Of a stretch of DNA of 64,000 nt, positions 1 to 64,000 are shown one piece after another. The position numbers were made by a program, and so were the translations under genes. Numbering within the stretch: the stretch's first letter is position 1; the number at the start of each line of letters is the position of its first letter. The notes beneath the pieces are model-generated. The model was not told the DNA's origin. It saw only the letters and a program-made list of their open reading frames with translations, and searched no databases. The stretch lies in the IMG/VR virus record IMGVR_UViG_3300031963_000004, positions 62,001 through 126,000 of that record; one strand, given 5' to 3'.

Positions 1-1595
1 TTATCAAAAATAATTGCGCTTGAACCACCTAAATCGCCATTGTCGTTAAATTGTATACTATTAACTGGTCCGCTTGGTAACGTTTTAACAATTTGAGTTG
101 GTTCCCATGCAACTGTACCATTGCCTCTTGTTGTTAAAACAAAGTTAGGGCTACCGCCTGTTAATGTTAAATTAGCTGCACTACCTAAATTAACTGGACC
201 TTCAACTGTTAAACTACTTAGATTACCTAAATTAGTAATGTTGGGCTGATTACTATCAGTTAATGATCCTGATAAACTAGCTGCATTAACAGAGGTAACA
301 CTTAAATTATTTGCATTGAAGCTACTACCACTAAATGACAAACCTGTTGGTGTAGCAGAAATTGTTTGCTCACCTAAATATATTGTATTACCTGATAGGT
401 ATATATCTTTCCAACGTTGTGTAGGTGATCCTAAATCATAGGCTATATCTACATTAGGTACAAGCGGTGATCTTACATTGCCTGTTAATGTTAAATCTCT
501 AGCAGTAACTCTACCATCCGCAGAAATATTATTAATAGATAAATTGTTTGCATCAATATTACCATTAGTATCAATACTTCCGCCTATATTTAAATTACCT
601 GCAATATTAGCTGAAGTTGTTGCAGTAATACTTGTAAATGCACCTGAGTTAGGGCTAATAGCACCAATACGACCAATGAAGGTATTGCTTGCTTGTACTG
701 TATTACCTATTACTCTTTGTGTTGATGTAATATTGCCACCAACTTGAAGTTGGTTAGTAATTCTATTGAATGTTAAGTTCGCAGATGATACGAATATACC
801 AGCACCATCTGTAATTTGAATTTGATTGTTTGCACCTGCTGATGTACCTGCACCTGCTGTAAAGAATGAAACTGTTGCAGTACCAGTATAAGGTGTTATA
901 TTACCTAAACTAGGAGAGCTAAAATCTACTTGATCGGCAACGACATCAAACTTGTCTGTTCTAAATAGTTCAAATGTTGTTTCATCAATAACTTTAGCGT
1001 AATACTTGCTGGTTCCTCTTTCACCTGACGTAGCGATTGCATTTAGAATATTAGCATCACCCTCTACACCAACAATAGTTAGTGGTACACCAGTTACAAT
1101 AGAACTAGCCTTAGTTAATGTTACAACAGCAGGGTTAGTTTTACTAATTCCTGCAATTTCATAAGATAAAACACCACTGTTTACAAACTGAAGGTTACCT
1201 TGTCCATCTGTCTGTAGTGCATATCCATTAACACCACCATAAATTTTAACATTTTCTATCTTACCCAAATCAACTACAGTATTTGAAGTAGGACCACCCG
1301 CATTTACCCAAGCTCCGTCCTGTACAGCCAATACCTGACCTTCTTGGACATTATCAATATTGAGCGTTGTGTTGGCAGAACCATCAACTTTAGCAAAGTT
1401 GAGTGTACTAACCTCTGTTAAAATTTCGGTTTGTGTTGTTGTATTACCGTCAGCAGGAGGGTGTAATAAAGGATCGTTCCCTATATACAGTTTTCGTTCG
1501 TCAGTTGCGAACCCTACTTCGCCTTCGGCTAATTGGGGCAGGTCTACGTTAGCCCCTGTACGGTGTTGAATCTTAGATACTTGTATGATTGCCAT
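1..1595 (-). CDS. Virion structural / tail-fibre-like protein, partial (runs off the left edge; absent from the ORF track)
   Basis: Translated by hand from ATG at 1595: MAIIQVSKIQHRTGANVDLPQLAEGEVGFATDERKLYIG (Mtd-N/fibre-type N-terminus). Open to position 1. Contains YDLGSPTQRWKDIYLSG and QPNIT motifs shared with the 40024..46524 fibre. Late promoter TAAATA at 1626-1631. Confidence 0.8.
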   Translation of the reverse strand, partial: MAIIQVSKIQHRTGANVDLPQLAEGEVGFATDERKLYIGNDPLLHPPADGNTTTQTEILTEVSTLNFAKVDGSANTTLNIDNVQEGQVLAVQDGAWVNAGGPTSNTVVDLGKIENVKIYGGVNGYALQTDGQGNLQFVNSGVLSYEIAGISKTNPAVVTLTKASSIVTGVPLTIVGVEGDANILNAIATSGERGTSKYYAKVIDETTFELFRTDKFDVVADQVDFSSPSLGNITPYTGTATVSFFTAGAGTSAGANNQIQITDGAGIFVSSANLTFNRITNQLQVGGNITSTQRVIGNTVQASNTFIGRIGAISPNSGAFTSITATTSANIAGNLNIGGSIDTNGNIDANNLSINNISADGRVTARDLTLTGNVRSPLVPNVDIAYDLGSPTQRWKDIYLSGNTIYLGEQTISATPTGLSFSGSSFNANNLSVTSVNAASLSGSLTDSNQPNITNLGNLSSLTVEGPVNLGSAANLTLTGGSPNFVLTTRGNGTVAWEPTQIVKTLPSGPVNSIQFNDNGDLGGSSAIIFD

Positions 1596-1653
1596 AGTAT
1601 AATTCTTATGAAAAGATGATTATACTATTTATCAATCAAATTTTAATTGGAAA

Positions 1654-2340
1654 CTATAGAAATTTTGAATAATATTCGTCTAATTTGCGAAACCAGATAT
1701 CCACATACCCATCAAATTCAGCTCCCTCAACTATAAATTCTAGGTACTGATTGTCTGCTGTACACATAAAAATCACACCCTTACGGATATTAGTCCCGTG
1801 TAACTCATTATGTGCTGTGGCATACGCTGCGGATTGTACAAAGTAATCTTCAATCCACTCACGCTTCTTGACTTTGTTGCTTTGTTTATGATCCATAATA
1901 GCTTCTTGTCCATCATGTATCCCACAAAGATCCGTAGTCCCTGCATAGACCTTAGGGAAATATAATGGTACTTCTACTCCCCAGGCTTCGTTTACCTTAC
2001 AAAGACCTTTCTCAATGATTGACTTAGCCATATTATGACTTTGTATACTGTATGGATTACTACCCGGCTCTTTTAACACACCCTCTTTGATATAGTCCTC
2101 AATGAACTTGTGCATTCTTGTACCACGCCCTGCTGCCTCAGTAGTAATCTCTTGCGCTCGTTTATGGCCAACACGGTTACGCCACTCCATTAATGCTTTT
2201 TTAGATTCTTCTGATTTAGTTGCGTCTAAGATAGTTGTTACACTGGGAAGTTTTTCTCCGTCTGGAGTAGCGTACTTTCTTGAGCCGTCAATTGTCTCTT
2301 TGCCGATTTTAACGTAGTTGAATTTGTTTGGATTGTACAT
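1654..2340 (-). CDS. PD-(D/E)XK family exonuclease
   Basis: LPSVTTIL, GRGTRMH, YAGTTDL and IMDHKQS motifs. ATG at 2340 preferred over TTG at 2343. Confidence 0.8.
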   Translation of the reverse strand: MYNPNKFNYVKIGKETIDGSRKYATPDGEKLPSVTTILDATKSEESKKALMEWRNRVGHKRAQEITTEAAGRGTRMHKFIEDYIKEGVLKEPGSNPYSIQSHNMAKSIIEKGLCKVNEAWGVEVPLYFPKVYAGTTDLCGIHDGQEAIMDHKQSNKVKKREWIEDYFVQSAAYATAHNELHGTNIRKGVIFMCTADNQYLEFIVEGAEFDGYVDIWFRKLDEYYSKFL

Positions 2341-2376
2341 CAAGATATTGTATTACGTTTTTACTAATAATACAAC

Positions 2377-2697
2377 TTAAACGGTGAAGCTTTCCCCGCA
2401 ACCACAACGTGCTTTTTCGTTTGGATTTATAAACTCAAAGCCCTCGTTGAGTCCTTTACGAACATAATCAACTGTAAGGCCTTTAACATATACTAGACTT
2501 TTTTGGTCAACTATAATGTTGACACCATGTGTTTCTATTACATTGTCTCCGTCATTTGTATTGTCAACGTATTCAAGTATATACGCAAGACCACTACAAC
2601 CAGTAGTCTTAACACCAACACGAATTCCCATACCTTTACCACGGTGTAGTAAATGTTTAGATATTTTTTTAGCTGCTCGTTCGGTTACTTCAATCAT
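2377..2697 (-). CDS. iscA: A-type Fe-S cluster carrier IscA/HesB
   Basis: [16 protein letters not shown] and C-terminal RCGCGESF with the three conserved Cys. Confidence 0.92.
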
Positions 2698-3029
2698 TTT
2701 GTAGCTGCGCGGTCAGCCATCTTTTGAACAATCTTTGATGCATCGTCAGGAGTCATTGCTCCCATTTGTGCGTTTGGATGCTGACCTTTGAAAATAACGT
2801 TGTCCCCTTTAATATCATCAATCAGATTACTTAAAGGTTCTTTTTTAACCATATCATAGATGTCAGACTTGTCTATGATAATGTCATTACTTTTTAGAAT
2901 TTCTAATAACGCACTTGTGCTTAAAGGTTCAGTACTACCAACGTCAAGGTAACGTGATTTAAGTTGACTGGTTACCGCAGTCAACTTAACACGCAATGGA
3001 TCTTTATCTTCGAACTCAAATAAACGCAT
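2694..3029 (-). CDS. Hypothetical protein (probable late/virion)
   Basis: 111-aa ORF with a 4-bp overlap into iscA; N-terminus MRLFEFE. Confidence 0.6.
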
Positions 3030-3031
3030 TA

Positions 3032-3727
3032 TTAGCGTTTCCCGCGTCCTACTGTAGGCTCTGGAACTTCAGGCTCTTCTTCAGGAACTTCAGGCATTTC
3101 TGCATCCATCGATGGCATCTCTTCACCAGGAACTTCACCCATGCCGCCTGCTGGAGGTACCTCACCGAATGCTGCAGGAGCACCGCCACCTGTAACAACA
3201 TTCATAGCATTTTGCAAACCAAGCTTAGCTTGCTGCAATGCCGAGCCTAATGCGCTAAGTGCGCCTGTAGCTTCATTGTTAAATTGTTCACCTGCGTCAA
3301 CACCAATTTCACTGTTAACACTATCAACCACTGCAGGTAATTCTTTAACTAACATGTCAGAAATATCTTCAATCATTTTCTGTACACTGTCAATCATGTC
3401 CTTAGCGGCTAGAACAACTTGTGCTTGTTCAACACCTTCGTTCTCTACAACAATACGACTGTTATATGCAGGAAGCGCCTTAAGTTCACCGTAATGGTGT
3501 TTTAACGCTTGCTCCATAAATATCAATTTCAAATACGCTGGATTCTGCTCACTAGAATGTATGTCAGGAGATTGTCTAGTTTCACCTATCAACCCTCTCA
3601 CTTTTAGTAGCATATCTTTTGTTTTAGCTAAATCTAGCTTATCAAAGTTATAGTCTGCGTTAAAATTCTCATTCAACGCTCTTTTAGCGATTAGCTTAGG
3701 TTTAGAATTAAATTCGGTAAGTTTCAT
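3032..3727 (-). CDS. Hypothetical protein with helical core and Pro/Glu-rich tail (probable head-associated)
   Basis: Start placed at MKLTEF (3727), downstream of TAAATA at 3753-3758. Confidence 0.6.
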   Translation of the reverse strand: MKLTEFNSKPKLIAKRALNENFNADYNFDKLDLAKTKDMLLKVRGLIGETRQSPDIHSSEQNPAYLKLIFMEQALKHHYGELKALPAYNSRIVVENEGVEQAQVVLAAKDMIDSVQKMIEDISDMLVKELPAVVDSVNSEIGVDAGEQFNNEATGALSALGSALQQAKLGLQNAMNVVTGGGAPAAFGEVPPAGGMGEVPGEEMPSMDAEMPEVPEEEPEVPEPTVGRGKR

Positions 3728-3770
3728 AGTTTTTCCCAAAATGCTTATATTGTATTTATCAAAAGAGGTA

Positions 3771-4247
3771 TTATTTGTAGGAACTTTTCTCAAACTGTCT
3801 GAGCTGCCATTTTTTGGACTTTTCAGCTAGTACTTCAAGTTCGTTAATAACACGCACTCTTTTGCGTTTTTCTTCCGTCAGTTTTGCTTGAAACAATAGG
3901 TTGTTTCCCGTATCCTTAGTTTTTTTAAGCAATTTCTCGTATATTTTAATATTTATTTCTAAACCTGTCAATCTTTGGTCTAGTTCTACTAATTGCTTGG
4001 TGCCCATAATGTCGTTCATGCGGTCCAAAACCACCCAAGTTACTGAATGCTTGAGGCTAGAAAGCAATAGTTTTCCGTGATAGTTGACCTTCTCTATCGA
4101 AAACTCTATGTCTTGTTTTTTAATTATATAGGATTCAAATAATTTATATGAATTACCCTCTTTGGTAATTACAGAATCCTTTACTTTCTCGTAAACTGTG
4201 GATGTTACCAAACTTTCTAAAGCCTGATATACTTTGAGTTTATTCAT
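3771..4247 (-). CDS. Hypothetical coiled-coil protein
   Basis: ATG at 4247 overlaps the upstream stop. Confidence 0.55.
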   Translation of the reverse strand: MNKLKVYQALESLVTSTVYEKVKDSVITKEGNSYKLFESYIIKKQDIEFSIEKVNYHGKLLLSSLKHSVTWVVLDRMNDIMGTKQLVELDQRLTGLEINIKIYEKLLKKTKDTGNNLLFQAKLTEEKRKRVRVINELEVLAEKSKKWQLRQFEKSSYK

Positions 4248-4689
4248 CTTTAACCACCTCAAAATGTATGTTACGCAACTCAGGGCTGGTATCTAAAAAA
4301 GAAGTAAGATTGGGTATATCGTCTAATTTTATCATTGGAACCTGCTCACAGTCAGTGTACAGTCCACCTAGTTCGTGTTCTGAATTTTCAAACACAGCAC
4401 CATAATTTACGTAAAACTTAAAGGACCACATTTTTACTGGTTCGTCACTATTAAGCAAAAAACCAAATCTCTCTAACTTTTCAAGGTTTACTGTTGTTTC
4501 TACGGGATCTGTTATGTTTTCAGGCTGCGCACGTAATGATATAACCTGTATAATAGTATCTAGGTTAGCTTGCATACTACGTTTTTGATACCACTCTGCT
4601 TCGTTACTTGACCCTAGTGGTGCCCTGCGTTGCGTAATTCCTGTCTTTGTTATATTGAACAAAGTACTACATCTTATACTCATTCCCAT
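4240..4689 (-). CDS. Hypothetical protein
   Basis: ORF track 4240..4707; start at 4689 lies just downstream of TAAATA at 4695-4700. Confidence 0.55.
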   Translation of the reverse strand: MGMSIRCSTLFNITKTGITQRRAPLGSSNEAEWYQKRSMQANLDTIIQVISLRAQPENITDPVETTVNLEKLERFGFLLNSDEPVKMWSFKFYVNYGAVFENSEHELGGLYTDCEQVPMIKLDDIPNLTSFLDTSPELRNIHFEVVKDE

Positions 4690-4708
4690 GACAGTATTTA
4701 ATGACAAT

Positions 4709-4741
4709 AAAAAACCCGAGAATAAATCTCGGGTCCTTTGT
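4709..4741 (-). terminator. Rho-independent terminator after the 4757..5152 gene
   Basis: acccgag-aataaat-ctcgggt hairpin followed by an A-run on + (U-run on -). Confidence 0.7.
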
Positions 4742-4756
4742 GATTACTAGTTTAAA

Positions 4757-5152
4757 TTAAGCTAATTTGAAACCGTTGTTTGTTACAACAGCACCAGTTA
4801 ATGCATAACCGTTAACTGTACCTAAAGCACGAACTGCTGCTTGTAGATCGCTAGCTGTCCACGCTGCTGTTGGGTATACAGCGATACTCATGTTATTAGC
4901 TGTACCACTTGCTTCTACTTGATAGAAGTGAACTGTTGCTAATTGTGTGATGCACTTGATAACTGCTTCTACTGCGCCACCAACATCCATTTGTGCTGAT
5001 GGGTCACCACCTAAGTCCATACCGAAGAAGTCTAACTTAGGACCTGCGATTTGAACTGGAACACCTGTTGAAGCACTACCTGAACCGTTTAATTGGTCGA
5101 TTGCGAATACTGGTTTTACATCACCGTTTACTAATTGATTATTATTTGCCAT
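4757..5152 (-). CDS. Small virion structural protein (head decoration/minor capsid-like, inferred)
   Basis: 131 aa, Ala/Gly/Val-rich; has its own late promoter (5193-5198), a strong SD and its own terminator, typical of an abundant structural gene. Confidence 0.55.
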   Translation of the reverse strand: MANNNQLVNGDVKPVFAIDQLNGSGSASTGVPVQIAGPKLDFFGMDLGGDPSAQMDVGGAVEAVIKCITQLATVHFYQVEASGTANNMSIAVYPTAAWTASDLQAAVRALGTVNGYALTGAVVTNNGFKLA

Positions 5153-5217
5153 TTTCTTATTCCTTTAAAAAGTTGAGCCGAGGCTCTAATTGTATTTATT
5201 CCTTTTGTAAAAAAAGG

Positions 5218-6363
5218 TTACCTACCTGCTAGATTTTGACGGCTAAATCCTAGTCTATCTACAAATTTAAGCCCATTAGCCACAAATCCCTCTTGTGTCT
5301 GAGTGCCGTCTTGTAGATATCCTTGAATTGGGCCGACTTCTGCTTGCTTAGCTAACTGCTGAACAAGCTCCATCTTAAGTTTATATATGCTTACCCATAT
5401 AATAAATGCTGCTTTTACTTCATTCTTTTTAGCTGTAATGTATTCAGTTAATTTTGCTTTCATCTTATCAGACATAGGTCGTGTACCTAAAAAGTCTAAG
5501 AATTCACTACCCATGTCATTAAGATTTCCTGCTACAATTCTCTTATTAATATAAACTGTAAACAATCCAGAAAACCCTGCTCTAGCCTGCGGTGCGTTAT
5601 TTAATAAATCGTCTACCATAGCACCATAAGTTTGTATTGATGTTGATGCAGATTTTACGCTAGATTGTGATAATTTTAATTTAGGTGGATTGGGCATTGC
5701 ACTAGGAACGATTGCAACTTTTGTTCTATTCTGTAGGTTGCCTATATTCCCGTTCAATGTCTTAGCATCATCTGTACTCGTTGCATCAGGTGCTAGATAT
5801 TGATGCACTGCAATACCTGCAATTTTATTATTAAACAGTTTACCTAAATCACTTGATGCGTCCAATGAATATGATATACCGTTTGGGTTCGCTCTAAAAT
5901 TATACTTACCTTGTTGAGGTTGTAGTGGTTGACTGAATAACAAATCACCCCAATAATAACCTGGCTGTGCAGGGGTCGCCCCTTCTAATTCTTGCCAAAT
6001 ATTGCCTACCAGTTGACTAAGTTCACTTCTATCAACACCTCTTGCTGCATCATATTGTACAAAATGTTCTGGGCTATAGATAGCACGACCTGCACCACCT
6101 GCCTTATTAAACATGTGTTTGTCCATAATAGCAAATCTACCATTTGCATCACGACCAAATATTAATGCTGGATATCCATCCCACTTGATTGTTACAGTAT
6201 TAGGATTACTTGCGGTAGCTTGTATTGCCTGCAATGCACGGCTTGCACCTTGTGATCCTTCAATGAAGATTAAATCTTCAGGATGATCTAAATGTCCCTT
6301 AGCTTCTTTAACTATAGCTAAAGATTTTAGTTTTTCTAAGGTTTCTTTTATTTCGTAAATCAT
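5218..6363 (-). CDS. Conserved phage protein with HLDHPED and TIKWDG motifs (ligase/nucleotidyltransferase-like KxDG)
   Basis: 381 aa; motifs read from the translation. Confidence 0.6.
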   Translation of the reverse strand: MIYEIKETLEKLKSLAIVKEAKGHLDHPEDLIFIEGSQGASRALQAIQATASNPNTVTIKWDGYPALIFGRDANGRFAIMDKHMFNKAGGAGRAIYSPEHFVQYDAARGVDRSELSQLVGNIWQELEGATPAQPGYYWGDLLFSQPLQPQQGKYNFRANPNGISYSLDASSDLGKLFNNKIAGIAVHQYLAPDATSTDDAKTLNGNIGNLQNRTKVAIVPSAMPNPPKLKLSQSSVKSASTSIQTYGAMVDDLLNNAPQARAGFSGLFTVYINKRIVAGNLNDMGSEFLDFLGTRPMSDKMKAKLTEYITAKKNEVKAAFIIWVSIYKLKMELVQQLAKQAEVGPIQGYLQDGTQTQEGFVANGLKFVDRLGFSRQNLAGR

Positions 6364-7040
6364 TTCTTTTCCTGAATCTTTTTCTGCACTTCGCCGACTA
6401 ACTTTTCTAAGTCACCGGTAGTCATTCTATCAAGTAAATTTATTACTGTTGCTAATTTAACTCTTGCAGTTTCAGATGGTTCTTCAGGAACGTTAGGTTG
6501 ATTAAGTTTTATAACATCATAAATGACTTTACCTATTTTTCTAATAGTAGGTAGTCCTCTGTTTATTTGATAGGTACTTGCTACCTGTGCAGTCAATGCT
6601 TGTAGTTCTCCTTGTGACTGAGCAAGATTATATCCGCTAGCGTACTGAGTTATTACTTGCATTAGATATTGTGCCAAATCAAAATCTTGGTGGGTAGCCA
6701 ATGTTCTTTCATATTGACCTTTATATGCGGTATATTGAGGGGTGCCTGGATTTACTTGCTGCCTACCTACTACAATAGGTTTACCTTGATTAATTAGATC
6801 CATCATTTGTTTGGCAATAGCTGCTTCTTGTTGACTTTTCTGAACCTTTGGCCAAACAATACTTAGCATTCCATTCATTTTACCAACGAATGTGTCGATA
6901 AAATGTTCTTCTTCAAATCTTGATTTTGCTCGTTTGGCTCCTATGCTGGATCCGGCAGCACCTGCTAAGCCACCTATTCCTAACTGAACCCATTTTGATA
7001 GGCCTTCGTTGACACTCTCATCAACTTCCTGTAGTTTCAT
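6360..7040 (-). CDS. Hypothetical protein (probable internal head protein)
   Basis: 226 aa; N-terminus MKLQEVDESVNEG. Confidence 0.55.
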   Translation of the reverse strand: MKLQEVDESVNEGLSKWVQLGIGGLAGAAGSSIGAKRAKSRFEEEHFIDTFVGKMNGMLSIVWPKVQKSQQEAAIAKQMMDLINQGKPIVVGRQQVNPGTPQYTAYKGQYERTLATHQDFDLAQYLMQVITQYASGYNLAQSQGELQALTAQVASTYQINRGLPTIRKIGKVIYDVIKLNQPNVPEEPSETARVKLATVINLLDRMTTGDLEKLVGEVQKKIQEKK

Positions 7041-7275
7041 CGTTTCTTCTTATGCTTTTAGAGAATTTGTCCTGATCTTTGTTTTTTATAGCACTTAATA
7101 GCTTTCTCTCTAGGATAGCTGCTTTTTCAGGATCATAATGTTTATTGATCATTTCGATGAGGTTTATGGCACTTGTTATTATATTATGGGCGCGGCTTTC
7201 TATCATGTGCTTAGTATCACGCTTGTCACCCAATGCTTGCAGTTCCTCAAGCAAACTCTTTGTTTTGCGTTCCAT
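7021..7275 (-). CDS. Hypothetical protein
   Basis: 84 aa; TAAATA at 7295-7300 and an SD-like sequence upstream. Confidence 0.55.
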   Translation of the reverse strand: MERKTKSLLEELQALGDKRDTKHMIESRAHNIITSAINLIEMINKHYDPEKAAILERKLLSAIKNKDQDKFSKSIRRNDETTGS

Positions 7276-7300
7276 TGTAAAATCCCCGTTTAAATATTTA

Positions 7301-8722
7301 TCACTTCCTCAGACTATTAATCATGCTTTTTAGTCTGACGCTTGGAATGTCTGCTGTCACTTTGGGGAGTTCTATTTTCTCCTCAGGAAGCTCACTGTTA
7401 TGTATAGGGCTCGGGGCTACGGTTACACTAGCACTTCTAAACGTACTAATTATATCTTTTGCGCTAGGTAATGGATTATTAGCTTTGAAATCATCAGTTC
7501 CAGGGTCTGTAATTCTCAATGTTTCTACGTTAAACTCAAGTTCAATCTTTTGCCCTACTCCTGAACTGCTACGTGTTTTCATAAGCTGAATCTGATATTG
7601 ACCACGTTCACGCATACTACGACTTGTAAAAATACCAAACACATTGTCTGCCGTATTAATCTTACTAATACCACCTGAGATATGACTATGATCAAATTCA
7701 ATTTCTTCTACTGCACTACGATTTAACTGACTTGCTGTAACTAGCAGCACGTTCAATTCTTTGGATAGATTACGCAATTCTTCCGACACATATTTGTCTT
7801 TGATAAACAAGTCTGAGGGGCTGACTTTTGCGCTGACGGGCATAAGAAGGTCAAGATAGTCAACACAGAGAAAATCAATCTTTGCCCCTGTCTTAATTTC
7901 ATATTCCTTACAATATGCTCGTAAGTCATTAATTGTGCTTTGAGCAGGTAAATACTTAATCTGTAGTTTACCTGACTTCTTAGCTAACATCTTTACTTTC
8001 ATTTCAACATTCTCAATTTCCTTAAAAATGTCACGGCTGCTAGTTTCTGTCATCATACTATCTATACGCATCGAACAAAGACCTTCTGCTAATTCTAATG
8101 TGACATAGATACCAGTAAGTCCTGCTTTACTCCAGTTAACTGCAAGATTTTGCATGAATAATGATTTACCTGATCCTGAACCACCTGCGAATATTTGTAG
8201 TTCACCTCTATTGAAACCACCATATAGCTTACTATCAACAGTGGGCCATCCTGTACTGATTTGACCATTACTACTCTTAAGTAGCATCAATCTACCACGT
8301 GGGTCAGAGAAATAGTCAGTACCCATATCTTTTGTAATTGATATTTGCACTGCGTCTTTAATTAATTTTTCAACTGGATCAAAATTACCTTTTTCTAACA
8401 AGTCGGCTGATTTTAGAATCGCTCTTTCTAGTTCTTGTCTACGGGTAAAGGCTTCAAACTCGTCAAGAAACCATTCATAGTGTTTATCATCTAGATCAGG
8501 AATGGGTTCTAAAGTTGAATTAGATGCAGCATTTACTTGCTTGATATCTGGAATAACATTATATTCTTCTACATAGGTTTTCAAAAACTTTGCTGCTTCT
8601 CTTAAAGACTTATCAAAGTTTTCATGATTCATAATATTGGATACACGCATATATAGCTCACTGCTAGTGAGCATCATACATAGAAATAAACGCTGTACCT
8701 CTACATTATATTCTTTTAACAA
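7301..8722 (-). CDS. gp41: Replicative DNA helicase, DnaB/T4 gp41-like
   Basis: Walker A GGSGSGKS, VTLELAE, VDYLDLL, TASQLNRSA, KTRSSSG. Confidence 0.92.
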   Translation of the reverse strand: MLKEYNVEVQRLFLCMMLTSSELYMRVSNIMNHENFDKSLREAAKFLKTYVEEYNVIPDIKQVNAASNSTLEPIPDLDDKHYEWFLDEFEAFTRRQELERAILKSADLLEKGNFDPVEKLIKDAVQISITKDMGTDYFSDPRGRLMLLKSSNGQISTGWPTVDSKLYGGFNRGELQIFAGGSGSGKSLFMQNLAVNWSKAGLTGIYVTLELAEGLCSMRIDSMMTETSSRDIFKEIENVEMKVKMLAKKSGKLQIKYLPAQSTINDLRAYCKEYEIKTGAKIDFLCVDYLDLLMPVSAKVSPSDLFIKDKYVSEELRNLSKELNVLLVTASQLNRSAVEEIEFDHSHISGGISKINTADNVFGIFTSRSMRERGQYQIQLMKTRSSSGVGQKIELEFNVETLRITDPGTDDFKANNPLPSAKDIISTFRSASVTVAPSPIHNSELPEEKIELPKVTADIPSVRLKSMINSLRK

Positions 8723-9677
8723 GTTTTTTCCTTTGCATTTCTATTTTTATTTTACTGCTTGTTGCATTTTGTAGTATACTTATAAGTGTTGGTAACTTAC
8801 CATATTTTACTACAGCATCGTTCACATCCTTAACATCATCTGCCCAGTTAGGTAAACTAACGCTGTAACCTACTTCTAATGCTTTGTCTATTGATTCTAA
8901 TCCAGTCTTGTCACGGTCGGGCACAAAGATAACTCTCTTATATAATTGTTTTAATAATTTAGCCTGATCATCATTAATTGTGTTGTGTGTCAATGCACAA
9001 CCGTCTATACTAAGAGCATCAAATATACCTTCAACTAGGATACATACCTCGTAATTAGATTTTTGCATATCGTAGTTGAATACATATCCGGGCTGTTGAT
9101 CGTTTATGTATTTTGGTATTCTGTCATCTAAGTACCTGCTAGTATGTCCTACAATTTTATTCTTGTAAAAGTAGGGTATGATAATTCTTTTACTATTGCG
9201 CCCTTCTTCCTTTGGCGTAACATAAAAGGTGTACTTATTAAAATCGATTTTTCTCTTTACAAGATAATCAACAAATATTTTATGATCTGGATTGTGTACA
9301 TCAATGGATTCACATTCAGGTAAGTTCTTTAAAGTAAAATTGAATGTTTTTTCTTTCTCGTATTTTACAGTAAAGTCTAATAAATCTTTGTGCTGTAGGC
9401 TTTCTAAACTCCATCGTTTTATTTCCTGATCGTCGATTCCCGCATACTTCAGTAAATCAGTTGTCTTTTGACCAATGGGTCTGCCCAATTCAAAATTACA
9501 TGTGAAGTTACAATTGAAACAATGATAAGTCCAATTGTTACCATCAAGCTTTATGCCTCCCCTGCCGCGCTTATCTTGTCTATGTCCTAATGAAGTGCAG
9601 CATATGGCATTAAAGCTGTACCAACCGCTAGGAGTTAATCTTTTCTTACCTGGAATAATAGATAGAATATCAAACAT
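8706..9677 (-). CDS. gp61: DNA primase, T4 gp61-like
   Basis: Zn-binding CC...YHCFNC, RIIIPY, TOPRIM VEGIFDA, DRDKTG and KDVND. Start moved to 9677 because the track start (9695) lies inside the promoter. Confidence 0.9.
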   Translation of the reverse strand: MFDILSIIPGKKRLTPSGWYSFNAICCTSLGHRQDKRGRGGIKLDGNNWTYHCFNCNFTCNFELGRPIGQKTTDLLKYAGIDDQEIKRWSLESLQHKDLLDFTVKYEKEKTFNFTLKNLPECESIDVHNPDHKIFVDYLVKRKIDFNKYTFYVTPKEEGRNSKRIIIPYFYKNKIVGHTSRYLDDRIPKYINDQQPGYVFNYDMQKSNYEVCILVEGIFDALSIDGCALTHNTINDDQAKLLKQLYKRVIFVPDRDKTGLESIDKALEVGYSVSLPNWADDVKDVNDAVVKYGKLPTLISILQNATSSKIKIEMQRKKLVKRI

Positions 9678-9683
9678 GCTATT

Positions 9684-9712
9684 ATTATAGCACAAAAATA
9701 CAAGGAATGCAA
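9684..9712 (-). promoter_or_regulatory. Sigma70 promoter for primase (leaderless)
   Basis: TTGCAT-N17-TATAAT with ATG 6 nt after the -10 element. Confidence 0.7.
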
Positions 9713-9721
9713 TTAATTGGT

Positions 9722-10501
9722 TTATCTGACCAAAATTTTTGTTATGTCGCCGTTAGTAGCAACAAACTCTAATCTGTAGTAAGGATGAATACCCGTATCT
9801 AATTGGTAACCCAGTGTTTCGGACCTATTAGTGTAGGAGAACTCTATATCGTCAATGTCATACCAATCGTCACCTTGTTGCGTAGTGCTTCCTTGAAGCT
9901 TAACCGTACCAGTATAATCATCATAAAATACTTGCATGGTAAACGATCTAGCAGGTGTGCTAAAAACACTAGAGTAAAAGGTAATTGGATTAGACTCAGT
10001 TGGGTATTGATGGTTTGGTATCGTGACCTCATGACTTGGCATTAAGTTGGGTATGACACTATTAACAATTTGAATAGTTCCTCTAGCACCCGAATGATCA
10101 TCTGTATAAATTGGATAACCTGAACCTGTATCACCTGAACTTATAATTTCTAAAGAATATTTGGCAAGTTGTGAGTTGACTATCGCTAATTCAAGTTCGT
10201 TTACTGTGAGGACTGCTATGCCAGTTAATGGGAGTGCCCCGTCTGACGGGCTTGTACTCAGTAGTTTTGTGATTAGTATCTTGTTTCCATCGTCACTAAT
10301 TAGCCTAAACTTTACCTCAGAACCCGTCAAATTAATTGGCTTTTGGTCCTGATTTAGAAACTGAAATTGTAACTTATTTTTTACACCCTTGTGTAGTGTT
10401 AAATTCTTTGCATACACAGTGTCATATCTCCTCGCTGATGAGCCCTGCGACAGGACTACATTATGTCTAGGGATGTAATAATATACTGAAGTTGAGTACA
10501 T
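9722..10501 (-). CDS. Virion protein with BppU-like N-terminal Ig-type domain
   Basis: LHKGVKNKLQFQFLNQDQKPINLTG pattern; late promoter at 10518-10523. Confidence 0.55.
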   Translation of the reverse strand: MYSTSVYYYIPRHNVVLSQGSSARRYDTVYAKNLTLHKGVKNKLQFQFLNQDQKPINLTGSEVKFRLISDDGNKILITKLLSTSPSDGALPLTGIAVLTVNELELAIVNSQLAKYSLEIISSGDTGSGYPIYTDDHSGARGTIQIVNSVIPNLMPSHEVTIPNHQYPTESNPITFYSSVFSTPARSFTMQVFYDDYTGTVKLQGSTTQQGDDWYDIDDIEFSYTNRSETLGYQLDTGIHPYYRLEFVATNGDITKILVR

Positions 10502-10574
10502 GCCTAATCCTTTAAGTTATTTATCTTATTTTATTTTTGGTTTTTATAACAGATAAATATACCAGAGTATCATT

Positions 10575-10952
10575 ATGCATAACGACTTTTTCAAAAACTT
10601 AACTGAAAACCACCCCTTCATTACAGTCTGTAACTATTCCGGTCAGGATTATGTTGGGATTATACAGAACAGGGACGATGTTGTAACTACTATATACGAC
10701 TATGGTTCTATAATAGCGCCAGACTTACGTGAAAAATTCCTAGAACTAGGAGATATTTGGTGGTGGGAGAGCAACAGACTTATACCAATTAACATGTTTC
10801 TTAAGGAAGAATGGATAATTTTTAAGCCCTATCTTAGGACTTTTAACAATAAAAGCTTAAGTATTCTTCATGGACCTATCTGTAGTATCAGTGAATTAAG
10901 TAAACGCAGGTCTAAGAAAAAATCTATAACTTTAGTTCGTAGAATGACCTGA
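10575..10952 (+). CDS. Hypothetical protein
   Basis: 125 aa; divergent late promoter TAAATA at 10554-10559. Confidence 0.6.
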   Translation: MHNDFFKNLTENHPFITVCNYSGQDYVGIIQNRDDVVTTIYDYGSIIAPDLREKFLELGDIWWWESNRLIPINMFLKEEWIIFKPYLRTFNNKSLSILHGPICSISELSKRRSKKKSITLVRRMT

Positions 10953-11513
10953 TTCAATAAGATTCATATGCACTGCAACTAACCAAGCATATCCTATAGC
11001 GTGTGCTTTTTTAAACGTATACCCATCTTCTGCTTTATCCCAAACTGTTTTTGCAACCTCTGACCATGGTAATCCGATTAAATGTTTCTTACCAGGTCTA
11101 ATAATAGCTAGAAACATAGCAAGTCTAGGAATACTATCTATAGGTTCTGGCATTTTTTGTAGTGTGCTATACTGATTAGCCAAATGAATTAATTGCGACA
11201 CAAAAGTTTCTTCTTTTAGTTTTGACCAGTTAGGATCACGCATCAATTCAATAAGATGATTTTCGTCTTTGACTAAACCATATACATGAACATTCAGAAA
11301 ATCTAATTTTGTATATCCTCGTTCTTCTGCTTCTGCATAATCTATATTTGATATGTCATTGATAGCATCGTATGGAATTTCATTAACGTAGATACCTGTA
11401 TTATGTTTGCGAATAGGTTTTACGTTACGCATCGCCGCTGAGATATGTTTGATATGTTTTAATATCTTATCTCTGTCGCCGAAATCAATATCGATATCAC
11501 TATTAAACTTCAC
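10932..11513 (-). CDS. dnaE: Miniature DNA polymerase III alpha (DnaE-type, family C) catalytic core
   Basis: DIDIDF..RDKILKHI, KHNTGIYV, GYTKLDFL, LAIIRPG and GYTFKKAHA match the DnaE motifs PDFDVDF, KHAGGVVI, GLVKFDFL, ALFRPG and GYGFNKSHS, in order. Confidence 0.85.
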   Translation of the reverse strand: MKFNSDIDIDFGDRDKILKHIKHISAAMRNVKPIRKHNTGIYVNEIPYDAINDISNIDYAEAEERGYTKLDFLNVHVYGLVKDENHLIELMRDPNWSKLKEETFVSQLIHLANQYSTLQKMPEPIDSIPRLAMFLAIIRPGKKHLIGLPWSEVAKTVWDKAEDGYTFKKAHAIGYAWLVAVHMNLIESGHSTN

Positions 11514-12067
11514 TGCACTAATCCTAACTTCATTAATTTCTTGTATGCTTGTTGCACAACAATAGCTTGCCGTTCAGCATCTTCTACTGCCTTGTGACTT
11601 GTTACATGTCCACCATCTTTAAGTTTAACACCTGCAATTTCAAACAATGTTCTAGTGTCACGAACTGTGTAGAAAGGCCATGGAATAGGATTAGGTCTAT
11701 CTGTTAGTGTTTGACGCATTGCTGTTTCCATTGCAACAACATCGAATGGTGCGCCGTGACTCCATACTGCTCTACGATTCCAACAGAATTTGTAAAGAAC
11801 TTCCATACAATCTTTTAATGACATTCTATTATTATCGCCCATAGCTTCTTCTTGTGCTGCGGCACTTTGAGTAGACCACCAACGTATCGTATCATCATTG
11901 ATGATTCTATTATATTGTTCGGTTTGATCTTCTAACGTAGGACGCAGTTCTAATCTTTCAACTACACCATCACCCTTTGGATCAAAGCGAACTACGCCAA
12001 TAGTAAGTATGACACAATATGGACTTGTGTCAAGACTTTCTATGTCAATCATTATGTCGTTAGCCAT
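11510..12067 (-). CDS. DEDDh 3'-5' exonuclease
   Basis: IMIDIES, WSHGAPFD, RDTRT, HKAVEDA. Confidence 0.85.
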   Translation of the reverse strand: MANDIMIDIESLDTSPYCVILTIGVVRFDPKGDGVVERLELRPTLEDQTEQYNRIINDDTIRWWSTQSAAAQEEAMGDNNRMSLKDCMEVLYKFCWNRRAVWSHGAPFDVVAMETAMRQTLTDRPNPIPWPFYTVRDTRTLFEIAGVKLKDGGHVTSHKAVEDAERQAIVVQQAYKKLMKLGLVQ

Positions 12068-12076
12068 TTATAAAAC

Positions 12077-12259
12077 TTATTTTTTCTCTTTTGTTTTCAT
12101 CAAACACAAACTTGTATGTTCTTTAACTTTTGTCCATTCTTCTCTAGCGTTCATACATTCTTCATGAGTAGGATATTCTTTTGTGTATACAAATTTAATC
12201 TTTGATGGATTTTCTGTCCATAATTGAATTGTCAGTACCCAAGTTACGATCATTTCCAT
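12077..12259 (-). CDS. Small Cys-pair protein (family A)
   Basis: Hydrophobic N-terminus, YPTHEEC...C. Confidence 0.6.
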   Translation of the reverse strand: MEMIVTWVLTIQLWTENPSKIKFVYTKEYPTHEECMNAREEWTKVKEHTSLCLMKTKEKK

Positions 12260-12413
12260 TTTTCGCCTCTTTTTTTTTGCATTCTACCTGAAAAGGATAT
12301 TCATTGTAAAAATTAGCCCATTTAAGACACTCATCAAGATCAGTGTACTCTTCCCGTATATAAGTCTTTGCAGGATTTGTAGTCAACAATAAAACAGTAA
12401 GTATATAAATCAT
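12195..12413 (-). CDS. Small Cys-pair protein (family A)
   Basis: MIYILTVLLL...YTDLDEC...C. Confidence 0.55.
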   Translation of the reverse strand: MIYILTVLLLTTNPAKTYIREEYTDLDECLKWANFYNEYPFQVECKKKEAKNGNDRNLGTDNSIMDRKSIKD

Positions 12414-12414
12414 A

Positions 12415-12714
12415 TCACCCCCATACCAATAAAAAAGCTGTTATTTCTTTTCTATCTTTAAATCTAAACATGTCAAATGATATTCTAACACCGCATTTGG
12501 ATTTTTGACACCACTCTTGTACCGGATCTAAATCTTCTTCCCGTAATCCAGTTGGAGTAATTGCACCATGATCATATACTATGTTAGCCTGTAATACCAG
12601 TGGCTTCATGGGATCTTCATACCAAAACAAACGCTTCGTGCGCATCATTTCTGTAACTCTTTCAACTAGACGGTCAATATCTTCTTGTTTCATGTCCATT
12701 TTAATGTGAACCAA
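12415..12714 (-). CDS. Small protein ending F-x-L-x-W (family B)
   Basis: C-terminus FRFKDRKEITAFLLVWG. Confidence 0.6.
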   Translation of the reverse strand: MVHIKMDMKQEDIDRLVERVTEMMRTKRLFWYEDPMKPLVLQANIVYDHGAITPTGLREEDLDPVQEWCQKSKCGVRISFDMFRFKDRKEITAFLLVWG

Positions 12715-12914
12715 GTTGCATGTGCTTCTTTATAAAATACAAATACAGTATGTTCAGGTGCTACATAATCTCCACTCCAGTCTTGGTATTTGGCCTGATT
12801 ATATTTAAAGTCAAAATCTTTGTGCTGTATCATTCCAGCCTCACGCATCTCTTTGACTATCTCAATAATCTCAGAGGGTTTTTTGTATTTTAACACAATT
12901 TCTATCAACTCCAC
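12690..12914 (-). CDS. Small protein ending F-x-L-x-W (family B)
   Basis: C-terminus FVFYKEAHATWFTLKWT. Confidence 0.6.
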   Translation of the reverse strand: MELIEIVLKYKKPSEIIEIVKEMREAGMIQHKDFDFKYNQAKYQDWSGDYVAPEHTVFVFYKEAHATWFTLKWT

Positions 12915-13120
12915 CTCAATATAAACATGACCAATTCTTCTTCACTTGTATACTCAATTACTGATCCAACAAATGCTTTTTTACCTAAACTTAAATTTTT
13001 TATACACCATTCTTTTAATTCATATTCATAGTGTATCCAATATAAAAAATCTGTCAATACAATATATCCGCTACCGTCTTTAAGTGCGCCATGACTGATA
13101 ACATACGTAGAGTTTTGCAT
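12905..13120 (-). CDS. Small protein ending F-x-L-x-W (family B)
   Basis: C-terminus IEYTSEEELVMFILRWS. Confidence 0.6.
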   Translation of the reverse strand: MQNSTYVISHGALKDGSGYIVLTDFLYWIHYEYELKEWCIKNLSLGKKAFVGSVIEYTSEEELVMFILRWS

Positions 13121-13819
13121 TTACCATTTGAGTTCTGTGAGCAAGTTCTTAACTTCTTCTACTTCTTTGGTCATTTTAGAAAACTTGATTGCCCATTGTG
13201 TCGGCTGTATATAGTCATAGACAATTTTAACCTGATCTTCGTTCAGGTCGTCAATGAAGGCTACTCCACTTTCACTTTGATAAAGCATCCAGGGACTTAA
13301 TTTCCCTTTCGTTATCTCATGGCATATCTTGTTACGATTTCCATATCTTAGAAGGTCGTTCGGTTTAGTATTTTCTTGTTCAGCTAAATTCATGCAGGTT
13401 TCTACACTTCGTTGTACTGCATCTAAATGATCTTCTGTCTTAAGATAATTTAATAAAAATTCTGTGTAGACTGAATCGCTTGTCCAAGTATCTATCTTTA
13501 TTTTTTCTTTCAATAAGTAATCAATATATCTAGGTATGTTAACGCAATTGACCTCCATAACATAATTACCAAACTTAGCGAATGCAGTATAGTATGCGGA
13601 GCGAATGTAATCTTCGTAGGTTCTTTCTTTTTTGCTTGTGCTATGTTTTTTATAAAACTCTAGATAGCATTGATACCCTATTTGATTACCTCTACGATCC
13701 TTTTCTAACCACCTGTGCTTATACTCACAAATATGCTTTAAGAAAGATTGCTCTTGTACGAATGACCTTTTGCAAAATTCGCAGGTCATCTTATCATCAG
13801 TTACCTTTTTCTTTTTCAT
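13121..13819 (-). CDS. Conserved hypothetical protein with an N-terminal Zn finger
   Basis: CEFCKRSF....FLKHIC. Confidence 0.65.
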   Translation of the reverse strand: MKKKKVTDDKMTCEFCKRSFVQEQSFLKHICEYKHRWLEKDRRGNQIGYQCYLEFYKKHSTSKKERTYEDYIRSAYYTAFAKFGNYVMEVNCVNIPRYIDYLLKEKIKIDTWTSDSVYTEFLLNYLKTEDHLDAVQRSVETCMNLAEQENTKPNDLLRYGNRNKICHEITKGKLSPWMLYQSESGVAFIDDLNEDQVKIVYDYIQPTQWAIKFSKMTKEVEEVKNLLTELKW

Positions 13820-14390
13820 ATTCTTTTATGTGTTCTTCTGTAACAAAATCATTAAGTGCTTCTATGTCAGCCAACTTCATGTCAGGGTATAATTGACCTA
13901 AGTAATATTTTTTCTTTTGCTGTCTTTGTATTTCCTCACTGACCATATTAATCGTTTCTTCTGATTCTCTAGGATATATTTTTTTGTAGTATTCCGTAAT
14001 GTCTTTTAAAGTTGCTTTTTCTTTTAGATTAGTGATTGATTCTTTGATATGAGGTATCCATTGATGAAATTGTTTACCGAAGCTAGGGCTGATAGAGCAT
14101 AACATTAACCATTGTAGTTTAGGATGATCTTTAAGGCTACTATCTAACAAATACATGTTAGCGTTCTCGTTTGTGCTTTGTACATAGTACCTTTGTATCT
14201 CTCCATTGCCTTTAATTGCACTCATCCACTGCAATAACATATACGGTACAAACTTTTTCTTCTGATCTTCTGTTAGTCTATCGTAATATCCATAATCTTT
14301 TTTATCCAGTGCTTCTAATGCCTCAAATAGTTGGAAGTCCACATCAGTGAACTTTTCATCTGCACTAGTTTTAGTCTTTGCCTTTGCCAT
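13797..14390 (-). CDS. Probable clamp-loader small subunit (T4 gp62-like)
   Basis: FVPYMLLQWMS...NENAN...HPKLQWLML...KQFHQWI resembles the gp62 pattern; located in the replication cluster. Confidence 0.5.
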   Translation of the reverse strand: MAKAKTKTSADEKFTDVDFQLFEALEALDKKDYGYYDRLTEDQKKKFVPYMLLQWMSAIKGNGEIQRYYVQSTNENANMYLLDSSLKDHPKLQWLMLCSISPSFGKQFHQWIPHIKESITNLKEKATLKDITEYYKKIYPRESEETINMVSEEIQRQQKKKYYLGQLYPDMKLADIEALNDFVTEEHIKEYEKEKGN

Positions 14391-14890
14391 TAAAATGCCT
14401 GTCTATAATCTACAATCTCACAGTTTCTACTAATCTCTTTAACAAAGTAAACGCATCTGGGCTTGTGCGTATCTTCAATCGGTACGCATAGAAACTGACC
14501 ATTCTTCAATCTAGGAGCATACCAAGTTACGTCATGATATATGTCAACGATTTCTATGTCTACGAAAGAAGGTTTGAAACTACTCAATGGATTAAATTCA
14601 AATACTTTAAACCCACGATCATTAATACTAGTCAACGGTAATGTTTCTAAGTCACCAAGTTCGGGTTCGCCAATCAATACTTGCCAATCAACAGGCATCT
14701 TAATTTTCTTATCGCCTATTCGTAATACTAGTGCAGGGCTGTTGAAGCTTTCTAGAAATATTAATGGTATATAATGGTAATCTACATTCGCGGGATTGTT
14801 GTTGTCTAATATGGCGAACCTTAAGTCATCTATTTCTTCAGGTAATGTTTCTAGGTTATAAGCTTGATTGTCTAATGTTAGTATTTTCAT
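14390..14890 (-). CDS. Conserved hypothetical beta-rich protein, possibly a degenerate stand-alone Hint fold
   Basis: 166 aa; see finding. Has its own sigma70 promoter. Confidence 0.55.
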   Translation of the reverse strand: MKILTLDNQAYNLETLPEEIDDLRFAILDNNNPANVDYHYIPLIFLESFNSPALVLRIGDKKIKMPVDWQVLIGEPELGDLETLPLTSINDRGFKVFEFNPLSSFKPSFVDIEIVDIYHDVTWYAPRLKNGQFLCVPIEDTHKPRCVYFVKEISRNCEIVDYRQAF

Positions 14891-14896
14891 AGTCTA

Positions 14897-14925
14897 ATTG
14901 TATCATGTCTTTACTTGTATGTCAA
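14897..14925 (-). promoter_or_regulatory. Sigma70 promoter (leaderless)
   Basis: TTGACA-N17-TACAAT; ATG at 14890, 6 nt after -10. Confidence 0.75.
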
Positions 14926-16368
14926 CTTTTCAACTGTAAACGGATAATTAGCCTCTTTATAAAAATCTTTTCGTTTAGCCAAATGCCGTTTACTAAATCT
15001 ACAGTTGCTAGTTATATCCCATATTTGGACGAAATCTTTATCTTCAGCCTTTCGGATACCTCTACCTATCGATTGTATAACCCGAACGAAGCTTTTTCCA
15101 GGTTCAACAAGAATAAGATTAAAGATACGGGGTATATTAATACCCACAGCAGCAACACCGTAAGTCGCAACAATAACCTTATTATTGCTTGTCGCAATTT
15201 CATCGTATTCTTCTTTTCTTTCTGAAAGTTTAGTACCACCGCTGACAAATACAGAATCAGGTATACGGTCAATTAATTCTTTGCCTGCATTTACTCTATC
15301 AACTAACACTAATGTGTTTCCACTTTCTTTAATGTTTAGTATCAATTCAGCCACATTGTCTAATCTAGTTTTATCTTCTAGCAAATGCTTTAATTCACTT
15401 TGATAATCTTTGAATTCAACGTTATCTTGCATTTGAATTACATTAACGTGGCATCTAGCAAGTACACCTTTATCCTGTAATTCGCTTGCTGCTAATTTGT
15501 TTATCACAGGACCTAAACTAACAAACAACGCCTGACTAGCAAACAACTCTTTGGGTATGGTTCCTGTTAGTCCCCAACGAATAGGTATGTGCCCGAAAGG
15601 ACCTGTCAATAGTGTTTTAAGAACATCTGCTTGCGCCATGTGCGCTTCATCGATAATCAAACACACAACATCTTCAATAAACTCACCAATAGGTACCTCT
15701 GCTTCCTTAGCTTTCGTTGCCTTAAGTATGTTATTCAAACTTTGCCAAGTGCATATCGTGTGAGTTCTGCCTATCTCTTTTCTTTCACCGAAGTACACAC
15801 CCACATCAAGCCCTAAGTTAACATAGTCTGCTTCAGTTTGTACGACAAGACTTTTGTTTGGTACTACAACAATACTTCTGCCATATTTTTCTACACTATG
15901 ACTAAGTGCAGCAGTCATTAATGTCTTACCTGCACCCGTAGCTACCTCTTGTACACTTTGTATATTGGCAAGAAAATCATTGACTACCTTTAACTGATAG
16001 TCACGAAACTTAATTGGCTCACCGCATTGCGGATGACCTTTAGGCCATGTATGATTACTAAATGTATCTTCCTGTATTTGTGTGAATACAAATTGATTTT
16101 GTGTAGTTCTTAAATCTTCTATCTGTATATCATACCCTGCACTGTCAATGACTGGTATAATACTTTCTAATAGATTAATGAATGTGCTGCCGCCCAAACT
16201 GAAATAGCTAACCTTGCCGTTCCATCTACCCAATTGGACACTTGGACGAAATCTAGCACCTGGTATTTCATATTCAAACATCTTCATTAACTTCTTTCTA
16301 TCAGTTAATTCCAAACCCGATAGCTTACAGTTAACTTCATCTTGTATAATTATTTTACATTCTTTCAT
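14911..16368 (-). CDS. uvsW: SF2 DNA helicase UvsW
   Basis: ATGAGKT, IIDEAH, GLTGT, QSIGRGIR. Confidence 0.9.
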   Translation of the reverse strand: MKECKIIIQDEVNCKLSGLELTDRKKLMKMFEYEIPGARFRPSVQLGRWNGKVSYFSLGGSTFINLLESIIPVIDSAGYDIQIEDLRTTQNQFVFTQIQEDTFSNHTWPKGHPQCGEPIKFRDYQLKVVNDFLANIQSVQEVATGAGKTLMTAALSHSVEKYGRSIVVVPNKSLVVQTEADYVNLGLDVGVYFGERKEIGRTHTICTWQSLNNILKATKAKEAEVPIGEFIEDVVCLIIDEAHMAQADVLKTLLTGPFGHIPIRWGLTGTIPKELFASQALFVSLGPVINKLAASELQDKGVLARCHVNVIQMQDNVEFKDYQSELKHLLEDKTRLDNVAELILNIKESGNTLVLVDRVNAGKELIDRIPDSVFVSGGTKLSERKEEYDEIATSNNKVIVATYGVAAVGINIPRIFNLILVEPGKSFVRVIQSIGRGIRKAEDKDFVQIWDITSNCRFSKRHLAKRKDFYKEANYPFTVEKLTYK

Positions 16369-17423
16369 TTTATATCGACCTGTTCGTTATTTGTAATTGT
16401 TATTATTTTAGCGGAGAAAGAACTACCGCTTCCTAAATGATTTAGTGATCCATATTTAATCAATACGGGCATAGATAATGTTCTGTCAAACAGTTTGTTA
16501 CCTTCTTTATCGTGCCATGATCCTACATGAAAAGTTTTTATTTGTAAGCTTTCTAGGTCACGCTTTACACTTTCTTTGGCTGTAGATTTAGATGTCAATA
16601 AACTATAATATAGGTAATCACATTCAATATCTTCTAAGTAATATTTTAACTCAAATATATTTTTTTCATCAATAGAATAATGAGTACTGACCGCAAACAA
16701 TAACCTGTTTATACTAAGTTCATCTTTGCATTGACTACTGAGTTCTTCAATTAGTTCCTCATCAATTTTCACACCATGGTATACTAGTTTAGCCAACATA
16801 CTGTAACTAGTATCTAGCTCAATGTTTTTAAATTGTTCATGTACTTCTTCCGTACATGATGCAATGTATAACCTATTTTGCCTTTTTATAAGTGTCGGAT
16901 TCCAATACTTACATTCATCATATGGTAGTAACTCATTTATAATCTGCTGCGTTTGTTCACAGCAACTAAAATTATCGTAATGTTTGGTAACTATATCGAT
17001 GATTATTTTTAAATTATGTAATCCAAGTTTACTTGAATACACTTTATCGGCGTGACTCCAATTCATGACCCTTGCATTTCTAGCATCTTGTACAAAATTA
17101 GATTTAAATGGTGTGCGAACTATAATCCAATCATCCGATATTTTTACTGAGGGAATGGTAAACTCTGATGAACTAGCAATTACTTTGAGTGTCCAAGGCA
17201 ATTCAGAAAGTATTTGAGCATCCTGGCCTACCTTTTGTACTTGCCGTGAATACTTAAGAACAATTTTTTTGAACAATGCATGTTGGTTACTTGTAATGGG
17301 TTTGCCTAACCCAACATTGTTTAACTGTAGGCTATACAAAAATTTCTTATCGTATGTTCCCAAACTTACTTTGTTAATTAGTAAGTCCAAAACATCTTCG
17401 GCATATGTATAGTTCATCGACAT
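16365..17423 (-). CDS. Hypothetical protein
   Basis: 352 aa; GTGA-type 4-bp overlap with uvsW; promoter TTGACT-N17-CATAAT at 17430-17458. Confidence 0.65.
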   Translation of the reverse strand: MSMNYTYAEDVLDLLINKVSLGTYDKKFLYSLQLNNVGLGKPITSNQHALFKKIVLKYSRQVQKVGQDAQILSELPWTLKVIASSSEFTIPSVKISDDWIIVRTPFKSNFVQDARNARVMNWSHADKVYSSKLGLHNLKIIIDIVTKHYDNFSCCEQTQQIINELLPYDECKYWNPTLIKRQNRLYIASCTEEVHEQFKNIELDTSYSMLAKLVYHGVKIDEELIEELSSQCKDELSINRLLFAVSTHYSIDEKNIFELKYYLEDIECDYLYYSLLTSKSTAKESVKRDLESLQIKTFHVGSWHDKEGNKLFDRTLSMPVLIKYGSLNHLGSGSSFSAKIITITNNEQVDIK

Positions 17424-17469
17424 TTTAGCATTATGATATATTCATAAAAATAAGTCAACACAAATGGCT

Positions 17470-17491
17470 AATGGGAGCCGAAGCTCCCATT
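17470..17491. terminator. Hairpin terminator after the AAA gene
   Basis: aatgggagc-cgaa-gctcccatt perfect stem (UUCG loop on the minus strand). Confidence 0.75.
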
Positions 17492-17507
17492 GCCTAGTTG
17501 AAAAATC

Positions 17508-18542
17508 TTAACTACGTTTCATACATGTAGTTTCAGCAAGCATCTTCCAGTTTTCGCTAATCTTGACCAGATCAGCAATTTTCAGACACATACGCAAGCT
17601 TAGTTCATGCAGTTTATTTTTGTTAACTGCCATGAATTCGAAAATTTCTTCAGCCTTACCTTCTTCAAAATTGTAGTCGCGGAACAGACCACCATCGCTA
17701 TCACGGTGCACCTGCTTGATGCGCAACATCTTGTCACGCTCGGTGTCAACAGTCAGATCCAAAAAGTGACAACGTGACTGCAATGCCTCGAGGTGATCTT
17801 GCAATTTTTTCGACTTGACGTTTTCAAACTTCAAGTTAGTGATGAAGATTGCAGAACCCTCAAAGTTAAACTGATCAGGGATACCCTCACGGCGCAGCAT
17901 AGAACTATCACTGTTCCAGCAGATACGTCTGCGCTTACCCGAATCAAGTGCTGCCTTAAGAATGTTTAGTGACAACTCGTCCTGAAACACAGAATCACAG
18001 TCATCGAACACCAACACGTTTTTCTTGTCAGAGTATTTGTACAATTGTGCATACAAACCCAGTGCAGTCATAGCACCTTTGACAATTTCAAAACGAACAC
18101 GTTTGCCTGCAAGCTTGTCAAACATGCTAGCTTTTTCTAGCTGAGTTTCAACACCGAAACTCTTACCTACACCTGGGGGACCTGATACAATCATAGCCCG
18201 AATATCGCTATTGATTGCAGCCTTAGTCATTTCATCAAGAATCGAAAATCGCTTAGCGATACGATCCATTGCTTCCTCGTCAGTCTCGACCGACTTAGTT
18301 TCTTTTGCTTTAAATGCAATTGCGTTTTCTGTCACGGCTACTTCTCCATTTGTGAATACAACATCATTAATAGAATTTACTTTTACTTTGACAACATCAA
18401 TAGCAATGTCAAATTGACCATCATTTTTTACAGTAACATAGTTACCTTTTTTACCTGTTTGAAAACCCTTGACAAGTGTGAATTCTTGATTAATAACAGG
18501 CTTGTTACGATACTCACCGAACTTAACAATTACTGTACTCAT
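17508..18542 (-). CDS. AAA+ family ATPase (early gene)
   Basis: GPPGVGKS Walker A, LVFDDCD Walker B, FITN sensor, SRCH arginine finger. Confidence 0.85.
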   Translation of the reverse strand: MSTVIVKFGEYRNKPVINQEFTLVKGFQTGKKGNYVTVKNDGQFDIAIDVVKVKVNSINDVVFTNGEVAVTENAIAFKAKETKSVETDEEAMDRIAKRFSILDEMTKAAINSDIRAMIVSGPPGVGKSFGVETQLEKASMFDKLAGKRVRFEIVKGAMTALGLYAQLYKYSDKKNVLVFDDCDSVFQDELSLNILKAALDSGKRRRICWNSDSSMLRREGIPDQFNFEGSAIFITNLKFENVKSKKLQDHLEALQSRCHFLDLTVDTERDKMLRIKQVHRDSDGGLFRDYNFEEGKAEEIFEFMAVNKNKLHELSLRMCLKIADLVKISENWKMLAETTCMKRS

Positions 18543-18572
18543 ATTAGCTCCTAGTTATCAATTTATTTGATA

Positions 18573-18601
18573 ATTATACAGAATACTGGATTAATTGTCA
18601 A
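18573..18601 (-). promoter_or_regulatory. Early sigma70 promoter
   Basis: TTGACA-attaatccagtattctg-TATAAT. Confidence 0.85.
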
Positions 18602-18887
18602 GTGTTGCAATTGCTCTAATGTAAGTATTTCCACCTGAACGATGATAGAAATTTGTTTCACTTGTTGTCACTTTGACAGGACTATCGTATCCTAAATCTT
18701 GATAGATTTGTTTAAGTGTTGCTAAAATTGCATCAGATTTTAAATCGGATATCATAAATGAAACACTACGACGATTCTTGTCAAACTTAGAAGTCTTGTC
18801 AGTCCAGCAACCTGAATATCTTGCATTATTGACATCTAGTGCAATTTTGATAAGTTTTCTTGCTGTTTTTGTATTTGGGGTATTCAT
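18591..18887 (-). CDS. Hypothetical early protein
   Basis: 98 aa; AGGAG SD; own promoter. Confidence 0.65.
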   Translation of the reverse strand: MNTPNTKTARKLIKIALDVNNARYSGCWTDKTSKFDKNRRSVSFMISDLKSDAILATLKQIYQDLGYDSPVKVTTSETNFYHRSGGNTYIRAIATLDN

Positions 18888-18914
18888 ATAAGCTCCTAAT
18901 CAGTCAATGAAGCT

Positions 18915-18943
18915 ATTATATACCCAAACTGATTTATTGTCAA
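18915..18943 (-). promoter_or_regulatory. Early sigma70 promoter
   Basis: TTGACA-ataaatcagtttgggta-TATAAT. Confidence 0.85.
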
Positions 18944-18946
18944 ACG

Positions 18947-19642
18947 TTACAAAATTAACAACCTCGGATTAACAATCTTGTAAAATTGTAAATCATCTTT
19001 CACAGCCTTCAGAAACTTAGCACTAATGTTAAATTCAGGGTACTCGACCAATGATTCAAACATACTCAATAGTGGATTGTGCTTGTCAATAGAAAGGGAG
19101 TAAAGATGGTTATCTTCATCTGTCAACCAAAATTGGTAGTCTGATCCTGACGCTACTGACCTATATAACTTTTTTTCTAATTTAAGCTTTTTTACACCGA
19201 TAAATGTTTGCAAATTTTCAGAGTTGGCATTATTACGCAAATCATCTATTTCTAGGTCGTAATAGTAAAACTCAGGTAACTTATAAATCATACCCCTATA
19301 TTTTTCAGGGTATTCATTAGTGTAACCATTTGCTAGGTAAGTTGATAAATCTTTTCTAAACTTACTTAACTTTTCACCTTTAAGATTTTTAACCACAATC
19401 TTTTTACTATAGTAGTCACGAATTTGTGCGGCTATTTTATGTTCGTGTTCGGTTACATTAAAACCAGAATGCCTATATTCTCGGTGTTTGCGTTGTAAAA
19501 CACTTAATGCTAAACCATCAACAGGGTCTTTCCACATTTTGTTTTCATCCATTTCAATGGAAGAAAAAATATCATCTAAGGACCAGGTGCGGGCAGTTTT
19601 AGTGTTGACTGCAAGATTGCCCAATAGTGTGTTTATACTCAT
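18947..19642 (-). CDS. Hypothetical protein
   Basis: 231 aa; ATGA overlap with uvsY. Confidence 0.6.
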   Translation of the reverse strand: MSINTLLGNLAVNTKTARTWSLDDIFSSIEMDENKMWKDPVDGLALSVLQRKHREYRHSGFNVTEHEHKIAAQIRDYYSKKIVVKNLKGEKLSKFRKDLSTYLANGYTNEYPEKYRGMIYKLPEFYYYDLEIDDLRNNANSENLQTFIGVKKLKLEKKLYRSVASGSDYQFWLTDEDNHLYSLSIDKHNPLLSMFESLVEYPEFNISAKFLKAVKDDLQFYKIVNPRLLIL

Positions 19643-20094
19643 AGAGTTACATCTTCCATTCCAGCAGTACGTAGTTTAACAATGTGGCCCATTTGCCATT
19701 GTTTGGCATCAAGACCCTTCATAATACCTAACCAACGATTACGCAAGTATGCTACTTCGTTGATTATGGTTTCAAAATCAATAACTTCTTGTTCACCGTC
19801 TACATACTTTTCAGCATCACGGCTAGTTAAGACTCTATTATACGCTTCTAAATATTTTTGAAAATGAGTTCGGCGAATTTTCCTAAGTTTGATATTTAGG
19901 AAATTTAACACCGCTTCAATCTCTTGTAATTGATTAAAACGGTGTTCTGTTACTCCCGGAAGCGCAGATATGCTTTTTTCAAGGTTACCAAAAATCTTTA
20001 CTTCATTTTTGGCAGCGGTTAATTCAGATTCATAGTATGATATAAAATCGGGTATAACTGCCAAATCAGCAGAGATTTTTGTGTACCAATTCAT
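19639..20094 (-). CDS. uvsY: Recombination mediator UvsY
   Basis: Helical protein with LTSRDAEKYVDGE and GLDAKQWQMGHIVKL; two genes from uvsX. Confidence 0.8.
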   Translation of the reverse strand: MNWYTKISADLAVIPDFISYYESELTAAKNEVKIFGNLEKSISALPGVTEHRFNQLQEIEAVLNFLNIKLRKIRRTHFQKYLEAYNRVLTSRDAEKYVDGEQEVIDFETIINEVAYLRNRWLGIMKGLDAKQWQMGHIVKLRTAGMEDVTL

Positions 20095-20351
20095 TAGTAT
20101 CTATCCTCATCGTCATAGTCATCGTCATAATAATCTTCATCTTCATCTTGTAGATTACGGTCATCGTATATAGCTAATGCCTTATTGATGTCCTTATCAC
20201 TTCTGAATGAAGATTTTATGTCGCTTGCATCAAAATTATTTTCAATCATATATGATACAAGTTCTTCTGCTGCTTCACTCCTAGAACTCAAATCAATATG
20301 TTGGCGAAGTACATCCCATACTTCAGCAATTACATCTAAATCCATTATCAA
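20094..20351 (-). CDS. Hypothetical acidic protein
   Basis: 85 aa with an Asp/Glu-rich tail. Confidence 0.6.
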   Translation of the reverse strand: MIMDLDVIAEVWDVLRQHIDLSSRSEAAEELVSYMIENNFDASDIKSSFRSDKDINKALAIYDDRNLQDEDEDYYDDDYDDEDRY

Positions 20352-21409
20352 GTCTCCTCGGCTACTTCAGCCTCTCTCTGAACAGTAGATTGCCTATTTT
20401 GATATTCTGCCATAACTTTATCTAAGCAACCTTCTTCGTTACTTTCCCAACCCTTACGGAACATTTTAATAACTTCTCCGTCATTGGTCGTATATGAAAG
20501 ACGATTACCTTCTTTACTAAGTAGGCCGTTCTTCTCAAATAAATCAAGTAAGCCACTGTATGGATTCATACCTGTTGCATATGGAATTTTAATCTGAAGT
20601 GATTCAAATGGTTTTGCGTAACGTGTTTTCATAATTTTACACGCAGCACGAATACCATTTACTTCCGAGACTTTATTACCATCTTCATCTTCTTTGAGTT
20701 TCAATTTCTTCATTGCGACAACAATACTTGATGCGTACACAAAACCTTGTCCACCTGAAATTTTATCGTCAGGATCAAACATATCTTGTGATGCATATGT
20801 ATGGTTAGTTGCAACCATTCCAATGTTTAATGCTCCAAACATATTTACACAATTTCTAACTAAAGCAGTTAGTGCTTTGGGCTTACGACCCATATCGCCC
20901 TTTAAATCACCTGCATCAAACTGATTAACATCAGTAGGTGTCAATAGCATACCTAAACTATCTAAAACAAATAGAACTTTAGGTCTATCTTCTGGTGATA
21001 ATGTTTTATAATCAACTACAAATTTACTGACTGTTTTAGCAACATCGTCAATCATTGCCATATTCAGTTTAAGAAGTTTTTCCTCTGAGGTATCTACTCC
21101 TAACGCTTTGAGCCAATCTTCATCCAATGCGTTTTCTGAATCAATGAGTACCACAAAGATACCTTGTTGCTGAGCATGACGTACCAAGTTACCAGAGCAG
21201 ATGTAACTCTTTCCGGAACCAGATTCGCCAGCAAATACAGTGACCTTACCAAGAGGTACGCCTTTGCTAAAATCACCGCTAATAAGATAATTGAGTGCAT
21301 AATTTCCTGTTGAGATCCAGTCGGTCGGATCATTAAAACCAATACTAAGTCCCTCAATGGACTTAGTAATATCTTTTCTAAATTTACTAACATCAAATGG
21401 CTTTACCAA
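20348..21409 (-). CDS. uvsX: RecA-like recombinase UvsX
   Basis: GESGSGKS, IDSENALD, LDSLGML, TNHTY, SGGQG. Confidence 0.92.
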   Translation of the reverse strand: MVKPFDVSKFRKDITKSIEGLSIGFNDPTDWISTGNYALNYLISGDFSKGVPLGKVTVFAGESGSGKSYICSGNLVRHAQQQGIFVVLIDSENALDEDWLKALGVDTSEEKLLKLNMAMIDDVAKTVSKFVVDYKTLSPEDRPKVLFVLDSLGMLLTPTDVNQFDAGDLKGDMGRKPKALTALVRNCVNMFGALNIGMVATNHTYASQDMFDPDDKISGGQGFVYASSIVVAMKKLKLKEDEDGNKVSEVNGIRAACKIMKTRYAKPFESLQIKIPYATGMNPYSGLLDLFEKNGLLSKEGNRLSYTTNDGEVIKMFRKGWESNEEGCLDKVMAEYQNRQSTVQREAEVAEET

Positions 21410-21410
21410 C

Positions 21411-21620
21411 TTATCCTCCTTGTTGTCTGTTGTTGATTATATCAGGGCAATGTGAGGCTAAGGTATCAATTTCAAAATCATTTGGAAAATGCCTTAACGC
21501 TGTTCTTGCTCTATCTCTGACTAAACTTGGTACACGTGGTGTCTTACCAGGATCACAGAGTTCCTCAAGTAATTTTTTACTTTGTTTAATAGCCTTATAT
21601 CTATCAAGTGGTTGTGTCAT
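21411..21620 (-). CDS. BPSL0761-like small protein
   Basis: TPRVPSLVRDRARTALRHFP. Confidence 0.65.
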   Translation of the reverse strand: MTQPLDRYKAIKQSKKLLEELCDPGKTPRVPSLVRDRARTALRHFPNDFEIDTLASHCPDIINNRQQGG

Positions 21621-21668
21621 AATATCCTCCTAATAGTAGGGAACATCCCTGTCCCCCACTTTTGTACT

Positions 21669-22652
21669 TTAGGCTACTTTATTTTGCCTTGCACGGATCA
21701 TTGCTAGAATGTCCTGTGCTTTGTCGCTTGAGGTTGAAGGAACTGCAATTGGTTGATTGGCAACTGATTCATCTTCCCAAGGTGTGGAGTCTGCTATGGG
21801 TGCGGATGCGGGTGCCACTGAAGATTCAGCATGAGGCTCTTGTTTTTCCGCTGTTGCACCTGCAGGTACTTCCAATCCATATGGGCGATAATATGCGCCC
21901 CACTTTTCAGCATCATATGGACGACCATCAACGCTTGCCTCAAACATTTCTTTGATGACACGCATTTCTGCTTCGCTTGGTTTCTTTGGTAAAAAATCAG
22001 CAAGATTGAACAAGCCATGTGTTTCAACTGCCTGCTGTTCTGCATCAGTAAGAGGTGATTCTCTACGACTCCATGTTGAAGTGCTATAATCCGCATAACC
22101 ACCTTTACTGGTTTTGCTAATACGGAAATCTAAACCTTTCATATAGTCAGTAGGCAATTCAGTAAGTTCTGGATCCATCAAACTATTTTTGATAATTACA
22201 AAAATTTGTGGACCAATGATGAATCTACGAATCGGATTCGCTGGTGTAGCATCGTCACCAATTGGGTTCTGACGAACAAAGCCCTGAAAGATATAACTAC
22301 GCTTCTTCCAATATTTGTTTGCCATTTCTTTTAGTGATTCGTCTTTGTACCATGGGCGAACTTCTGCCAAAATTGGGCAGTTCTCACCATACATTTCAAC
22401 ACAAGGTACTTGTACTTGTATTTGCTTTACATTACTGTCTCCCTTAACACCGTTAAAGGGAAGTTTAATGATTTGACGCTCTACCCAGAAAAATTCACTC
22501 TTTGGATTACCATCTGGTAAAAACCTTACTGTTGCTGAAGTGCCTTCAGCCATATTCCAGTGTGGATAGATTGAATTATCTGATTGTGTAGAACCGGTTG
22601 ATTTGTTTTCTTGTGCCGCGATGCGGGCACGGATTTCTGCTAGACTTGCCAT
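21669..22652 (-). CDS. gp32: Single-stranded DNA-binding protein, T4 gp32-like
   Basis: VRFLPDG, CPIL, KYWKKRSY, GLDFRISK, GGYADYSTS. Confidence 0.88.
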   Translation of the reverse strand: MASLAEIRARIAAQENKSTGSTQSDNSIYPHWNMAEGTSATVRFLPDGNPKSEFFWVERQIIKLPFNGVKGDSNVKQIQVQVPCVEMYGENCPILAEVRPWYKDESLKEMANKYWKKRSYIFQGFVRQNPIGDDATPANPIRRFIIGPQIFVIIKNSLMDPELTELPTDYMKGLDFRISKTSKGGYADYSTSTWSRRESPLTDAEQQAVETHGLFNLADFLPKKPSEAEMRVIKEMFEASVDGRPYDAEKWGAYYRPYGLEVPAGATAEKQEPHAESSVAPASAPIADSTPWEDESVANQPIAVPSTSSDKAQDILAMIRARQNKVA

Positions 22653-22720
22653 AATGTTTCTCCTATAAAAATGTGCCTAAGTTGAGCCTAAATATGCTAT
22701 GTTCGTTGTACGGAGACAAC

Positions 22721-22776
22721 TTAACACACTTACATCCTAGTATAAACTAATTTTGTAAGTGTGTCAATACTATTTA
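22721..22776 (-). promoter_or_regulatory. gp32 control region: sigma70 promoter embedded in an inverted repeat, plus an upstream late promoter
   Basis: TTGACA (22762-67)-N17-TATACT (22739-44); IR arms 22724-22734 and 22754-22764; TAAATA at 22771-76. Confidence 0.75.
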
Positions 22777-22800
22777 TCCCATTAATGGGAAAATAATTTT

Positions 22801-23070
22801 TTAAAACGGTGAATCTATGATGATACCATTACTAGTTGAGTAACTAACAATATCATCTAATGTATCTATATCTGCCTTAACAGCTTCTTGTAATAATTCT
22901 GGGTTAGTATTAAAGGTAAAATGTACTTCATTACCAGAATTAACCACTTGTATATTGTCGCCAATTTTACCTTTTATATTGTTGATAAAATTTTGCCACC
23001 GTGGTGCTAATGTAGGGTCGTCCCAATAAAAGGTTCCACCATGTCTTTTTACAAATTTAACTGTAATCAT
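22801..23070 (-). CDS. Hypothetical protein
   Basis: 89 aa, in tandem with the upstream gene. Confidence 0.55.
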   Translation of the reverse strand: MITVKFVKRHGGTFYWDDPTLAPRWQNFINNIKGKIGDNIQVVNSGNEVHFTFNTNPELLQEAVKADIDTLDDIVSYSTSNGIIIDSPF

Positions 23071-23073
23071 TTT

Positions 23074-24579
23074 TTAATCCTTTATTATACCTGATAAATT
23101 TAAAATTCTATTCAAATCAACACTTTCACTAGCAGAACCTACTAGTTTGCCTTTGAAAGGATGTTGTTTTGATTTTGCGCCTAACACCGGTCCTATACTC
23201 TTTGCCTTGTCAGCACCTTTAACGTAATCACCATCCTTCTGTTCCTCCTGAACCGGTACAGGAGCTGGGGCCGGTGCAGCGACAGGAGCAGGCTGTTGAG
23301 GCATTGCAGCTGGCGCAGGTGTTGATAATTGTTCTACTCTATCTGCTATAGAATGTAATCTATGGTCTTTGGATTTCTTTAAAAAATTTAAAACCTCACC
23401 TCTTACATCTTCATCTGGATCTTCAGCAGATATTTTTTCTAATATGTCCGATAAATCATCATCTTCTAAATGATTCTGTGCCAATAAACTTTTCGCATTT
23501 TTCGCATCAGGACCTACAGGTAATTCATTGGACAATAAATCAACCAATTGTTCTTGTTGTGAATCATTAGATGGCATTAATGCTTCATCAACTAAGTTAT
23601 TTGACCATTCCTCTAATTCTGTTACCTCATCCATTGGTTTCATTGATACTTTTGTGATTCTAGCAATAATCGGTATTGCTGATTCAATTCTAGGATCGAC
23701 ATGGCTTGTCTTAAACGTTTCAGCTAAATCAGGTTGACCGATTGTATCTTCAATTAAAGTCGGGGTCCAACTTTCAAAGTATGCGTTATACCCTCTTTTA
23801 CCTGTCAACTTACGCAATGCTTCTCTCAAATTACCATAATGAGTTACGCCCTCATTAATAAAATCTTGTGCTGATTCATTAAATTGATTATTACGTGTGG
23901 CTCTTACGAACCCAGCCATTTTATTATAATCTTCAACCATCTCATTGATATGATTCCAACGATCATCATTCACTCTACCACCTTCGGCTATATGTCTAGC
24001 ATAAACTCTAGCCAAACCTGGCTTAGTGGTATTGAGTAAGAATCTTTCACCCTCAATATTTTCAAGGTAAATTCTTGCTACATTTCTATAGCGTTGCTCA
24101 CCTTCTTGTATATCTCTAGTATGTTGTAATTTAATTTTAACGGATGGAATGCTGTCATTATAACTTTGGCGTTTACCCAAAGCATGGTATCCTTCGTCTA
24201 ATCTTGTATGTTCTCTTTTGGCCATATCATATTTGAGGTTGTCCTCATCCTTTAATTCAAAACTTAGTTGGTGATTTTTAGACCATTTCTTAAGTTGTCT
24301 AATAAAATCATACCAGCTATTATCTTCACCAGGTCTAGACCCTGATGGACTATTCGCTATAGTATCATTATAATACACCACCAATTTATGTAATCCATCA
24401 ACACTGACTGTTACTGTACCGTATTCCTCTTTATCTTTTTTAAATATAAATTGAAATACCTCAGCATCGTCTGGAACAGCCATTTGCTTACCAGAACTGT
24501 CTAGCATAGTGGGCTGATATCCTCTGCTTTTAAGAAGTCTAAAAAGGTCAGAATTTAGTGTTTCTTGATTGATGGGCAT
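23074..24579 (-). CDS. Conserved hypothetical late protein
   Basis: 501 aa next to terminase; TAAATA at 24601-24606; Pro/Ala linker near the C-terminus. Confidence 0.65.
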   Translation of the reverse strand: MPINQETLNSDLFRLLKSRGYQPTMLDSSGKQMAVPDDAEVFQFIFKKDKEEYGTVTVSVDGLHKLVVYYNDTIANSPSGSRPGEDNSWYDFIRQLKKWSKNHQLSFELKDEDNLKYDMAKREHTRLDEGYHALGKRQSYNDSIPSVKIKLQHTRDIQEGEQRYRNVARIYLENIEGERFLLNTTKPGLARVYARHIAEGGRVNDDRWNHINEMVEDYNKMAGFVRATRNNQFNESAQDFINEGVTHYGNLREALRKLTGKRGYNAYFESWTPTLIEDTIGQPDLAETFKTSHVDPRIESAIPIIARITKVSMKPMDEVTELEEWSNNLVDEALMPSNDSQQEQLVDLLSNELPVGPDAKNAKSLLAQNHLEDDDLSDILEKISAEDPDEDVRGEVLNFLKKSKDHRLHSIADRVEQLSTPAPAAMPQQPAPVAAPAPAPVPVQEEQKDGDYVKGADKAKSIGPVLGAKSKQHPFKGKLVGSASESVDLNRILNLSGIIKD

Positions 24580-24606
24580 GGTTTCTCTTTATTAATAGTG
24601 TATTTA

Positions 24607-26157
24607 TCAACCTAGGACTGCATAGAAGGGTAATGGGGGCAAGAATTCCTCATAATCACGTATTTGTGTCTCCAAATCCTGATGAAAATCTCCTAAATCC
24701 TGCATCATTCTGACTGCTAGAAGTGCTGCCATTACCAAATCATCTGTTTCCCCTATCTTAGCTTTGTAAGACCCGGAGTTTGCTACAAAGGATTTAAGTT
24801 CGGAAACAAAGCTTTTACTATGAATTTTCATCTTTTTGGATTCAATTAAATGCTTCAATTTAGCACAGGCCGCTAGTTTAGTTTTGTTAGTTGTATTATA
24901 CCCTTTACGCTTTCTGATACCTGCTTCAGTCAAAAATATACCCGAAATGTTATGCTCACCGTATTCCTGTAGAGAAATTAATGCTGCTTCACCAATACTA
25001 TTATTTTCAATGCTGTAATAAACATTGTTTGGTTGCTTAGTAATATCAACAATATAATCGGTAATTTGTTTAATTAACCTAATCTGTTCAGGTATAACAG
25101 TTTGATTGTGTTTCCACTCTCCTATTTGTGTTGTCGTATTTGCTTCAAATATTTGTATTGCAGCAGGATCGCCACCAGTACCTAAACTTGGGTCAAGTGA
25201 CACCACATAAATCATATCTTTCTGAGGTTGTTTGTACCAACGAATCTGACCTACTTTGGTAATAGGATCTATACCTTCTAGTTCAAATAGTGTTGAGGGA
25301 GCGATAAGTGTTTCATCAGCAATAATAAATTCACAATCCATTTCACGACGGAAACGATCAGTACCAAGTTGCGCCCGCATTTGCTCGGCCCATGTATCGT
25401 CACGTTCAGGATGTTCTCTCCAAAATGCACGATACGCACGGAAACCATTGACACCAACTTCAGTTTGATTTCCGAATTCATCTTCTGTTTTGTTTGCCTG
25501 TTTCCAAATTAATGCGAATTGATCTTCGTCACTGTTTGGGGTACTTGTAATAATTGCTTTACCACCTGTTGACAATGTAGGGGTAATAGATGTCCAAAAC
25601 TCTTGCGCTATTGTAGGTCTAACGAATGCAAATTCGTCAAGATATAATAATGAGATAGAAAGACCACGACCTGTGTTTTCAGTAGTCGTAGCACTTACTA
25701 TACGACTTCCATTGTCAAAGTCAAGTGAACCTTTGTTATAAGTTACAACCCCTGCTTTGATATGTAGAGGGCAGTTTTCATATGCATATCTGATACGCTG
25801 CATAATTTCTTGAGCACCAGTATATTTGTGTGCAGCGACTAATATAGTGCTGTCAGGAACAAACATAGCATACCATAATAGATAACCAGCAGCACTGGTA
25901 GACTTACCTGTTTGTCGTGGCATAAGACTAATACTGAAGCGGTACTTGTGATACGTTTCAATTAATCTTTTCTGATAGTCCCATGGATGATAAAGCATAC
26001 TACCACGTGTTGGATGCTGTATGTAAAAGAAGTTATCCATAAAATACAAATAACCCATTACAGGGTCACTGCACTTTATAAAATCATCCAATTGATTACT
26101 ATCAGCAAAAACTGTTTTGCTGTAAGGGGTTTTTAGTAAGGTAGGTAAACCACTCAT
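24607..26157 (-). CDS. gp17: Terminase large subunit, T4 gp17-like
   Basis: MPRQTGKST, LYLDEFAF, ITSTPN, SLDPSLG, DDLVMA. Confidence 0.95.
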   Translation of the reverse strand: MSGLPTLLKTPYSKTVFADSNQLDDFIKCSDPVMGYLYFMDNFFYIQHPTRGSMLYHPWDYQKRLIETYHKYRFSISLMPRQTGKSTSAAGYLLWYAMFVPDSTILVAAHKYTGAQEIMQRIRYAYENCPLHIKAGVVTYNKGSLDFDNGSRIVSATTTENTGRGLSISLLYLDEFAFVRPTIAQEFWTSITPTLSTGGKAIITSTPNSDEDQFALIWKQANKTEDEFGNQTEVGVNGFRAYRAFWREHPERDDTWAEQMRAQLGTDRFRREMDCEFIIADETLIAPSTLFELEGIDPITKVGQIRWYKQPQKDMIYVVSLDPSLGTGGDPAAIQIFEANTTTQIGEWKHNQTVIPEQIRLIKQITDYIVDITKQPNNVYYSIENNSIGEAALISLQEYGEHNISGIFLTEAGIRKRKGYNTTNKTKLAACAKLKHLIESKKMKIHSKSFVSELKSFVANSGSYKAKIGETDDLVMAALLAVRMMQDLGDFHQDLETQIRDYEEFLPPLPFYAVLG

Positions 26158-26189
26158 AATTAGTATTTAGTGAACACAGGGAACTATGT

Positions 26190-27080
26190 TTATAATCCGT
26201 ATCTTCCGCGTAGTGCGTTGAAGTTTTGTTGAATTTGACTTGCGTTTAATGCTTGCCCGTAGATAGCAACTGAGCCAATATCACCGCGCCAATAGTTGTC
26301 TGACCGTGCTACTGCTTCTATTCCACTGTTTATAAATTGACTAAATGTTATGCCAGTTGCAGGAGTGCCTATCTGTTGTCCATTGACATAGTAAGTTAAT
26401 ACTCCACTAGTAGTTTGTGTCACAGCTACAACTATCCACTGGTTATCTGTTACGGTAAAAGATGCGGATGATTGGTTAGCCCACGGACTATTAGGACCGG
26501 TGCTAAAATGCAATGTCCAGGTGCTTCCGGACACGTGATACATATAGGTATTAAAGTTGCGATTGTTCCCGTCGCCACCAAACAAGTTACGATAAATGCC
26601 ATTGCCGGTATTGGCATTCACTGTTCTAATTGCAAACATTGTAGTCTTACCTGTATAGGCAACATTCATTTTAGATGTGGTCACAGGAGCAAATTGATTA
26701 GTGCCATTAAAACTAAAGTAACTAGCTGAATCTGCATCGGTAAAAGTTGGCCCGTTGGTCAAGGTAGCATTGTTTTCATAAGTGCTAAGGTCCGTCCAGG
26801 TAGTACCTGAACCAGGATAACTTGCGAGGTCACCTGCATCTAAGTGTAGTAGTAATCCTGAAGTAACCATAGAGTATGATCCTGTCCAAGGACGACCCTC
26901 GACTAATCCACTAGGATGTGATTGAGTGGTTACTGTGTTGTTTGTATAAACAGTTGGTAGTAATGTTTTATCTAATGTGCTTGGGCGACCGTCCGTTGCA
27001 CGTTTAGTAGCTGCCGCAGTTAACTTAGCATCTTGCTTTGCTTGTTTAGTCGATAGTGTTGATATACCATTTAGTGACAT
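26190..27080 (-). CDS. LamG/concanavalin-A-like lectin-domain virion protein
   Basis: GLLLHLDAGDLASYPGSGTTWTDLS...YFSFNG...YYVNG...IYGQALNASQIQQNF. Confidence 0.8.
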   Translation of the reverse strand: MSLNGISTLSTKQAKQDAKLTAAATKRATDGRPSTLDKTLLPTVYTNNTVTTQSHPSGLVEGRPWTGSYSMVTSGLLLHLDAGDLASYPGSGTTWTDLSTYENNATLTNGPTFTDADSASYFSFNGTNQFAPVTTSKMNVAYTGKTTMFAIRTVNANTGNGIYRNLFGGDGNNRNFNTYMYHVSGSTWTLHFSTGPNSPWANQSSASFTVTDNQWIVVAVTQTTSGVLTYYVNGQQIGTPATGITFSQFINSGIEAVARSDNYWRGDIGSVAIYGQALNASQIQQNFNALRGRYGL

Positions 27081-27081
27081 T

Positions 27082-27363
27082 TTATTTTCCTATTGGCTTT
27101 TCGCCTGTCATGTATGGTAAACTGAACCACAATTTAAACCATTCGGGAGTACCAGGCTGTATGTTATGTTGTTTCATTAATTGACCTTTTTCTGTACCTG
27201 TATAACTTATATTAATCTCACCACCAATCGGGTGTTGTGTTATACCTGAAAGTTTTTTTAAATCTTCTATTGTAGTTTCTTGGTTTTCTTGATATGTTGG
27301 AACGGACTTGAGTTTATCAAATCCGTTCATTACTTGTGCTTGTTTCCATACGTCAAAGGTCAT
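27082..27363 (-). CDS. Hypothetical late protein
   Basis: 93 aa; TAAATA at 27368-27373. Confidence 0.6.
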   Translation of the reverse strand: MTFDVWKQAQVMNGFDKLKSVPTYQENQETTIEDLKKLSGITQHPIGGEINISYTGTEKGQLMKQHNIQPGTPEWFKLWFSLPYMTGEKPIGK

Positions 27364-27375
27364 GACGTATTTAGT

Positions 27376-28071
27376 TTACTTTACGTCGAGTGGGCGTTTT
27401 TTGGTTGCTAGTAAACAATAGTATTGTTCGTGTACCTCTATTTTATTACCTTCTTCGTCAACACCTATCGTTAAATCAAAGTCAATCTTATCAAATTTGT
27501 CTACATCGAATCCTGCTCTCATTAACAATGCCATTAATTGAGTAGAACCCATAATACTATAATGATTTAGATTAGTTTCATGCTTTCTCTCACAATCCGG
27601 AGCAGGAACTTCAATGTAAATTTTACCGTTGAGTTTTAACAGTCTGTTATATTCCATTAAACTAAAGATAGGATATGGGCTATGTTCAAGTGCGTGTCTT
27701 AGAAAAATAAAGTCTACGCTCTCATCATAATATCCGTCGGCTTGTGGAATAAAACTTAAATCATACTTTTTAATGTTGTGTCCTTTATCTTCACATAACT
27801 TAATGTCACCAGGACTTAATGTTACGCCGACTACATTAGTATATTCTCTAGCTTTCATTTCATCAAGAAAATAACCAGGACCACAACCTAAATCTAGAAT
27901 GACAGAATCTTTTGGCAAATTTAAAGGGTCAACGTAATTTTGAACGGTTTGTGTTGTAAGTTGCTGATGAAATTGGCTTTCGCCCTCATCATAAATGTGC
28001 GCTGAATAAAGATATTCGTTGTAGAATTTTAATTTGATAAGATCAAGGGTATTGTTAATGTCTATTAGCAT
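27376..28071 (-). CDS. Class I SAM-dependent methyltransferase (small-molecule/sugar type)
   Basis: ILDLGCGPG, DFIFLRHALEH, IYIEVP. Confidence 0.85.
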   Translation of the reverse strand: MLIDINNTLDLIKLKFYNEYLYSAHIYDEGESQFHQQLTTQTVQNYVDPLNLPKDSVILDLGCGPGYFLDEMKAREYTNVVGVTLSPGDIKLCEDKGHNIKKYDLSFIPQADGYYDESVDFIFLRHALEHSPYPIFSLMEYNRLLKLNGKIYIEVPAPDCERKHETNLNHYSIMGSTQLMALLMRAGFDVDKFDKIDFDLTIGVDEEGNKIEVHEQYYCLLATKKRPLDVK

Positions 28072-28123
28072 GATTTTCCTAAAAATAAGATAAACTTACT
28101 TATTCAGAAAGTAGCTAATTAAA

Positions 28124-29301
<1,178 letters not shown>

Positions 29302-29358
29302 TTATGCTGACGGGACAAATGGTGTAGTATAAATAGTAGACTATTTTAGGAGAAAAAT

Positions 29359-29790
29359 ATGAAAAAACTATTACTTTTACTACTAGTTCCAGGACTGGTA
29401 TTCGCTGCTAAAGCCCCTCAGGGTGTTACTTATGATGCACAAATCGTCAGAGTCAACGACGGAGACACAGTTGTTATTGCAGCCCCGTTTTTACCGCAGC
29501 CCCTCAAGCCAGAACTAGCAGTAAGAATATATGGAGTTGACACTCCTGAAAAGGGTCATAGAGCGCAGTGCCCTAGTGAAAATGAGCGTGGTCAAATGGC
29601 AACAAAATTCACTACAAATGCCGTTGCTAAGTCAACTAAACGTCAGGTAATTCTTTATGGTTGGGACAAATTTGGTGGTCGTGTTCTAGGGGATATTGTA
29701 CTAGACGGTCAGAGTTTACGTGCTATGTTAATTCAAAATGGGTTTGCCCGTGAATATTTTGGAGAAGCAAAGCAAAGCTGGTGTAACTAA
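29359..29790 (+). CDS. Staphylococcal nuclease (thermonuclease) homolog with signal peptide
   Basis: MKKLLLLLLVPGLVFA signal, DGDT, RIYGVDTPE, DKFGGRVLG; TATAAATA at 29328-29335. Confidence 0.88.
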   Translation: MKKLLLLLLVPGLVFAAKAPQGVTYDAQIVRVNDGDTVVIAAPFLPQPLKPELAVRIYGVDTPEKGHRAQCPSENERGQMATKFTTNAVAKSTKRQVILYGWDKFGGRVLGDIVLDGQSLRAMLIQNGFAREYFGEAKQSWCN

Positions 29791-30057
29791 TTACTTACCG
29801 ATTTTTTCGTAGATATTTTTTTGAATATTATACCAGTCGTTCCAGCCATTTACTAGTACTGCACATTCATGATATGAAGTATAGTTATTAGTAATAGCAG
29901 TAGATAATTCACTCAACTTAGCGTCCTCCTTTACTTGCTGTAATGGGGGACATTTTTGTTTAAGCATCTCTGGAGCTTCAGGGAACTTGGCAGTCAATGG
30001 TACAGGAGTTGAACATCCTGCTAACATTAGTAAACTAATTAGTAGTATTTGTTTCAT
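29791..30057 (-). CDS. Outer-membrane spanin (o-spanin) lipoprotein
   Basis: Lipobox LAGC, Pro-rich segment, YHEC...WNDW; 4-bp overlap with the i-spanin. Confidence 0.8.
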   Translation of the reverse strand: MKQILLISLLMLAGCSTPVPLTAKFPEAPEMLKQKCPPLQQVKEDAKLSELSTAITNNYTSYHECAVLVNGWNDWYNIQKNIYEKIGK

Positions 30058-30503
30058 TTCGTTGGCTCCTGTGCCGCATCATTGTGAGCCTTAATAAACT
30101 CTTTAGGTATTTCACATGCTCCGCCGGGAGCAAATTTTGCATCGTATTTGACTATTTCTCTGTCAATATACTTTACAATATCTTTACCTCTGGTCTTAAT
30201 ATATTCTCTCTTAACTACAATTTTCTCAACAATTTTGGTATTTTCTTTTGCTGATTGAACTTCTGCTTCTTTAATTTGTTCGGATACCTGGGCGACCCTT
30301 AATTTCCAAGTATTTTCATTTAACATAGCACCTTCCATAAACACCCCGAAAGTAAGTAGTAACAATGACACAAGCTGGATTACAAGCTTGTATTTTTTAA
30401 TTAGAGGTACGAAAGATAAGAGGAAAGCTAGGAATAATCCTGCAACGCCAGCTAAAAGAATTGAATGAAAGACCCAGTCCGGGGTAATTGATAGTATCCA
30501 CAT
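30054..30503 (-). CDS. Inner-membrane spanin (i-spanin, Rz-like)
   Basis: N-terminal TM segments, coiled coil, C-terminal CEIPKEFIKAHN. Confidence 0.72.
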   Translation of the reverse strand: MWILSITPDWVFHSILLAGVAGLFLAFLLSFVPLIKKYKLVIQLVSLLLLTFGVFMEGAMLNENTWKLRVAQVSEQIKEAEVQSAKENTKIVEKIVVKREYIKTRGKDIVKYIDREIVKYDAKFAPGGACEIPKEFIKAHNDAAQEPTK

Positions 30504-30511
30504 AATATTAT

Positions 30512-30757
30512 TTATGCAGAAAGTATACCACTTAGGTACAGAATTGACATAATTATGTTAAGAATCCACATGCTAGGCTGACGCCAAAGAAACCCTAACC
30601 AGCCCCAAAGAAAGGCAGTTAATAGCCCAAAATACTTGTTGATAGGTACAAAATCATGACTGGTAAGATAGACTGTGATTAGTGCGAAAACTGTTGCTGC
30701 CCATTTTACATAAAAATCTATATCTTTTCCAAATAGTTTTATATCACCTTGGTACAT
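30512..30757 (-). CDS. Small multi-TM membrane protein (holin candidate)
   Basis: About three hydrophobic helices; adjacent to the spanins; start placed at MYQGD. Confidence 0.5.
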   Translation of the reverse strand: MYQGDIKLFGKDIDFYVKWAATVFALITVYLTSHDFVPINKYFGLLTAFLWGWLGFLWRQPSMWILNIIMSILYLSGILSA

Positions 30758-31709
30758 AGTATGGGCTGTTGATAAACCAGTCGTAGTACTTTTTAAACCC
30801 ATCTTCTACATTAACTTTGGGGGTGTAGTTGAAATCACGAATAGCTTTGTTAATACTTAATCTACCTCGTTTAGGAAAACTTAAATCTCTAGGCCCTACG
30901 ATAAGTTCCCCTTTACCTGCAATTTTAATTGCTAGTTCTGCTGCTTCTTTTAATGTCCAAAACTTATCAGCACTACGGGTGATATTGTATAACTGATTTG
31001 TTGTATTAGGGCTTAAGCTTGCTTGCACAACACCCTCTGCTGCGTCATCTACATAAGTAAAGTCTAACACTTCATCAGGACCATTTACTTTAAGTGTTTG
31101 GCCTCGTATTGCGCCTAGAACAAATTTGCTAACAACTCTATCTTCCACATCAAACTCGCCGTATACAGCACTAGGGCGAATAATAACATATTCAATACCA
31201 GTCCTGCGACTATAATCTTGTACAAGTTTTTCTCCCATAAGTTTAAAGATACCATACTGCCCTATGGGATTACATGGACTATCTTCTGTTACATCATGTT
31301 CAAAGTCTCCATAAACCATGCTTGAACTAATATAGACAAATCTCTTTACGTTATTTTTTATTGAGGCTTCTAATAGATTAGTAAGACCCTCACACATAAC
31401 TTTAGAACCAAGGGAAGGATCTGCCTCTACTGCCTTTTGTCTAGGATAACTAGCACAATGTATAACTAAATCAAATTTTTGTGTTTGAAATATTGTATCT
31501 ACATTTCTTTTATCAGTAATGTCAACCAAATAATTTGTATACTTTGAGATTTTATTCCTACGTTCCTTAAGTAGATAATCTATTTCAGCCTGAGGTATGA
31601 AACCATAATTAGTATGATTGTCTACAATAGACACCTCATGGTCGTTTTCTAGTTTACTAACTATGTTATGACCAATTAACCCCATTCCGCCTGTAATTAA
31701 TATTTTCAT
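30744..31709 (-). CDS. NAD-dependent nucleotide-sugar epimerase/dehydratase
   Basis: ITGGMGLIG, ISSSMVYG, YGIFK (YxxxK), DFTYVDD. Confidence 0.9.
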   Translation of the reverse strand: MKILITGGMGLIGHNIVSKLENDHEVSIVDNHTNYGFIPQAEIDYLLKERRNKISKYTNYLVDITDKRNVDTIFQTQKFDLVIHCASYPRQKAVEADPSLGSKVMCEGLTNLLEASIKNNVKRFVYISSSMVYGDFEHDVTEDSPCNPIGQYGIFKLMGEKLVQDYSRRTGIEYVIIRPSAVYGEFDVEDRVVSKFVLGAIRGQTLKVNGPDEVLDFTYVDDAAEGVVQASLSPNTTNQLYNITRSADKFWTLKEAAELAIKIAGKGELIVGPRDLSFPKRGRLSINKAIRDFNYTPKVNVEDGFKKYYDWFINSPYYVPR

Positions 31710-31942
31710 TCGTACTTTAACTTATAATATGTAAATTGCTCATCAGTCATCGTAGCTTCAATTGTATATTCCCAACCCCACGATATTGGTCTTGTACCTC
31801 TATGCCAAGTAGGGTCAATAGTATTTTCCATAACCCATTTACCTTTTTCTGATTGCTCAAATTCTACTAAATTTTGTGCAGCCCATAAATCAGGATCTTC
31901 AACGTCTCCCATATGAAATTGATGAACTACTACTTTTTTCAT
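31706..31942 (-). CDS. Hypothetical protein
   Basis: 78 aa; 4-bp overlaps on both sides. Confidence 0.6.
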   Translation of the reverse strand: MKKVVVHQFHMGDVEDPDLWAAQNLVEFEQSEKGKWVMENTIDPTWHRGTRPISWGWEYTIEATMTDEQFTYYKLKYE

Positions 31943-32796
31943 ACTGCCATTGTAGCTTTAATAGGCTCATGACATTGATAATCTTCTAAATGAATATCTT
32001 CCATTGTAAATTGTTCAATATCTTTAATATCAAAATTCAAGAATAATCTTGGCAAAGGATATTCTTCTCTTGAAAGCTGTTCTTTTACCTGTTCAACATG
32101 ATCCTTATAAATGTGTGTGTCACCCATACTAATTATTAGTTCACCTACTTTATATTTGCAAACGTGAGCAATCATGTGTGTAAGTAACGCATAACTTGCT
32201 ATGTTAAAAGGTAATCCTAAAAATACATCAACACTACGTTGATACATATGGCAGCTTAATTCATTATTCTTGTTAACGTAAAATTGACTCATTACATGAC
32301 AAGGAGGTAGTGCCATATCTTCTAATTCAGCAACGTTCCATGAACTAAGTATGTGACGCCTGCTATGTGGATCTTCTTTTAATTGAGTTATTAAAGTTTG
32401 TAATTGGTCTATAGCAACACGCACCGGTGGCTTATCAGTTTTTACCCAATCACGCCATTGTACTCCATAGATACGACCAAGATCGCCTTCAAACTTTGCT
32501 TTATGTTTCCAATACGGTGCAAGTGCGTTCCATGTCCATATTGTTACTGCACCATCACGTGTACCGTGTGTTATTTCTGCAAGTCTACGCTCGTCACTTG
32601 AGCCTTCAATGAACCAAAGTAGTTCACCGACGCAAGCTTTCCAAGCCAACTTTTTAGTTGTGATGGCTGGAAAGCCCCTACGCAAATCAAAGCGAATACT
32701 ACGTCCAAACACACTATAAGTGCCAACACCAGTTCTATCATCTCTGACCTCTCCGTTCTCTAAAATATCTTCTAATAAGTCATGATACTGTTTCAT
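31939..32796 (-). CDS. thyA: Thymidylate synthase ThyA
   Basis: DRTGVGT, ELLWFI, MALPPCH, YQRSVDVFLGLPFN, DTHIY. Confidence 0.97.
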   Translation of the reverse strand: MKQYHDLLEDILENGEVRDDRTGVGTYSVFGRSIRFDLRRGFPAITTKKLAWKACVGELLWFIEGSSDERRLAEITHGTRDGAVTIWTWNALAPYWKHKAKFEGDLGRIYGVQWRDWVKTDKPPVRVAIDQLQTLITQLKEDPHSRRHILSSWNVAELEDMALPPCHVMSQFYVNKNNELSCHMYQRSVDVFLGLPFNIASYALLTHMIAHVCKYKVGELIISMGDTHIYKDHVEQVKEQLSREEYPLPRLFLNFDIKDIEQFTMEDIHLEDYQCHEPIKATMAV

Positions 32797-33089
32797 AATT
32801 TGTTTAGTAATCTATCTGTTTGTGGTTGAACTGCTTTAGCAATATTTTCTACATTAAGAATAAATTCAACAGTAACAATACTTTCGTCTAACTCATCCAA
32901 TTTTCTATTAACAACTTCTTCAACTTGTTCATATTCAAGACCTTGTTTTAATAAGTTTTGAATGTTTATTGTTAACTGTTTTTTCTCTCTGAGTTTGACT
33001 ACTAATTTTTTTAGAAATTGTATGGGAATTTTACTTTTTTCAACATCTTCAAGTATGTGTTCCCATTTCTTATTAAACTCTGAATTCAT
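32793..33089 (-). CDS. Hypothetical protein
   Basis: 98 aa; coupled to thyA. Confidence 0.6.
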   Translation of the reverse strand: MNSEFNKKWEHILEDVEKSKIPIQFLKKLVVKLREKKQLTINIQNLLKQGLEYEQVEEVVNRKLDELDESIVTVEFILNVENIAKAVQPQTDRLLNKL

Positions 33090-33090
33090 T

Positions 33091-33747
33091 TTATGTTGTT
33101 ACTTTGGCCTTTGTTGCTTTAGTTTTTTTCGCAGGTTTTTCAGCTGGCGCCGGCATCATTGCTGCTGCCTCTTTCATTAAACGATCTGCCTCTGCCATCA
33201 AGCCTTTAGCTTCTCGGTTCATTTTTTCTGCTTGGCTTCTAAGATTTGCTGCTAAATCAGCATCACCTAATGCACCTTGACTAGCTTGTGCAGGTGGTGT
33301 ATTTTGTTGACCACGCATTCTTCTTGCAACCTCACCCGGACTTTGTAGTCCTGCCTGTTTATCTAGTTCGGCTAATTTTTTAACAGCAGCCTCACCTTGT
33401 TGCATTTCATTTAGAATTTTGTTTAATTCTTCTAATTTGATTTGTGTACCTGGACTTGGTGTCATCACTACTTGTGATGTTTGGGTTTTCTTTAGTAAGC
33501 CCTCACGGTGTAACATTTGTAATAGCAATTTACCATCTTGTGTAAATGTACGATTGAGTGCGTCAGCAAGATTTTCGCTGTTTTGCCCAATATCGCTTTC
33601 GATACATTTCATTAATGCATCATGAATAATTGCGTTTAATATTTCGGTATAAACTACTAAACACATATGTGGTTCATCAGGAATTTCTCTGAATACCACT
33701 GCTACTTTTCTGTCTCCGATTTTACCTACATGTCTGATAAAACTCAT
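33091..33747 (-). CDS. Hypothetical protein with a coiled-coil C-terminus
   Basis: 218 aa; AGGAG SD; TAAATA at 33775-33780. Confidence 0.65.
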   Translation of the reverse strand: MSFIRHVGKIGDRKVAVVFREIPDEPHMCLVVYTEILNAIIHDALMKCIESDIGQNSENLADALNRTFTQDGKLLLQMLHREGLLKKTQTSQVVMTPSPGTQIKLEELNKILNEMQQGEAAVKKLAELDKQAGLQSPGEVARRMRGQQNTPPAQASQGALGDADLAANLRSQAEKMNREAKGLMAEADRLMKEAAAMMPAPAEKPAKKTKATKAKVTT

Positions 33748-33819
33748 AATAATCTCCTATGCTTAAGCTAGAGATATTTACTATGAAGATAGTTTACAAA
33801 AATTTATTTCGGGTAAGAA

Positions 33820-34095
33820 TCAATTAGACCCTGACCAATATAATTCGTATAGGGTAGCGTCAGAGGTGCTTTCAAAATACACATAATGTTTATTATAGTC
33901 ACGCATTGATATGGGCATGCCTCTTATAGGCGAAGAGTTATCCATATCAATAGGACCTAATACAAACCTACCTGTTGTTTTATTGCGTATCCAATCTAGA
34001 CTATCTGTAGTAACCGGTGTAGGACACTTGACAAAATGCGGAGGTATTAAGGTTAATTCTCTATCTGAGTACCAAATAGCAGGATTGAGCATCAT
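33820..34095 (-). CDS. Small protein ending Y-x-L-x-W (family B)
   Basis: VYFESTSDATLYELYWSG. Confidence 0.6.
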   Translation of the reverse strand: MMLNPAIWYSDRELTLIPPHFVKCPTPVTTDSLDWIRNKTTGRFVLGPIDMDNSSPIRGMPISMRDYNKHYVYFESTSDATLYELYWSGSN

Positions 34096-34436
34096 ACTAT
34101 AACACGTTTTTCCGAATCAGTTGCGCGGTCACTATAAATTTGATGACCGTTTTTACGAATGTAATCTACGATGCCTTGAGGCGCTGCCTCAAAACTTTCT
34201 CGCAACATTGTTTCGGTTACATCTTCTTCAACATCAAAGACATAAATTTCGTAATTTCTTTGAGTGTTATTTCTTGCCCTTAATAATAAATGATTCAACG
34301 GAATTGATTCAGGCAATGGCAGTTCCATTAATGTGTTGTAGGTGCATTCTTGCATATACTGTGTGACATTGAATAGGCTTTCCAGCCCATAACAATCCCA
34401 CACAGCCAAATATTGATTACTCTTGCTCATCGTCAT
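34092..34436 (-). CDS. Hypothetical protein
   Basis: 114 aa. Confidence 0.6.
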   Translation of the reverse strand: MTMSKSNQYLAVWDCYGLESLFNVTQYMQECTYNTLMELPLPESIPLNHLLLRARNNTQRNYEIYVFDVEEDVTETMLRESFEAAPQGIVDYIRKNGHQIYSDRATDSEKRVIV

Positions 34437-34524
34437 TGCCTACTTTACTGACAAAGTAAGAAATACCATAAACAAAAATTCCAATCATACTCAAAGTAAG
34501 TAATACAGTTAAAATATCATTCAT
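34417..34524 (-). CDS. 35-aa single-TM peptide (not in the ORF track)
   Basis: MNDILTVLLTLSMIGIFVYGISYFVSKVGNDDEQE; AGGAG SD upstream. Confidence 0.6.
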   Translation of the reverse strand: MNDILTVLLTLSMIGIFVYGISYFVSKVGNDDEQE

Positions 34525-34537
34525 AATATTCTCCTAA

Positions 34538-35806
34538 TTATTTGTCATCATAAATTGCGTATGTACCAAACGGGGGATTAGGATTTTTGTCACCGTGAAT
34601 GATCCATGTAGTATCACAGTAATCTGGATCGCCCCAAGTACCGCAAGGATAACCATCTGTGAACACAATCAATCGTTTTGGTACGTTGCCTGCTTCTTTG
34701 AGATAATCAAAGATTACACCAAAGTCTGTGCCACCTCCACCTTGTGGTTCATATTCATCAATCGTATCAAGATTTTCACTTGTAAAATCTTTGCAGTTAT
34801 AAATGTCAGTATCAAAGCAGAATACATGAACTTTGTAACCATCAAATGCTTCCATCATGCCTGCGATTTCACTTAAAAAAGCTTTTGCTTGATGATCACC
34901 AATTGAACCACTCATATCAAGTGCAACAACTACATCAATTTCTTCGCCCGGTGTCATACCTGGCATTACTGCATCCATATGCCAACCTCTACGTGAGGGG
35001 CGCATCCAACTATAGTCAGTACGAATTGCACTAGTCAAGTTAGTTTGAATCAATTCACGCCAGGGCATAACTGGGTTGGTAACATCTTTGATAAGACGTT
35101 CAACACCTTTTGGCAATGAACCTGCTTCGGCACTTTGTGCAGCCTGAAGAATTGCCTGTTTCATTTCTTGGCGGGCTTGTTCACGTTCCTCATCAGACAT
35201 TTTGGGACGCTTACTTTTACCTTCACCTTCTTCACCATCATCACTATCACCATCACCATCCATGTGATCGTCAAGCATTTTATCAATGAGATCATCTAAT
35301 GAAATTTTTTGTACGTTTTTCATTAGGTCATCATAAATTTCTTCGGCTGCTTTACCGTCATACTTTGTTTCGTATAAGCAAGGTACAGTAGTAATAAAGT
35401 CACCGACTTTATGACGTTTTAGGTCTGCGTTTACTGCATAGTCATCAGCAATATTCCAAATCTGAGGATCACGTGTGCCTCGGCGACCCATATGATCGTA
35501 AACAACATGTAACACTTCATGCCCAACAAGAAACTCTACTTCTTTGGGCTTAAGCATCATGATGAATCTTGAATTGTAGTAAAACTTTTTGCCGTCAGTA
35601 GCAGCAGTGCCGCACCATTCATCAGCATTTACAAGTGTAAGCCTTGTTGCAAGATTACCAAAAAAACTATGGCGTAATAGTAGACCAATACGTGCAGTGA
35701 CCAATCGTTCACGGGCTGCATGATCTACTTTTGGATCAGTAGGTCCAATTAGATTGTCGAATTTTTTATTGCGTTTTTTCTTTTTTCCACCGATAACGTC
35801 ACTCAT
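34538..35806 (-). CDS. DUF2201-type metallopeptidase plus VWA domain protein
   Basis: TAATDG, HEVLH (HExxH), acidic linker, MIDAS DMSGS, GGGGTDF, FTDG. Confidence 0.88.
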   Translation of the reverse strand: MSDVIGGKKKKRNKKFDNLIGPTDPKVDHAARERLVTARIGLLLRHSFFGNLATRLTLVNADEWCGTAATDGKKFYYNSRFIMMLKPKEVEFLVGHEVLHVVYDHMGRRGTRDPQIWNIADDYAVNADLKRHKVGDFITTVPCLYETKYDGKAAEEIYDDLMKNVQKISLDDLIDKMLDDHMDGDGDSDDGEEGEGKSKRPKMSDEEREQARQEMKQAILQAAQSAEAGSLPKGVERLIKDVTNPVMPWRELIQTNLTSAIRTDYSWMRPSRRGWHMDAVMPGMTPGEEIDVVVALDMSGSIGDHQAKAFLSEIAGMMEAFDGYKVHVFCFDTDIYNCKDFTSENLDTIDEYEPQGGGGTDFGVIFDYLKEAGNVPKRLIVFTDGYPCGTWGDPDYCDTTWIIHGDKNPNPPFGTYAIYDDK

Positions 35807-35834
35807 ATTTTACTCCTATAATCTATTTTTTTGT

Positions 35835-35863
35835 ATTATAGCACCACATCGATTTACTGTCAA
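35835..35863 (-). promoter_or_regulatory. Early sigma70 promoter
   Basis: TTGACA-gtaaatcgatgtggtgc-TATAAT. Confidence 0.85.
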
Positions 35864-36066
35864 TGCAATTTTTTAGGGTCGATGGGTTCATCAAACATTT
35901 CATCTAATAGTTCCATTTCAATTGGGGTTGCCCTTTCTTCTAGTTCGCCTGATTCGGCTAGCCTTTTAATTTCTTCAACCAATTCATCAAGTTCTTCCTG
36001 TGACCCATCAAAATCATCAAAGCAACCTGGGACAAAAACTACCTTCATTTTCTTTTCTTCAGTCAT
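35860..36066 (-). CDS. Small acidic hypothetical protein
   Basis: 68 aa; lies between the MoxR and VWA genes. Confidence 0.55.
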   Translation of the reverse strand: MTEEKKMKVVFVPGCFDDFDGSQEELDELVEEIKRLAESGELEERATPIEMELLDEMFDEPIDPKKLH

Positions 36067-36151
36067 AACATACCTTTATAAGAAAAAAGGGTGAGAATAT
36101 TTCTACTCCCACCCAAATGGTATATTTACATATACCAGGAGCTACCCTAAA

Positions 36152-37249
36152 TTAGTTACCTGCCTCAACAATGTACTTACCATATTTCTTATGGAAGTCA
36201 TCAAAGTTTTTCAATTGACTGGGTTCAATCGGAAGCTTGTAAGTCTTAAGTGCAATTTTTGCACTAACGACAACTAGTTCAGTTTCAAAGTTTGCCATTG
36301 CATACGCAAAGAAATTGTCAGCCATTTCGTGGAACTTTTTCATGTCCACTTTCTTATTGTCAACTGCCTCTTTCAATTCATAGCACATTGAAATTGCCAG
36401 TGAGTACATAGCCGAAACTTCTTTTACTTGCAAATCCTTAACCTTACCGTTGAGAATATCAGTTGGCTCAGGCATCTTACCTGCAAGTTTACGGTGTGCA
36501 GCAAACTTAACTGCAAGACCTTCACCAATCGCACCACTGATAAGATTGAATTGAGTATCAGTGTCCGATGTTTCATCCTGCAATAGATCAGAAACAAAGC
36601 ACCAAGTACGGGGAGTAGCAAATGCGCGGCTACTGGATTTGTTGTCAAAGTCATACAAGTCTTGCTTAGCAAAACTCAAATAGCCAACTACATCCTTGTG
36701 AATTTTCTTGTCAACAGCCCACAACTGCCATGCATTAAAGTCGGGGCGCATTTCAAGGTGAACAAAACGATTCGCAAGCGGCATCGGCATACGATAAGTA
36801 ACACCTTTATCACTATCACGATTACCTGCTGCAACAATCACAACATTGTCGGGAAGTTTATATTTACCTACACGGCGATTAAGAATCAACTGATAACCTG
36901 CAGCCTGAACTGCGGGCGGTGCAGAGTTCATTTCATCTAAGAAAAGAACTACGATAGGATACTTACTTGCAAGTTCCTCATCAGGCAAATCAACTGGGGG
37001 TGCCCAATCCATTTTACCATTTTCTTTATTGAAGTATGGGATACCACGAATGTCAGTAGGTTCCATTTGCGCCATACGCAAATCAATCATAAGACCGCCG
37101 AGTTCTTCTGCGACCTCAGCAACTACCTCAGATTTACCAATACCGGGCGGACCCCAAAGAAAAACGGGTCGTTTAATTTTGAATGCGCTAAGCAATGCTT
37201 TGCGGGTTTGAATACTAGTGATAGTATGATTATCAGATACTTTTGCCAT
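36152..37249 (-). CDS. MoxR-like AAA+ ATPase
   Basis: GPPGIGKS, LFLDEMN, AAGN, PLANRF, ATPRTW. Confidence 0.9.
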   Translation of the reverse strand: MAKVSDNHTITSIQTRKALLSAFKIKRPVFLWGPPGIGKSEVVAEVAEELGGLMIDLRMAQMEPTDIRGIPYFNKENGKMDWAPPVDLPDEELASKYPIVVLFLDEMNSAPPAVQAAGYQLILNRRVGKYKLPDNVVIVAAGNRDSDKGVTYRMPMPLANRFVHLEMRPDFNAWQLWAVDKKIHKDVVGYLSFAKQDLYDFDNKSSSRAFATPRTWCFVSDLLQDETSDTDTQFNLISGAIGEGLAVKFAAHRKLAGKMPEPTDILNGKVKDLQVKEVSAMYSLAISMCYELKEAVDNKKVDMKKFHEMADNFFAYAMANFETELVVVSAKIALKTYKLPIEPSQLKNFDDFHKKYGKYIVEAGN

Positions 37250-37294
37250 TTACTGTAGCTCCTAAAAAAAATATAATTTACTGCAGGAATTTGA

Positions 37295-37323
37295 ATTATA
37301 ATATAAGTATGATTTACTGTCAA
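37295..37323 (-). promoter_or_regulatory. Early sigma70 promoter
   Basis: TTGACA-gtaaatcatacttatat-TATAAT. Confidence 0.85.
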
Positions 37324-37339
37324 AACTGTTTTCGCCCAA

Positions 37340-37492
37340 TTATTGGGTCGCTTCCAATTCTTGAATTTGTTTGTAGAGTTTCCAACGCTGGGCATCAAGT
37401 GCTGCATTGGTTTCTTCATCAAAGCAACCAGCCTGCTCATCCAAATGAACCAGTTCTTCGTACAATACATCAATTAAATTTTGGTCAGCCAT
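37340..37492 (-). CDS. Small early protein
   Basis: Start at MADQNL (37492) with a GAGG SD. Confidence 0.55.
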   Translation of the reverse strand: MADQNLIDVLYEELVHLDEQAGCFDEETNAALDAQRWKLYKQIQELEATQ

Positions 37493-37496
37493 AATT

Positions 37497-37721
37497 TTAC
37501 GCCTCAAACATAGCAGCAGATTGTGCTGCCAATTTTTTAATTGCACGACCAGCTGCCTCACGGCTATTAGTAAATGCATAATCATCACTGAGACTATTAA
37601 AGCCGTGATACAACTCCCACTTACCATCTACCAACCATTCAACCTTAACATCATATGCAGTATCGAACGGTGAACCGTCATGTACGATACGAACCTTACC
37701 AAAATCATTTGCTACATACAT
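37497..37721 (-). CDS. Small early protein
   Basis: Start at MYVAND (37721) with an AGGAG SD. Confidence 0.6.
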   Translation of the reverse strand: MYVANDFGKVRIVHDGSPFDTAYDVKVEWLVDGKWELYHGFNSLSDDYAFTNSREAAGRAIKKLAAQSAAMFEA

Positions 37722-37731
37722 ATTCTTCTCC

Positions 37732-38049
37732 TTATGCCCAAGTAATTTCTTTTGCGGGAAATTCAATCTTACCATCAAACTCAAGTTGGTCACGCTCAAA
37801 CTGTGTGAGGAATTCGTTATCAACCAACTCCCAATCAACGATTGTTTCTATGACATAATCGTCAGCCCGTTCAATTTGTTCACGCAAAACCATTACAGCG
37901 GTTGTTGCTTCTTCCTCATCCCAAATACCAGTGACAACATACTCATCGCCACCCTTAGCTTTCCAATAAGCGTCCTTACCTTTGCCGATAGAACCATCTT
38001 CGTTGAATGCGTAGTTTTCAAAAACTTGGGTATAAATGACTACTTTCAT
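37732..38049 (-). CDS. Early hypothetical protein
   Basis: 105 aa; AGGAG SD; own promoter. Confidence 0.65.
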   Translation of the reverse strand: MKVVIYTQVFENYAFNEDGSIGKGKDAYWKAKGGDEYVVTGIWDEEEATTAVMVLREQIERADDYVIETIVDWELVDNEFLTQFERDQLEFDGKIEFPAKEITWA

Positions 38050-38079
38050 GTTGTTCTCCTATTGTTTGACTATACCGTT

Positions 38080-38108
38080 ATTATATAACCTTTTGGATTT
38101 ATTGTCAA
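38080..38108 (-). promoter_or_regulatory. Early sigma70 promoter
   Basis: TTGACA-ataaatccaaaaggtta-TATAAT. Confidence 0.85.
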
Positions 38109-38121
38109 CCAAAAAGTGTTA

Positions 38122-38352
38122 TCAATCTAGCAACGTCATATAAGCTTCGGCGTTGTTGTCGATGAACCAATTGATGCCCTTGCGAACACCATTGTAATCG
38201 CCCATCAATTCGCAGCCCTTAAGATAGTCATAAACAGCGACTTCCTCAGGGGTAAGCATACAAGTTTCGCCCGAGAACGGGTTGCGTACTTCAACAGGCT
38301 CAGAGTCCATAATCTTGATACCGGGGAAAATCTGAAAAATTGACTTAGACAT
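38122..38352 (-). CDS. Early hypothetical protein
   Basis: 76 aa; AGGAG SD; own promoter. Confidence 0.65.
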   Translation of the reverse strand: MSKSIFQIFPGIKIMDSEPVEVRNPFSGETCMLTPEEVAVYDYLKGCELMGDYNGVRKGINWFIDNNAEAYMTLLD

Positions 38353-38382
38353 TTATCGCTCCTTGTTATTGACTATACAGAC

Positions 38383-38411
38383 ATTATATGCCCAAATGGA
38401 TTTATTGTCAA
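38383..38411 (-). promoter_or_regulatory. Early sigma70 promoter
   Basis: TTGACA-ataaatccatttgggca-TATAAT. Confidence 0.85.
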
Positions 38412-38608
38412 CCAATGGATTTTGTTGCTTTTTTAGCACGAATTTGCTGACTGAGTTTGCACGGATTGCTTTCTTCCCAGCCCCAAGATTTAGCGTTATT
38501 TTCTGGATTTTTGTTACAATTATTGTAAAGCCTTTTGGCTTGTGTTTTTGACAAGTTAGTTTCGATTCTAGCAGTACCGTCGGCAAACTCAACATAAAAG
38601 TTAAACAT
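38408..38608 (-). CDS. Early hypothetical protein
   Basis: 66 aa; GGAG SD; own promoter. Confidence 0.6.
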   Translation of the reverse strand: MFNFYVEFADGTARIETNLSKTQAKRLYNNCNKNPENNAKSWGWEESNPCKLSQQIRAKKATKSIG

Positions 38609-38639
38609 TTAGTAACTCCGTATCAATCACTGTAAAGAC

Positions 38640-38668
38640 ATTATATACCCAAACGGATTTATCGTCAA
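38640..38668 (-). promoter_or_regulatory. Early sigma70 promoter
   Basis: TTGACG-ataaatccgtttgggta-TATAAT. Confidence 0.85.
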
Positions 38669-38670
38669 CC

Positions 38671-38700
38671 AAAAAAAATGTTGCTAATTAGCAACATTTT
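38671..38700 (-). terminator. Terminator after the aminotransferase gene
   Basis: aaaatgttgcta-at-tagcaacatttt palindrome followed by an A-run on +. Confidence 0.65.
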
Positions 38701-38724
38701 CAACATTGAAACATTTACAATTTG

Positions 38725-39891
38725 TTAATTATTTCGCCAGTACTCACTAGCAGTGGCGACACCGCTACCTGGGACGACTTTAATACCAGTATCAAGCATA
38801 GCCATTTCTGCTCCGGCTATAGCAGCCATTAAGTGTACTTCATTCATATCACCTAGATGACCTATGCGGAAAAGCTTACCTGCTACTTTACTAAGTCCTG
38901 CACCCAATGATAGGTTATAGCGTTTGTATGCTCTACTAATAACATCACTACCATTAAATCCTTCAGGTACTATAATTGCTGATACTGTGTCACTATACCA
39001 TTTTGGATCTTTGGCACATAAGTCTAGTTGCCAACCGTCAATTACTGCACGGCGAACGCCTTCTGCAAGATAGTGATGGCGTTTAACAATATTATCTAGA
39101 CCTTCTTCTTCAATCATATTAAGTGCTTCTGCAAGTCCATATAACAATGACAATGCAGGTGTATATGGAAAATAACCAGTTGCATTAGAATTAACCATAT
39201 CAGTTAAATCAAAGTAACTGCGTGATGATTTTGCAGATTTGGTTTTATCCAACGCCTTTTTACTAGCACATAATATACCTAATCCAGCAGGTAACATGAA
39301 CCCTTTTTGTGATCCTGTTACTGCCATGTCAACACCCCATTCATCAAATTTAAAATCTAATGACCCAAGTGAACTTACAGCATCAACAAATAATAATGCA
39401 GGGTGATCACATTCGTTCAGCGCCCAACGCACTTCACTAATACTTGATGTGACTCCCGTAGCAGTTTCATTGTGACATGCTAACACTGCTTTGATTTCTT
39501 GATTTTTATCGTTTGCTAATATTTCAGCAAACTTAGCGGATGGGATACCTGTACCCCACTCGCAGTCTACGATTTCTACATCTAATCCATGTTTTAAACA
39601 CATTTCTATCCAGAGATGACTGAACTGGCCAAATCGTGCAGCTAGAACTTTGTCACCGGGACTTAGTGTATTTGTTATTGCGGCTTCCCAGCATCCTGTA
39701 CCAGATGAGGGGAAAATAAAGGGTGTTCCGTGTTCTGTACGGAATACCTTCTTTAATTTTGGAAATAATTGTGCCGAAAGTTCAGGAAACTTCGGTGAGC
39801 GATGGTCTTCCATAGACACCATCATTGCTCTCATAATACGATCAGGGATGTTTGTAGGCCCAGGTACAAACAAGAAATTACGACCAGCCAT
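38725..39891 (-). CDS. sgaA: Serine-glyoxylate aminotransferase (class V, PLP-dependent)
   Basis: GRNFLFVPGPTNIPDRIMRAM, EDHRS, FGQFSHLW, HNETATGV, GSQKG (PLP Lys), FPYTP, FRIGHLG; closely tracks the SgaA sequence as I recall it. Confidence 0.88.
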   Translation of the reverse strand: MAGRNFLFVPGPTNIPDRIMRAMMVSMEDHRSPKFPELSAQLFPKLKKVFRTEHGTPFIFPSSGTGCWEAAITNTLSPGDKVLAARFGQFSHLWIEMCLKHGLDVEIVDCEWGTGIPSAKFAEILANDKNQEIKAVLACHNETATGVTSSISEVRWALNECDHPALLFVDAVSSLGSLDFKFDEWGVDMAVTGSQKGFMLPAGLGILCASKKALDKTKSAKSSRSYFDLTDMVNSNATGYFPYTPALSLLYGLAEALNMIEEEGLDNIVKRHHYLAEGVRRAVIDGWQLDLCAKDPKWYSDTVSAIIVPEGFNGSDVISRAYKRYNLSLGAGLSKVAGKLFRIGHLGDMNEVHLMAAIAGAEMAMLDTGIKVVPGSGVATASEYWRNN

Positions 39892-40023
39892 AGTATTCTC
39901 CTATGCTCTAAACTAGCAGCGAGATAATACTTAGTTCTGTTAAAACTCTAAAAAATATAAAATTTGACCAAAGCTGTCCTAACCAAATCATAGATAAATA
40001 CTAAAATCAATAAGGAATAACAG

Positions 40024-43000
40024 ATGAGTTGGCCAGCCAATCCAGTAAACGGACAAAGAGTTCAGATTAACGGTGTTTTATATGAATTTAACGCAGCGAA
40101 TGAAACCTGGGATAGAATAGGTGGGTATCCTGATAACTTTATAGTTGAGTTCTTACAAACTCCTAATTTAGTAGTCACCGGTAGAGCGACCTTTACTGAT
40201 GCCGGGAACGTTAAAATTCAAGGTGGTTTCGCCAACTATGTCTTAGTTACAGACGGATCCGGTAATCTTTCTTGGCAACCACAAGCTGATGTTTCAGCAG
40301 CGGGTGTAAACAATGAGGTTCAATTTAATACAAATGATGCACTTGATAGTTCTGCATCATTTACTTTTGACAAAACATCAAATACATTAACTGTCCCTAG
40401 GATAGCGAGTACCCTTACTACATCCGCACAACCAAATATTACTAGTGTTGGTACACTAACAAGTTTAAATGTTAGTGGTAATGCTACCTTTAGCAACAAT
40501 ATTACTGCTAACAATTTTGCTGGCAACTTCTCAGGAAATTTTACAGGAAATTATCGTAGTCCTGGTTCCAACACAGAATTATTATTCAATAACCAAAGTA
40601 ATATTGGTGCTAGTAACAAACTTACATTTGATGGCACTACGCTAAATGTTCAGGGTAATGTCACTGCAACTAATGCTAATTTAGGAAACTTAGTTACTGC
40701 TAATTTTATAAATTCAACATTAACAGTTGCCAATCAACCTAATATTACTAGATTAGGAACTTTAGTAAATCTAACATCATCAGGTAACATCGTAGCACCT
40801 AATTTTGTAGGTAATATAGTAGGTGGTAATATATCAGGTAACTTTGTTGCGCCTGGTTCTAATACACATATGTTACTTAACTATCAAGGTAACATAGCAG
40901 CTACCTCCAATATTACTTTTGCTGATGGATTAATGAATGTTGCAGGTAATATTAATGCAGCTAACATAACCGCTGTTAGTGACATTACTGCAACTACACT
41001 AACAGGTAGTTTGAAAACTGCAAGTCAACCTAATATTACTAGCTTAGGTACACTAACAGGATTAAATGTAACTGGTAATGCTACTATATCAGGTAATGTT
41101 ACTGCTGCCAATTTAAGAGGTAATGTAATTGGTGGTACAATTACAGGTACATTTAGTGCTCCAGGTAATGTTACAGAAGTAGTTTATAACAAACAGGGTT
41201 CATTAGGAACAAGTAGTAATTTTAAATTTGATAATGAAACACTTACTGTAACTGGTAACACGATTTCAGGTAATGTATATGCTAACAGTGGTACGATTGG
41301 TGCTAGTTCTATTGTAGGTACAATTGCAACAGCTAACCAAACAAGTATTACAAGAGTTGGTACATTAGTAAACGCAGCGGTAACTGGTAATGTTACAGCA
41401 GGAAACGTTTATGCTAACATGGGAACAATTGGTGCGGGTTTCCTAACTGGTACGTTAACTACAGCATCACAACCTAATATTACAAGTGTAGGGACAATTA
41501 CTTCTTTAACTGTATCCGGTAACTCAACTTCAGGCAATGTATATGCTAACAGTGGAACTATTGGTGCGAATAGAATAACAGGTAATCATTATACTGCCCC
41601 TACTAATTCGTCTAACACGCAGATATTAATAAACAATCAAGGTAATATCACCGGTTCAAGTAATTTAACATTTAACGGAACTGTATTAAATGTTGCAAGT
41701 AACGTAAACGCAGCAAACATTACAGCAAGTAATGTAACTGCAACTTTATTTACAGGAACATTAACTACACCTTCGCAACCTAATGTAACTAGTGTTGGCA
41801 CACTAACAAGTTTGAATGTTGGTAGTAATGTAGATGTAGCGAATGTTCTAACTGCTAATAAGATAATAGCGAATAGTATTGAGACTGATGTAATACTGGG
41901 TCAATTAACTGCGCCTGCAGGACTAGCAGCAAACAATCAGGTCTTGTTTAATTTAAATGGTGTAGTAGATTCTAGTTCAAAACTTGAATTTAATCCTATA
42001 GGTACAGCTACTTTAACATTAAATGGTAATTTAACTACAGGAAATGCAAATTTAGGAAACAGAGTTACTGCTAATTATATTCAAGGTAGTATTTTACCTA
42101 TTTCAAGTTCACAACCTAACATCACAACAGTTGGCACATTAACTGGACTTGGTGTAGATGGGCCTATTAATATAGCAAATAGTGTAATTACTATTGACAG
42201 TAACTCATATATTGTAGGTAACTTAATCCCTGTAACATCTCCTACAAGCGCAACTGACACATTTACAGGTGACGGTGTACAAACATTATTTGTATTGTCC
42301 GTACTACCTTACCCTGGTGACATAGTAAACATTACAATTGATGGTGTTGCAGAAAATCCTCTAAATTATACAATCCTTAATAAGGACTTAACATTTAATA
42401 CTGCTCCGGCAGTTGGAGCAGCAATTGTAGTACAAATGCAGTTAAATACTCCAATTTATGATTTAGGATCTCCGACTGCTAGATGGCGTGATTTATGGTT
42501 ATCTGGTACTACTATTAAACTAGGTACTGCTACAATTACAAGTACAGATACAGGTACAATTGATACAGGAGGTGGTGAGTTCCAATCTGAAGTTTTAACT
42601 TCTACTGCTACTGATATTGCTCCATTCATTGTTTATAGTAACGTAATGGTTGGTAATTTAAATGTACAATATCTACATGGTTATGAACCATCTACAAGTA
42701 ATCTAGCAAACACGATTGTATTAAGAGATGAATTTCATAATTTTGAAGCAAATGTAATTACAGCAAGATTAGAGGGTAATGCTACAAGATCAAATACAGT
42801 AATTAATCCAGCGCAACCAAATATAACAAGTGTAGGTTTACTCACACATTTAGACGTAGATAATAAACTTACCGCAGCTAACATAGAACTATCATCAAAT
42901 ATTAGTGCAGAATATTTTAAGGGTAGCGGAGCTGAATTATACAATATTAATGGTGCTAATGTAAGTGAAGTACCGTTAGCTACATTCGCTACTGATGCAC

Positions 43001-46000
43001 AAGATGCAGTATTCGCAGTTGATGCAGAAACAGCACAGTTTGGCGTAAATGTAACAGGATGTTCTCAACCAAATATTACAAGTGTAGGCACATTAATATC
43101 TCTTAAAGTTACAGGACAAATTGAAGCAGGAAGTATTGATGCTTCATTAGGTAATATTAAAGGTGCTAATTTCATTGGTGGTAATGTAAGTGGTAATATT
43201 TCAGGCACATTTAGAGCTCCAGGTGGGATAGCATCAAATACGGAAGTTCTTTTCAATAAAGAAGGAAATATCGGCGGAAGTGAAGGATTTAAATTTAATA
43301 GTTTAGTTAATTCGTTGACTATTACAGGTAAATTTAATTCTATTGATGCTAATTTAGGTAATCTAGTTGACGCAAACTTCTTTAGAGGTTCCGGTAATAA
43401 CTTAAGTAATATTCGTGGATCTAACGTTAACGGTGAGGTAGCGTTTGCTGCAACTGCAAATAGTGTAGCCGGTGCTAATGTTTCAGGTCAAGTAGCTAAT
43501 TCGTTAGTTGCAGGTACTGTTTACACTGCTGCACAACCAGCAATCACTAGTGTTGGTACATTGACTGACTTAAATGTTAATTCAGGAACCCTAGTAACAA
43601 GTAATCCAATAGACCTATTGCAAACATGGAATAACAGCAGTGTTGCATTTACTGGTATAAAACAAGTTGTTACTGATACACAAAGTTCAGCAGAATCATT
43701 ATTAATAGACCTACAACAAAACGTAGGTGGTGTAGCTACAAGTAGATTCAAAGTTAATAAAATAGGTAATCTTACTACAGGTAATGTTATTACTGGAAAC
43801 ATTGAGGGTACTATAATTACAGGTGCGCAACCTTTTATTACAAGCTTAGGTACACTATCAACATTAACTATATCTGCAAATATTCAATCAGGTAATGCTA
43901 ATTTAGGTAATCTAGCTAGAGCAAACTTCTTTAGTGGTGATGGCTCATTGTTAACAAATGTTCCTGCAGGTAACAGATTACAAAACGGTACAAGTAACTT
44001 GCAAATAGTTAACAATGGAAATATAAACATTGCTATTGATGGCACAAACGATGTCTTAACATTAGGAAACGTGTCTGGGGTCTACGTAGCTAACCTCAGA
44101 GGCAATCTACTTTCAGGTAATGCAAACTTAGGTAATTTAGTAACTGCAAATTTCTTTGCAGGAAACGCAAGTAATTTATTTAATATAGTTGGTGCTAATG
44201 TTACCGGTACAGTATCAAATGCAACTCATGCGTGTACAGCTAATACAGTAACAAATGCAACACAAACTAATATTACAAGATTGGGTACATTAACCGAACT
44301 TACACTATCAAGTATAGCAGACCCAAGCTTAGGTAATAATGTAACTGCAAGTTTCTTTACTGGTGTAATTACTCAAGCAGCATCAGCACAACCTAACATT
44401 ACAAGTGTAGGTAGATTGACTGGTCTAACAGTAGGAAATGCAACTGCAAACACTGTATTTGGTAACGGAACCATTACTGCTGCTGGAAATATTAGAGGTG
44501 CTAATATTGAGGGTAACCTAGTAGGCAATGGTAGTGGCATAACATACTTAAATGGTGGTGTAGTTAATGGTGATGTTCCGAGTGCTGCTACTGCTACTAC
44601 AGCAGGAACTGTACTTTCATCTTCACAACCAAATATAACAAGTGTTAATACTTCAAGTGGTTTAACATCATTAAAAGTTTCAGGCGAAACTGATTTAATA
44701 GGTAATGTAATAATTAGAAGTAATCTTACTGTACAAGGTACTACGATTACAGCTAATGCAACTACAATGAATGTTAGAGATCCTATTATACAAATAGGTG
44801 GGAATACGTCAGGTGGTGCGTTACCAAACGACGACGGAAAAGATAGAGGAATTTTACTACATTATCACAACGGAGTAACACCAGTTGATGGATTTATGGG
44901 TTGGGATAACGATTTAGAGCAATTTACTTTTGCTAGTAGAGTAAGTGTAACCAATGAAGTTGTTACATTCTCAGAATTAGGTAATATAAGAGCAAGTTAT
45001 TTCTTAGGTAACGGTTCTCAGTTAGAAGGTTTACCTCCACCAAACGAAATATTTAAAGGTACAAGTAATGTAAAAATTCCTGATTTAGACGGTAATGTAA
45101 CTATATCTGCAAACAGTGTTGCCAACATTGTACAAATACACGGTAATAGACCTAGTATAGGTAATGGAGTAATTGTTGCAGGTAATCTTACTGCAACAAG
45201 ATATTTTGGTGACGGAAGTCAATTAACGGGAGTAACAACAACAGCGATTTCCAATGGCACAAGTAATGTTACTTTTGCGGGTGCAGGTGGAAACATTACA
45301 ATGGCAGTTGGTGGCGTTTCTAATGTATTACAAATTGATAGTGTTGGTAACGTAGAGATAAAGGGTTTATTAAAAACAGGTACAGGTTCAGGTGGTAACA
45401 TTGCAGGTGCGAATGTAATTAGTGCAAATACATTTATCGGTAATTTAGCCAATGGTACAAGTAACATAAGAATTACACAAAATGGCAATGTCGGTATATC
45501 CTCTAACGGTGTATCAAATGCTGTAATAATTGCCGGTGGACTTGCTAATGTATTGACTGTAGCAGGTAATATTGATATTGGAAGTAATTGGTTTAGAGGT
45601 AACGGTGCGTTGTTAACTAGTTTACCAACTCCTACTTCTATGACTAACGGTACAAGCAACATTGTTGTTGGGTCAAGCACTGACGTAACTATTAGCGCAA
45701 ATGGTCAATCATCAATTATTGCCGTAAAAGGTAGCGGAACAGCGGGCGCAACTGGTGCAAATGTCAGTGGTTATCTTTCTGTATCCGGTATAATTACCTC
45801 AACAATTGCAACCGGCACAGCACCATTGACTGTAACAAGTACAACACGTGTTGCTAATTTAAACGTTAACTATGCAAACGTAAGTGACTTTAATGTAGTC
45901 ACCGCACAAACAACTGGAACATTATATCCTGCATTGATAAGTGGTGCTACTTCAGCAAATTATGCTTTAGGTGCAAACGCAGGTTTATCGTTTAATGCTG

Positions 46001-46524
46001 CAACTGGTGCATTGACTGCAAGTTCTTTTGTTGGTACAGCGACTGGACCATTGGCGAATGGTACAAGTAACGTCAGTATTGCATCAAGTGGCGGCAACGT
46101 AACTGTTAGTGCGGGCGGCACTGCAAACTTATTAACAGTTACAAGCACAGGTATATTAGGCACATTTGTAAATAGTTCGGATGTTATAAGAGATTACGCA
46201 ACTGTAAGTGTATCGCATGATTATAACCTAGCATCTGTTTTATATGTAAGTGGAGTTACTGGTGCATTGTCCTTAACATTCACAAATATTCCTACAACCA
46301 ATAGCAGGGCACTTGTTATTCCTGTTATTGTTGCACATGGTGCTACGGCTATGACTTATCCAACTTCAATATCAATCAACGGGGTAGGCGGACAAACAAT
46401 TAATTATTTACAAGGTACGACCCCAACTGCTAGAACTAACAAAACAGAAGTATTAGGATTAACATTAATTAGAACAGCTTCTAGTACATGGGTAGTTTTA
46501 GGTTTAGTTTCAAGTTACGGATAA
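40024..46524 (+). CDS. Giant repetitive tail-fibre/virion surface protein (2166 aa)
   Basis: N/T/G/S-rich; about 14 QPNITSVGTL repeats and 6 GTSN(V/I/L) repeats; late promoter at 39995-40000. Confidence 0.85.
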   Translation: MSWPANPVNGQRVQINGVLYEFNAANETWDRIGGYPDNFIVEFLQTPNLVVTGRATFTDAGNVKIQGGFANYVLVTDGSGNLSWQPQADVSAAGVNNEVQFNTNDALDSSASFTFDKTSNTLTVPRIASTLTTSAQPNITSVGTLTSLNVSGNATFSNNITANNFAGNFSGNFTGNYRSPGSNTELLFNNQSNIGASNKLTFDGTTLNVQGNVTATNANLGNLVTANFINSTLTVANQPNITRLGTLVNLTSSGNIVAPNFVGNIVGGNISGNFVAPGSNTHMLLNYQGNIAATSNITFADGLMNVAGNINAANITAVSDITATTLTGSLKTASQPNITSLGTLTGLNVTGNATISGNVTAANLRGNVIGGTITGTFSAPGNVTEVVYNKQGSLGTSSNFKFDNETLTVTGNTISGNVYANSGTIGASSIVGTIATANQTSITRVGTLVNAAVTGNVTAGNVYANMGTIGAGFLTGTLTTASQPNITSVGTITSLTVSGNSTSGNVYANSGTIGANRITGNHYTAPTNSSNTQILINNQGNITGSSNLTFNGTVLNVASNVNAANITASNVTATLFTGTLTTPSQPNVTSVGTLTSLNVGSNVDVANVLTANKIIANSIETDVILGQLTAPAGLAANNQVLFNLNGVVDSSSKLEFNPIGTATLTLNGNLTTGNANLGNRVTANYIQGSILPISSSQPNITTVGTLTGLGVDGPINIANSVITIDSNSYIVGNLIPVTSPTSATDTFTGDGVQTLFVLSVLPYPGDIVNITIDGVAENPLNYTILNKDLTFNTAPAVGAAIVVQMQLNTPIYDLGSPTARWRDLWLSGTTIKLGTATITSTDTGTIDTGGGEFQSEVLTSTATDIAPFIVYSNVMVGNLNVQYLHGYEPSTSNLANTIVLRDEFHNFEANVITARLEGNATRSNTVINPAQPNITSVGLLTHLDVDNKLTAANIELSSNISAEYFKGSGAELYNINGANVSEVPLATFATDAQDAVFAVDAETAQFGVNVTGCSQPNITSVGTLISLKVTGQIEAGSIDASLGNIKGANFIGGNVSGNISGTFRAPGGIASNTEVLFNKEGNIGGSEGFKFNSLVNSLTITGKFNSIDANLGNLVDANFFRGSGNNLSNIRGSNVNGEVAFAATANSVAGANVSGQVANSLVAGTVYTAAQPAITSVGTLTDLNVNSGTLVTSNPIDLLQTWNNSSVAFTGIKQVVTDTQSSAESLLIDLQQNVGGVATSRFKVNKIGNLTTGNVITGNIEGTIITGAQPFITSLGTLSTLTISANIQSGNANLGNLARANFFSGDGSLLTNVPAGNRLQNGTSNLQIVNNGNINIAIDGTNDVLTLGNVSGVYVANLRGNLLSGNANLGNLVTANFFAGNASNLFNIVGANVTGTVSNATHACTANTVTNATQTNITRLGTLTELTLSSIADPSLGNNVTASFFTGVITQAASAQPNITSVGRLTGLTVGNATANTVFGNGTITAAGNIRGANIEGNLVGNGSGITYLNGGVVNGDVPSAATATTAGTVLSSSQPNITSVNTSSGLTSLKVSGETDLIGNVIIRSNLTVQGTTITANATTMNVRDPIIQIGGNTSGGALPNDDGKDRGILLHYHNGVTPVDGFMGWDNDLEQFTFASRVSVTNEVVTFSELGNIRASYFLGNGSQLEGLPPPNEIFKGTSNVKIPDLDGNVTISANSVANIVQIHGNRPSIGNGVIVAGNLTATRYFGDGSQLTGVTTTAISNGTSNVTFAGAGGNITMAVGGVSNVLQIDSVGNVEIKGLLKTGTGSGGNIAGANVISANTFIGNLANGTSNIRITQNGNVGISSNGVSNAVIIAGGLANVLTVAGNIDIGSNWFRGNGALLTSLPTPTSMTNGTSNIVVGSSTDVTISANGQSSIIAVKGSGTAGATGANVSGYLSVSGIITSTIATGTAPLTVTSTTRVANLNVNYANVSDFNVVTAQTTGTLYPALISGATSANYALGANAGLSFNAATGALTASSFVGTATGPLANGTSNVSIASSGGNVTVSAGGTANLLTVTSTGILGTFVNSSDVIRDYATVSVSHDYNLASVLYVSGVTGALSLTFTNIPTTNSRALVIPVIVAHGATAMTYPTSISINGVGGQTINYLQGTTPTARTNKTEVLGLTLIRTASSTWVVLGLVSSYG
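41269..41560 (+). repeat. Three intragenic repeats at 132-bp (44-aa) period
   Basis: GGxAAyGTxTATGCTAAC starts at 41269, 41401 and 41533 (GNVYANxGTIGA). Confidence 0.8.
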
Positions 46525-46527
46525 TAT

Positions 46528-49500
46528 ATGGCAAGATTCGGTTCTACTGCGAGTACGTTTGGTTTAACTTTTTCAGGTAGTTTTACACCAACCTCGACTA
46601 TAACTCCTTCAGCTTCATCAGTCACAGAAAATAGTTCAGTAACTTTTACAATAACAAGCAATTTAATAAGTAAGACAATTAATTGGCGCATAGTTCATAG
46701 TAATACTACCAACGCTGATTTTTTAAACTCCATTGGATCTGGTACAGTTACTACAAATGGTTCAGGGGGAGCATCATTAGTTATAACACCTATTAATGAT
46801 TTACTCTTTCATGCTGCTCCAAAATCTTTCACAATTGTTTTAAGTTTTGAAAGCAAAGATATATCTACCAGTTCAAGCGTTACTATCATTGATGCTGCTA
46901 CTGTATCATTTAGTAGTCCACCCTCAAGTATTAATGAGGGAGTCACAACTACATTTAATGTTACTACGACTAGCCTCTCTAATACAACACTATATTGGAG
47001 TATAGATTTATCTGGTGGTATTACTGCAGGTGATTTTTCCGCCACTTCAGGTCCTTTTTCAATAACAAGTGGTTCAGGATCCTTCAGTATCACCACAACT
47101 CCTGATATGACAACAGAGGGAGGAGAAGCATTTGTATTAAGTATTAGAACTGGTAGCGTTACTGGTACTGTAAGAGCGCAAACTACTGTAAGTATTGCGG
47201 ACACAAGTCTTACAAGAACATATGCATTTGGTACTATACCAACATCTATTAACGAAGGTAATACAGGTATATTTAATGTTAATACTACAAATATACCTAA
47301 CAGTCCAACTACAACATTATACTGGACCATAGTTAATACTTCTACAACTAATCTAGATTTTTCAGCAACATCAGGTTTTTTCTCTATAACGAATAACGCA
47401 GGATCGTTTTCTATAACACCTACACTTGATATGACCAAAACCGGTGTTGAAAGTACAGAATCATTTTATGTGCAAATAAGAACAGATAGTACATCAGGTC
47501 CTGTTGTAGCCACAAGTAACAACGTGAATGTCGTTGATATGGTACCAACTTATTCCGTTGGTCCAAATGTAACTTCTGTAAATGAAGGTGGCACTGTTAC
47601 ATGGACAGTTACAACTAACCATGTTGTTAACGGTACTGTTTTATATTGGAGTGTCAACTTAGCGTTTGGTATGAGTGTTAGTGATTTATTAGACAATGCT
47701 AATGCGACAGGTTCTGTAACTATCAATGACAATATAGGCACTTTCACAACTACTTTAAGAAATGACCAATCCACAGAAGGATCAGAAACTCTTTATGTTT
47801 GGTTATGGACTGATTCGAACAAAACTCAAGGACAGCATGTCGCCCAAAGTATTAACGTTACAGTTACCGACTCAAGTACTGCAATTGTACCATTTGTAGA
47901 AGTTGGTTACACAATCTATCAAGATGTGACTAGTGCGACCTTTACGCAACCTGCAGGTTCTTCATCAGCATTTATCATTGCACAAGGAGGCGGCGGAGGT
48001 GGTGCAGGTGGTTACGCAGTTCCAAACTCTTACGCTGCTAGCGGTGGTGCAGGAGGCGGCGGCTCTGTGGTTAGAGCCTTAGTTAATTTACCTGCAGGTT
48101 CAACACTATCAGTATTTCCAGGAACAGGCGGTGCAGGTAGTTTAGCAGGTAGTACTACTGACGGCGCAGCCGGTGCACCATCCAGTTTAACTGGCACTGG
48201 TATTAGTATATACGCAGCTCCGGGCGGCGGTGGAAAAAATTATAATTTACGAACAGGTGGTGATGGTGGACAATCAATAACAAGTTCTGCAAGTGGAGCC
48301 AATGTAATTGATTTTGGCATAGTATATGGCAGTTCTGGTACTAGCGGCGTATATACTACGGGTTCATTTACTGCGAGTATTGATGGTGGTAGTAGTGCGA
48401 CTACTGCAGGTTCTGGAGTTTATTACCCAATTAGTGGTGGATTAGGAGGACCAGGAGGCGTTACCAATAGCAGTATGTTTGATGCTAAAAACGGAACTTA
48501 TGGTGACGGAGGAGGTGGCGGTGCTGCATACAAAACAACAGGCTCATCTTCATACGGTAGAGGAGGCAATGGAGGTAAAGGAACAGTTATTGTAGTATAT
48601 GGTAACGGTAATGGATTTACAGGAAACCAACCGCAATACACTATAAGTCCAAGTGCAACAACAATCAGTGAAGGACAATCAGTAGTGTTTACTGTAAATA
48701 CTACCAACGTAGCTAATGGCACAGTGTTGTATTGGGATAATGACGTAAACATGCCACATCCCTTCTTCACAACGTCTTTAGATCACACTCAATCAGGTAG
48801 TGTAAGTATAAGCAGTAACACTGCAAGTTTTACGTTAAGTATACCATATGACTCTGTTGATGATAACAATGATAGAATAAGTATAAGGCTATTTAGAGAT
48901 AGCGGAAGAAAATACATGGTTGCAAGGGCAAGTATTGTAACTATAGAAAATTTTGCACAATTAGCTCTAACTCAAAACTGGACTTCAATAACATTCAATC
49001 AAGGCACTGCTGTTACGAATGGACGACCATTTACACCAAGCGGAGGTAGCGGTTCTTATTGGATACTTCCAGACAGTTCCGCTGAAACTGCACTTTCAAA
49101 TGTAGGTTTATCGTGGGATCCTCTCACAGGAACAATAACAGGTACTCCTAATGCTGGCTTAACTGCCTTAACTTTTAATGTACTTTATACTTCAAGTACA
49201 AGTACCGCTAGTCAACAATTATCGAGAACAATAACAGTTAGTGTGGCTTCTGTAGGAGAGTTTACATTGACAGGCAGTCTTAATGACGTTACACAATCTT
49301 GGACAGTACCTGCAGGTGTTACTTCAATATCAATGGTTTGTATAGGCGGAGGGGGCGGGGCAGGCGCATTTGGTTTGCAATATAATACAGCAGGTACACT
49401 ACTTCGCAGATACGGAGGAGGTGCAGGTGGGGGTGGTGCTTTATCATATAGAAATAACTATTCAGTATCACCGGGTTCAACTTTAACTGTAACTGCTGGA

Positions 49501-50193
49501 AAATATGGATCTGGTGCAATAAGTTCTAGGTCAGGCGGCGGTACTGCTGTACCTGATAGATTGGGACCAGATGGTACTGCCGGCGGCACTAGTCAGATTG
49601 TCCTAGGAGCTACTACACTAGTTTCAGCGGGGGGAGGCGGTGCAGGACTCAGAAGCAACTTTTCAGTTAACACATCAGTAACAGGTGGAAGTGGTGGCAC
49701 AAGAAGTGCGATAACAGGTACAGCAGGTGGAAGTGGTGGTAAGGGAGGGAACGGCATTGGTGCTTCATCAGGCACAACTACAGGAATTAGCGGTGGAGAT
49801 GGCGGTGGTGGTGGTGCCGGTGGTTATAGTGGCAATGGTGGTGGAGGGGGAAATGGTAGCACATCTACAACGCAAGCCTCAGGTACAGCAGGCGCAGGCG
49901 GTGGCGGAGGAGGTGGCGCCGGTGGTAGAAATGCTACACCAAGTACAGGTGTTACGACAACTGGAGGCGGAGCTGGCGGAGGTGTTGGTGCATTAGGTAC
50001 TGGTACAAATGGCACTGCCGGGACTTCAACTACACCTAACGGCGGTGGCGGATCGGGAGGTGCTTCAGGTGGACCAAGTGGTGTTGGTGGCAACTATGGT
50101 GCAGGTGGTAACCAAGGTGGTAGAGGTGGACCAGGTTATGTAAGAATTATTTGGCCGGGAACTACAAGAACTTTCCCTAGTGCAGCAACTTAA
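46528..50193 (+). CDS. Virion adhesin/fibre with Calx-beta-like Ig repeats and Gly-rich domains (1221 aa)
   Basis: Five S(V/I)xEG/EN...F(T/N)V modules; two GGGGGG-rich domains, the second starting SWTVPAGVTSISMVCIGGGG. Confidence 0.8.
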   Translation: MARFGSTASTFGLTFSGSFTPTSTITPSASSVTENSSVTFTITSNLISKTINWRIVHSNTTNADFLNSIGSGTVTTNGSGGASLVITPINDLLFHAAPKSFTIVLSFESKDISTSSSVTIIDAATVSFSSPPSSINEGVTTTFNVTTTSLSNTTLYWSIDLSGGITAGDFSATSGPFSITSGSGSFSITTTPDMTTEGGEAFVLSIRTGSVTGTVRAQTTVSIADTSLTRTYAFGTIPTSINEGNTGIFNVNTTNIPNSPTTTLYWTIVNTSTTNLDFSATSGFFSITNNAGSFSITPTLDMTKTGVESTESFYVQIRTDSTSGPVVATSNNVNVVDMVPTYSVGPNVTSVNEGGTVTWTVTTNHVVNGTVLYWSVNLAFGMSVSDLLDNANATGSVTINDNIGTFTTTLRNDQSTEGSETLYVWLWTDSNKTQGQHVAQSINVTVTDSSTAIVPFVEVGYTIYQDVTSATFTQPAGSSSAFIIAQGGGGGGAGGYAVPNSYAASGGAGGGGSVVRALVNLPAGSTLSVFPGTGGAGSLAGSTTDGAAGAPSSLTGTGISIYAAPGGGGKNYNLRTGGDGGQSITSSASGANVIDFGIVYGSSGTSGVYTTGSFTASIDGGSSATTAGSGVYYPISGGLGGPGGVTNSSMFDAKNGTYGDGGGGGAAYKTTGSSSYGRGGNGGKGTVIVVYGNGNGFTGNQPQYTISPSATTISEGQSVVFTVNTTNVANGTVLYWDNDVNMPHPFFTTSLDHTQSGSVSISSNTASFTLSIPYDSVDDNNDRISIRLFRDSGRKYMVARASIVTIENFAQLALTQNWTSITFNQGTAVTNGRPFTPSGGSGSYWILPDSSAETALSNVGLSWDPLTGTITGTPNAGLTALTFNVLYTSSTSTASQQLSRTITVSVASVGEFTLTGSLNDVTQSWTVPAGVTSISMVCIGGGGGAGAFGLQYNTAGTLLRRYGGGAGGGGALSYRNNYSVSPGSTLTVTAGKYGSGAISSRSGGGTAVPDRLGPDGTAGGTSQIVLGATTLVSAGGGGAGLRSNFSVNTSVTGGSGGTRSAITGTAGGSGGKGGNGIGASSGTTTGISGGDGGGGGAGGYSGNGGGGGNGSTSTTQASGTAGAGGGGGGGAGGRNATPSTGVTTTGGGAGGGVGALGTGTNGTAGTSTTPNGGGGSGGASGGPSGVGGNYGAGGNQGGRGGPGYVRIIWPGTTRTFPSAAT

Positions 50194-50444
50194 TTCATTA
50201 TTTGAGCAATGAGTATTAATTTTTGTAGGTGATTAATACTCTTATTAATTTTTTCAATTTGACTTGCCAGCATACTAGTTCTTTTAGTTTGCCTAGCAAT
50301 AACTTCAGACCTACTTAATTCAGTAACCATATCTTCAATATTCTGAAGCATTTTCTTTAAGTCTGGGTTATGACTAACATTCTTCAAGTCTTTCCGTAGG
50401 TTGGCGCTAATGATTTGCCAATCCAAAGCAACTTTGAGTTCCAT
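50190..50444 (-). CDS. Hypothetical helical protein
   Basis: 84 aa; converges on the adhesin gene. Confidence 0.55.
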   Translation of the reverse strand: MELKVALDWQIISANLRKDLKNVSHNPDLKKMLQNIEDMVTELSRSEVIARQTKRTSMLASQIEKINKSINHLQKLILIAQIMN

Positions 50445-50468
50445 AAAATATTTTTAAAAAATGAGGTT

Positions 50469-50486
50469 TTGTAACAGAATTGTCAT
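50469..50486 (+). promoter_or_regulatory. Pho-box-like tandem repeat upstream of pstS
   Basis: TTGTAAC-agaa-TTGTCAT; TGTAAC at 50470 and TGTCAT at 50481 give the 11-bp period of PhoB boxes. TAAATA follows at 50498-50503. Confidence 0.65.
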
Positions 50487-50546
50487 ACTATAACTATTAA
50501 ATATTTATTGCAAATGAATATTTTTTATTTAAAGGAGACACACAGT

Positions 50547-51572
50547 ATGAAAAAGGTATTTGCATTATTAACCTTAATGGTTTCACAAGTCGCAATGTCA
50601 GCAGAATTTACTGGGGCAGGTGCGACTTTTCCATATCCGATTTACGCAAAGTGGGCAGAAGCTTATAAAGCACAAACTGGGATAGGATTGAATTATCAGA
50701 GCATTGGTAGTGGTGGCGGTATTCGTCAAATCAAAGCAAAAACAGTTGACTTTGGTGCAAGTGATATGCCATTAAAACCAGAAGAACTTGAGAAAGAAGG
50801 ACTAGTGCAATTTCCAGCTATCATAGGTGGAGTTGTTCCAGTTGTAAACTTAGATGGTATACAAGGTGGTCAACTAAAATTAACAAGTGATGTTATTGCT
50901 AACATACATTTAGGTAAAATTACTAAATGGAATGACAAAGCTATTGCCGAAATAAATCCTGGAGTTACATTACCTGCATTAAATATCACAGTCGTACATC
51001 GTGCAGATGGATCAGGTACAACATTTATTTGGACAAATTATCTAAGCAAAGCAAACGCAGACTTTCAAAAAACAGTAGGCGAGGGCACAGCAGTTAAATG
51101 GCCAGTAGGTGTAGGTGGTAAAGGTAATGAAGGTGTAGCAGCGCAAGTTCAGCGCATCAAAGGTGCTTTTGGTTATGTAGAATATGCATATGCTAAAAGA
51201 AACAAAATCGCACATACGCAATTAAAAAATCGTGATGGCAATTTTATTCAACCAGATGACAGTACATTCAAAGCAGCAACAGCTAATGCAGACTGGAATA
51301 ATGCTCCTGGCATGTACTTATTATTAACTTGGCAAACAGGCAAAGACGCATGGCCTGCAACTGGCGCAAGTTTTATTCTAATGCACAAACAACAAGCAGA
51401 TGCATTAACTGGTCGTGCTATTTTGAAATTCTTTGATTGGAGTTACAAAAATGGTAGCAAGATGAGTGAAGAATTAGAATATGTTCACTTACCACAGTCA
51501 GTTATTAAGTTGATACAAGAAAACTGGCGCCGTGACTTCAAAGGTCCAGATGGTAACGCAATTTGGAAATAA
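50547..51572 (+). CDS. pstS: Phosphate ABC transporter substrate-binding protein PstS
   Basis: Signal peptide, GAGATFPYP, GSGGG, DFGASD, RADGSGTT, GKGNEGV; AGGAG SD before ATG at 50547. Confidence 0.96.
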   Translation: MKKVFALLTLMVSQVAMSAEFTGAGATFPYPIYAKWAEAYKAQTGIGLNYQSIGSGGGIRQIKAKTVDFGASDMPLKPEELEKEGLVQFPAIIGGVVPVVNLDGIQGGQLKLTSDVIANIHLGKITKWNDKAIAEINPGVTLPALNITVVHRADGSGTTFIWTNYLSKANADFQKTVGEGTAVKWPVGVGGKGNEGVAAQVQRIKGAFGYVEYAYAKRNKIAHTQLKNRDGNFIQPDDSTFKAATANADWNNAPGMYLLLTWQTGKDAWPATGASFILMHKQQADALTGRAILKFFDWSYKNGSKMSEELEYVHLPQSVIKLIQENWRRDFKGPDGNAIWK

Positions 51573-51581
51573 GGGAAAATC

Positions 51582-52988
51582 ATGAAAAAATTTGCAAAAT
51601 TAAGTATTATATTAGCATTAGCAACTGCAATACCTGCTTTTGCTGATGAGTACAAAGAAACATTAAGTATTCTTAGAGATAAAGGCATTCTTACACAACA
51701 AGAGTATAATTCTAAACTCCAAGCATATGAAGAAAGAGAAGAAAACAAAAAGTTTGCAGAACAAAGAATCGACAAAGATGTTAGCGATAACAACAAGTGG
51801 AGACAAGCTAGAGCAAACGATGGTTCAGTTACCGAAAACGGGATCGGACTCAAAAGTAAAGATGGAAACAATACCATCCAACTTACAGGTAGACTTCATA
51901 TGGACTATCGTCAGTACGACCCCGCTTATGGTGCAGGTCAAACCACAGATTCGTATCAGAACCTAGCAGAAGTTCGTCGTGCTAGATTTGGTGTACGTGG
52001 ACAGTTCGCCAAAGACTTTAGATATCAGTTACTTGCTAACTTCGGCAATGAAGTAGGTGCCTCTGCAACTACTACAACAGCAGATGAAATGTGGGTAAAC
52101 TATGCTGCTAATCCTGAAATGCAATTTCAGTTTGGTTTGTTTAAAATGCCTTTTAGTTTAGAACAATTAACAAGCTCTAACAATATTGATTTTATGGAGC
52201 GTAGTTTAATTGGTAATACTGATGGTGAGTTTATACCAGGAAAAGAAACTGGCTTTATGTTACATGGTATTCCTAAGCCTGGTCTACTCTATCAAGTAGC
52301 ACTAAGCCGTGGTCGTGCTAACAAAGATGCATCTAATGATGGCTTTGATTACATCGGTCGTGTTGTAACAAACGTAGCCGAATTACAAGGTAGCAAAGCA
52401 TATGTATTACACTTAGGTGCAGCATATAGCACAGGCGAAGTTAAAGGTGGTGTTACACCAGCAAGCGGTAGAACAGAATCACGCAGTCAATCAGCATGGT
52501 TCACAGGTCCAGCGTTAAGTGGTACTACTACAAGAACACGCCAAGGTCTTGAAGCAGCATTTGCTTATAATGGTCTAAAGGTACAAGGTGAACAGTTCCA
52601 ATTCAATTATGATCCTACTACAGGTAACGATCAGAAAATAAATGGATACTATGTGCAAGCTTTGTATAACTTGACAGGCGAAAGTCACAACTACAAAGAT
52701 GGTATCTTTAATTGGATCAAACCTAACAACCCAACTGATAAAGGTGGTAAGGGTGCATGGCAGGTAGGTGTGCGTATCAGCGAGTTTGATGCTAGTGATA
52801 TTACTGTAGTTACTGGCAAATCAAATCGTGCTACTGCTATGACTTATGGAGTTACTTGGTTCTGTACAGATAATCTACGCTTTATGTTAAACTACGTAGA
52901 CACAAAGTTTGACAGTCTTGTAGGTAGCTCAGGTAGTCGTGTAAACGGTGACAGAGCAATCATGTTCAGGAGTCAGTTAAGCTTCTAA
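51582..52988 (+). CDS. Phosphate-selective outer-membrane porin, OprO/OprP family
   Basis: Signal peptide, coiled-coil leader, VRRARFGVRG, GLFKMPFSLEQLTSSN, FMERS, terminal QLSF; co-transcribed with pstS. Confidence 0.88.
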   Translation: MKKFAKLSIILALATAIPAFADEYKETLSILRDKGILTQQEYNSKLQAYEEREENKKFAEQRIDKDVSDNNKWRQARANDGSVTENGIGLKSKDGNNTIQLTGRLHMDYRQYDPAYGAGQTTDSYQNLAEVRRARFGVRGQFAKDFRYQLLANFGNEVGASATTTTADEMWVNYAANPEMQFQFGLFKMPFSLEQLTSSNNIDFMERSLIGNTDGEFIPGKETGFMLHGIPKPGLLYQVALSRGRANKDASNDGFDYIGRVVTNVAELQGSKAYVLHLGAAYSTGEVKGGVTPASGRTESRSQSAWFTGPALSGTTTRTRQGLEAAFAYNGLKVQGEQFQFNYDPTTGNDQKINGYYVQALYNLTGESHNYKDGIFNWIKPNNPTDKGGKGAWQVGVRISEFDASDITVVTGKSNRATAMTYGVTWFCTDNLRFMLNYVDTKFDSLVGSSGSRVNGDRAIMFRSQLSF

Positions 52989-52990
52989 AA

Positions 52991-53010
52991 TAAGCCCTTC
53001 GGGGCTTTTT
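52991..53010 (+). terminator. Terminator of the pstS-porin operon
   Basis: aagccc-ttcg-gggctttt. Confidence 0.85.
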
Positions 53011-53012
53011 TA

Positions 53013-53678
53013 ATGGAGATAAATAGACATATCATGCTCCCAACAATAGCTTTATTTTTACACCAACCTAAGTGTTCAGTGCAAAGCGGAAATGGGATTA
53101 TCAAAGCATTAAGCCCACACTTTAGATTCAAGATTTTCACAAAACATGAACTAGAGGATGACTTTTTTGATGATGTGGATATTATTGCAGTTCCCGGAGG
53201 AATCGGAGACAGCGATACTTACAAATATCTGATGAAAATTCATGCTCAGTCCATACGGAACTTTGTCGCATCAGGTGGAAAGTACTTAGGAATTTGTATG
53301 GGTGCTTATTGGGCCGACACTGAATACTTAGGGCTATTGAATACGACAAGAGTGGTTCAATATATAAAAAGACCAGGTACCGACACACGCCGACCCCACG
53401 CAAAAAACATTCAAATCACATGGGAAAACAATCCTATGAATATGTACTTCTTTGACGGGTGTGCTTTGGTCGGGGATGAGAGTAAATTTGAAACTATCGC
53501 TAGATACAAGAACGGCGATCCAATGGCTATTATTCAAGATAATGTCGGATTAATAGGTTGTCATCCAGAGAGTGAAAAGCATTGGTATGATGGTTATAGT
53601 TGGATGCGTAGACATTATCATAACAACACTCATGGTAAATTATTGTTGGATTTTACATATCGCTTACTAAAGAAATAA
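53013..53678 (+). CDS. Class I glutamine-amidotransferase-like (BPL_N-type) protein
   Basis: VPGG, YLGICMGAY nucleophile elbow, GCHPE triad; likely start at 53034 after TAAATA at 53020-53025. Confidence 0.8.
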   Translation: MEINRHIMLPTIALFLHQPKCSVQSGNGIIKALSPHFRFKIFTKHELEDDFFDDVDIIAVPGGIGDSDTYKYLMKIHAQSIRNFVASGGKYLGICMGAYWADTEYLGLLNTTRVVQYIKRPGTDTRRPHAKNIQITWENNPMNMYFFDGCALVGDESKFETIARYKNGDPMAIIQDNVGLIGCHPESEKHWYDGYSWMRRHYHNNTHGKLLLDFTYRLLKK

Positions 53679-53679
53679 T

Positions 53680-53883
53680 ATGTGGGTATTACTTATAATC
53701 GTTCTTAGTTCTGAACCTCCTTATAGACATAAAGGAAGTGTTAATAACTTTTATCTTACTGAAAGTGAGTGTAGGAAAGAATTGACTAAGGCTATGCAAG
53801 CACTATATTTAAAAGACACACAAATATCAGGAAATTGTACTTTTAAAGATTATCTTACACCAAACAAAACATTTGATCAATAA
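53680..53883 (+). CDS. Small Cys-pair protein (family A)
   Basis: MWVLLIIVL...YLTESEC...C. Confidence 0.6.
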   Translation: MWVLLIIVLSSEPPYRHKGSVNNFYLTESECRKELTKAMQALYLKDTQISGNCTFKDYLTPNKTFDQ

Positions 53884-54084
53884 TCAACCACCGGGTGAAT
53901 TGTAATATTTAATGTAGATACATCTTGGACTTACTCTGTAACCATCTGTATACCAAGTAGCCCTGATTCTTTCTTTTTCACGCATACATGTTTCGTAACT
54001 AGGCTGAGGAGCCTGTATAACTCCCTGACTTTGTGTAAAGCCATAAGATTGTGGCAAATACATACTGATAATGAGAATCCACAT
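53884..54084 (-). CDS. Small Cys-pair protein (family A)
   Basis: MWILIISM...PSYETC...C; TAAATA at 54090-54095. Confidence 0.6.
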   Translation of the reverse strand: MWILIISMYLPQSYGFTQSQGVIQAPQPSYETCMREKERIRATWYTDGYRVSPRCIYIKYYNSPGG

Positions 54085-54101
54085 ACTATTATTTAGTTAA
54101 A

Positions 54102-54123
54102 AATAGGGACCGAAGTCCCTATT
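54102..54123 (-). terminator. tmRNA terminator
   Basis: Minus strand aatagggac-ttcg-gtccctatt followed by a U-run. Confidence 0.85.
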
Positions 54124-54124
54124 A

Positions 54125-54433
54125 CTATTTTTGGTAACAAGGGATAGTTCCCCCGGAGATCATGCTGCTAGAGCAAAAACCTCATCGTTAGCTGCGTTTG
54201 CAGTTATAATTTTGCTTGATTTACGGTCATCGCCTACCGTGCTGTCCACTCGCCTACTCTTGACCCTGTCGAAACCATGTCTGGCCCATCAAAAGCAAGT
54301 TGGAGCTACTTATTATACCAACATTCAGGAACCGTAGCGGCCGCACAGTATCCGAAGCCATTTGCTTTTGGTGGACCAGGCGGGAGTCGAACCCGCGTCC
54401 AGAACCCTTTTGGGGTTGCTTCATACAGCAATA
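54125..54433 (-). ncRNA. ssrA: tmRNA, circularly permuted two-piece gene
   Basis: Acceptor piece ends GGACGCGGGTTCGACTCCCGCCTGGTCCACCA (3' end at 54369). An 81-nt intervening segment follows. The coding piece starts GGGCCAG at 54287; G3.U70 pair present; tag ORF 54201-54160 reads ANAANDEVFALAA-stop. Outer ends are approximate. Confidence 0.93.
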
Positions 54434-54439
54434 ACCTGT

Positions 54440-54468
54440 AGTTTATATTTATTCGGAAAGATTGTCAA
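54440..54468 (-). promoter_or_regulatory. Sigma70 promoter of ssrA (a TAAATA lies within the spacer)
   Basis: TTGACA-atctttccgaataaata-TAAACT. Confidence 0.75.
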
Positions 54469-54472
54469 CAAA

Positions 54473-54667
54473 TTAGGGTTTCTTAACTTGTTGTTCGGGC
54501 ACACAAAATGCGGTCATGTTTGGTCTATTGTGTGTGATGCTACGTGCGACTTCTAAACATTCTTCCATTCTGTCAAATGTTTTCCATTGACTTTCATGGA
54601 TATGTCCTGAGATAATAACAGCAACAATTAATACATAATTCACATATAATTCCCGGTTATATGTCAT
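54473..54667 (-). CDS. Small Cys-pair protein (family A)
   Basis: YVLIVAVII...FDRMEEC...C; start uncertain (an internal GTG is possible). Confidence 0.55.
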   Translation of the reverse strand: MTYNRELYVNYVLIVAVIISGHIHESQWKTFDRMEECLEVARSITHNRPNMTAFCVPEQQVKKP

Positions 54668-54681
54668 TATGTCGAAATAAA

Positions 54682-54819
54682 CTAATCTTCGTAATCGCTC
54701 AGTGGCTTTTCTTTACTTATCCATTCATGGTATATTAAAACACAAGCCAAACAGATACAACCGGTTAATAAAACCCCAAGCAGAAATCCAATTACAAAAT
54801 ATAATCCTTCAACTGACAT
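54682..54819 (-). CDS. 45-aa single-TM peptide (not in the ORF track)
   Basis: MSVEGLYFVIGFLLGVLLTGCICLACVLIYHEWISKEKPLSDYED; TAAATA at 54825-54830. Confidence 0.55.
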   Translation of the reverse strand: MSVEGLYFVIGFLLGVLLTGCICLACVLIYHEWISKEKPLSDYED

Positions 54820-54834
54820 ATAATTATTTATAAA

Positions 54835-57800
54835 TTACGGGTATAAATTATCGTAGTACTCTTTGATCCAAGCCCAGTCATAGGTTAATCTTAGTTTCTC
54901 AAAGTCACCCTTAACACTTTCATAATACTTGACCGCTTCGTTTGCACCCTTCAAGCAATATTCGCTGTATTCTCCGGTAGCCACGGTAAGCCAAATGTCA
55001 AGTCTTTCTTTGTTTTCTTCAGATCCTATAGTTTCTACGCTATGCTTAAGTTTGACTACTTCTCTAAAAGCAGTTCTCCAAGTATCCCATTTGCTTGTAT
55101 TAAACCGACTAATCCCTGAATTAATATTAACAACTTCGTGTTCACTGTCAAGTGTAAAGTCTAGACCCTTAACAATAGTATTAAGTGTCAACTTTTTATT
55201 GTTGGCGACAATAGCTTGGTGACCATATTCTAATCCATTTAATGGGTTAGTAGCAGTAAAGATATAATGCTTTGGTATCTGTAATCTATCTGGTTGCCAA
55301 TCAAAATTAAAATCTTCATTGACTTTAAGCTTTGCGTTCACTAAGAAATACCAAGGTGTGTTTGACATTCTAGCTGCTTCATGTTGACTAGCTACACGAC
55401 CTTTAATACCATCAACACCTACTACTATGTTAGGCAAGTCTTTTGCTATATTCAACAGATGTTCGTAGTTTTCTTCCGCGCAAGCTTCACCATTACTAAA
55501 GAAAACAATATCTAATGGTTTGCTTTGCGATAATTTTTTACTTGTGATTATATATGGATAATCGTAAATTTCTTTCTTAACAAACTTACTTGTTTCTTTG
55601 GGAGCAATGATTCTACTTGCACCTGTACTTGTGATTATAACAGTTTTATCTTCTGCTTTCCATAATGACATTGTATCAATATCTTCATGCCTCATGTTTT
55701 TATTATCTGCTGTAATAAGAACTTGATATGGAAAGTCTACTTGATTGTGAATGCTATTAACCAAAGTATCATCATCTACTATAGTAACAGGAGCAGGCAA
55801 TCTTGGAACTGATTGCTCACCTTTAAAATTTATTTCAGGGTAATCATCTAACTTTTTAATAATTGGTAAAAACATTCTTAATTCATTCACATTTACTAAG
55901 AATGTGTCACCGAACTTTTGATTATTACTAGCAAACACATACATCTGTTCGCTTGTACCTGTATCAAACGTCTGAGTAAAATCAAAATTACTATAATCAC
56001 AAATTGAACTACATATCCAAATATAATGCTCGTTCTTAGTAGGCAATGATTCTACAATAGAAAAGAACGTCTGATAGTAATCTGTGTCGTGTGGGATAAC
56101 TGTGATATTTCTGTTTGGAACTCTGTCTTTTAAAGTTTCTAAACAAGTGTGTTGATTGCCAAAATCAATTAGATAAATGTCATGCAATGATTCTTTTATC
56201 TTAGCCTCTTTGTTAACAAAGTTTAGCATAGACATATCTTCAAGTAGTTTATCTTTTTTATATTCAATAAGATATGAATCCTTATTTACAAGATAAGTGT
56301 AACCCCACTGAGTCCATTGGGTCTTAAATACGTGAAGCATTCTTGTTTGCCAAATACTAGGATAGTAGTTAAAATCAAAATCAGCATAATCAATCTCGCT
56401 ACTTAAAACCCAAAACAGTTTAGTTTTAGACTTGTTGGCACAACTAGCAATTACTTCAGCCCAGCCGTTAGCGAATCTTGTTTTCTTTATTTGAGGAAAC
56501 TTTTCTTGTAGTATTTCAAAATTTTCTAAACTATCCTTATTCATTCTATCAATATAAAACATATCTAGTTTAGAATCTACATCAATTTCTAGTTCAGAAA
56601 CATAATTATACTGTATTTTTTCTTTACAGTGTTTTTCAATAACAAAGTACGTCTGTAGGTCTAGGCTCTCTTTGTTTCCAAAAACATGCACATATGGGGA
56701 TTCATAATCTTCGGGTTCCCAACTAAAATCAAACTTGTCGTAATTTAATTCAGCGTTTAGGGCCCAAAACATTTCATCAGGATGTTGTTTAATTAAATCC
56801 TCAAGTGTAGTTTCAATATAATATTTTTTGATGTTTTTGTTAATTAATTTTACAATAGGATTAGCAACAAACTTTGTCTGCGTTGCACCTTCTATTTTAT
56901 ATTCTAACACATATTTTAAATTATCTCTATACTCATTTTTGACTCCAAATTTGTAGATATAGGGAGGGTCTCTATCATCATGATGCCAACTATAATCGAA
57001 TAAAATTTCATCAGTAGTTAACTTTGTAAATCTTGATTCATCCGGCAATTTGATTGCTGCTTGAAATGTTTGATATTTAATACCTTCATAATCAGCAACC
57101 ACATAAACAGGACCACCCGTATTTTGCCATTGTGTGCCAAACATATGTAAGTAAGGTTCGTCTTTTCTTGGTTCCCAACTGAAATCAAACTTACTTACAT
57201 CTAGACCTTTAGGCACTGCCCAAAAATTATCTTCAGGGAATTCATTTATTAAATCATCTAAATCGGTTTCAATATAATGAATTACCGTATCAGATGATTT
57301 TTTTGCTATCTGAAATGTTTGATATTTTACTCCCATATAATTAGGAACGATAAGTGCAGGTCCTGCATCTTGATTCCATTGCGTACCAAACTGATGTAAA
57401 TACGGAGGTTCTCCTATAGGAGGTTCCCAACTATAATCAAAATCTTCATCATTTAAATTTTCAGGTACTACCCAAAAAGTTTCAGTTCTATGTTCAGATA
57501 TTATTTTTTGTAACGTATTAATTTTATCTAATGTATATTTTTTAAGTGGTATTTTAGCTGCTAAAGGATAATCATGATACTTGTAACCTTTATTAGAAGG
57601 TACTACATATGCAGGTCCATCTGATGTATTAAATCTCGTACCGAATTGATGAATATAAGGAGGGTCATATCTGTTAGGTACCCACGTAAAATCAAATGAT
57701 TCTTTGTCTATATTGTTAGGTACTGCCCAAAATGCATCACTAGGATATTCGTAAATTAAATCCTCAACTGTCGTAGTATCATCTATTTCATAAATAGGAA

Positions 57801-58503
57801 CCATACACTTTCGTAATGCTTTTTGACTTTGCTGATACTTAGTACCTTGATTATTCGGTACTACATAGCAAGGTCCTCCATCAGAGTCCCATTGTGTTCC
57901 AAATACATGAACATATGGAGGTTCATGTTTATTCGGCATCCAACCAAAGTCAAAGTTTGATACATCTACGTTAACAGGCACAGCCCAAAATTCTGTATCA
58001 AAGTATAAGCTAACTAACTCTTTGAATTCTTTTTGAGAGGAAAATGTAAGGATAGGAGGAATTTTATATTTTAAGTCTATTGAAATATACTTTTGTTTTT
58101 CAGCGCCCTCTACATGATATTCTGCAACAATTTTTTCTTCTTCATCTATTGAACCAATAAAAATATACACGAAGGGTTCTTCAGTGTCATCAGGATGCCA
58201 GCTAAAGTCAAAATCTAATTTATCATTTTTAATAAAAAAGTTTTCTTTATGTTGCAAATGTCTTACTGTTTGAAAGTCATGGTACTTAACACCTTCACTT
58301 TCGGGAATTACAAACTTAGGTCCGCCAGTTTTCTGCCATTGTGTTCCAAACTGATGCGTATAAGGTCTGTCATAGTAACTAGGTCTCCATGAAAAGTCAA
58401 AGCCCTCAGTATCAACATTATCGGGGATAACCCAATAACCTTGTTCCCATAACTTAATTCTTTCTTCTATATCGTAATCTTTTTGTTCTACCATCATGAA
58501 CAC
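54835..58503 (-). CDS. 1222-aa protein with about 11 FDF(S)WxP repeats and a C-terminal glycosyltransferase-like domain
   Basis: Repeats read from the translation; the C-terminal ~230 aa are homologous to the 63173..64000 protein. Confidence 0.75.
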   Translation of the reverse strand: MFMMVEQKDYDIEERIKLWEQGYWVIPDNVDTEGFDFSWRPSYYDRPYTHQFGTQWQKTGGPKFVIPESEGVKYHDFQTVRHLQHKENFFIKNDKLDFDFSWHPDDTEEPFVYIFIGSIDEEEKIVAEYHVEGAEKQKYISIDLKYKIPPILTFSSQKEFKELVSLYFDTEFWAVPVNVDVSNFDFGWMPNKHEPPYVHVFGTQWDSDGGPCYVVPNNQGTKYQQSQKALRKCMVPIYEIDDTTTVEDLIYEYPSDAFWAVPNNIDKESFDFTWVPNRYDPPYIHQFGTRFNTSDGPAYVVPSNKGYKYHDYPLAAKIPLKKYTLDKINTLQKIISEHRTETFWVVPENLNDEDFDYSWEPPIGEPPYLHQFGTQWNQDAGPALIVPNYMGVKYQTFQIAKKSSDTVIHYIETDLDDLINEFPEDNFWAVPKGLDVSKFDFSWEPRKDEPYLHMFGTQWQNTGGPVYVVADYEGIKYQTFQAAIKLPDESRFTKLTTDEILFDYSWHHDDRDPPYIYKFGVKNEYRDNLKYVLEYKIEGATQTKFVANPIVKLINKNIKKYYIETTLEDLIKQHPDEMFWALNAELNYDKFDFSWEPEDYESPYVHVFGNKESLDLQTYFVIEKHCKEKIQYNYVSELEIDVDSKLDMFYIDRMNKDSLENFEILQEKFPQIKKTRFANGWAEVIASCANKSKTKLFWVLSSEIDYADFDFNYYPSIWQTRMLHVFKTQWTQWGYTYLVNKDSYLIEYKKDKLLEDMSMLNFVNKEAKIKESLHDIYLIDFGNQHTCLETLKDRVPNRNITVIPHDTDYYQTFFSIVESLPTKNEHYIWICSSICDYSNFDFTQTFDTGTSEQMYVFASNNQKFGDTFLVNVNELRMFLPIIKKLDDYPEINFKGEQSVPRLPAPVTIVDDDTLVNSIHNQVDFPYQVLITADNKNMRHEDIDTMSLWKAEDKTVIITSTGASRIIAPKETSKFVKKEIYDYPYIITSKKLSQSKPLDIVFFSNGEACAEENYEHLLNIAKDLPNIVVGVDGIKGRVASQHEAARMSNTPWYFLVNAKLKVNEDFNFDWQPDRLQIPKHYIFTATNPLNGLEYGHQAIVANNKKLTLNTIVKGLDFTLDSEHEVVNINSGISRFNTSKWDTWRTAFREVVKLKHSVETIGSEENKERLDIWLTVATGEYSEYCLKGANEAVKYYESVKGDFEKLRLTYDWAWIKEYYDNLYP

Positions 58504-59984
58504 ACCTTTATTTTATATTTGCTTTGAAATCTATCTGCATCTGCTCTATCATTTACCATTGGTTCACCTTTGATATTAAGTGAGGTGTTTAATAACATAG
58601 GACAACCTGTATGATAATGCCAAAATTCTAATAACTCTCTAATACCTGATCCGTCTTTAGGTACAGTCTGTACTCTACTTGTATTATCATGGTGTACGAT
58701 AGCAGGAAACTTTTCTGGATATTTACAGTTAGCAACTATTTGCATGTATCTACTATCTACCCAACATTTAGGCATATCAAAATATTCATTTGCATATTCT
58801 TCTAATATTACGGGTGCAAATGGTCTAAACTTTTGCCTACGCTTAATTTCATTTACTTTATCTTTTATTTCATTCCCTCTAGGATCAGCTAATAAACTGC
58901 GATTGCCTAATGCCCTAGGTCCAAACTCAGCACGACCTGAAGCTACACCCACTATCTTGTTTTTCTTAAGTTCATCATATAAATCTACAGTAGGATAATG
59001 CCCTTTTATGTTATGACCAAGATAAGCATTCTTCCAATTTAAATTACGCCCATAACCTAGTGCTGCTGCTCCTAAACTGCTACCTGCATCACCTGGATTA
59101 GGCATAATCCAAACTTTGTCAAAATATTTACCTAGTATTCTGTTAGCCAAACAATTTAATGCAACGCCACCACCGTATACTAAGTTATTACTATAACCTT
59201 TTTCTTTGCACAGTGTTAACGCTACTTCTAACATTTCTTCTAAAAACTTCTGCGCACTAGCTGCTATATCCATTTCATTAGCATGATGCAAGAAGCTATG
59301 GCGTTCGTCTATACCAGTATGTAAGTTTTCTTTGAATTCAAAATTGTTTTTATCGTATACAAATGATTCAAACATTTGTTCGGTGTATGTAGGGTTGCCA
59401 TAAGCAGCCATACCCATCATAATGTATTCTTCATCCATCGGATGTAAACCTACATGTTGTGTCATAGCACTGTAGAATAAGCCTAAGCTATTTGGATATT
59501 TTTTTGTATACAGATTTTTATATATAGCTTTACCATTACGGTCATAATCTGCATCCCAAATTGATATTGTGTCAAATTCTCCGATAGCATCTATTATTAA
59601 TACCGTAGCATTATTGAACGGACTTGTTTGAAAACCTGCTGCTGCATGGCTTAAATGATGATTGTGATAGTGTAACTTTTTCTTACCTAATCTTTTTTGA
59701 ACTTCTTTACCTATTAATCTTGTTTTACTAAAAACAGAGAAATCTAGTGGTTCACCTGATCGCAATGACCTTAAGAATCGTAAATAAGGTCTTTCGTAAT
59801 AATGTAAATCATGCCCTGAGGAAGAATGTTTTAGTACGTCCGTAATTAAATGAACGTTTAAGTTTGGGTCATTTTTAATTTTGCTATATCTTTCGCTGTG
59901 ACCAGCGAAAAGAATATTACCACGGTCGTCTATTAAACTGACCGCTGCATCATGAAATCCGTTGCTTATGCCTATAAAATTCAT
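58494..59984 (-). CDS. Carbamoyltransferase, NodU/CmcH family
   Basis: FHDAAV, SERYS, HHLSHAA, EFGPRALGNRSLL, FRPFAP, LNTSLN. Confidence 0.95.
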   Translation of the reverse strand: MNFIGISNGFHDAAVSLIDDRGNILFAGHSERYSKIKNDPNLNVHLITDVLKHSSSGHDLHYYERPYLRFLRSLRSGEPLDFSVFSKTRLIGKEVQKRLGKKKLHYHNHHLSHAAAGFQTSPFNNATVLIIDAIGEFDTISIWDADYDRNGKAIYKNLYTKKYPNSLGLFYSAMTQHVGLHPMDEEYIMMGMAAYGNPTYTEQMFESFVYDKNNFEFKENLHTGIDERHSFLHHANEMDIAASAQKFLEEMLEVALTLCKEKGYSNNLVYGGGVALNCLANRILGKYFDKVWIMPNPGDAGSSLGAAALGYGRNLNWKNAYLGHNIKGHYPTVDLYDELKKNKIVGVASGRAEFGPRALGNRSLLADPRGNEIKDKVNEIKRRQKFRPFAPVILEEYANEYFDMPKCWVDSRYMQIVANCKYPEKFPAIVHHDNTSRVQTVPKDGSGIRELLEFWHYHTGCPMLLNTSLNIKGEPMVNDRADADRFQSKYKIKVCS

Positions 59985-60082
59985 TTGTAAATAAATGGAT
60001 CACGTTTTCTTGCTTCTCTTAATTTTTTTCTGTGTAATAATTCTCTGCGAATTTTATTTAAAATCATTCTAATAAAATACAT
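59981..60082 (-). CDS. 33-aa basic peptide coupled to the carbamoyltransferase (not in the ORF track)
   Basis: MYFIRMILNKIRRELLHRKKLREARKRDPFIYK; its TGA overlaps the carbamoyltransferase ATG. Confidence 0.65.
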   Translation of the reverse strand: MYFIRMILNKIRRELLHRKKLREARKRDPFIYK

Positions 60083-60086
60083 AATT

Positions 60087-60902
60087 TTACCTTAGATGCT
60101 CAACTTTCCAGTCTTGATATGGCAATAACCCTGCATTGACATAATCCATATATTGTTGAATAGTGTTAACAGGTTTTAATAAATTTTTCTTAAATTTATC
60201 CATACTTATATGATCTACTTTTTTAGTTTTTACTGCTTCTACTAACATGTTAGACAAAATTTCAAGATTCGGAATACTCATATGATTATCCCTTAAATCA
60301 ATTTGTGTTTTCTTTATCCAATTATAGTAAGCAGTTTCTGGTTTATCTGAAATTAATTCTTCATTGCATATTGTAAGCAATTCAATGTTTGGTCGTAAAA
60401 AATTATCTAGTTCTTTTGCAAAAGAAACATTTACAGTGATATTACTATTCATGAGAAAGATAAACGTAACCTTAGGTAGTTTTTCTGCGATATTTCTTAC
60501 TAAATGAGTCATTGCCTCATGAGTCACAGTTTCTATATACCCATCTTGATTAGCAACAAACCATTCTAAATATTTTTTATTTTCTCTGTACCATTCATGT
60601 TTTGGTAACTTATAATCTGAGACTGGATGTAAATATACCGCTGCCGTTTCAGGTCTTTCTTTTTGAAATTCTAATTTTAATCTTCCCGGAGTACTTCTGC
60701 AAAATACAACCACATCACCGTCTACAAAACGTTCATAATCTTCAAGTAAGCATTTTAAGGCATGCTCAGTACTACCCCCAGTCATTGCTTTGTTTTTAAT
60801 TTTACATCCTAACTTAATTGCAAATCTACTGGGCCAATCTAAATTTTGTATGGGAGTAGAAGCAGAAGCAAAACTATCTCCATAAACATATACAGTATTC
60901 AT
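60087..60902 (-). CDS. SGNH/GDSL-like protein
   Basis: N-terminal VYGDSF, NKAMTGGS, late DNH. Confidence 0.65.
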   Translation of the reverse strand: MNTVYVYGDSFASASTPIQNLDWPSRFAIKLGCKIKNKAMTGGSTEHALKCLLEDYERFVDGDVVVFCRSTPGRLKLEFQKERPETAAVYLHPVSDYKLPKHEWYRENKKYLEWFVANQDGYIETVTHEAMTHLVRNIAEKLPKVTFIFLMNSNITVNVSFAKELDNFLRPNIELLTICNEELISDKPETAYYNWIKKTQIDLRDNHMSIPNLEILSNMLVEAVKTKKVDHISMDKFKKNLLKPVNTIQQYMDYVNAGLLPYQDWKVEHLR

Positions 60903-60903
60903 T

Positions 60904-61845
60904 TCAAATCCATTTACTTATATCAACATCACTAGAACAATGACAAATAGCATTTTTAGTGCAAACTACAGGCTTAGTTGGCCATATAATATCATCTGGT
61001 TTATTGATATTGCCTATAACTCCACCTACCCCGCAATTACCAAGATTAATATCGCCATTCCAATACACAAACATTGCCTTTATACCTATATCACAAGTAT
61101 AGTTGTAAAAGTTTGTCATTCCAGCATTTATGTAATCATTAGCTACTGGCATATAATGTTCTGTGCCATCATCAAAATAATATGTGTTATAATTAATTTG
61201 AGGATCTCTGATAAGTCGTTCTAGCTTTTCTTTTCTGTCTGTATACCCATTATTAGAAAAGAATTCTAATTGGTCTTTGTTATAAAGGTGCGCTTCTCTA
61301 TCTTTTCCAATCCAATCAGTTATTCTTACTGGCTCAACATTTAAACTAGGTATATCTAAAATCTTTTTATATAATTCCATTGACTGATCCCAGTATTTAG
61401 GATGCATCATTACTCTAACAGTTACATTTGTAATTTTACTACTAACTGTTACTTTTTCAATGAAGTCAGGATCAGGGAATTCAGGATGATATGAGAAACA
61501 AATGTAACTCATGTAGTATGCGATTTCTTCCCAATATCTTACAGTTCTTGCTGCGTTACTAGTCATTCCTATGCTATGATTTTTTTCATAGAGCATTTGA
61601 ACTAATTCTTTAAAGAAAGGACTTAAACTAGGTTCGCCACCTGTGATAGTTACATGAATTTTAGGATGTCTATCAAACAACATATGAAAGAATTTTTTAG
61701 CATTCTCCCATTCATAATGATGATTCTTACCCTCATGTAAATCGCTTGGGCAATAACTACACTTGTTTGTACAGATATTGTTTATTACCCAAGTTAAATG
61801 AAACGGTGCGTAATTAGGTTGTTCTATCCTTATTATCTTTTTCAT
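60904..61845 (-). CDS. Radical SAM protein
   Basis: CTNKCSYC, TGGEP, C-terminal Cys cluster (C...GNC...CTKNAICHC). Confidence 0.9.
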   Translation of the reverse strand: MKKIIRIEQPNYAPFHLTWVINNICTNKCSYCPSDLHEGKNHHYEWENAKKFFHMLFDRHPKIHVTITGGEPSLSPFFKELVQMLYEKNHSIGMTSNAARTVRYWEEIAYYMSYICFSYHPEFPDPDFIEKVTVSSKITNVTVRVMMHPKYWDQSMELYKKILDIPSLNVEPVRITDWIGKDREAHLYNKDQLEFFSNNGYTDRKEKLERLIRDPQINYNTYYFDDGTEHYMPVANDYINAGMTNFYNYTCDIGIKAMFVYWNGDINLGNCGVGGVIGNINKPDDIIWPTKPVVCTKNAICHCSSDVDISKWI

Positions 61846-63173
61846 CTATATTTTCCAGGATACATTGTACGCAAGCACTCTAGCTCAGGTATTGTATCAA
61901 ATATACTTTCATCTCTTACTTGATCCACTTGATAGCTTGTTCTTAAAAACTTAATAGCATCTTTAGGATTATGAGGCTTTTTCAACTCATGTATTATTTG
62001 TGCAAAATGAGGTCCTATATCTGTTGAATACTTTTTATCGTATTCTCCGATATAACCATTGATTCTTTCAATGATAGAATCTTTAAACTCATCTGGTAAA
62101 ATATGAACGTGATAATAACTAGGTTGTTCAAGTAGATTAATGAAGAAGTTTTTATACCAAAGCTTTTCTTTAATAACACCCAACTCTAGCAATTTATCAA
62201 TTATCTCAGGTAGTCTGAATACGTTCATAGCACCAATAGTTAATCCAGGTCTGACTATAAGATTATCCAATTTAGTCATTGCTATAAGATTTTCTTCTAC
62301 TTTAGGCCATATAGTACCGCTGCGAATTAACTCTGCTCTTGCACCTATCTCATCAATACTAGGCCAAATTTCTAACTTACCGTAATCCCATTGACTCCAG
62401 TAATCTAACACATTCTTTTTACCATATTCTAATACTGAACAGTTTGTATTATATGAAAGCTTAACGTCGAAACGTTTACCTTCAACTAACATATCAAGTA
62501 TCTGCCAATGCTCAGGCATTAACAATGGTTCACCACCTGCAAAGTAAATCTTCTCTACATGTTGAACCTGATCCTGTAAGAAATCATAGTTAGTTTGTTG
62601 ACCGACTGCATCAATATTCCAAACTTTTTCCTGATCAGTGTAGCCTAATTTCTTTGCATCAGGTACCCATGCTGAACTATATCTTGGCCCACAGCTACGA
62701 CATTTAAAATTACACAGATTACTAAATCTAAAGTCCCAATACTTTAATTTCATTTCATTACAAGTACCATCTTTTTCTGTAATGACTGGAATCTTTTTTA
62801 ATACTGATTTGAATTCACGGTTGTGATATATTCTACCACTTTCACCTGTAACTTTTTCTTTGTCGTAACACTTTCTACATATCTCAGGCTCCTCGTTGTT
62901 CATCATCTGTACACGGAGATTTTTCATATTGTCGCTGTTCCAAATCTGATCAATTGTTTGATGAGTTAGGTCGCCAGCAAAATAATTATATGTAGAAGTT
63001 AAGCAGCAAGGAACTACTTTACCGTTTGGTTCAAAGTTTAAGTGCATCCACGGGACTGCACATATTTTATTGTCTGTCTCTTTCATTAGCTTTCTGTATC
63101 TCCGTTTAGCATATTTGTACAACTGTGTGTTTAATAAAAATCTTTTAATCTTAACTTTAAGTGGAACTGACAT
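61842..63173 (-). CDS. Radical SAM protein with an N-terminal SPASM/twitch-like domain
   Basis: CAVPW...VPCC...CRKC precedes CNFKCRSC and AGGEP. Confidence 0.9.
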   Translation of the reverse strand: MSVPLKVKIKRFLLNTQLYKYAKRRYRKLMKETDNKICAVPWMHLNFEPNGKVVPCCLTSTYNYFAGDLTHQTIDQIWNSDNMKNLRVQMMNNEEPEICRKCYDKEKVTGESGRIYHNREFKSVLKKIPVITEKDGTCNEMKLKYWDFRFSNLCNFKCRSCGPRYSSAWVPDAKKLGYTDQEKVWNIDAVGQQTNYDFLQDQVQHVEKIYFAGGEPLLMPEHWQILDMLVEGKRFDVKLSYNTNCSVLEYGKKNVLDYWSQWDYGKLEIWPSIDEIGARAELIRSGTIWPKVEENLIAMTKLDNLIVRPGLTIGAMNVFRLPEIIDKLLELGVIKEKLWYKNFFINLLEQPSYYHVHILPDEFKDSIIERINGYIGEYDKKYSTDIGPHFAQIIHELKKPHNPKDAIKFLRTSYQVDQVRDESIFDTIPELECLRTMYPGKYR

Positions 63174-64000
63174 TACCAGCCTTCAATTTTCCGTATAATG
63201 TCCATTTCTCTGACTAAGGGACCTAAATTATATTTATCGGCATTATAGTGTCGTTTGAAGAACTTCGATTGTTCTGCACTTAACGCACACATAGGTAACC
63301 CTAACTTGTCAGACAATAACTCGGCTAATTGTTTAGGTTCATTATGTTCAAATGTGTCCCATAACTTTACTAGTTCATCAAAATCTTGAACTTTGTTATA
63401 GTCCCACTCAGTTAGCATAGTCAAATATGTTCCTAATCTTGCACCATAGATAGCCCATTCACCGTTCTCAACATCCATACCCACATTCTGCCATATAGTA
63501 AGATTATTAAGATTTCTACTCGCTACACTTTCTTTAAATGAACTAATACTTGGTTTATTGCCCACTACTAGGCACATCTTTACACCTTCTCTAAATCCTG
63601 CACGCCAAGCTTGAAATGGTGTATAGTTAGGATACGTGGTTGAATAACAATCATACATGCTCCAGTATATATTGTCACTACTATCTAAACAAAAATCAAC
63701 CGTCGTCGCCGCACCGCCGTCACTATTTTCGTGTGTTCGCATATTCATGACGTAAGTTTTAGTCCAACTACTCATGCCACCATTACCGTAACGTAAACCG
63801 TTAACAGCATTAATTGCTCTCCAACGATATTGTGCGATTTGATAGGTAGGGTGTTTATCAGTGAAATCTAAATCTAAATCAAAGAATGACGGATCAGGCA
63901 TATTGTCACCGTCGATTAATATAAATCTTTCTGTGTCGCTTGCCTCTGCTGCTGCTTTGTGTGCGGCATCACTTCCCTTAACTCCATCTACTCTTTTAGC
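63173..64000 (-). CDS. Glycosyltransferase-like (GT-A type) protein, partial (starts beyond the right edge)
   Basis: Frame is open to the edge: AKRVDGVKGSDAAHKAAA...FILIDGDN (DxD), NGLRYGNGG, AWRAGFREGVKM. Confidence 0.7.
   Translation of the reverse strand, partial: AKRVDGVKGSDAAHKAAAEASDTERFILIDGDNMPDPSFFDLDLDFTDKHPTYQIAQYRWRAINAVNGLRYGNGGMSSWTKTYVMNMRTHENSDGGAATTVDFCLDSSDNIYWSMYDCYSTTYPNYTPFQAWRAGFREGVKMCLVVGNKPSISSFKESVASRNLNNLTIWQNVGMDVENGEWAIYGARLGTYLTMLTEWDYNKVQDFDELVKLWDTFEHNEPKQLAELLSDKLGLPMCALSAEQSKFFKRHYNADKYNLGPLVREMDIIRKIEGW

What the first reader, a model, noticed from the sequence alone, without database searches (positions are those of the whole stretch)
54102..54468. Circularly permuted two-piece tmRNA gene in a phage
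On the minus strand the CCA-bearing acceptor piece comes first, then an 81-nt spacer closed by AAAAGCAA/TTGCTTTT, then the coding piece. The acceptor stem GGGCCAG/CTGGTCC has the G3.U70 alanine determinant and an encoded CCA. A complete promoter and UUCG terminator flank the gene. Permuted tmRNAs are known from alphaproteobacteria, some cyanobacteria and a betaproteobacterial lineage (Dechloromonas); standard tRNA-oriented annotation easily misses them. It is a self-contained trans-translation RNA that relies on host SmpB, RNase P and AlaRS.
Basis: partly seen in the sequence, partly recalled or inferred. Interest (0 to 1): 0.78.

Follow-up and report, generated by a model that had tools for sequence, protein, structure and literature searches.

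The report
Permuted tmRNA gene in jumbo phage
An uncultured freshwater jumbo phage carries a complete, circularly permuted (two-piece) ribosome-rescue RNA gene of the betaproteobacterial type; the gene is real and probably functional, but permuted tmRNA genes in phages have already been reported.

Summary
ARAGORN calls a permuted tmRNA at 54069-54461(-) with tag ANAANDEVFALAA. Rfam gives 134.9 bits for tmRNA_permuted (cut-off 47) and 134.6 bits for beta_tmRNA (cut-off 84). The order is acceptor piece with encoded CCA, 81-nt spacer, coding piece, and G3.U70 is present. A TTGACA-17-TAAACT promoter and a UUCG-loop terminator flank the gene.

The window lies in a 223-kb IMG/VR virus record (36.5% GC, about 63% complete). 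It has terminase, UvsX, gp32-like SSB, DnaB and primase genes, but no tRNA, SmpB or integrase gene.

At least 119 other viral contigs share the exact 32-nt T-arm/acceptor sequence, and nearly all carry a full permuted gene. Across 82 unique sequences, the helix joining the two pieces is kept by compensatory changes. 40 of 46 distinct tags end in LAA. Freshwater metatranscriptome contigs cover both pieces and neither flank.

This is a new member of a known kind. Buchholz et al. 2022 counted 53 two-piece tmRNAs in phage genomes, and Stenotrophomonas phages carry annotated beta-type ones. The host and the bacterial donor were not determined.

By-catch: in some relatives, not here, the spacer encodes a conserved small hydrophobic peptide.

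The parts
54440..54468 (-). sigma-70-like promoter: -35 TTGACA (54468-54463), 17-nt spacer, -10 TAAACT (54445-54440); predicted start near 54433
   Evidence: 10 of 12 consensus matches. The beta_tmRNA model aligns its own promoter segment here. Function is inferred.
54369..54430 (-). acceptor piece: P2 5' strand (UGCUG at 54430-54426, then GGUUCUG), T-arm 54396-54380, acceptor 3' strand CUGGUCC 54379-54373, discriminator A 54372, encoded CCA 54371-54369
   Evidence: Rfam alignment. The 32-mer at 54400-54369 recurs exactly in at least 119 viral contigs. RNA contigs cover 54359-54412 and some end at 54369.
54288..54368 (-). 81-nt intervening sequence, removed on maturation; its ends pair (AAAGCAA / UUGCUUU) and the helix stacks on the acceptor stem; it has no Shine-Dalgarno sequence and no contained ORF
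   Evidence: length; fold; a closing helix of 8-15 bp is general in relatives. Depth is zero at 54305-54358 in the deepest RNA run, but one low-depth RNA contig spans it.
54099..54287 (-). coding piece: acceptor 5' strand GGGCCAG 54287-54281 (G3.U70), D-loop analogue, P2 3' strand, PK1 hairpin 54239-54223, tag frame, 3' hairpins, terminator
   Evidence: Covariation in P2 and PK1. RNA contigs cover 54133-54304.
54160..54201 (-). tag reading frame: resume codon GCA at 54201, 13 codons encoding ANAANDEVFALAA, stop TGA at 54162-54160
   Evidence: The same tag occurs in 13 of 113 related genes, and 40 of 46 distinct tags end in LAA. Relative to the beta consensus there is an in-frame 9-nt insertion (alignment).
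54099..54123 (-). intrinsic terminator: stem AAUAGGGAC / GUCCCUAUU with UUCG loop (54123-54102), then a U run; the hairpin can act in both directions
   Evidence: It aligns to the terminal hairpin of the beta_tmRNA model.

Best explanation
This is a functional two-piece (circularly permuted) tmRNA gene of the betaproteobacterial structural type, carried by a large, apparently lytic freshwater phage.

Proposed mechanism:
1. One precursor of about 335 nt is transcribed from the sigma-70-like promoter to the UUCG-loop terminator.
2. The two acceptor strands pair, extended by the closing helix of the 81-nt spacer.
3. Host RNase P cuts 5' of G54287, and host 3'-processing enzymes trim the spacer back to the encoded CCA at 54369.
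4. This leaves an acceptor piece of about 62-65 nt and a coding piece of about 185 nt, held together by the acceptor stem and the long P2 helix.
5. Host AlaRS charges the RNA through G3.U70.
6. Host SmpB and EF-Tu deliver it to stalled ribosomes, which resume on GCA at 54201 and append (A)ANAANDEVFALAA, a ClpXP-type degron.

The likely benefit to the phage is to keep ribosome rescue and turnover of truncated proteins running during infection, when truncated mRNAs accumulate or host tmRNA supply falls.

Shown here: the gene anatomy, family membership, phage context, conservation with covariation, and RNA-library coverage confined to the gene. Inferred from established tmRNA biology (Keiler, Shapiro and Williams 2000 for Caulobacter two-piece tmRNA, cited in PMC9004378): the processing sites, charging, SmpB dependence and the benefit to the phage.
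For: - Detectors: ARAGORN tmRNA* with a tag frame; RF04321 at 134.9 bits against a cut-off of 47, and RF01850 at 134.6 bits against 84, both full length.
- Anatomy: G3.U70, discriminator A and encoded CCA; promoter and terminator; spacer helix stacked on the acceptor stem.
- Phage context: TerL, UvsX, SSB, DnaB and primase; virus record; an identical 14-kb region in a second assembly, L042; present in at least 14 freshwater DNA runs.
- Selection on structure: in 82 unique related genes, P2 pairs switch UA/AU/GC, UA/CG and CG/UA/UG with 75-82 of 82 canonical, the PK1 hairpin switches UA/CG/GC, and G3.U70 is kept in 81 of 82.
- Tags: 46 distinct tags, 40 ending in LAA.
- RNA: metatranscriptome contigs map only to 54133-54411. 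In the deepest run both pieces are covered, the spacer has zero depth and the flanks are silent.
- No integrase gene, so an attP remnant is unlikely.
- Precedent: permuted tmRNAs in cultured phages.
Against: - No experiment on this RNA exists.
- The RNA evidence comes from assembled contigs at 90% or higher likeness. Conserved parts could therefore come from related phages or bacteria. One low-depth contig spans the spacer, which could be precursor or DNA carry-over.
- The host is unknown, so compatibility with its SmpB and AlaRS is assumed.
- The record is about 63% complete, so a phage SmpB cannot be excluded.
- Part of the middle of P2 aligns poorly to the beta model in this sequence (non-canonical marks).
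- The benefit to the phage is conjecture.
Confidence: 0.8

Rival explanations
1. The gene is a passenger: a recently captured or decaying copy of a bacterial two-piece ssrA gene, or an attachment-site remnant, with no role in the phage life cycle.
For: Phages and genomic islands often integrate into ssrA and carry fragments of it (PMC9004378; PMC4383910, listed). tmRNA genes are uncommon in phages, at 2.3% of genomes.
Against: The gene is complete and has its own promoter and terminator. No integrase gene was found in 223 kb. The gene is conserved in at least 119 viral contigs, with compensatory changes in P2 and PK1 and degron-like tags maintained. It keeps the same neighbourhood (PstS, porin, 66-aa ORF) in about a dozen relatives. 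Its exact 32-nt acceptor sequence occurs in only 2 contigs among about 185,000 bacterial species genomes, which argues against recent capture.
Confidence: 0.06
2. The RNA works mainly as a competitor or re-programmer. It would displace the host tmRNA from SmpB and ribosomes, either to change which tag is added or to damp host trans-translation, rather than simply to supplement rescue.
For: A phage tRNA-like-domain-only tmRNA (mycobacteriophage DS6A) inhibits host tmRNA (PMC4131195; PMC11915505). Phage tmRNA types need not match the host's: Melnitz carries an alpha-type gene in a beta host, and beta-type genes occur in Stenotrophomonas phages. Some relatives have unusual tags of 20-33 aa. This tag carries three extra residues (ANA) before the canonical ANDEVFALAA.
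Against: The tag frame is intact and ends in the canonical ALAA degron, as do 40 of 46 tags in the family. This is what an ordinary rescue-and-degrade tmRNA looks like. Nothing here shows inhibition.
Confidence: 0.12
3. The gene is an assembly chimera or bacterial contamination, a bacterial ssrA locus wrongly joined to phage DNA.
For: The record is a metagenomic assembly. The gene type is named after bacteria.
Against: The gene lies at position 116 kb of a 223-kb contig, between phage-family genes. An independent assembly, L042, is 100% identical across the gene and both flanks. Many DNA runs hold the stretch. Related genes sit in other large viral contigs with shared neighbours.
Confidence: 0.01

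Closest known systems
Betaproteobacterial two-piece tmRNA (Rfam RF01850 beta_tmRNA; Dechloromonas lineage, Sharkady and Williams 2004, as cited in PMC9004378)
   Same: - Same gene order: promoter, acceptor piece, spacer, coding piece, terminator.
- Full-length match at 134.6 bits.
- Same tRNA-like domain, P2 and PK1 hairpin, same post-tag motif CCUUGUUACCAAA and same terminal hairpin.
- The tag core ANDEVFALAA resembles the model consensus ANDEHFAMAA.
   Different: - Carried by a phage, not a bacterium.
- The spacer is about 50 nt longer than in the model (71 versus 19 unaligned positions).
- The acceptor stem sequence differs (GGGCCAG versus consensus GGGggUG).
- The CCA is fully encoded.
- The tag has a 9-nt in-frame insertion.
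- 36.5% GC context.
- No bacterial example could be retrieved for direct comparison.
Permuted tmRNA genes of cultured phages: Stenotrophomonas phages Marzo, Moby and Mendera (Menderavirus), Xanthomonas XacN1, Caulobacter phiCbK-like phages, cyanophages, Pelagibacter HTVC008M, Methylophilales phage Melnitz
   Same: - Phage-borne two-piece tmRNA genes found by ARAGORN.
- Marzo's gene is also beta-type (94.6 bits).
- Large phages, many of them aquatic.
   Different: - Only the tRNA-like part aligns to cultured-phage genes, at 77-83% identity over 13-17% of the query.
- Melnitz's gene is alpha-type and follows a glutamine riboswitch. No riboswitch was found anywhere in this window.
- In Marzo the gene sits in a tRNA cluster. 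This record has no tRNA gene at all.
One-piece tmRNAs of phages (mycobacteriophage Bxz1 group, Bacillus phage G) and tmRNAs of huge phages (Al-Shayeb et al. 2020)
   Same: A phage-encoded ribosome-rescue RNA in a large genome.
   Different: Those described in PMC4131195 are standard, non-permuted genes. Some huge phages also encode SmpB, but none was found here.
Mycobacteriophage DS6A tRNA-like-domain-only tmRNA
   Same: A phage-borne tmRNA relative with a chargeable tRNA-like domain.
   Different: DS6A lacks a tag frame and acts as an inhibitor. The gene here has a complete tag frame with a canonical degron.

Membership tests
Permuted (two-piece) tmRNA, Rfam RF04321 | Covariance-model score above the curated cut-off over the full model | tested here: met
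   134.9 bits against a cut-off of 47, model positions 1-213 of 213, E 2.9e-26; the same result on the whole record.
Permuted (two-piece) tmRNA, Rfam RF04321 | Circularly permuted order: the 3' half of the tRNA-like domain with CCA lies upstream of the 5' acceptor strand and the tag frame, separated by an intervening sequence | tested here: met
   CCA at 54371-54369, 81-nt spacer, GGGCCAG at 54287-54281, tag frame 54201-54160.
Permuted (two-piece) tmRNA, Rfam RF04321 | Alanine identity elements: 7-bp acceptor stem with G3.U70 and discriminator A | tested here: met
   GGGCCAG pairs with CUGGUCC, and A is at 54372. G3.U70 is kept in 81 of 82 unique relatives.
Permuted (two-piece) tmRNA, Rfam RF04321 | Tag reading frame with an Ala resume codon, a stop codon and a hydrophobic C-terminal degron | tested here: met
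   GCA resume codon, tag ANAANDEVFALAA, TGA stop. 40 of 46 family tags end in LAA.
Permuted (two-piece) tmRNA, Rfam RF04321 | A long-range helix (P2) joining the two pieces, supported by covariation | tested here: met
   RNAalifold consensus over 82 unique sequences. Examples of pair types: UA 51 / AU 21 / GC 5; UA 49 / CG 31; CG 56 / UA 17 / UG 9; UA 62 / CG 19.
Permuted (two-piece) tmRNA, Rfam RF04321 | The precursor is processed into two RNA pieces | tested here: inconclusive
   In RNA run X18 both pieces are covered, the spacer (54305-54358) has zero depth, and some contigs end at 54369. However, these are assembled contigs at 90% or higher likeness, and one contig in X15 spans the spacer.
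Permuted (two-piece) tmRNA, Rfam RF04321 | Alanylation by AlaRS, SmpB binding and trans-translation activity | not testable with these tools
   These need biochemistry or genetics. No SmpB gene was found in the record.
Betaproteobacterial subtype, Rfam RF01850 | Score above the cut-off, including the clade-specific 5' and 3' regions (promoter segment, post-tag hairpin, terminal hairpin) | tested here: met
   134.6 bits against a cut-off of 84, model positions 1-331 of 331. It was the best match within its clan, and a lower-scoring overlapping clan match was dropped.
Betaproteobacterial subtype, Rfam RF01850 | Descent from, or residence in, a betaproteobacterial genome | tested here: not met
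   The gene resides in a phage. Its exact 32-nt acceptor sequence is in only 2 contigs of about 185,000 species genomes, and neither is a betaproteobacterial chromosome. No bacterial beta-type gene was found in 151 plus 401 sampled genomes of the class, so its ancestry is untested.

The most novel reading that the evidence does not exclude
The gene belongs to a large clade of beta-type two-piece tmRNAs that is maintained by viruses, not to a set of sporadic captures from hosts.

- The clade has an invariant 32-nt T-arm/acceptor sequence shared by at least 119 viral contigs.
- That sequence is essentially absent from about 185,000 bacterial species genomes.
- The gene travels with a phosphate-uptake module (PstS plus an OprO/P-type porin) in freshwater jumbo phages.
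- In this clade the spacer has repeatedly become a coding slot for small proteins, so in some members one transcript yields a two-piece tmRNA and an mRNA.

If so, the 'betaproteobacterial' permuted tmRNA may be as much a phage lineage as a bacterial one, and transfer between phage and host could run in either direction.
Probability: 0.3. Interest if true: 0.6.

Novelty: new member of a known kind. Interest (0 to 1): 0.35.

Why it matters
It adds a well-documented example to the still small set of phage-encoded ribosome-rescue RNAs: complete anatomy, covariation support and a hint of expression. It also shows that the beta-type permuted form is common in uncultured freshwater phages.

Phage tmRNAs bear on how large phages keep the host translation apparatus working during takeover. 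This phage has no tRNA genes yet keeps a tmRNA, which suggests that ribosome rescue, rather than codon supply, is the function under selection here.

The family-level observations give concrete material for testing why the permuted form persists and whether phages spread it. These observations are the invariant tRNA-like domain, the near-absence of that sequence from bacterial reference genomes, and the peptide genes inside the spacer.

Tried and rejected
1. **Internal promoter in the spacer.** TGGTATAAT is an extended -10 at about 54320-54312. It occurs only in this phage and its identical twin L042, not in 81 other unique spacers, and the promoter scan did not list it. Rejected as a conserved feature.

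2. **Bacterial comparators and host.**
- An E. coli record gives no taxonomic centre.
- The NCBI assembly holding a related phage contig is not held.
- A centre was finally reached by going from E. coli SmpB to Paramixta and then to G153.
- RF01850 found nothing in 151 genomes of that class, and a permuted-order pattern found nothing in 401.
- A Clostridia-like class gave 0 of 151 over the cut-off, as expected.
- No tree against bacterial genes could be built, and the host remains unknown.

3. **Host clue from the neighbouring porin.** The top 120 homologues are 80-99% identical, and those inspected are all phage contigs, so no bacterial donor was seen.

4. **Phage SmpB and integrase.** Neither was found in the 223 kb.

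5. **Riboswitch upstream, as in Melnitz.** No Rfam family other than the two tmRNA models reaches its cut-off anywhere in the window.

6. **ORFs overlapping the gene** (54254-54424(-), 54131-54337(+) and others). They have no Shine-Dalgarno sequence and lie inside a structured RNA, so they were treated as spurious.

7. **Literature on ORFs inside tmRNA spacers.** Nothing relevant was found in the held library. The Sharkady and Williams 2004 paper is not held.

Full report
**1. The observation**

Read on the minus strand, the region contains, in order:
- a TTGACA-17-TAAACT promoter (54468-54440);
- a stretch ending in a T-arm, the strand CUGGUCC, a discriminator A and an encoded CCA (54371-54369);
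- an 81-nt spacer (54368-54288, length computed);
- GGGCCAG (54287-54281), followed by a 13-codon frame (54201-54160);
- a hairpin with a UUCG loop and a U run (54123-54099).

GGGCCAG pairs with CUGGUCC and gives G3.U70. The spacer ends pair with each other, and in the predicted fold that helix stacks on the acceptor stem.

**2. More than chance**

ARAGORN reports one gene in the whole window: a permuted tmRNA at 54069-54461(-) with tag ANAANDEVFALAA. Rfam gives two full-length matches. One is tmRNA_permuted RF04321 at 134.9 bits (cut-off 47, E 2.9e-26). The other is beta_tmRNA RF01850 at 134.6 bits (cut-off 84, E 6.8e-41). The beta model also aligns the clade-specific parts: the promoter segment, the post-tag motif CCUUGUUACCAAA and the terminal hairpin. 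The gene is therefore of the betaproteobacterial structural type.

Relative to that model, the spacer is about 50 nt longer and the tag carries an in-frame 9-nt insertion. The insertion puts ANA in front of a canonical ANDEVFALAA.

**3. Context**

The window is bases 62001-126000 of a 223,151-bp IMG/VR virus record, linear and about 63% complete by CheckV. The whole record is 36.5% GC. It has no tRNA gene and only this tmRNA. It has no SmpB gene and no tyrosine integrase gene.

The window encodes a large terminase, a UvsX-like recombinase, a gp32-like SSB, a DnaB helicase, a primase and virion proteins. The terminase is about 50% identical to those of jumbo myophages: Pseudomonas PA5oct, Sinorhizobium Phosso and Agrobacterium Atu_ph07.

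Beside the tmRNA lie a PstS phosphate-binding protein, an OprO/P-type phosphate porin, a GATase-like protein and a carbamoyltransferase.

A second assembly (L042) is 100% identical across the gene and about 14 kb of flanks. At least 14 freshwater or lake DNA runs hold the stretch. The gene is therefore genuinely part of an uncultured freshwater jumbo phage, not a chimera.

**4. Relatives**

ARAGORN finds a complete permuted tmRNA in nearly all of them; the failures are genes cut by contig ends. All those sampled are beta-type by Rfam, at 87-134 bits.

About a dozen relatives also have PstS and the porin next to the gene, and several share the 66-aa ORF downstream. The porin's 120 best homologues are 80-99% identical, and the ones inspected lie on phage contigs of up to 352 kb.

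The same 32-mer occurs in only two contigs among about 185,000 bacterial species genomes:
- One is a short contig with a permuted tmRNA and a suppressor-type tRNA. It looks like a mis-binned phage contig.
- The other carries a standard one-piece tmRNA.

**5. Selection on structure and tag**

I aligned 82 unique core sequences: the acceptor piece plus the first 130 nt of the coding piece. RNAalifold recovers the T-arm, the acceptor stem and the long P2 helix that joins the two pieces.

The P2 pairs change on both sides while staying paired:

| Pair types observed | Counts |
|---|---|
| UA / AU / GC | 51 / 21 / 5 |
| UA / CG | 49 / 31 |
| CG / UA / UG | 56 / 17 / 9 |
| UA / GC / UG / CG | 55 / 10 / 7 / 4 |
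| UA / CG | 62 / 19 |

The PK1 hairpin also covaries (UA 35, CG 22, GC 5). G3.U70 is kept in 81 of 82 sequences. The T-arm and the acceptor 3' strand are invariant by the way the set was collected, so they say nothing.

Among 113 genes there are 46 distinct tags. Thirty begin with AND and 40 end in LAA. This is the signature of working proteobacterial tmRNAs.

**6. Expression**

Assembled contigs from four freshwater metatranscriptomes, at 90% identity or higher, map only to 54133-54411. Both flanks are empty.

In the deepest run the coding piece reaches a word depth of about 2100 and the acceptor piece about 400. The central spacer (54305-54358) has none, and two contigs end exactly at the A of CCA. 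This is what a processed two-piece RNA would give.

It is not proof, for three reasons. Contigs are not reads. Conserved segments may come from related phages or bacteria. And a 158-nt contig in another run spans the spacer with three differences, which could be precursor or DNA carry-over.

**7. Mechanism**

From the anatomy and established tmRNA biology, the most likely course is as follows. A single precursor is transcribed and folded so that the spacer helix extends the acceptor stem. RNase P cuts 5' of G54287, and the 3' end is trimmed to the encoded CCA. Host AlaRS alanylates the RNA through G3.U70. Host SmpB and EF-Tu deliver it to stalled ribosomes. Translation resumes on GCA and adds a ClpXP-type degron.

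The phage supplies only the RNA. The gain to the phage, continued ribosome rescue during takeover, is inferred. The alternatives (passenger gene, competitor of host tmRNA, assembly artefact) are weighed in the rival explanations, and all rank well below.

**8. Comparison with what is known**

Permuted tmRNAs are known from Alphaproteobacteria, a betaproteobacterial lineage and Cyanobacteria (PMC11915505; PMC9004378).

In phages:
- Buchholz et al. 2022 described the two-piece gene of Melnitz. They counted 53 two-piece genes among 133 unique phage tmRNAs, 50 of them from aquatic phages.
- Their table lists Stenotrophomonas, Xanthomonas, Caulobacter, Synechococcus and Pelagibacter phages.
- Stenotrophomonas phage Marzo carries an annotated permuted gene that is beta-type.
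- Huge phages with tmRNA and SmpB were reported by Al-Shayeb et al. 2020.

The finding is therefore a new member of a known kind. To cultured-phage genes it matches only over the tRNA-like part, at 77-83% identity.

**9. What could not be settled**

I could not retrieve any bacterial beta-type gene for a tree. The covariance model found none in 151 evenly drawn genomes of the GTDB class that contains the former Betaproteobacteria. A permuted-order pattern found none in 401. Bacterial carriers are therefore a small minority of that class.

Both the origin of the phage clade and the host remain open. The contrast between abundance in viral contigs and rarity in bacterial reference genomes is suggestive, but it rests on one exact 32-mer and on samples.

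**10. By-catch**

Spacers in the family range from 31 to 405 nt, and nearly all begin a closing helix of 8-15 bp directly after CCA.

In 15 unique relatives the spacer opens with a Shine-Dalgarno sequence and a start codon. In 10 of these the ORF ends at the TGA one base before GGGCCAG.

One family encodes 23-24-aa hydrophobic peptides. Two of its members differ at 15 nucleotides, 11 of them at third codon positions, giving 11 synonymous and 2 non-synonymous codon changes. This indicates real coding sequence.

The window's own spacer has no such ORF. I found no description of this in the held literature.

**11. Verdict**

The feature is ordinary in kind but well preserved. Interest is moderate to low for the gene itself and somewhat higher for the family-level patterns.

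Noticed in passing
relatives only: L009, L060, L078, L122, L022 (23-24 aa); L026, L070 (25 aa); L112, L032, L020, L023 (49-122 aa). Each lies between CCA and GGGCCAG of its tmRNA gene.: In some related phage tmRNA genes the spacer begins with a Shine-Dalgarno sequence (TAAGGAG) and ATG, and it encodes a small protein whose TGA stop lies one base before the coding piece. The hydrophobic 23-24-aa family shows mostly synonymous change (11 synonymous against 2 non-synonymous codons between L009 and L060). The Shine-Dalgarno sequence sits in the closing helix. This is not present in this window.
   Followed up: partly
window 54369-54400 (-); L003-L121; L122, L123: The exact 32-nt T-arm/acceptor/CCA sequence is shared by at least 119 IMG/VR contigs. 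It occurs in only 2 contigs among about 185,000 bacterial species genomes. One of those looks like a mis-binned phage contig with a suppressor-type tRNA(cta), and the other carries a standard one-piece tmRNA.
   Followed up: partly
window 50508-51572 (+) and 51582-52988 (+): The phage encodes PstS and an OprO/P-type phosphate-selective porin side by side. The pair adjoins the tmRNA in about a dozen relatives. The porin has over 100 homologues at 80-99% identity, and the ones inspected lie on phage contigs of up to 352 kb. A phage-borne outer-membrane phosphate porin is an unusual auxiliary gene.
   Followed up: partly
whole record G000 (223,151 bp): This jumbo phage fragment has no tRNA gene at all but keeps a tmRNA, unlike many large phages that carry tRNA arrays.
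   Followed up: no
L017, L058, L060, L069, L098, L113, L025, L077, L120: Some related phage tmRNAs have long predicted tags of 20-33 aa, for example ANADTFDFTALNFTGNTVANDSRFALAA. These look like a canonical tag preceded by an extension. L025 and L049 have atypical tags that do not end in LAA.
   Followed up: no
window 54312-54320 (-): The spacer contains TGGTATAAT, an extended -10 motif that could in principle drive separate transcription of the coding piece. It is not conserved in any other spacer.
   Followed up: yes
window 53884-54084 (-) and 54473-54667 (-): Small ORFs of 66 and 64 aa flank the tmRNA gene on the same strand. The 66-aa ORF is conserved downstream of the tmRNA in L025, L097, L039, L044 and L004 at 68-79% identity. 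Neither has a family match.
   Followed up: no
L002 (Stenotrophomonas phage Marzo, MZ326868.1 70852-71422): Marzo's annotated permuted tmRNA overlaps the 3' end of tRNA-Leu and the 5' end of tRNA-Thr within a tRNA cluster. ARAGORN also makes a doubtful second, standard tmRNA call there.
   Followed up: no
window 40024-46524 (+), 46528-50193 (+), 54835-58503 (-): Very large ORFs of 2166, 1221 and 1222 aa lie near the gene and have little or no family assignment: a weak tail-fibre hit, a glycine-rich domain and none, respectively. The 1222-aa protein recurs next to the tmRNA in L033, L108, L059, L101 and L037.
   Followed up: no

Follow-up and report, generated by a model that had tools for sequence, protein, structure and literature searches.

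What does a tightly packed run of seven genes in an uncultured freshwater jumbo phage do, and on what does it act? To address this question, we examined a window of 64,000 nucleotides (positions 62,001 to 126,000 of IMG/VR record IMGVR_UViG_3300031963_000004), together with the sequence just beyond it where the first gene continues. The original prediction, made from sequence alone, described a coupled operon for a glycosyltransferase (GT)-like protein, a radical SAM enzyme with a leading SPASM domain, a second radical SAM enzyme, an SGNH protein, a peptide, a NodU-type carbamoyltransferase, and a giant with GT repeats. We found that this observation is correct: all seven open reading frames (ORFs) are present in that order and abut or overlap. 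The record is a 223-kb phage fragment that is 63% complete by CheckV, implying a genome of about 350 kb; thus, the absence of genes elsewhere is weak evidence. The NDP-sugar epimerase and the methyltransferase that had been pointed out elsewhere in the window were confirmed by PHROGs, but nothing links them to the operon.

Table. Coordinates of the features discussed, given as positions in the window.
Feature	Position	Strand	Length	Junction or extent
Predicted GT-A "anchor"	63173-64000	-	310 aa	3' 828 nt in window; cut at 64000; full gene to window-equivalent 64105 (L001:9173-10105)
N-terminal-twitch radical SAM enzyme	61842-63173	-	443 aa	1-nt overlap
Second radical SAM enzyme	60904-61845	-	313 aa	4-nt overlap
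Predicted SGNH-fold protein	60087-60902	-	271 aa	
Microprotein	59981-60082	-	33 aa	TGA overlaps carbamoyltransferase ATG (ATGA)
O-carbamoyltransferase family protein	58494-59984	-	496 aa	
Giant with repeats	54835-58503	-	1,222 aa	10-nt overlap
NDP-sugar epimerase	30744-31709			
Methyltransferase	27376-28071			

To assign identities to these genes, we first searched their products against Pfam, NCBIfam, and PHROGs, which confirmed both radical SAM enzymes and the carbamoyltransferase. The first radical SAM enzyme is a bona fide N_Twi_rSAM (NF033640; 356.5 bits against a cutoff of 170), with Pfam SPASM at residues 38 to 103 ahead of Radical_SAM at residues 150 to 249. C38, C99, and C102 (plus C57), consistent with an auxiliary Fe-S cluster, and C154/C158/C161 of the CX3CX2C motif are invariant in 27 paralogues. 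We could find no characterized member of this family. The second radical SAM enzyme (PF04055, 46.7 bits) has an invariant C25/C29/C32 and a C-terminal cysteine cluster of its own, in which C251, C271, C295, C301, and C303 are conserved in 89% of 28 relatives. The carbamoyltransferase has both domains of the NodU/CmcH/TobZ superfamily (Carbam_trans_N, Kae1-like, 133 bits; Carbam_trans_C, YrdC-like, 170 bits; phrog_1601, 3e-99), as well as invariant H11, H109, H110, H113, and D132. Its closest solved structures are the O-carbamoyltransferases NovN (1.4e-50), GdmN, and TobZ, with matches ranging from 1e-37 to 1e-50. It is not a NodU orthologue, however, as it scored 144 bits against an equivalog cutoff of 1000.

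The remaining large proteins had no profile hits and were confirmed only at the level of fold or motif; the GT-like and SGNH-like proteins are predicted to fold as GT-A and SGNH proteins with the catalytic motifs kept. The AF2 model of the GT-like protein (pLDDT 91.7) is a soluble GT-A/NDP-sugar-transferase fold with a conserved DxD (D65, D67). Its best Foldseek match is the PBCV-1 A64R capsid glycosyltransferase, and all top VIA hits (Z up to 8.2) are GT-A enzymes or nucleotidyltransferases. D65, D67, H125, E126, R168, R172, and E173 are at least 90% conserved. This fold match is moderate (Z about 8, TM 0.3 to 0.4, sequence identity 11 to 14%) and equally covers sugar nucleotidyltransferases. 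The SGNH-like protein was modeled with a pLDDT of 84.8, and its top 50 Foldseek matches are almost all SGNH/GDSL enzymes (1yzf, TesA, rhamnogalacturonan acetylesterase, and OatA-C); its Atlas neighbors are DUF6071 and Lipase_GDSL. G8-D9-S10, G42, S44, D202, R204, and H207 are invariant in 16 homologues, and a search of 5.8 billion proteins returned only 15 homologues. We refer to it as an esterase/acyltransferase-like protein.

The giant had been read as an array of GT repeats, but it is not a working GT array. The protein is soluble and has eight strong repeats of ~85 aa (FWAVPxNxD…FDFSWxP…PPYxHxFGTQW, residues 22 to 657), with weaker copies at residues 697 to 753 and 829 to 870. BLASTP against the anchor (2e-10) and an anchor-family HMM identified a full GT-A-like domain paralogous to the anchor at residues 995 to 1219 (iE 1.3e-24) and a partial one at residues 644 to 701 (2.5e-7), while the repeat HMM gave 11 domains, one of them inside the C-terminal GT-A-like domain. 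The DxD is lost in every copy, where the corresponding positions read VPxN, SSE, or NAK. It is therefore a pseudo-glycosyltransferase, and we infer that it may serve as a noncatalytic scaffold or binding array.

We next sought to determine whether this arrangement is conserved. The anchor has more than 8,000 metagenomic homologues at 72 to 90% identity (1,192 clusters at 50% identity), and the only cultured relative is Ralstonia phage RsoM2USA. The upstream genes and the anchor are syntenic in all 80 related loci. In RsoM2USA, ORF353-348 correspond to g266, g267, a small gene, the anchor, an N-Twi radical SAM enzyme, and a GT-A-like paralogue, and they lie next to the sheath and structural proteins. 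g266 and g267 are paralogues (hhalign, 99.3%) with a weak glycogenin-like N terminus. In the phage studied here, the upstream neighbors are tail-fiber-like, with Gly_rich_2 (phrog_863), the Peptidase_G2 IMC domain, and a 5,246-aa giant. In contrast, everything downstream of the anchor is a hypervariable cassette. The N-Twi family has 189 copies in 73 of 81 related loci, amplified into tandem arrays of two to seven paralogues; the second radical SAM family is present in 30 related loci, typically right after an N-Twi gene; and the family of the giant occurs in only 8 of 81. The exact seven-gene order occurs only in this phage. Nonconservation of gene order had been named beforehand as grounds for rejecting the original prediction, and it applies to the seven-gene order, though not to the module as a whole.

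Sister cassettes at the same position in the 80 related phages carry genes for NDP-sugar epimerase/dehydratase, nucleotidyltransferase plus kinase, cupin, FkbM methyltransferase, B12-rSAM, and DUF6071/SGNH proteins. Together with the predicted GT-A fold of the anchor and the relationship of the carbamoyltransferase to NovN, GdmN, and TobZ, this supports a role in sugar or glycan tailoring. An alternative is that the module modifies a protein or peptide directly, with the radical SAM enzymes acting like RiPP maturases (epimerization, cross-links, or C-methylation) on a tail-fiber or other virion protein, or on the microprotein as a precursor, and with the carbamoyltransferase capping a side chain. 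SPASM/twitch radical SAM enzymes are the classical peptide maturases, tandem arrays of up to seven N-Twi paralogues, plus B12-rSAM, occur in relatives, the cassette lies next to tail-fiber genes, and a small conserved ORF lies inside the operon. In addition, some related cassettes carry an Asp/Arg hydroxylase-family gene (Asp_Arg_Hydrox), which could point to a protein or lipid substrate. However, the microprotein tracks the carbamoyltransferase and is absent from the more than 70 loci with N-Twi arrays that lack a carbamoyltransferase, the sister cassettes are rich in nucleotide-sugar enzymes, and the conserved core is made of GT-A-fold proteins. The twitch enzyme BtrN acts on a sugar-like substrate, although the weak hit to BtrN obtained here is uninformative. 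We consider direct protein modification unlikely.

The peptide is not a stray ORF but the most conserved accessory of the carbamoyltransferase. This previously unnoticed microprotein (MYFIRMILNKIRRELLHRKKLREARKRDPFIYK; net charge +9) has invariant K26, D28, I31, and Y32 and belongs to no Pfam family. Homologues ending in …DP(F/Y)IY(K) lie next to the carbamoyltransferase in 15 of 19 lineages of its subclade, including RsoM2USA (in an unannotated gap), marine virus AG-345-D19, Agromyces, and Streptomyces. This subclade is at least 43% identical among phages, Actinomycetota, and Proteobacteria, and the microprotein is absent next to distant carbamoyltransferases, including the characterized enzymes and about 70 ordinary bacterial homologues. 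We are highly confident that it is a real conserved gene. It often sits beside an SGNH gene, although this adjacency holds in only about half of the microprotein lineages.

One possibility is that this ORF is instead a cis-acting leader (a regulatory upstream ORF or ribosome-arrest peptide) whose C terminus, …RKRDPFIYK-stop, would stall or couple ribosomes to control translation of the carbamoyltransferase, perhaps in response to a metabolite, while the rest of the cassette would still tailor a glycan. Its stop codon lies -3 to +9 nt from the carbamoyltransferase start in most lineages, conservation is concentrated at the extreme C terminus, and the peptide is strongly basic, as many nascent-chain effectors are. 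Prediction of a complex gave no support for binding, although an outcome of this kind from this method is not evidence. In RsoM2USA, however, the ORF is separated from the carbamoyltransferase by another gene and precedes the SGNH-like gp200; in four of the loci (L099 to L102), it lies 708 nt upstream with another gene between; in Streptomyces, it lies downstream of the carbamoyltransferase; and in locus L094, it follows an SGNH gene with no carbamoyltransferase at all. The N-terminal amphipathic pattern is also conserved. Thus, a leader function appears improbable, and we favor a role in trans.

By analogy, this role may resemble the acyl-tyrosine shuttles of DltX-DltB-DltD and PatA-PatB, in which the published motif is FXYXXF and NgPatA ends in FIYANF (PMC12148441). 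The microprotein ends in FIYK and thus has an invariant Tyr in an F-x-Y motif at its extreme C terminus, encoded beside an SGNH-fold protein with conserved Ser and His. HypF, similarly, carbamoylates the C-terminal Cys of HypE. In the favored version, the tyrosine would take the carbamoyl group and the SGNH serine would pass it to the glycan. This relay is doubtful, however, because the motif lacks the last three residues, and there is no MBOAT, no carrier protein, and no membrane to cross, so that a shuttle is not obviously needed; TobZ-type enzymes carbamoylate sugars directly. The candidate loading enzyme would also be a soluble carbamoyl-adenylate-forming enzyme, and the group moved would be carbamoyl rather than acyl.

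The original prediction proposed carbamoylated, radical-modified glycans on the virion, the host surface, or DNA, and we find this interpretation partly supported. No module protein has a membrane segment (maximum KD19, 1.11), and no flippase or initiating phosphoglycosyl transferase (Bac_transf) was found, which disfavors the host surface. DNA is also disfavored: the thymidylate synthase homologue scores as a canonical ThyA (358.8 bits), no hydroxymethylase or DNA-modification neighbor was seen, and the module is embedded in tail genes in two distant phage lineages. In favor of such targets, phage glycosyltransferases often act on DNA, cyanophage "LPS genes" have been proposed to act on the host, the microprotein is very basic, the record is incomplete, and the anchor is far more conserved than its structural neighbors (40 to 65%), as expected of an enzyme with an invariant substrate such as DNA. 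The hypervariability of the cassette fits surface diversification better, and we regard DNA hypermodification or envelope remodeling as the least likely alternative. A virion protein is the best remaining option, but this is tentative and slightly less likely than not on present evidence; no acceptor was identified.

Comparison with other viral systems revealed both parallels and differences. As in the glycosylation of virions by PBCV-1 A64R and of mycobacteriophage capsids and tail tubes, the GT-A enzymes are virus encoded, soluble, and located among structural genes; however, this module adds radical SAM enzymes, an SGNH protein, and a carbamoyltransferase, it is hypervariable, and no glycosylated virion protein is known for this clade. 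Hypervariable "LPS/glycan gene" islands of T4-like cyanophages and pelagiphages carry Nol-like carbamoyltransferase, methyltransferase, NDP-sugar dehydrogenase or epimerase, and radical SAM genes. Those carbamoyltransferases are only 26 to 32% identical and lack the microprotein, and the islands are not anchored to the GT-A gene, which has no homologue in any cultured phage except RsoM2USA.

Collectively, these data suggest, with a probability of about 0.5, that the seven genes are one version of a hypervariable, entirely cytoplasmic glycan-tailoring cassette. The cassette would hang on a conserved glycosylation core (two paralogous GT8-like proteins, a small protein, the GT-A anchor, and an N-Twi radical SAM enzyme) that lies among the tail-fiber and baseplate genes of a very large clade of uncultured freshwater jumbo phages related to RsoM2USA. 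What the analysis shows is the family membership of the radical SAM enzymes and the carbamoyltransferase and the linkage of the microprotein to the latter; substrates, reactions, the acceptor, and the roles of the microprotein and the giant are inferred. In this view, the conserved GT-A enzymes would put a sugar on a conserved acceptor, most likely a tail or fiber protein assembled in the cytoplasm, and the two auxiliary-cluster radical SAM enzymes would act on the sugar or its nucleotide-activated precursor by oxidation, epimerization, dehydration, or C-methylation. The TobZ/NovN-type enzyme would then make carbamoyl-AMP from carbamoyl phosphate and ATP and O-carbamoylate a hydroxyl, with the microprotein working in trans with it and, where present, with the SGNH protein. 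Variation of the cassette between phages would diversify the surface chemistry of the virion.

To assess the gene run, we first mapped its open reading frames (ORFs) and the surrounding features. The window is bases 62001-126000 of a single 223,151-bp IMG/VR virus record with a G+C content of 36.5 %, classed as linear and 63 % complete by CheckV, so the real genome is probably about 350 kb. A terminase, virion proteins, and a PstS-like gene are in the window, and no cultured phage matched at the DNA level. The run sits at the 3' end of a 42-kb minus-strand block of very large structural genes. We found that seven minus-strand ORFs abut or overlap as the original prediction had described, and this observation is therefore confirmed. 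Elsewhere, two very large plus-strand ORFs (2166 and 1221 aa) interrupt the minus-strand blocks, and one 2-kb stretch has a G+C content of 0.46 against about 0.36 elsewhere. The PstS-like phosphate-binding protein gene (phrog_5385, 1e-64) is consistent with a phage of phosphate-poor waters, as is a PBP_like_2 gene that follows the cassette in the related locus L004. Scans for transcription signals allowed no inference on timing. The T4-type late promoter word TATAAATA occurs 2 times against 10.6 expected, and scans for sigma-70 promoters and terminators were at chance level. One of the two TATAAATA words lies immediately after the stop codon of the last gene, but because the count is below chance, we attach no meaning to it.

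Positions of the seven genes and of other features discussed in the text (window coordinates unless another record or locus is named).
Feature	Coordinates	Strand	Junction with the next gene
310-aa predicted GT-A protein, the anchor (cut by the window edge at 64000)	63173-64105	-	1-nt overlap
443-aa radical SAM protein	61842-63173	-	4-nt overlap
313-aa radical SAM protein	60904-61845	-	1-nt gap
271-aa SGNH-like protein	60087-60902	-	4-nt gap
33-codon ORF (microprotein)	59981-60082	-	ATGA overlap
496-aa carbamoyltransferase	58494-59984	-	10-nt overlap
1222-aa giant	54835-58503	-	end of the run
TATAAATA word	54825-54832	-	
Thymidylate synthase	31939-32796	-	
NDP-sugar epimerase-like gene	30744-31709	-	
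PstS-like gene	50508-51572	+	
Two very large ORFs	40024-50193	+	
Stretch of raised G+C	48001-50000		
Two paralogous ~266-aa proteins (just outside the window)	64375-65975 window-equivalent; L001:10375-11975		
Microprotein homologue of RsoM2USA	L002:13892-14002; about 125891-126001 of the RsoM2USA record	-	
Tandem N-terminal-twitch radical SAM paralogues of related locus L050	L050:10900-20900		
Radical SAM cluster of Vibrio phage K566 (L003)	161548-168284 of the phage record		

We next sought to identify the product of each gene. The carbamoyltransferase assignment is secure. Both domains of the NodU/CmcH/TobZ O-carbamoyltransferase superfamily, Carbam_trans_N (Kae1/ASKHA-like) and Carbam_trans_C (YrdC-like), scored above the Pfam cut-offs (133.3 and 169.9 bits against 24 and 27), phrog_1601 matched at 3e-99, and the nearest solved proteins are the O-carbamoyltransferases NovN, GdmN, and TobZ (1e-37 to 1e-50). 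H11, H109, H110, H113, and D132 are invariant in six divergent sequences, and by analogy with the family they correspond to the metal-site residues of the N-domain (HHxxH, HD). The original prediction had called this enzyme NodU-type; it is a superfamily member but not a NodU orthologue, since it scored 144.4 bits against the NF041651 equivalog cut-off of 1000. The 443-aa protein is a full member of the N-terminal-twitch radical SAM family N_Twi_rSAM (NF033640; 356.5 bits against a curated cut-off of 170). Its SPASM domain (residues 38 to 103) precedes the Radical_SAM domain (residues 150 to 249), and four N-terminal cysteines, among them C38, C99, and C102, and the CX3CX2C motif (C154, C158, and C161) are invariant across 27 paralogues. 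The 313-aa protein is also a radical SAM enzyme (PF04055, 46.7 bits against 29.5), in which C25, C29, and C32 are invariant in 28 relatives. Five further C-terminal cysteines are conserved in 89 % of relatives, although no Pfam or NCBIfam SPASM model matched this region.

The SGNH-like protein, the anchor, and the giant were placed at the level of fold or motif only. Searches of Pfam, PHROGs, and NCBIfam, even at E = 10, found nothing for the SGNH-like protein, the anchor, the giant, the microprotein, or the two paralogous ~266-aa proteins encoded upstream of the anchor (g266 and g267). In the 271-aa protein, the block I G8-D9-S10, the block II G42, and S44 are invariant in 16 homologues. D202 and H207 are also invariant, but their spacing is D-x4-H rather than the canonical block V DxxH, and of the invariant asparagines N108, N118, and N167, none was assigned to the GxND of block III. 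The AF2 model (pLDDT 84.8) retrieved almost only SGNH/GDSL enzymes among the top 50 Foldseek PDB matches (E from 5e-4), though with TM scores of only 0.3 to 0.5, and the Atlas TM is 0.50 to 0.63 to Lipase_GDSL/DUF6071 clusters. These data support an SGNH alpha/beta fold.

The 310-aa anchor was modeled at a pLDDT of 91.7, and residues 1 to 160 are predicted to form a GT-A/NDP-sugar-transferase fold. The best Foldseek match is the PBCV-1 capsid glycosyltransferase A64R, all top matches are GT-A enzymes or related nucleotidyltransferases with VIA Z values up to 8.2, and a DxD at D65/D67 is at least 90 % conserved. These fold scores are moderate, however, and do not separate glycosyltransferases from sugar nucleotidyltransferases, since IspD/HddC-type nucleotidyltransferases scored at equal Z. 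The anchor did not fall into any described GT family by Pfam, NCBIfam, PHROG, or PDB sequence search; a PDB search with its profile gave only GmaR at E 0.17, which is a lead only.

The 1222-aa giant carries eight strong 85-residue repeats and three weaker ones, together with a partial and a complete copy of the GT-A-like domain of the anchor. One repeat-HMM hit lies inside the complete copy, just after the strand that should carry the DxD. Thus, the repeat looks like a piece of that domain, although a direct profile-profile comparison of the repeat with the anchor family was not significant (hhalign E 0.094), and the link rests instead on the HMM hits inside the giant. The DxD positions read VPxN, SSE, or NAK in every copy; thus, we treat the giant as a putative non-catalytic pseudo-GT array rather than the glycosyltransferase repeat protein that had been predicted. 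No protein of the module, including the microprotein, has a hydrophobic segment that reaches a membrane-helix score.

To place the operon in context, we compared it with related loci. The anchor has more than 8000 relatives at 72-90 % identity, on contigs of up to about 360 kb, which form 1192 clusters at 50 % identity. Among cultured phages, only the Ralstonia jumbo phage RsoM2USA has it, at 40 % identity. In 80 IMG/VR loci, eight genes, the last of which is the anchor, are always present in the same order: a 205-aa protein, a 404-aa protein with a Peptidase_G2 intramolecular-chaperone domain, a 629-aa Gly_rich_2 tail-fibre-like protein, a 115-aa protein, two paralogous ~266-aa proteins (hhalign 99.3 %), a 100-aa protein, and the anchor. 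The two ~266-aa proteins have a DxD-like motif and a weak, non-significant glycogenin-like (GT8) N-terminus (a PDB search with the g267 profile gave glycogenin at E 0.25-1, a lead only). They are conserved in all relatives and in RsoM2USA and are probably further glycosyltransferases of the core. RsoM2USA keeps the same core next to its sheath and structural genes, as ORF353, ORF352, ORF351, ORF350 (the anchor), ORF349 (an N-Twi radical SAM), and ORF348 (a GT-A-like paralogue of the C-terminus of the giant).

Downstream of the anchor, the content changes from phage to phage. Among the 81 related loci, N_Twi_rSAM is present as 189 copies in 73 loci, with up to seven in tandem; the 313-aa radical SAM family is found in 30 loci, a 409-aa family without an assigned function in 31, NDP-sugar epimerase/dehydratase in 17, DUF6071 (SGNH-like) in 14, nucleotidyltransferase plus kinase in 12, a shikimate-dehydrogenase-like family in 12, cupin in 11, FkbM methyltransferase in 6, B12-radical SAM in 6, the giant in 8, and the carbamoyltransferase in about 5. 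In locus L050 and in six other related loci (L020, L036, L046, L049, L061, and L065), five to seven N-terminal-twitch paralogues stand in tandem directly behind the anchor, an unusual amplification of an uncharacterized radical SAM family. A separate cluster of four radical SAM genes distantly related to the N-Twi enzyme (20-26 % identity) is present in the 255-kb Vibrio phage K566, with no anchor gene and no carbamoyltransferase. A recurrent alternative cassette was found in L087, L094, and L096, which are metagenomic contigs with homologues of the 271-aa SGNH-like protein. It reads N-Twi rSAM, ~315 aa, rSAM, Asp_Arg_Hydrox, ~460 aa, and SGNH-like, and in L087 it lies among replication genes rather than tail genes. 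Conservation of gene order had been set beforehand as a test of the original prediction, and we found that the exact seven-gene order occurs only in a second sample of the same phage (L005). The operon is therefore one mosaic of a hypervariable cassette attached to a conserved, predicted glycosyltransferase core. The nucleotide-sugar enzymes in sister cassettes are the main support for a sugar substrate. Literature searches for phage radical SAM, carbamoyltransferase, and glycosylation systems or N-terminal twitch enzymes found nothing relevant, and a paper on a "moraphage" could not be tied to this clade.

The 33-codon ORF encodes MYFIRMILNKIRRELLHRKKLREARKRDPFIYK. Homologues of 31 to 41 residues ending in …(K/R)xDP(F/Y)IY(K) lie next to the carbamoyltransferase in every related phage locus but one; in RsoM2USA, marine virus AG-345-D19, a Haliscomenobacter MAG, and an alphaproteobacterial MAG on a 636-kb contig; and in an Agromyces isolate and a Streptomyces isolate. 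In RsoM2USA, the published annotation leaves a 108-nt gap between gp201 and gp200 that encodes a 36-aa homologue (MIQKLVNWLKSFFVKEKTEAEKIRDQIRKQDPFIYK). This phage is the only cultured carrier of both sub-modules, namely, ORF348 to ORF353 and ORF199 to ORF203 plus this unannotated ORF. Overall, the microprotein is present in 15 of 19 lineages in which the carbamoyltransferase is at least 43 % identical to this one (35 % for the truncated copy in related locus L069), and it is absent beside about 70 ordinary bacterial homologues (31-36 % identity) and beside the cyanophage and pelagiphage enzymes. A single-protein query found no close bacterial carbamoyltransferase relatives, whereas an alignment query did. 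The closest "bacterial" hits (50-58 %) lie on MAG contigs, namely, a 5-kb Polynucleobacter contig (L111) and the Haliscomenobacter MAG (L110), the latter of which carries the same rSAM, N-Twi, microprotein, carbamoyltransferase, and SGNH set; these may be mis-binned phage contigs or hints to the host range. K26, D28, I31, and Y32 of the microprotein are invariant. An SGNH-like gene with a block I G(D/C)S is adjacent in about half of these lineages, and in one contig the microprotein follows a homologue of the 271-aa SGNH protein with no carbamoyltransferase present. We also considered whether the microprotein could be a RiPP precursor matured by the radical SAM enzymes. This idea was rejected on co-occurrence, because the microprotein was found only beside carbamoyltransferase genes (and once beside an SGNH gene) and in none of the other N-Twi radical SAM loci.

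In the Dlt and PatAB systems, an invariant tyrosine in a C-terminal FXYXXF motif (FIYANF in Neisseria gonorrhoeae PatA) is acylated and then hands the acyl group to the serine of an SGNH partner, which modifies the polymer (PMC12148441). The phage microprotein ends in F-I-Y-K and often sits beside an SGNH protein with conserved Ser and His. F-I-Y is present in most copies, but the chain ends one to three residues after the tyrosine, so the second half of the motif is missing. HypF, a relative of TobZ-type enzymes, carbamoylates the C-terminal cysteine of HypE, so protein carbamoylation near a C-terminus has precedent in this superfamily. We therefore propose, as an inference, that the carbamoyltransferase loads carbamoyl from carbamoyl-AMP onto Tyr32 and that the SGNH protein delivers it to the glycan. 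We regard this soluble carrier model as possible but unlikely, with a probability of roughly 0.25. The motif is truncated, there is no MBOAT (or AT3) partner and no membrane to cross, TobZ-type enzymes act directly on sugars, and SGNH adjacency is incomplete. Since no module protein has a membrane-helix-grade segment, the module is not a member of the acyl-tyrosine shuttle systems and is only a possible mechanistic analogue. Structure prediction for a complex of the carbamoyltransferase, SGNH protein, and microprotein scored 0.17, below the mark of 0.32, which is not evidence either way. The main alternative is that the ORF is a cis-acting leader or arrest peptide, as suggested by the overlap of its stop codon with the carbamoyltransferase start. 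This alternative is weakened by four lineages in which the ORF is not immediately upstream of the carbamoyltransferase. If the carrier model is true, it would be the first acyl-tyrosine-type shuttle that works without an MBOAT or a membrane, the first protein-borne O-carbamoyl-tyrosine, and a hallmark of a carbamoyltransferase subclade shared by jumbo phages, Actinomycetota, and Proteobacteria. It would sit in a phage module that uses arrays of uncharacterized N-terminal-twitch radical SAM enzymes to diversify virion glycans.

The original prediction was that these genes make carbamoylated, radical-modified glycans on the virion, host surface, or DNA. The absence of membrane segments from the module proteins and of any initiating phosphoglycosyl transferase found in the record argues against lipid-linked host envelope chemistry, although the record is incomplete. 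The thymidylate synthase homologue scores as a canonical ThyA (PF00303, 358.8 bits), and the module lies in tail regions in two distant lineages, which argues against DNA hypermodification of the hydroxymethyl-pyrimidine type. The NDP-sugar epimerase-like gene that the original prediction had mentioned lies next to this thymidylate synthase, and no link to the operon was found. A virion protein is the most economical candidate acceptor, and variation of the cassette would then diversify virion surface chemistry; however, the Asp/Arg-hydroxylase genes in some related cassettes keep a protein- or lipid-directed chemistry open. Collectively, the analysis partly supports the predicted interpretation and refines the gene annotations. 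The gene order, the family and predicted fold assignments, and the linkage of the microprotein to the carbamoyltransferase rest on direct comparison, whereas the transferase activity of the anchor, the lack of catalysis by the giant, the sugar substrate, the carbamoyl relay through Tyr32, and the virion target are inferred. Three features were not anticipated, namely, the conserved anchor with its hypervariable cassette, the amplified N-terminal-twitch radical SAM family, and the carbamoyltransferase-linked microprotein, which may be mechanistically new.

Phage-encoded glycan islands are known but almost never understood. Here, a single predicted GT-A gene that is 72-90 % conserved marks the same island in thousands of uncultured freshwater jumbo-phage contigs, which gives a handle for comparing hundreds of natural cassette variants. 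The island is dominated by a radical SAM family (N_Twi_rSAM) with no known chemistry, amplified up to seven-fold, and is a rich, testable source of new sugar or protein radical chemistry. The microprotein, which is unannotated even in the published RsoM2USA genome, defines a carbamoyltransferase subclade across phages and bacteria, and whether it proves to be a carrier, a partner, or a leader peptide, it changes how these enzymes should be annotated and assayed. If the target is the virion, this would be a large-scale natural example of phages diversifying their own surface chemistry.

What the first reader, a model, noticed from the sequence alone, without database searches (positions are those of the whole stretch)
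54835..58503. 1222-aa protein with about 11 tandem degenerate glycosyltransferase-like modules
The module FW(A/V)(V/L)PxNxDxxxFDFSWxPxxxxxPYxHxFGTQWxxxGGPxYVVP recurs five times nearly intact and about six times degenerate. It corresponds to the FILIDGDN...FFDLDLDF...IAQYRWRAINAVNG segment of the 63173 protein, i.e. the DxD-bearing half of a GT-A fold, but mostly without DxD. A repeated catalytically reduced half-domain fused to one full domain could act as a ruler, scaffold or multivalent sugar-binding array for processive glycan synthesis. I know no characterised protein with this architecture.
Basis: partly seen in the sequence, partly recalled or inferred. Interest (0 to 1): 0.68.

Follow-up and report, generated by a model that had tools for sequence, protein, structure and literature searches.

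The report
Phage protein with repeated half-glycosyltransferase modules
A jumbo-phage gene encodes eight small beta modules, each a leftover half of a glycosyltransferase-type (GT-A) domain, followed by three complete GT-A-like domains; this large family is known only from phages, has no annotation, and probably builds or binds a modified sugar chain.

Summary
The ORF at 54835-58503(-) carries 11 copies of the FDFSW.P-type module: 5 intact, 3 intermediate and 3 weak. The likelier start is the ATG at 58497, giving 1220 aa.

The 3 weak copies lie inside three complete GT-A-like domains, not one: D1 aa 641-774, D2 773-905, D3 995-1222 (AF2 pLDDT 89; VIA Z 9-10.7 each). The 8 N-terminal copies are all-beta modules of about 65 aa (pLDDT 92). 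They are homologous to the second half of D1 (hhalign 97%, E 1.5e-11). Their only structural matches are weak, but 15 of 19 are GT-A or nucleotidyltransferase folds.

No module has a DxD motif. D3 has an invariant Lys at the second Asp position, whereas its free-standing paralogues keep DGD.

The family has no Pfam, NCBIfam or PHROG model and is nearly confined to uncultured large phages: 214 clusters among 1.84 billion proteins, at least 384 IMG/VR contigs. Module number ranges from about 2 to about 30. The C-terminal 590 aa are constant. A carbamoyltransferase gene sits directly upstream in 50 of 62 loci, within a sugar-tailoring operon flanked by fibre genes.

Best reading: a glycosyltransferase-like enzyme with a non-catalytic array of variable length. 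The array's role as ruler, binder or spacer is untested.

The parts
54835..58497 (-). Whole gene. The likely ATG start at 58497 gives 1220 aa; the GTG at 58503 gives 1222 aa. All aa numbers in this report use the 1222-aa numbering.
   Evidence: The ATG overlaps the upstream stop codon as ATGA.
58264..58446 (-). Repeat r1 (aa 20-80), intact truncated module.
   Evidence: HMM 79.3 bits, E 1.4e-26. Modelled at pLDDT 92.
58081..58251 (-). Repeat r2 (aa 85-141), intermediate module, 63 aa after r1.
   Evidence: HMM 44.5 bits, E 1e-15. Modelled together with r1.
57817..57999 (-). Repeat r3 (aa 169-229), intact.
   Evidence: HMM 79.8 bits.
57568..57744 (-). Repeat r4 (aa 254-312), intact. Its 85-aa period includes a segment preceding the core module.
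   Evidence: HMM 72.9 bits. The D1 HMM match starts at position 49.
57301..57489 (-). Repeat r5 (aa 339-401), intact.
   Evidence: HMM 67.2 bits. The D1 HMM match starts at position 36.
57055..57237 (-). Repeat r6 (aa 423-483), intact.
   Evidence: HMM 73.0 bits.
56851..57015 (-). Repeat r7 (aa 497-551), intermediate module, 63 aa after r6.
   Evidence: HMM 44.4 bits.
56629..56787 (-). Repeat r8 (aa 573-625), intermediate module.
   Evidence: HMM 39.9 bits. D1 HMM E 7e-12.
56182..56583 (-). D1 (aa 641-774): complete short GT-A / NDP-sugar-transferase-like domain. It holds motif copy 9 (FDFNYYP at aa 709). S-S-E stands at the DxD position.
   Evidence: VIA Z up to 10.6, about 125 residues aligned, rmsd 2.6-3.0. 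AF2 pLDDT 89. Many invariant residues.
55789..56187 (-). D2 (aa 773-905): second short GT-A-like domain, a paralogue of D1. It holds motif copy 10 (aa 840). S-S-I stands at the DxD position.
   Evidence: hhalign D1-D2 98.3%, E 1.6e-14. VIA Z 9.0-9.6.
55522..55785 (-). Linker domain DX (aa 907-994): beta-rich, conserved, fold not assigned.
   Evidence: AF2 strands. No relation to the repeat (hhalign 1%).
54838..55521 (-). D3 (aa 995-1222): GT-A-like domain plus a helical tail. It holds motif copy 11 (FNFDWQP at aa 1065). N-A-K(1058) stands in place of DxD; the Lys codon is at 55330-55332.
   Evidence: VIA Z 10.7 to B4GALNT1 and 10.0 to WrtF; Z about 9 over about 220 residues to cellulose and hyaluronan synthases. 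K invariant in 100 homologues. Paralogue of the DGD-bearing 310-aa neighbour.
58494..59984 (-). NodU/CmcH-type carbamoyltransferase gene, translationally coupled to the target gene.
   Evidence: Pfam Carbam_trans_N and Carbam_trans_C, PHROG 1601. Directly upstream on the same strand in 50 of 62 IMG/VR loci.
60087..63173 (-). Three further genes of the same strand run: a 271-aa protein with a GDS-type N-terminal motif, a 313-aa radical SAM protein, and a 443-aa N-terminal-twitch radical SAM protein.
   Evidence: NF033640, 356 bits against a cut-off of 170.
63173..64000 (-). It is a DGD-bearing paralogue of D3.

Best explanation
The gene encodes a cytoplasmic, phage-made, glycosyltransferase-like multidomain protein.

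Constant part. The C-terminal 590 aa (D1-D2-linker-D3-helical tail) is three nucleotide-sugar-transferase-fold domains. Their putative nucleotide-binding strand motifs and many polar residues are invariant across the family. D3 has lost the metal-binding DxD and carries an invariant Lys (Arg in one distant member) at the second Asp position. I infer that this basic residue takes over the role of the metal at the diphosphate, so D3 would be a metal-independent transferase rather than a dead domain.

Partners. The protein is made together with an O-carbamoyltransferase (overlapping stop and start codons) and with radical-SAM and other tailoring enzymes. I infer that together they assemble a decorated glycan inside the infected cell, most likely on virion or fibre proteins.

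Variable part. The N-terminal array arose by serial duplication of the acceptor-side half of a D1-type domain. Each module has lost the nucleotide-binding half, so it cannot be catalytic. Each keeps a nearly invariant Asp/Ser/Trp/Tyr/Lys set. I infer that each module still binds something, probably sugar, so the array would act as a rigid multivalent holder or spacer of variable length for the product or acceptor.

Shown: the repeats, their homology to D1, the folds, the loss of DxD, the family's range, the variation in module number, and the conserved gene pairing.
Inferred: catalysis, the metal-independent mechanism, the target, and the role of the array.
For: Folds:
- C-terminal model pLDDT 89, pTM 0.80.
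- Foldseek hits are tandem-GT-A proteins: Mimivirus R699, LH3, K4CP, heparosan synthase 2, SunS, PBCV-1 A64R (E 5e-6 to 1e-3). In BFVD, the hits after two uncharacterised family members are mostly multi-glycosyltransferase proteins of giant viruses and phages.
- Per-domain VIA Z is 9-10.7.

Repeat origin: hhalign 97.4% to the second half of D1; D1 HMM hits; 15 of 19 exhaustive-search hits are GT-A or nucleotidyltransferase folds.

Repeat model: pLDDT 92 and pTM 0.82 for two modules, which suggests a fixed packing.

Conservation:
- 83 invariant columns in 100 C-terminal sequences, including SNGE, GR, K1058, W.PDR, DFT and WRT.FRE.
- Free-standing paralogues keep DGD, while D3 in the repeat-fused proteins has A-K, G-K or A-R.
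- In 1773 repeats, D21 is 99% conserved, W24 98%, P26 98%, F20 97%, Y49 95%, Y35 92%, Y59 92% and K58 90%.

Context:
- Carbamoyltransferase lies directly upstream in 50 of 62 loci.
- Relatives carry UDP-glucose dehydrogenase, B12-radical SAM, methyltransferase and DegT-like genes nearby.
- Fibre-like genes lie on both sides.

Module number ranges from 2 to more than 22 in representatives. Proteins are 633-2784 aa. Length follows module count (r = 0.95).
Against: - No sequence model of any glycosyltransferase family matches (Pfam, NCBIfam, PHROGs).
- No module has a DxD motif.
- D1 and D2 are only about 130 aa. They match nucleotidyltransferases (MobA, IspD, TarI, GlmU) as well as glycosyltransferases, so they could bind nucleotides without transferring sugar.
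- The structural matches of the repeats are individually weak (Z at most 3.4), and Foldseek finds nothing.
- No acceptor, donor or product is known, and no cultured phage carries the repeat protein.
- Conserved aromatic and proline residues in the repeats could be purely structural.
Confidence: 0.5

Rival explanations
1. Structural or fibre protein. The module array forms a rod of variable length that is part of the virion (whisker, fibre or decoration). The GT-A-like domains have been turned into glycan-binding (receptor-binding) heads and no longer catalyse.
For: - The gene lies between fibre-like genes: PHROG tail fibre, tail fibre assembly, and a Peptidase_G2 chaperone domain.
- Repeat number varies widely, as it does in fibres.
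- DxD is lost in every module.
- The two-module model is rigid (pTM 0.82).
Against: - The C-terminal end is the most conserved part (mean column identity 69%). Receptor-binding tips are usually the most variable part.
- There is no conserved N-terminal anchor; repeats start within 20 residues of the start.
- The monomer folds confidently without partners.
- Tight coupling to a carbamoyltransferase and to tailoring enzymes fits an enzyme better.
Confidence: 0.15
2. Pseudoenzyme regulator or scaffold. All eleven modules are non-catalytic. The protein organises the true enzymes of the operon (the DGD-bearing 310-aa paralogue, the carbamoyltransferase, the radical SAM proteins) into an assembly line, as inactive GT-A partners do in some heteromeric glycosyltransferases.
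For: - No DxD anywhere in the protein, while the neighbouring paralogue keeps DGD.
- Conserved operon and translational coupling.
- RsoM2USA keeps a D3-like protein and a 310-aa-like protein as separate genes on either side of one intervening gene.
Against: - Module number varies about 15-fold, while coupling implies about 1:1 expression with the carbamoyltransferase, so one enzyme per module is unlikely.
- D3's strict invariance extends to residues shared with the DGD paralogues: the D of DFT and the WR..FRE..K segment.
Confidence: 0.15
3. The operon modifies something other than virion protein, either phage DNA (a hypermodified base carrying sugar or carbamoyl groups) or a host envelope glycan. 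In this reading the array binds the polymer (DNA or polysaccharide).
For: - Radical SAM, carbamoyltransferase and aminotransferase-type genes also occur in nucleic-acid and envelope modification pathways (own knowledge).
- The 313-aa radical SAM protein has a weak best hit to QueE (E 2e-9, far below the cut-off).
Against: - No hydroxymethylase, DpdA/TGT-like gene or other DNA-modification marker was seen in the annotated part of the window.
- The protein has no obvious membrane segment or signal peptide by eye, which argues against an envelope-facing role.
- The fold matches are to sugar transferases acting on proteins and glycans.
Confidence: 0.1

Closest known systems
Tandem GT-A polymerases and multi-GT proteins: E. 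coli K4 chondroitin polymerase (2Z86), Pasteurella heparosan synthase 2 (8VH7), LARGE1 (7UI6)
   Same: Several GT-A-fold domains on one chain. These are among the best Foldseek matches of the C-terminal module.
   Different: Those have two catalytic domains, each with DxD (own knowledge), and no array of truncated modules. There is no detectable sequence similarity.
Mimivirus R699 and human LH3 (9DYT, 6FXK): a GT-A domain next to a non-catalytic GT-A-like accessory domain
   Same: R699 is the top Foldseek hit (E 5e-6). It is a virus-encoded GT-A next to a degenerate GT-A-like domain without DxD (own knowledge), and it glycosylates a repetitive viral or structural protein.
   Different: They have one accessory domain of full size, not 2 to about 30 half-domains. 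LH3 also carries a C-terminal dioxygenase domain, which is absent here.
Metal-independent GT-A enzymes such as GT14 C2GnT-L
   Same: DxD is absent. In C2GnT-L basic residues take the place of the metal at the diphosphate (own knowledge). D3 has an invariant Lys exactly at the second Asp position.
   Different: No homology has been shown, and the mechanism in D3 is only inferred.
RsoM2USA gp348 and gp350, and the window's own 310-aa protein
   Same: They are true sequence homologues of D3 (tblastn 5e-18 for gp348; hhalign 98.4% for the 310-aa family; gp350 is aligned with D3). They sit in a similar layout: an unnamed 473-aa gene lies between gp348 and gp350, as the 443-aa radical SAM gene adjoins the 310-aa gene here.
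   Different: They are free-standing single domains that keep DGD and have no repeats. All are annotated as hypothetical.
Chain-length rulers of glycan synthesis (WbdD coiled coil with WbdA in E. coli O9a)
   Same: The idea is the same: a rigid element of variable length attached to a glycosyltransferase could set product length (own knowledge).
   Different: The ruler there is a coiled coil on a separate protein. Here the element would be a string of beta modules derived from the enzyme's own fold. No evidence of ruler function was obtained.

Membership tests
GT-A / nucleotide-diphospho-sugar transferase fold superfamily | Rossmann-like alpha/beta/alpha domain with a central mixed sheet | tested here: met
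   D1, D2 and D3 each align 124-143 residues at rmsd 2.5-3.5 and Z 9-10.7 to GT-A glycosyltransferases and nucleotidyltransferases. Foldseek probability is 0.9-1.0.
GT-A / nucleotide-diphospho-sugar transferase fold superfamily | Complete domain, including the N-terminal nucleotide-binding half, in the eight N-terminal repeats | tested here: not met
   The repeats are 55-63 aa and all-beta. They match only HMM positions about 36/58 to 100/127 of D1. Structural matches are Z 2-3.4 over 58-68 residues.
GT-A glycosyltransferases (metal-dependent) | DxD motif at the end of the strand after helix 2 | tested here: not met
   The position reads S-S-E in D1, S-S-I in D2 and N-A-K in D3, and P-E/D-N in the repeats. 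The 310-aa neighbour and RsoM2USA gp348 and gp350 have D-G-D.
GT-A glycosyltransferases | Transfer of sugar from a nucleotide sugar | not testable with these tools
   Needs a biochemical assay.
Pfam Glycos_transf_2 (GT2) and other curated GT families | Match to the family HMM above the gathering score | tested here: not met
   No Pfam family at E <= 0.01 for the whole protein, nor at E <= 0.1 for aa 900-1222. No NCBIfam or PHROG family. Language-model similarity to GT2 and GT92 clusters is only 0.84-0.86, a lead at most.
Phage tail fibre / structural repeat proteins | Match to fibre families, or virion association | tested here: inconclusive
   No PHROG or Pfam fibre family matches. Fibre-like genes flank the operon. 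No proteomics exists for any carrier.
Known carbohydrate-binding module or lectin folds | Structural match of the repeat to a CBM or lectin | tested here: not met
   No such chain appears among the Foldseek or exhaustive VIA matches.

The most novel reading that the evidence does not exclude
The array is a new kind of molecular ruler or multivalent acceptor clamp built from recycled acceptor-side halves of the enzyme's own GT-A fold. Each ~65-aa module would keep a sugar- or acceptor-binding pocket (the D21/S23/W24/Y35/Y49/K58/Y59 set). The number of modules, which phages vary from about 2 to about 30, would then set the length or spacing of a carbamoylated glycan laid down on virion fibres by a metal-independent, Lys-for-DxD transferase.
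Probability: 0.15. Interest if true: 0.85.

Novelty: new variant of a known kind. Interest (0 to 1): 0.6.

Why it matters
This would be a clear example of a catalytic fold cut in half and multiplied into a long array next to its intact parents, with intermediate forms (65-, 85- and about 120-aa modules) still present in relatives.

The family is abundant in environmental large phages. More than 2000 clusters at 90% identity appeared in one length-limited search, yet no database has a model for it.

It also marks a conserved sugar-tailoring operon (carbamoyltransferase, radical SAM enzymes, several GT-A-like proteins) in jumbo phages. That points to phage-encoded glycosylation comparable to what is known from giant viruses and chloroviruses.

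The Lys-for-DxD replacement, found only in the repeat-fused copies, gives a sharp and testable mechanistic question.

Tried and rejected
- Pfam, PHROGs and NCBIfam on the whole protein and on the C-terminus: no family. Sub-threshold Pfam hits in relatives (Whi5, DUF4185, LAG1) are spurious short matches.
- Profile searches of PDB sequences with the C-terminal and repeat alignments: nothing meaningful.
- Megablast against cultured phages: no match. tblastn finds only RsoM2USA, and only for D3.
- Foldseek of the repeat model against PDB: no match below E = 5.
- ESM Atlas feature search of the repeat half: scores of 0.85 only, and all hits are viral hypothetical proteins.
- Atlas structural search: finds the family itself, then a MobA-like cluster at TM 0.33.
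- Direct profile comparison of the repeat with the 310-aa protein family: no signal.
- D1 against D3: weak (4%, E 0.01), though collinear.
- Tandem Repeats Finder: no DNA-level repeat.
- Complex prediction of the carbamoyltransferase with D3: returned no verdict (score 0.00). It counts neither for nor against binding.
- Literature: no paper links jumbo phages, glycosyltransferases and carbamoyltransferases in this sense. The RsoM2USA paper identified only the ten most abundant virion bands and does not mention gp348 or gp350.
- PDB sequence searches for the 267-aa and 266-aa neighbours: no hit.
- I considered the repeats as substrates of the neighbouring radical SAM/SPASM-type enzyme (RiPP-like). 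I set this aside because the modules are well-folded domains.
Full report
**Setting.** The window is bases 62001-126000 of a 223-kb IMG/VR virus record. It carries a T4-type large terminase, a UvsW-like helicase and a DnaB-like helicase. The terminase is 49.5% identical to those of PA5oct-like Pseudomonas jumbo phages. The element is therefore a large, uncultured tailed phage. A near-identical copy of the locus sits on a second IMG/VR contig (L009).

**The observation.** The ORF 54835..58503(-) is open for 1222 codons from a GTG.
- The ATG two codons further in (58497) overlaps the TGA of the upstream carbamoyltransferase gene as ATGA and follows an AAGGTG.
- The ESM Atlas holds the protein from that Met, and the closest homologue is 1220 aa. 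I take 58497 as the start.
- A simple regex finds 11 motif copies.
- A 66-position HMM built from repeats of other family members hits all eleven places: five at 67-80 bits, three at 40-45 bits and three weakly (E 2e-8, 4e-4, 7e-5).
- The copies are 33-58% identical at protein level and leave no DNA-level repeat.

**Anatomy.** The C-terminal 593 aa fold with high confidence (pLDDT 89, pTM 0.80).
- Foldseek returns proteins with several GT-A domains: Mimivirus R699, LH3, K4 chondroitin polymerase, heparosan synthase 2, SunS and PBCV-1 A64R (E 5e-6 to 1e-3). In BFVD the hits after the family's own members are mostly multi-glycosyltransferase proteins of giant viruses and phages.
- VIA-align resolves three separate domains: aa 640-774 (D1), 773-904 (D2) and 995-1135 (D3, followed by a helical tail). 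Each aligns about 125-140 residues at rmsd about 3 and Z 9-10.7 to GT-A glycosyltransferases and sugar nucleotidyltransferases.
- A beta-rich linker domain (aa 907-994) is not assigned.
- The three weakest motif copies lie inside D1, D2 and D3, at the same place in each: just after the strand that would carry DxD.
- So the protein has three complete domains, not one.

**The eight N-terminal modules.** A two-module model (aa 16-146) is all-beta, with pLDDT 92 and pTM 0.82.
- The order of elements is short strand (FW.VP), long loop with FDFSW.P, strand (PY.H.FG), strand (YVVP), long strand. This repeats the order seen in the second half of D1.
- Profile-profile comparison gives 97.4% (E 1.5e-11, 58 columns) against D1, 81% against D2, 75% against D3, and 1% against the linker domain, which serves as a control.
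- The D1 HMM hits six of the eight modules directly, always with its second half. In the four modules with an 85-aa period the match begins earlier, at HMM positions 36-49. From the model's secondary structure I read that stretch as the helix before the strand.
- Foldseek finds no structural match for the modules.
- The exhaustive VIA search of 48,161 chains gives only 19 chains at Z >= 2, with a maximum of 3.4. By my count 15 of these are GT-A or nucleotidyltransferase folds: CesA, Chs1, B4GALNT1, ColGalT1, STIV A197, FKRP, R699, LARGE1, HAS, SpsA, IspD, MurU, a glucose-1-phosphate cytidylyltransferase and two UDP-glucose pyrophosphorylases.
- Each hit alone is weak. The enrichment, together with the sequence evidence, shows that the module is the acceptor-side half of a D1-type domain that has lost the nucleotide-binding half.

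**DxD and conservation.** No module has DxD.
- By alignment, D1 reads S-S-E, D2 reads S-S-I and D3 reads N-A-K at that position.
- D3 is a paralogue of the neighbouring 310-aa protein (BLASTP 2e-10; hhalign 98.4%). That protein has D-G-D.
- RsoM2USA gp348 (a free-standing D3-like protein) and gp350 also have D-G-D. D3 of four repeat-fused proteins has A-K, A-K, G-K and A-R.
- The Lys is invariant in 100 C-terminal sequences, alongside 82 other invariant columns. Residues shared by both paralogue groups are retained in D3.
- A basic residue at the second Asp position, with the rest of the site kept, suggests to me a metal-independent transferase rather than a dead domain. This is an inference.
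- In 1773 repeat instances, D21 (99%), W24 and P26 (98%), F20 (97%), Y49 (95%), Y35 and Y59 (92%) and K58 (90%) are nearly fixed, although the repeats average about 35% identity.
- Fixed polar residues in a non-catalytic module suggest a retained binding site, but a purely structural role is not excluded.

**The family.**
- The word search found more than 2000 relatives of 1217-2132 aa, all unnamed.
- The exhaustive profile search with the two-module alignment found only 214 clusters (50% identity) among 1.84 billion proteins. The module is therefore confined to this family.
- Architectures run from two modules plus D2-linker-D3 (587 aa) to 22 or more modules (2248 aa). Some relatives carry arrays of longer truncated modules, with an 85-120 aa period matching D1/D2 HMM positions about 40-127.
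- In IMG/VR at least 384 contigs, up to 364 kb long, carry the gene. Products range from 633 to 2784 aa.
- Module count follows protein length (r = 0.95), and the C-terminal 590 aa are collinear in nearly all relatives.
- Among 185,579 species genomes only two MAG contigs carry it. Among cultured phages, only RsoM2USA matches, and only with the single D3-like domain.
- Close orthologues keep module-by-module correspondence. Distant ones keep it only for the first and last modules, which points to turnover inside the array.

**Context.** The target is the last gene of a same-strand run with overlapping or closely spaced genes.
- In order: 266-aa, 267-aa and 100-aa proteins, the 310-aa DGD protein, the N-terminal-twitch radical SAM protein (NF033640), a 313-aa radical SAM protein, a 271-aa protein with a GDS-type start, the carbamoyltransferase, and the target.
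- The carbamoyltransferase lies directly upstream on the same strand in 50 of 62 loci that have enough sequence, mostly 12 bases away.
- Relatives add UDP-glucose dehydrogenase, B12-radical SAM, methyltransferase and DegT-like genes.
- Fibre-like genes flank the run on both sides.
- By eye the protein has no signal peptide or membrane segment.

**Interpretation.** The most likely reading is a glycosyltransferase-like enzyme that works with tailoring enzymes on a decorated glycan inside the infected cell. Virion or fibre proteins are the most plausible target. The array is a non-catalytic element of variable length. Whether it binds sugar, holds the acceptor, spaces the enzyme from an anchor or measures chain length cannot be decided here. 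The rivals are a structural fibre, a pseudoenzyme scaffold, and a role in DNA or envelope modification; each is listed with odds. A complex prediction of the carbamoyltransferase with D3 returned no verdict and is not used.

**Novelty.** The fold superfamily is known, and tandem GT-A proteins and GT-A-like accessory domains are known. An array of 2 to about 30 half-domains derived from the enzyme's own fold, fused to three DxD-less GT-A-like domains, is not covered by any model in the three libraries searched (Pfam, NCBIfam, PHROGs) and was not found in the papers I searched. I rate it a new variant of a known kind.

Noticed in passing
window 54100-54482 (-): A phage-encoded two-piece (permuted) tmRNA of the betaproteobacterial type lies just downstream of the target gene. 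Rfam beta_tmRNA scores 134.6 bits and tmRNA_permuted 134.9 bits. ARAGORN gives the tag peptide ANAANDEVFALAA. It may hint at a betaproteobacterial host.
   Followed up: partly
window 50508-52988 (+): Two host-like phosphate-uptake genes sit side by side: a PstS-type phosphate-binding protein (PHROG 5385) and a phosphate-selective porin O/P (Pfam E 1.7e-54). In the flanks of 80 related loci, tblastn found the porin in 1 and pstS in 12.
   Followed up: partly
window 40024-50193 (+): Two very large ORFs (2166 aa and 1221 aa) lie on the opposite strand. The first has a weak tail-fibre PHROG hit. The second has a Gly_rich_2 domain and matches PHROG 4474. They are probably fibre proteins inserted between the operon and the MoxR/DUF2201 pair that follows the gene in relatives.
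   Followed up: partly
L002:2375-3975 (-), i.e. just beyond the window end: Two adjacent paralogue-sized proteins (267 aa and 266 aa) have N-termini that resemble the first strand of GT8-like enzymes. Neither has a Pfam or PDB match. They may be further glycosyltransferases of the operon.
   Followed up: partly
window 60087-60902 (-): A 271-aa protein begins with VYVYGDSFAS, a GDSL/SGNH-hydrolase-type motif, but matches no family model. It was found near only 1 of 80 related loci.
   Followed up: no
window 38725-39891 (-): A class-V aminotransferase scores 590 bits against the BhcA (L-aspartate-glyoxylate aminotransferase) model, just under its cut-off of 650. This is an unusual auxiliary metabolic gene for a phage.
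   Followed up: no
window 54682-54819 (-): A 45-aa ORF with a hydrophobic, membrane-like segment follows the target gene's stop directly. It is not known whether it is a real gene.
   Followed up: no
L004 and L006 (relatives), about 2-6 kb downstream of the homologous gene: Large ART-PolyVal proteins (951 aa and 1252 aa) follow the gene in related 330-350 kb phages. They are not present at this position in the window.
   Followed up: no
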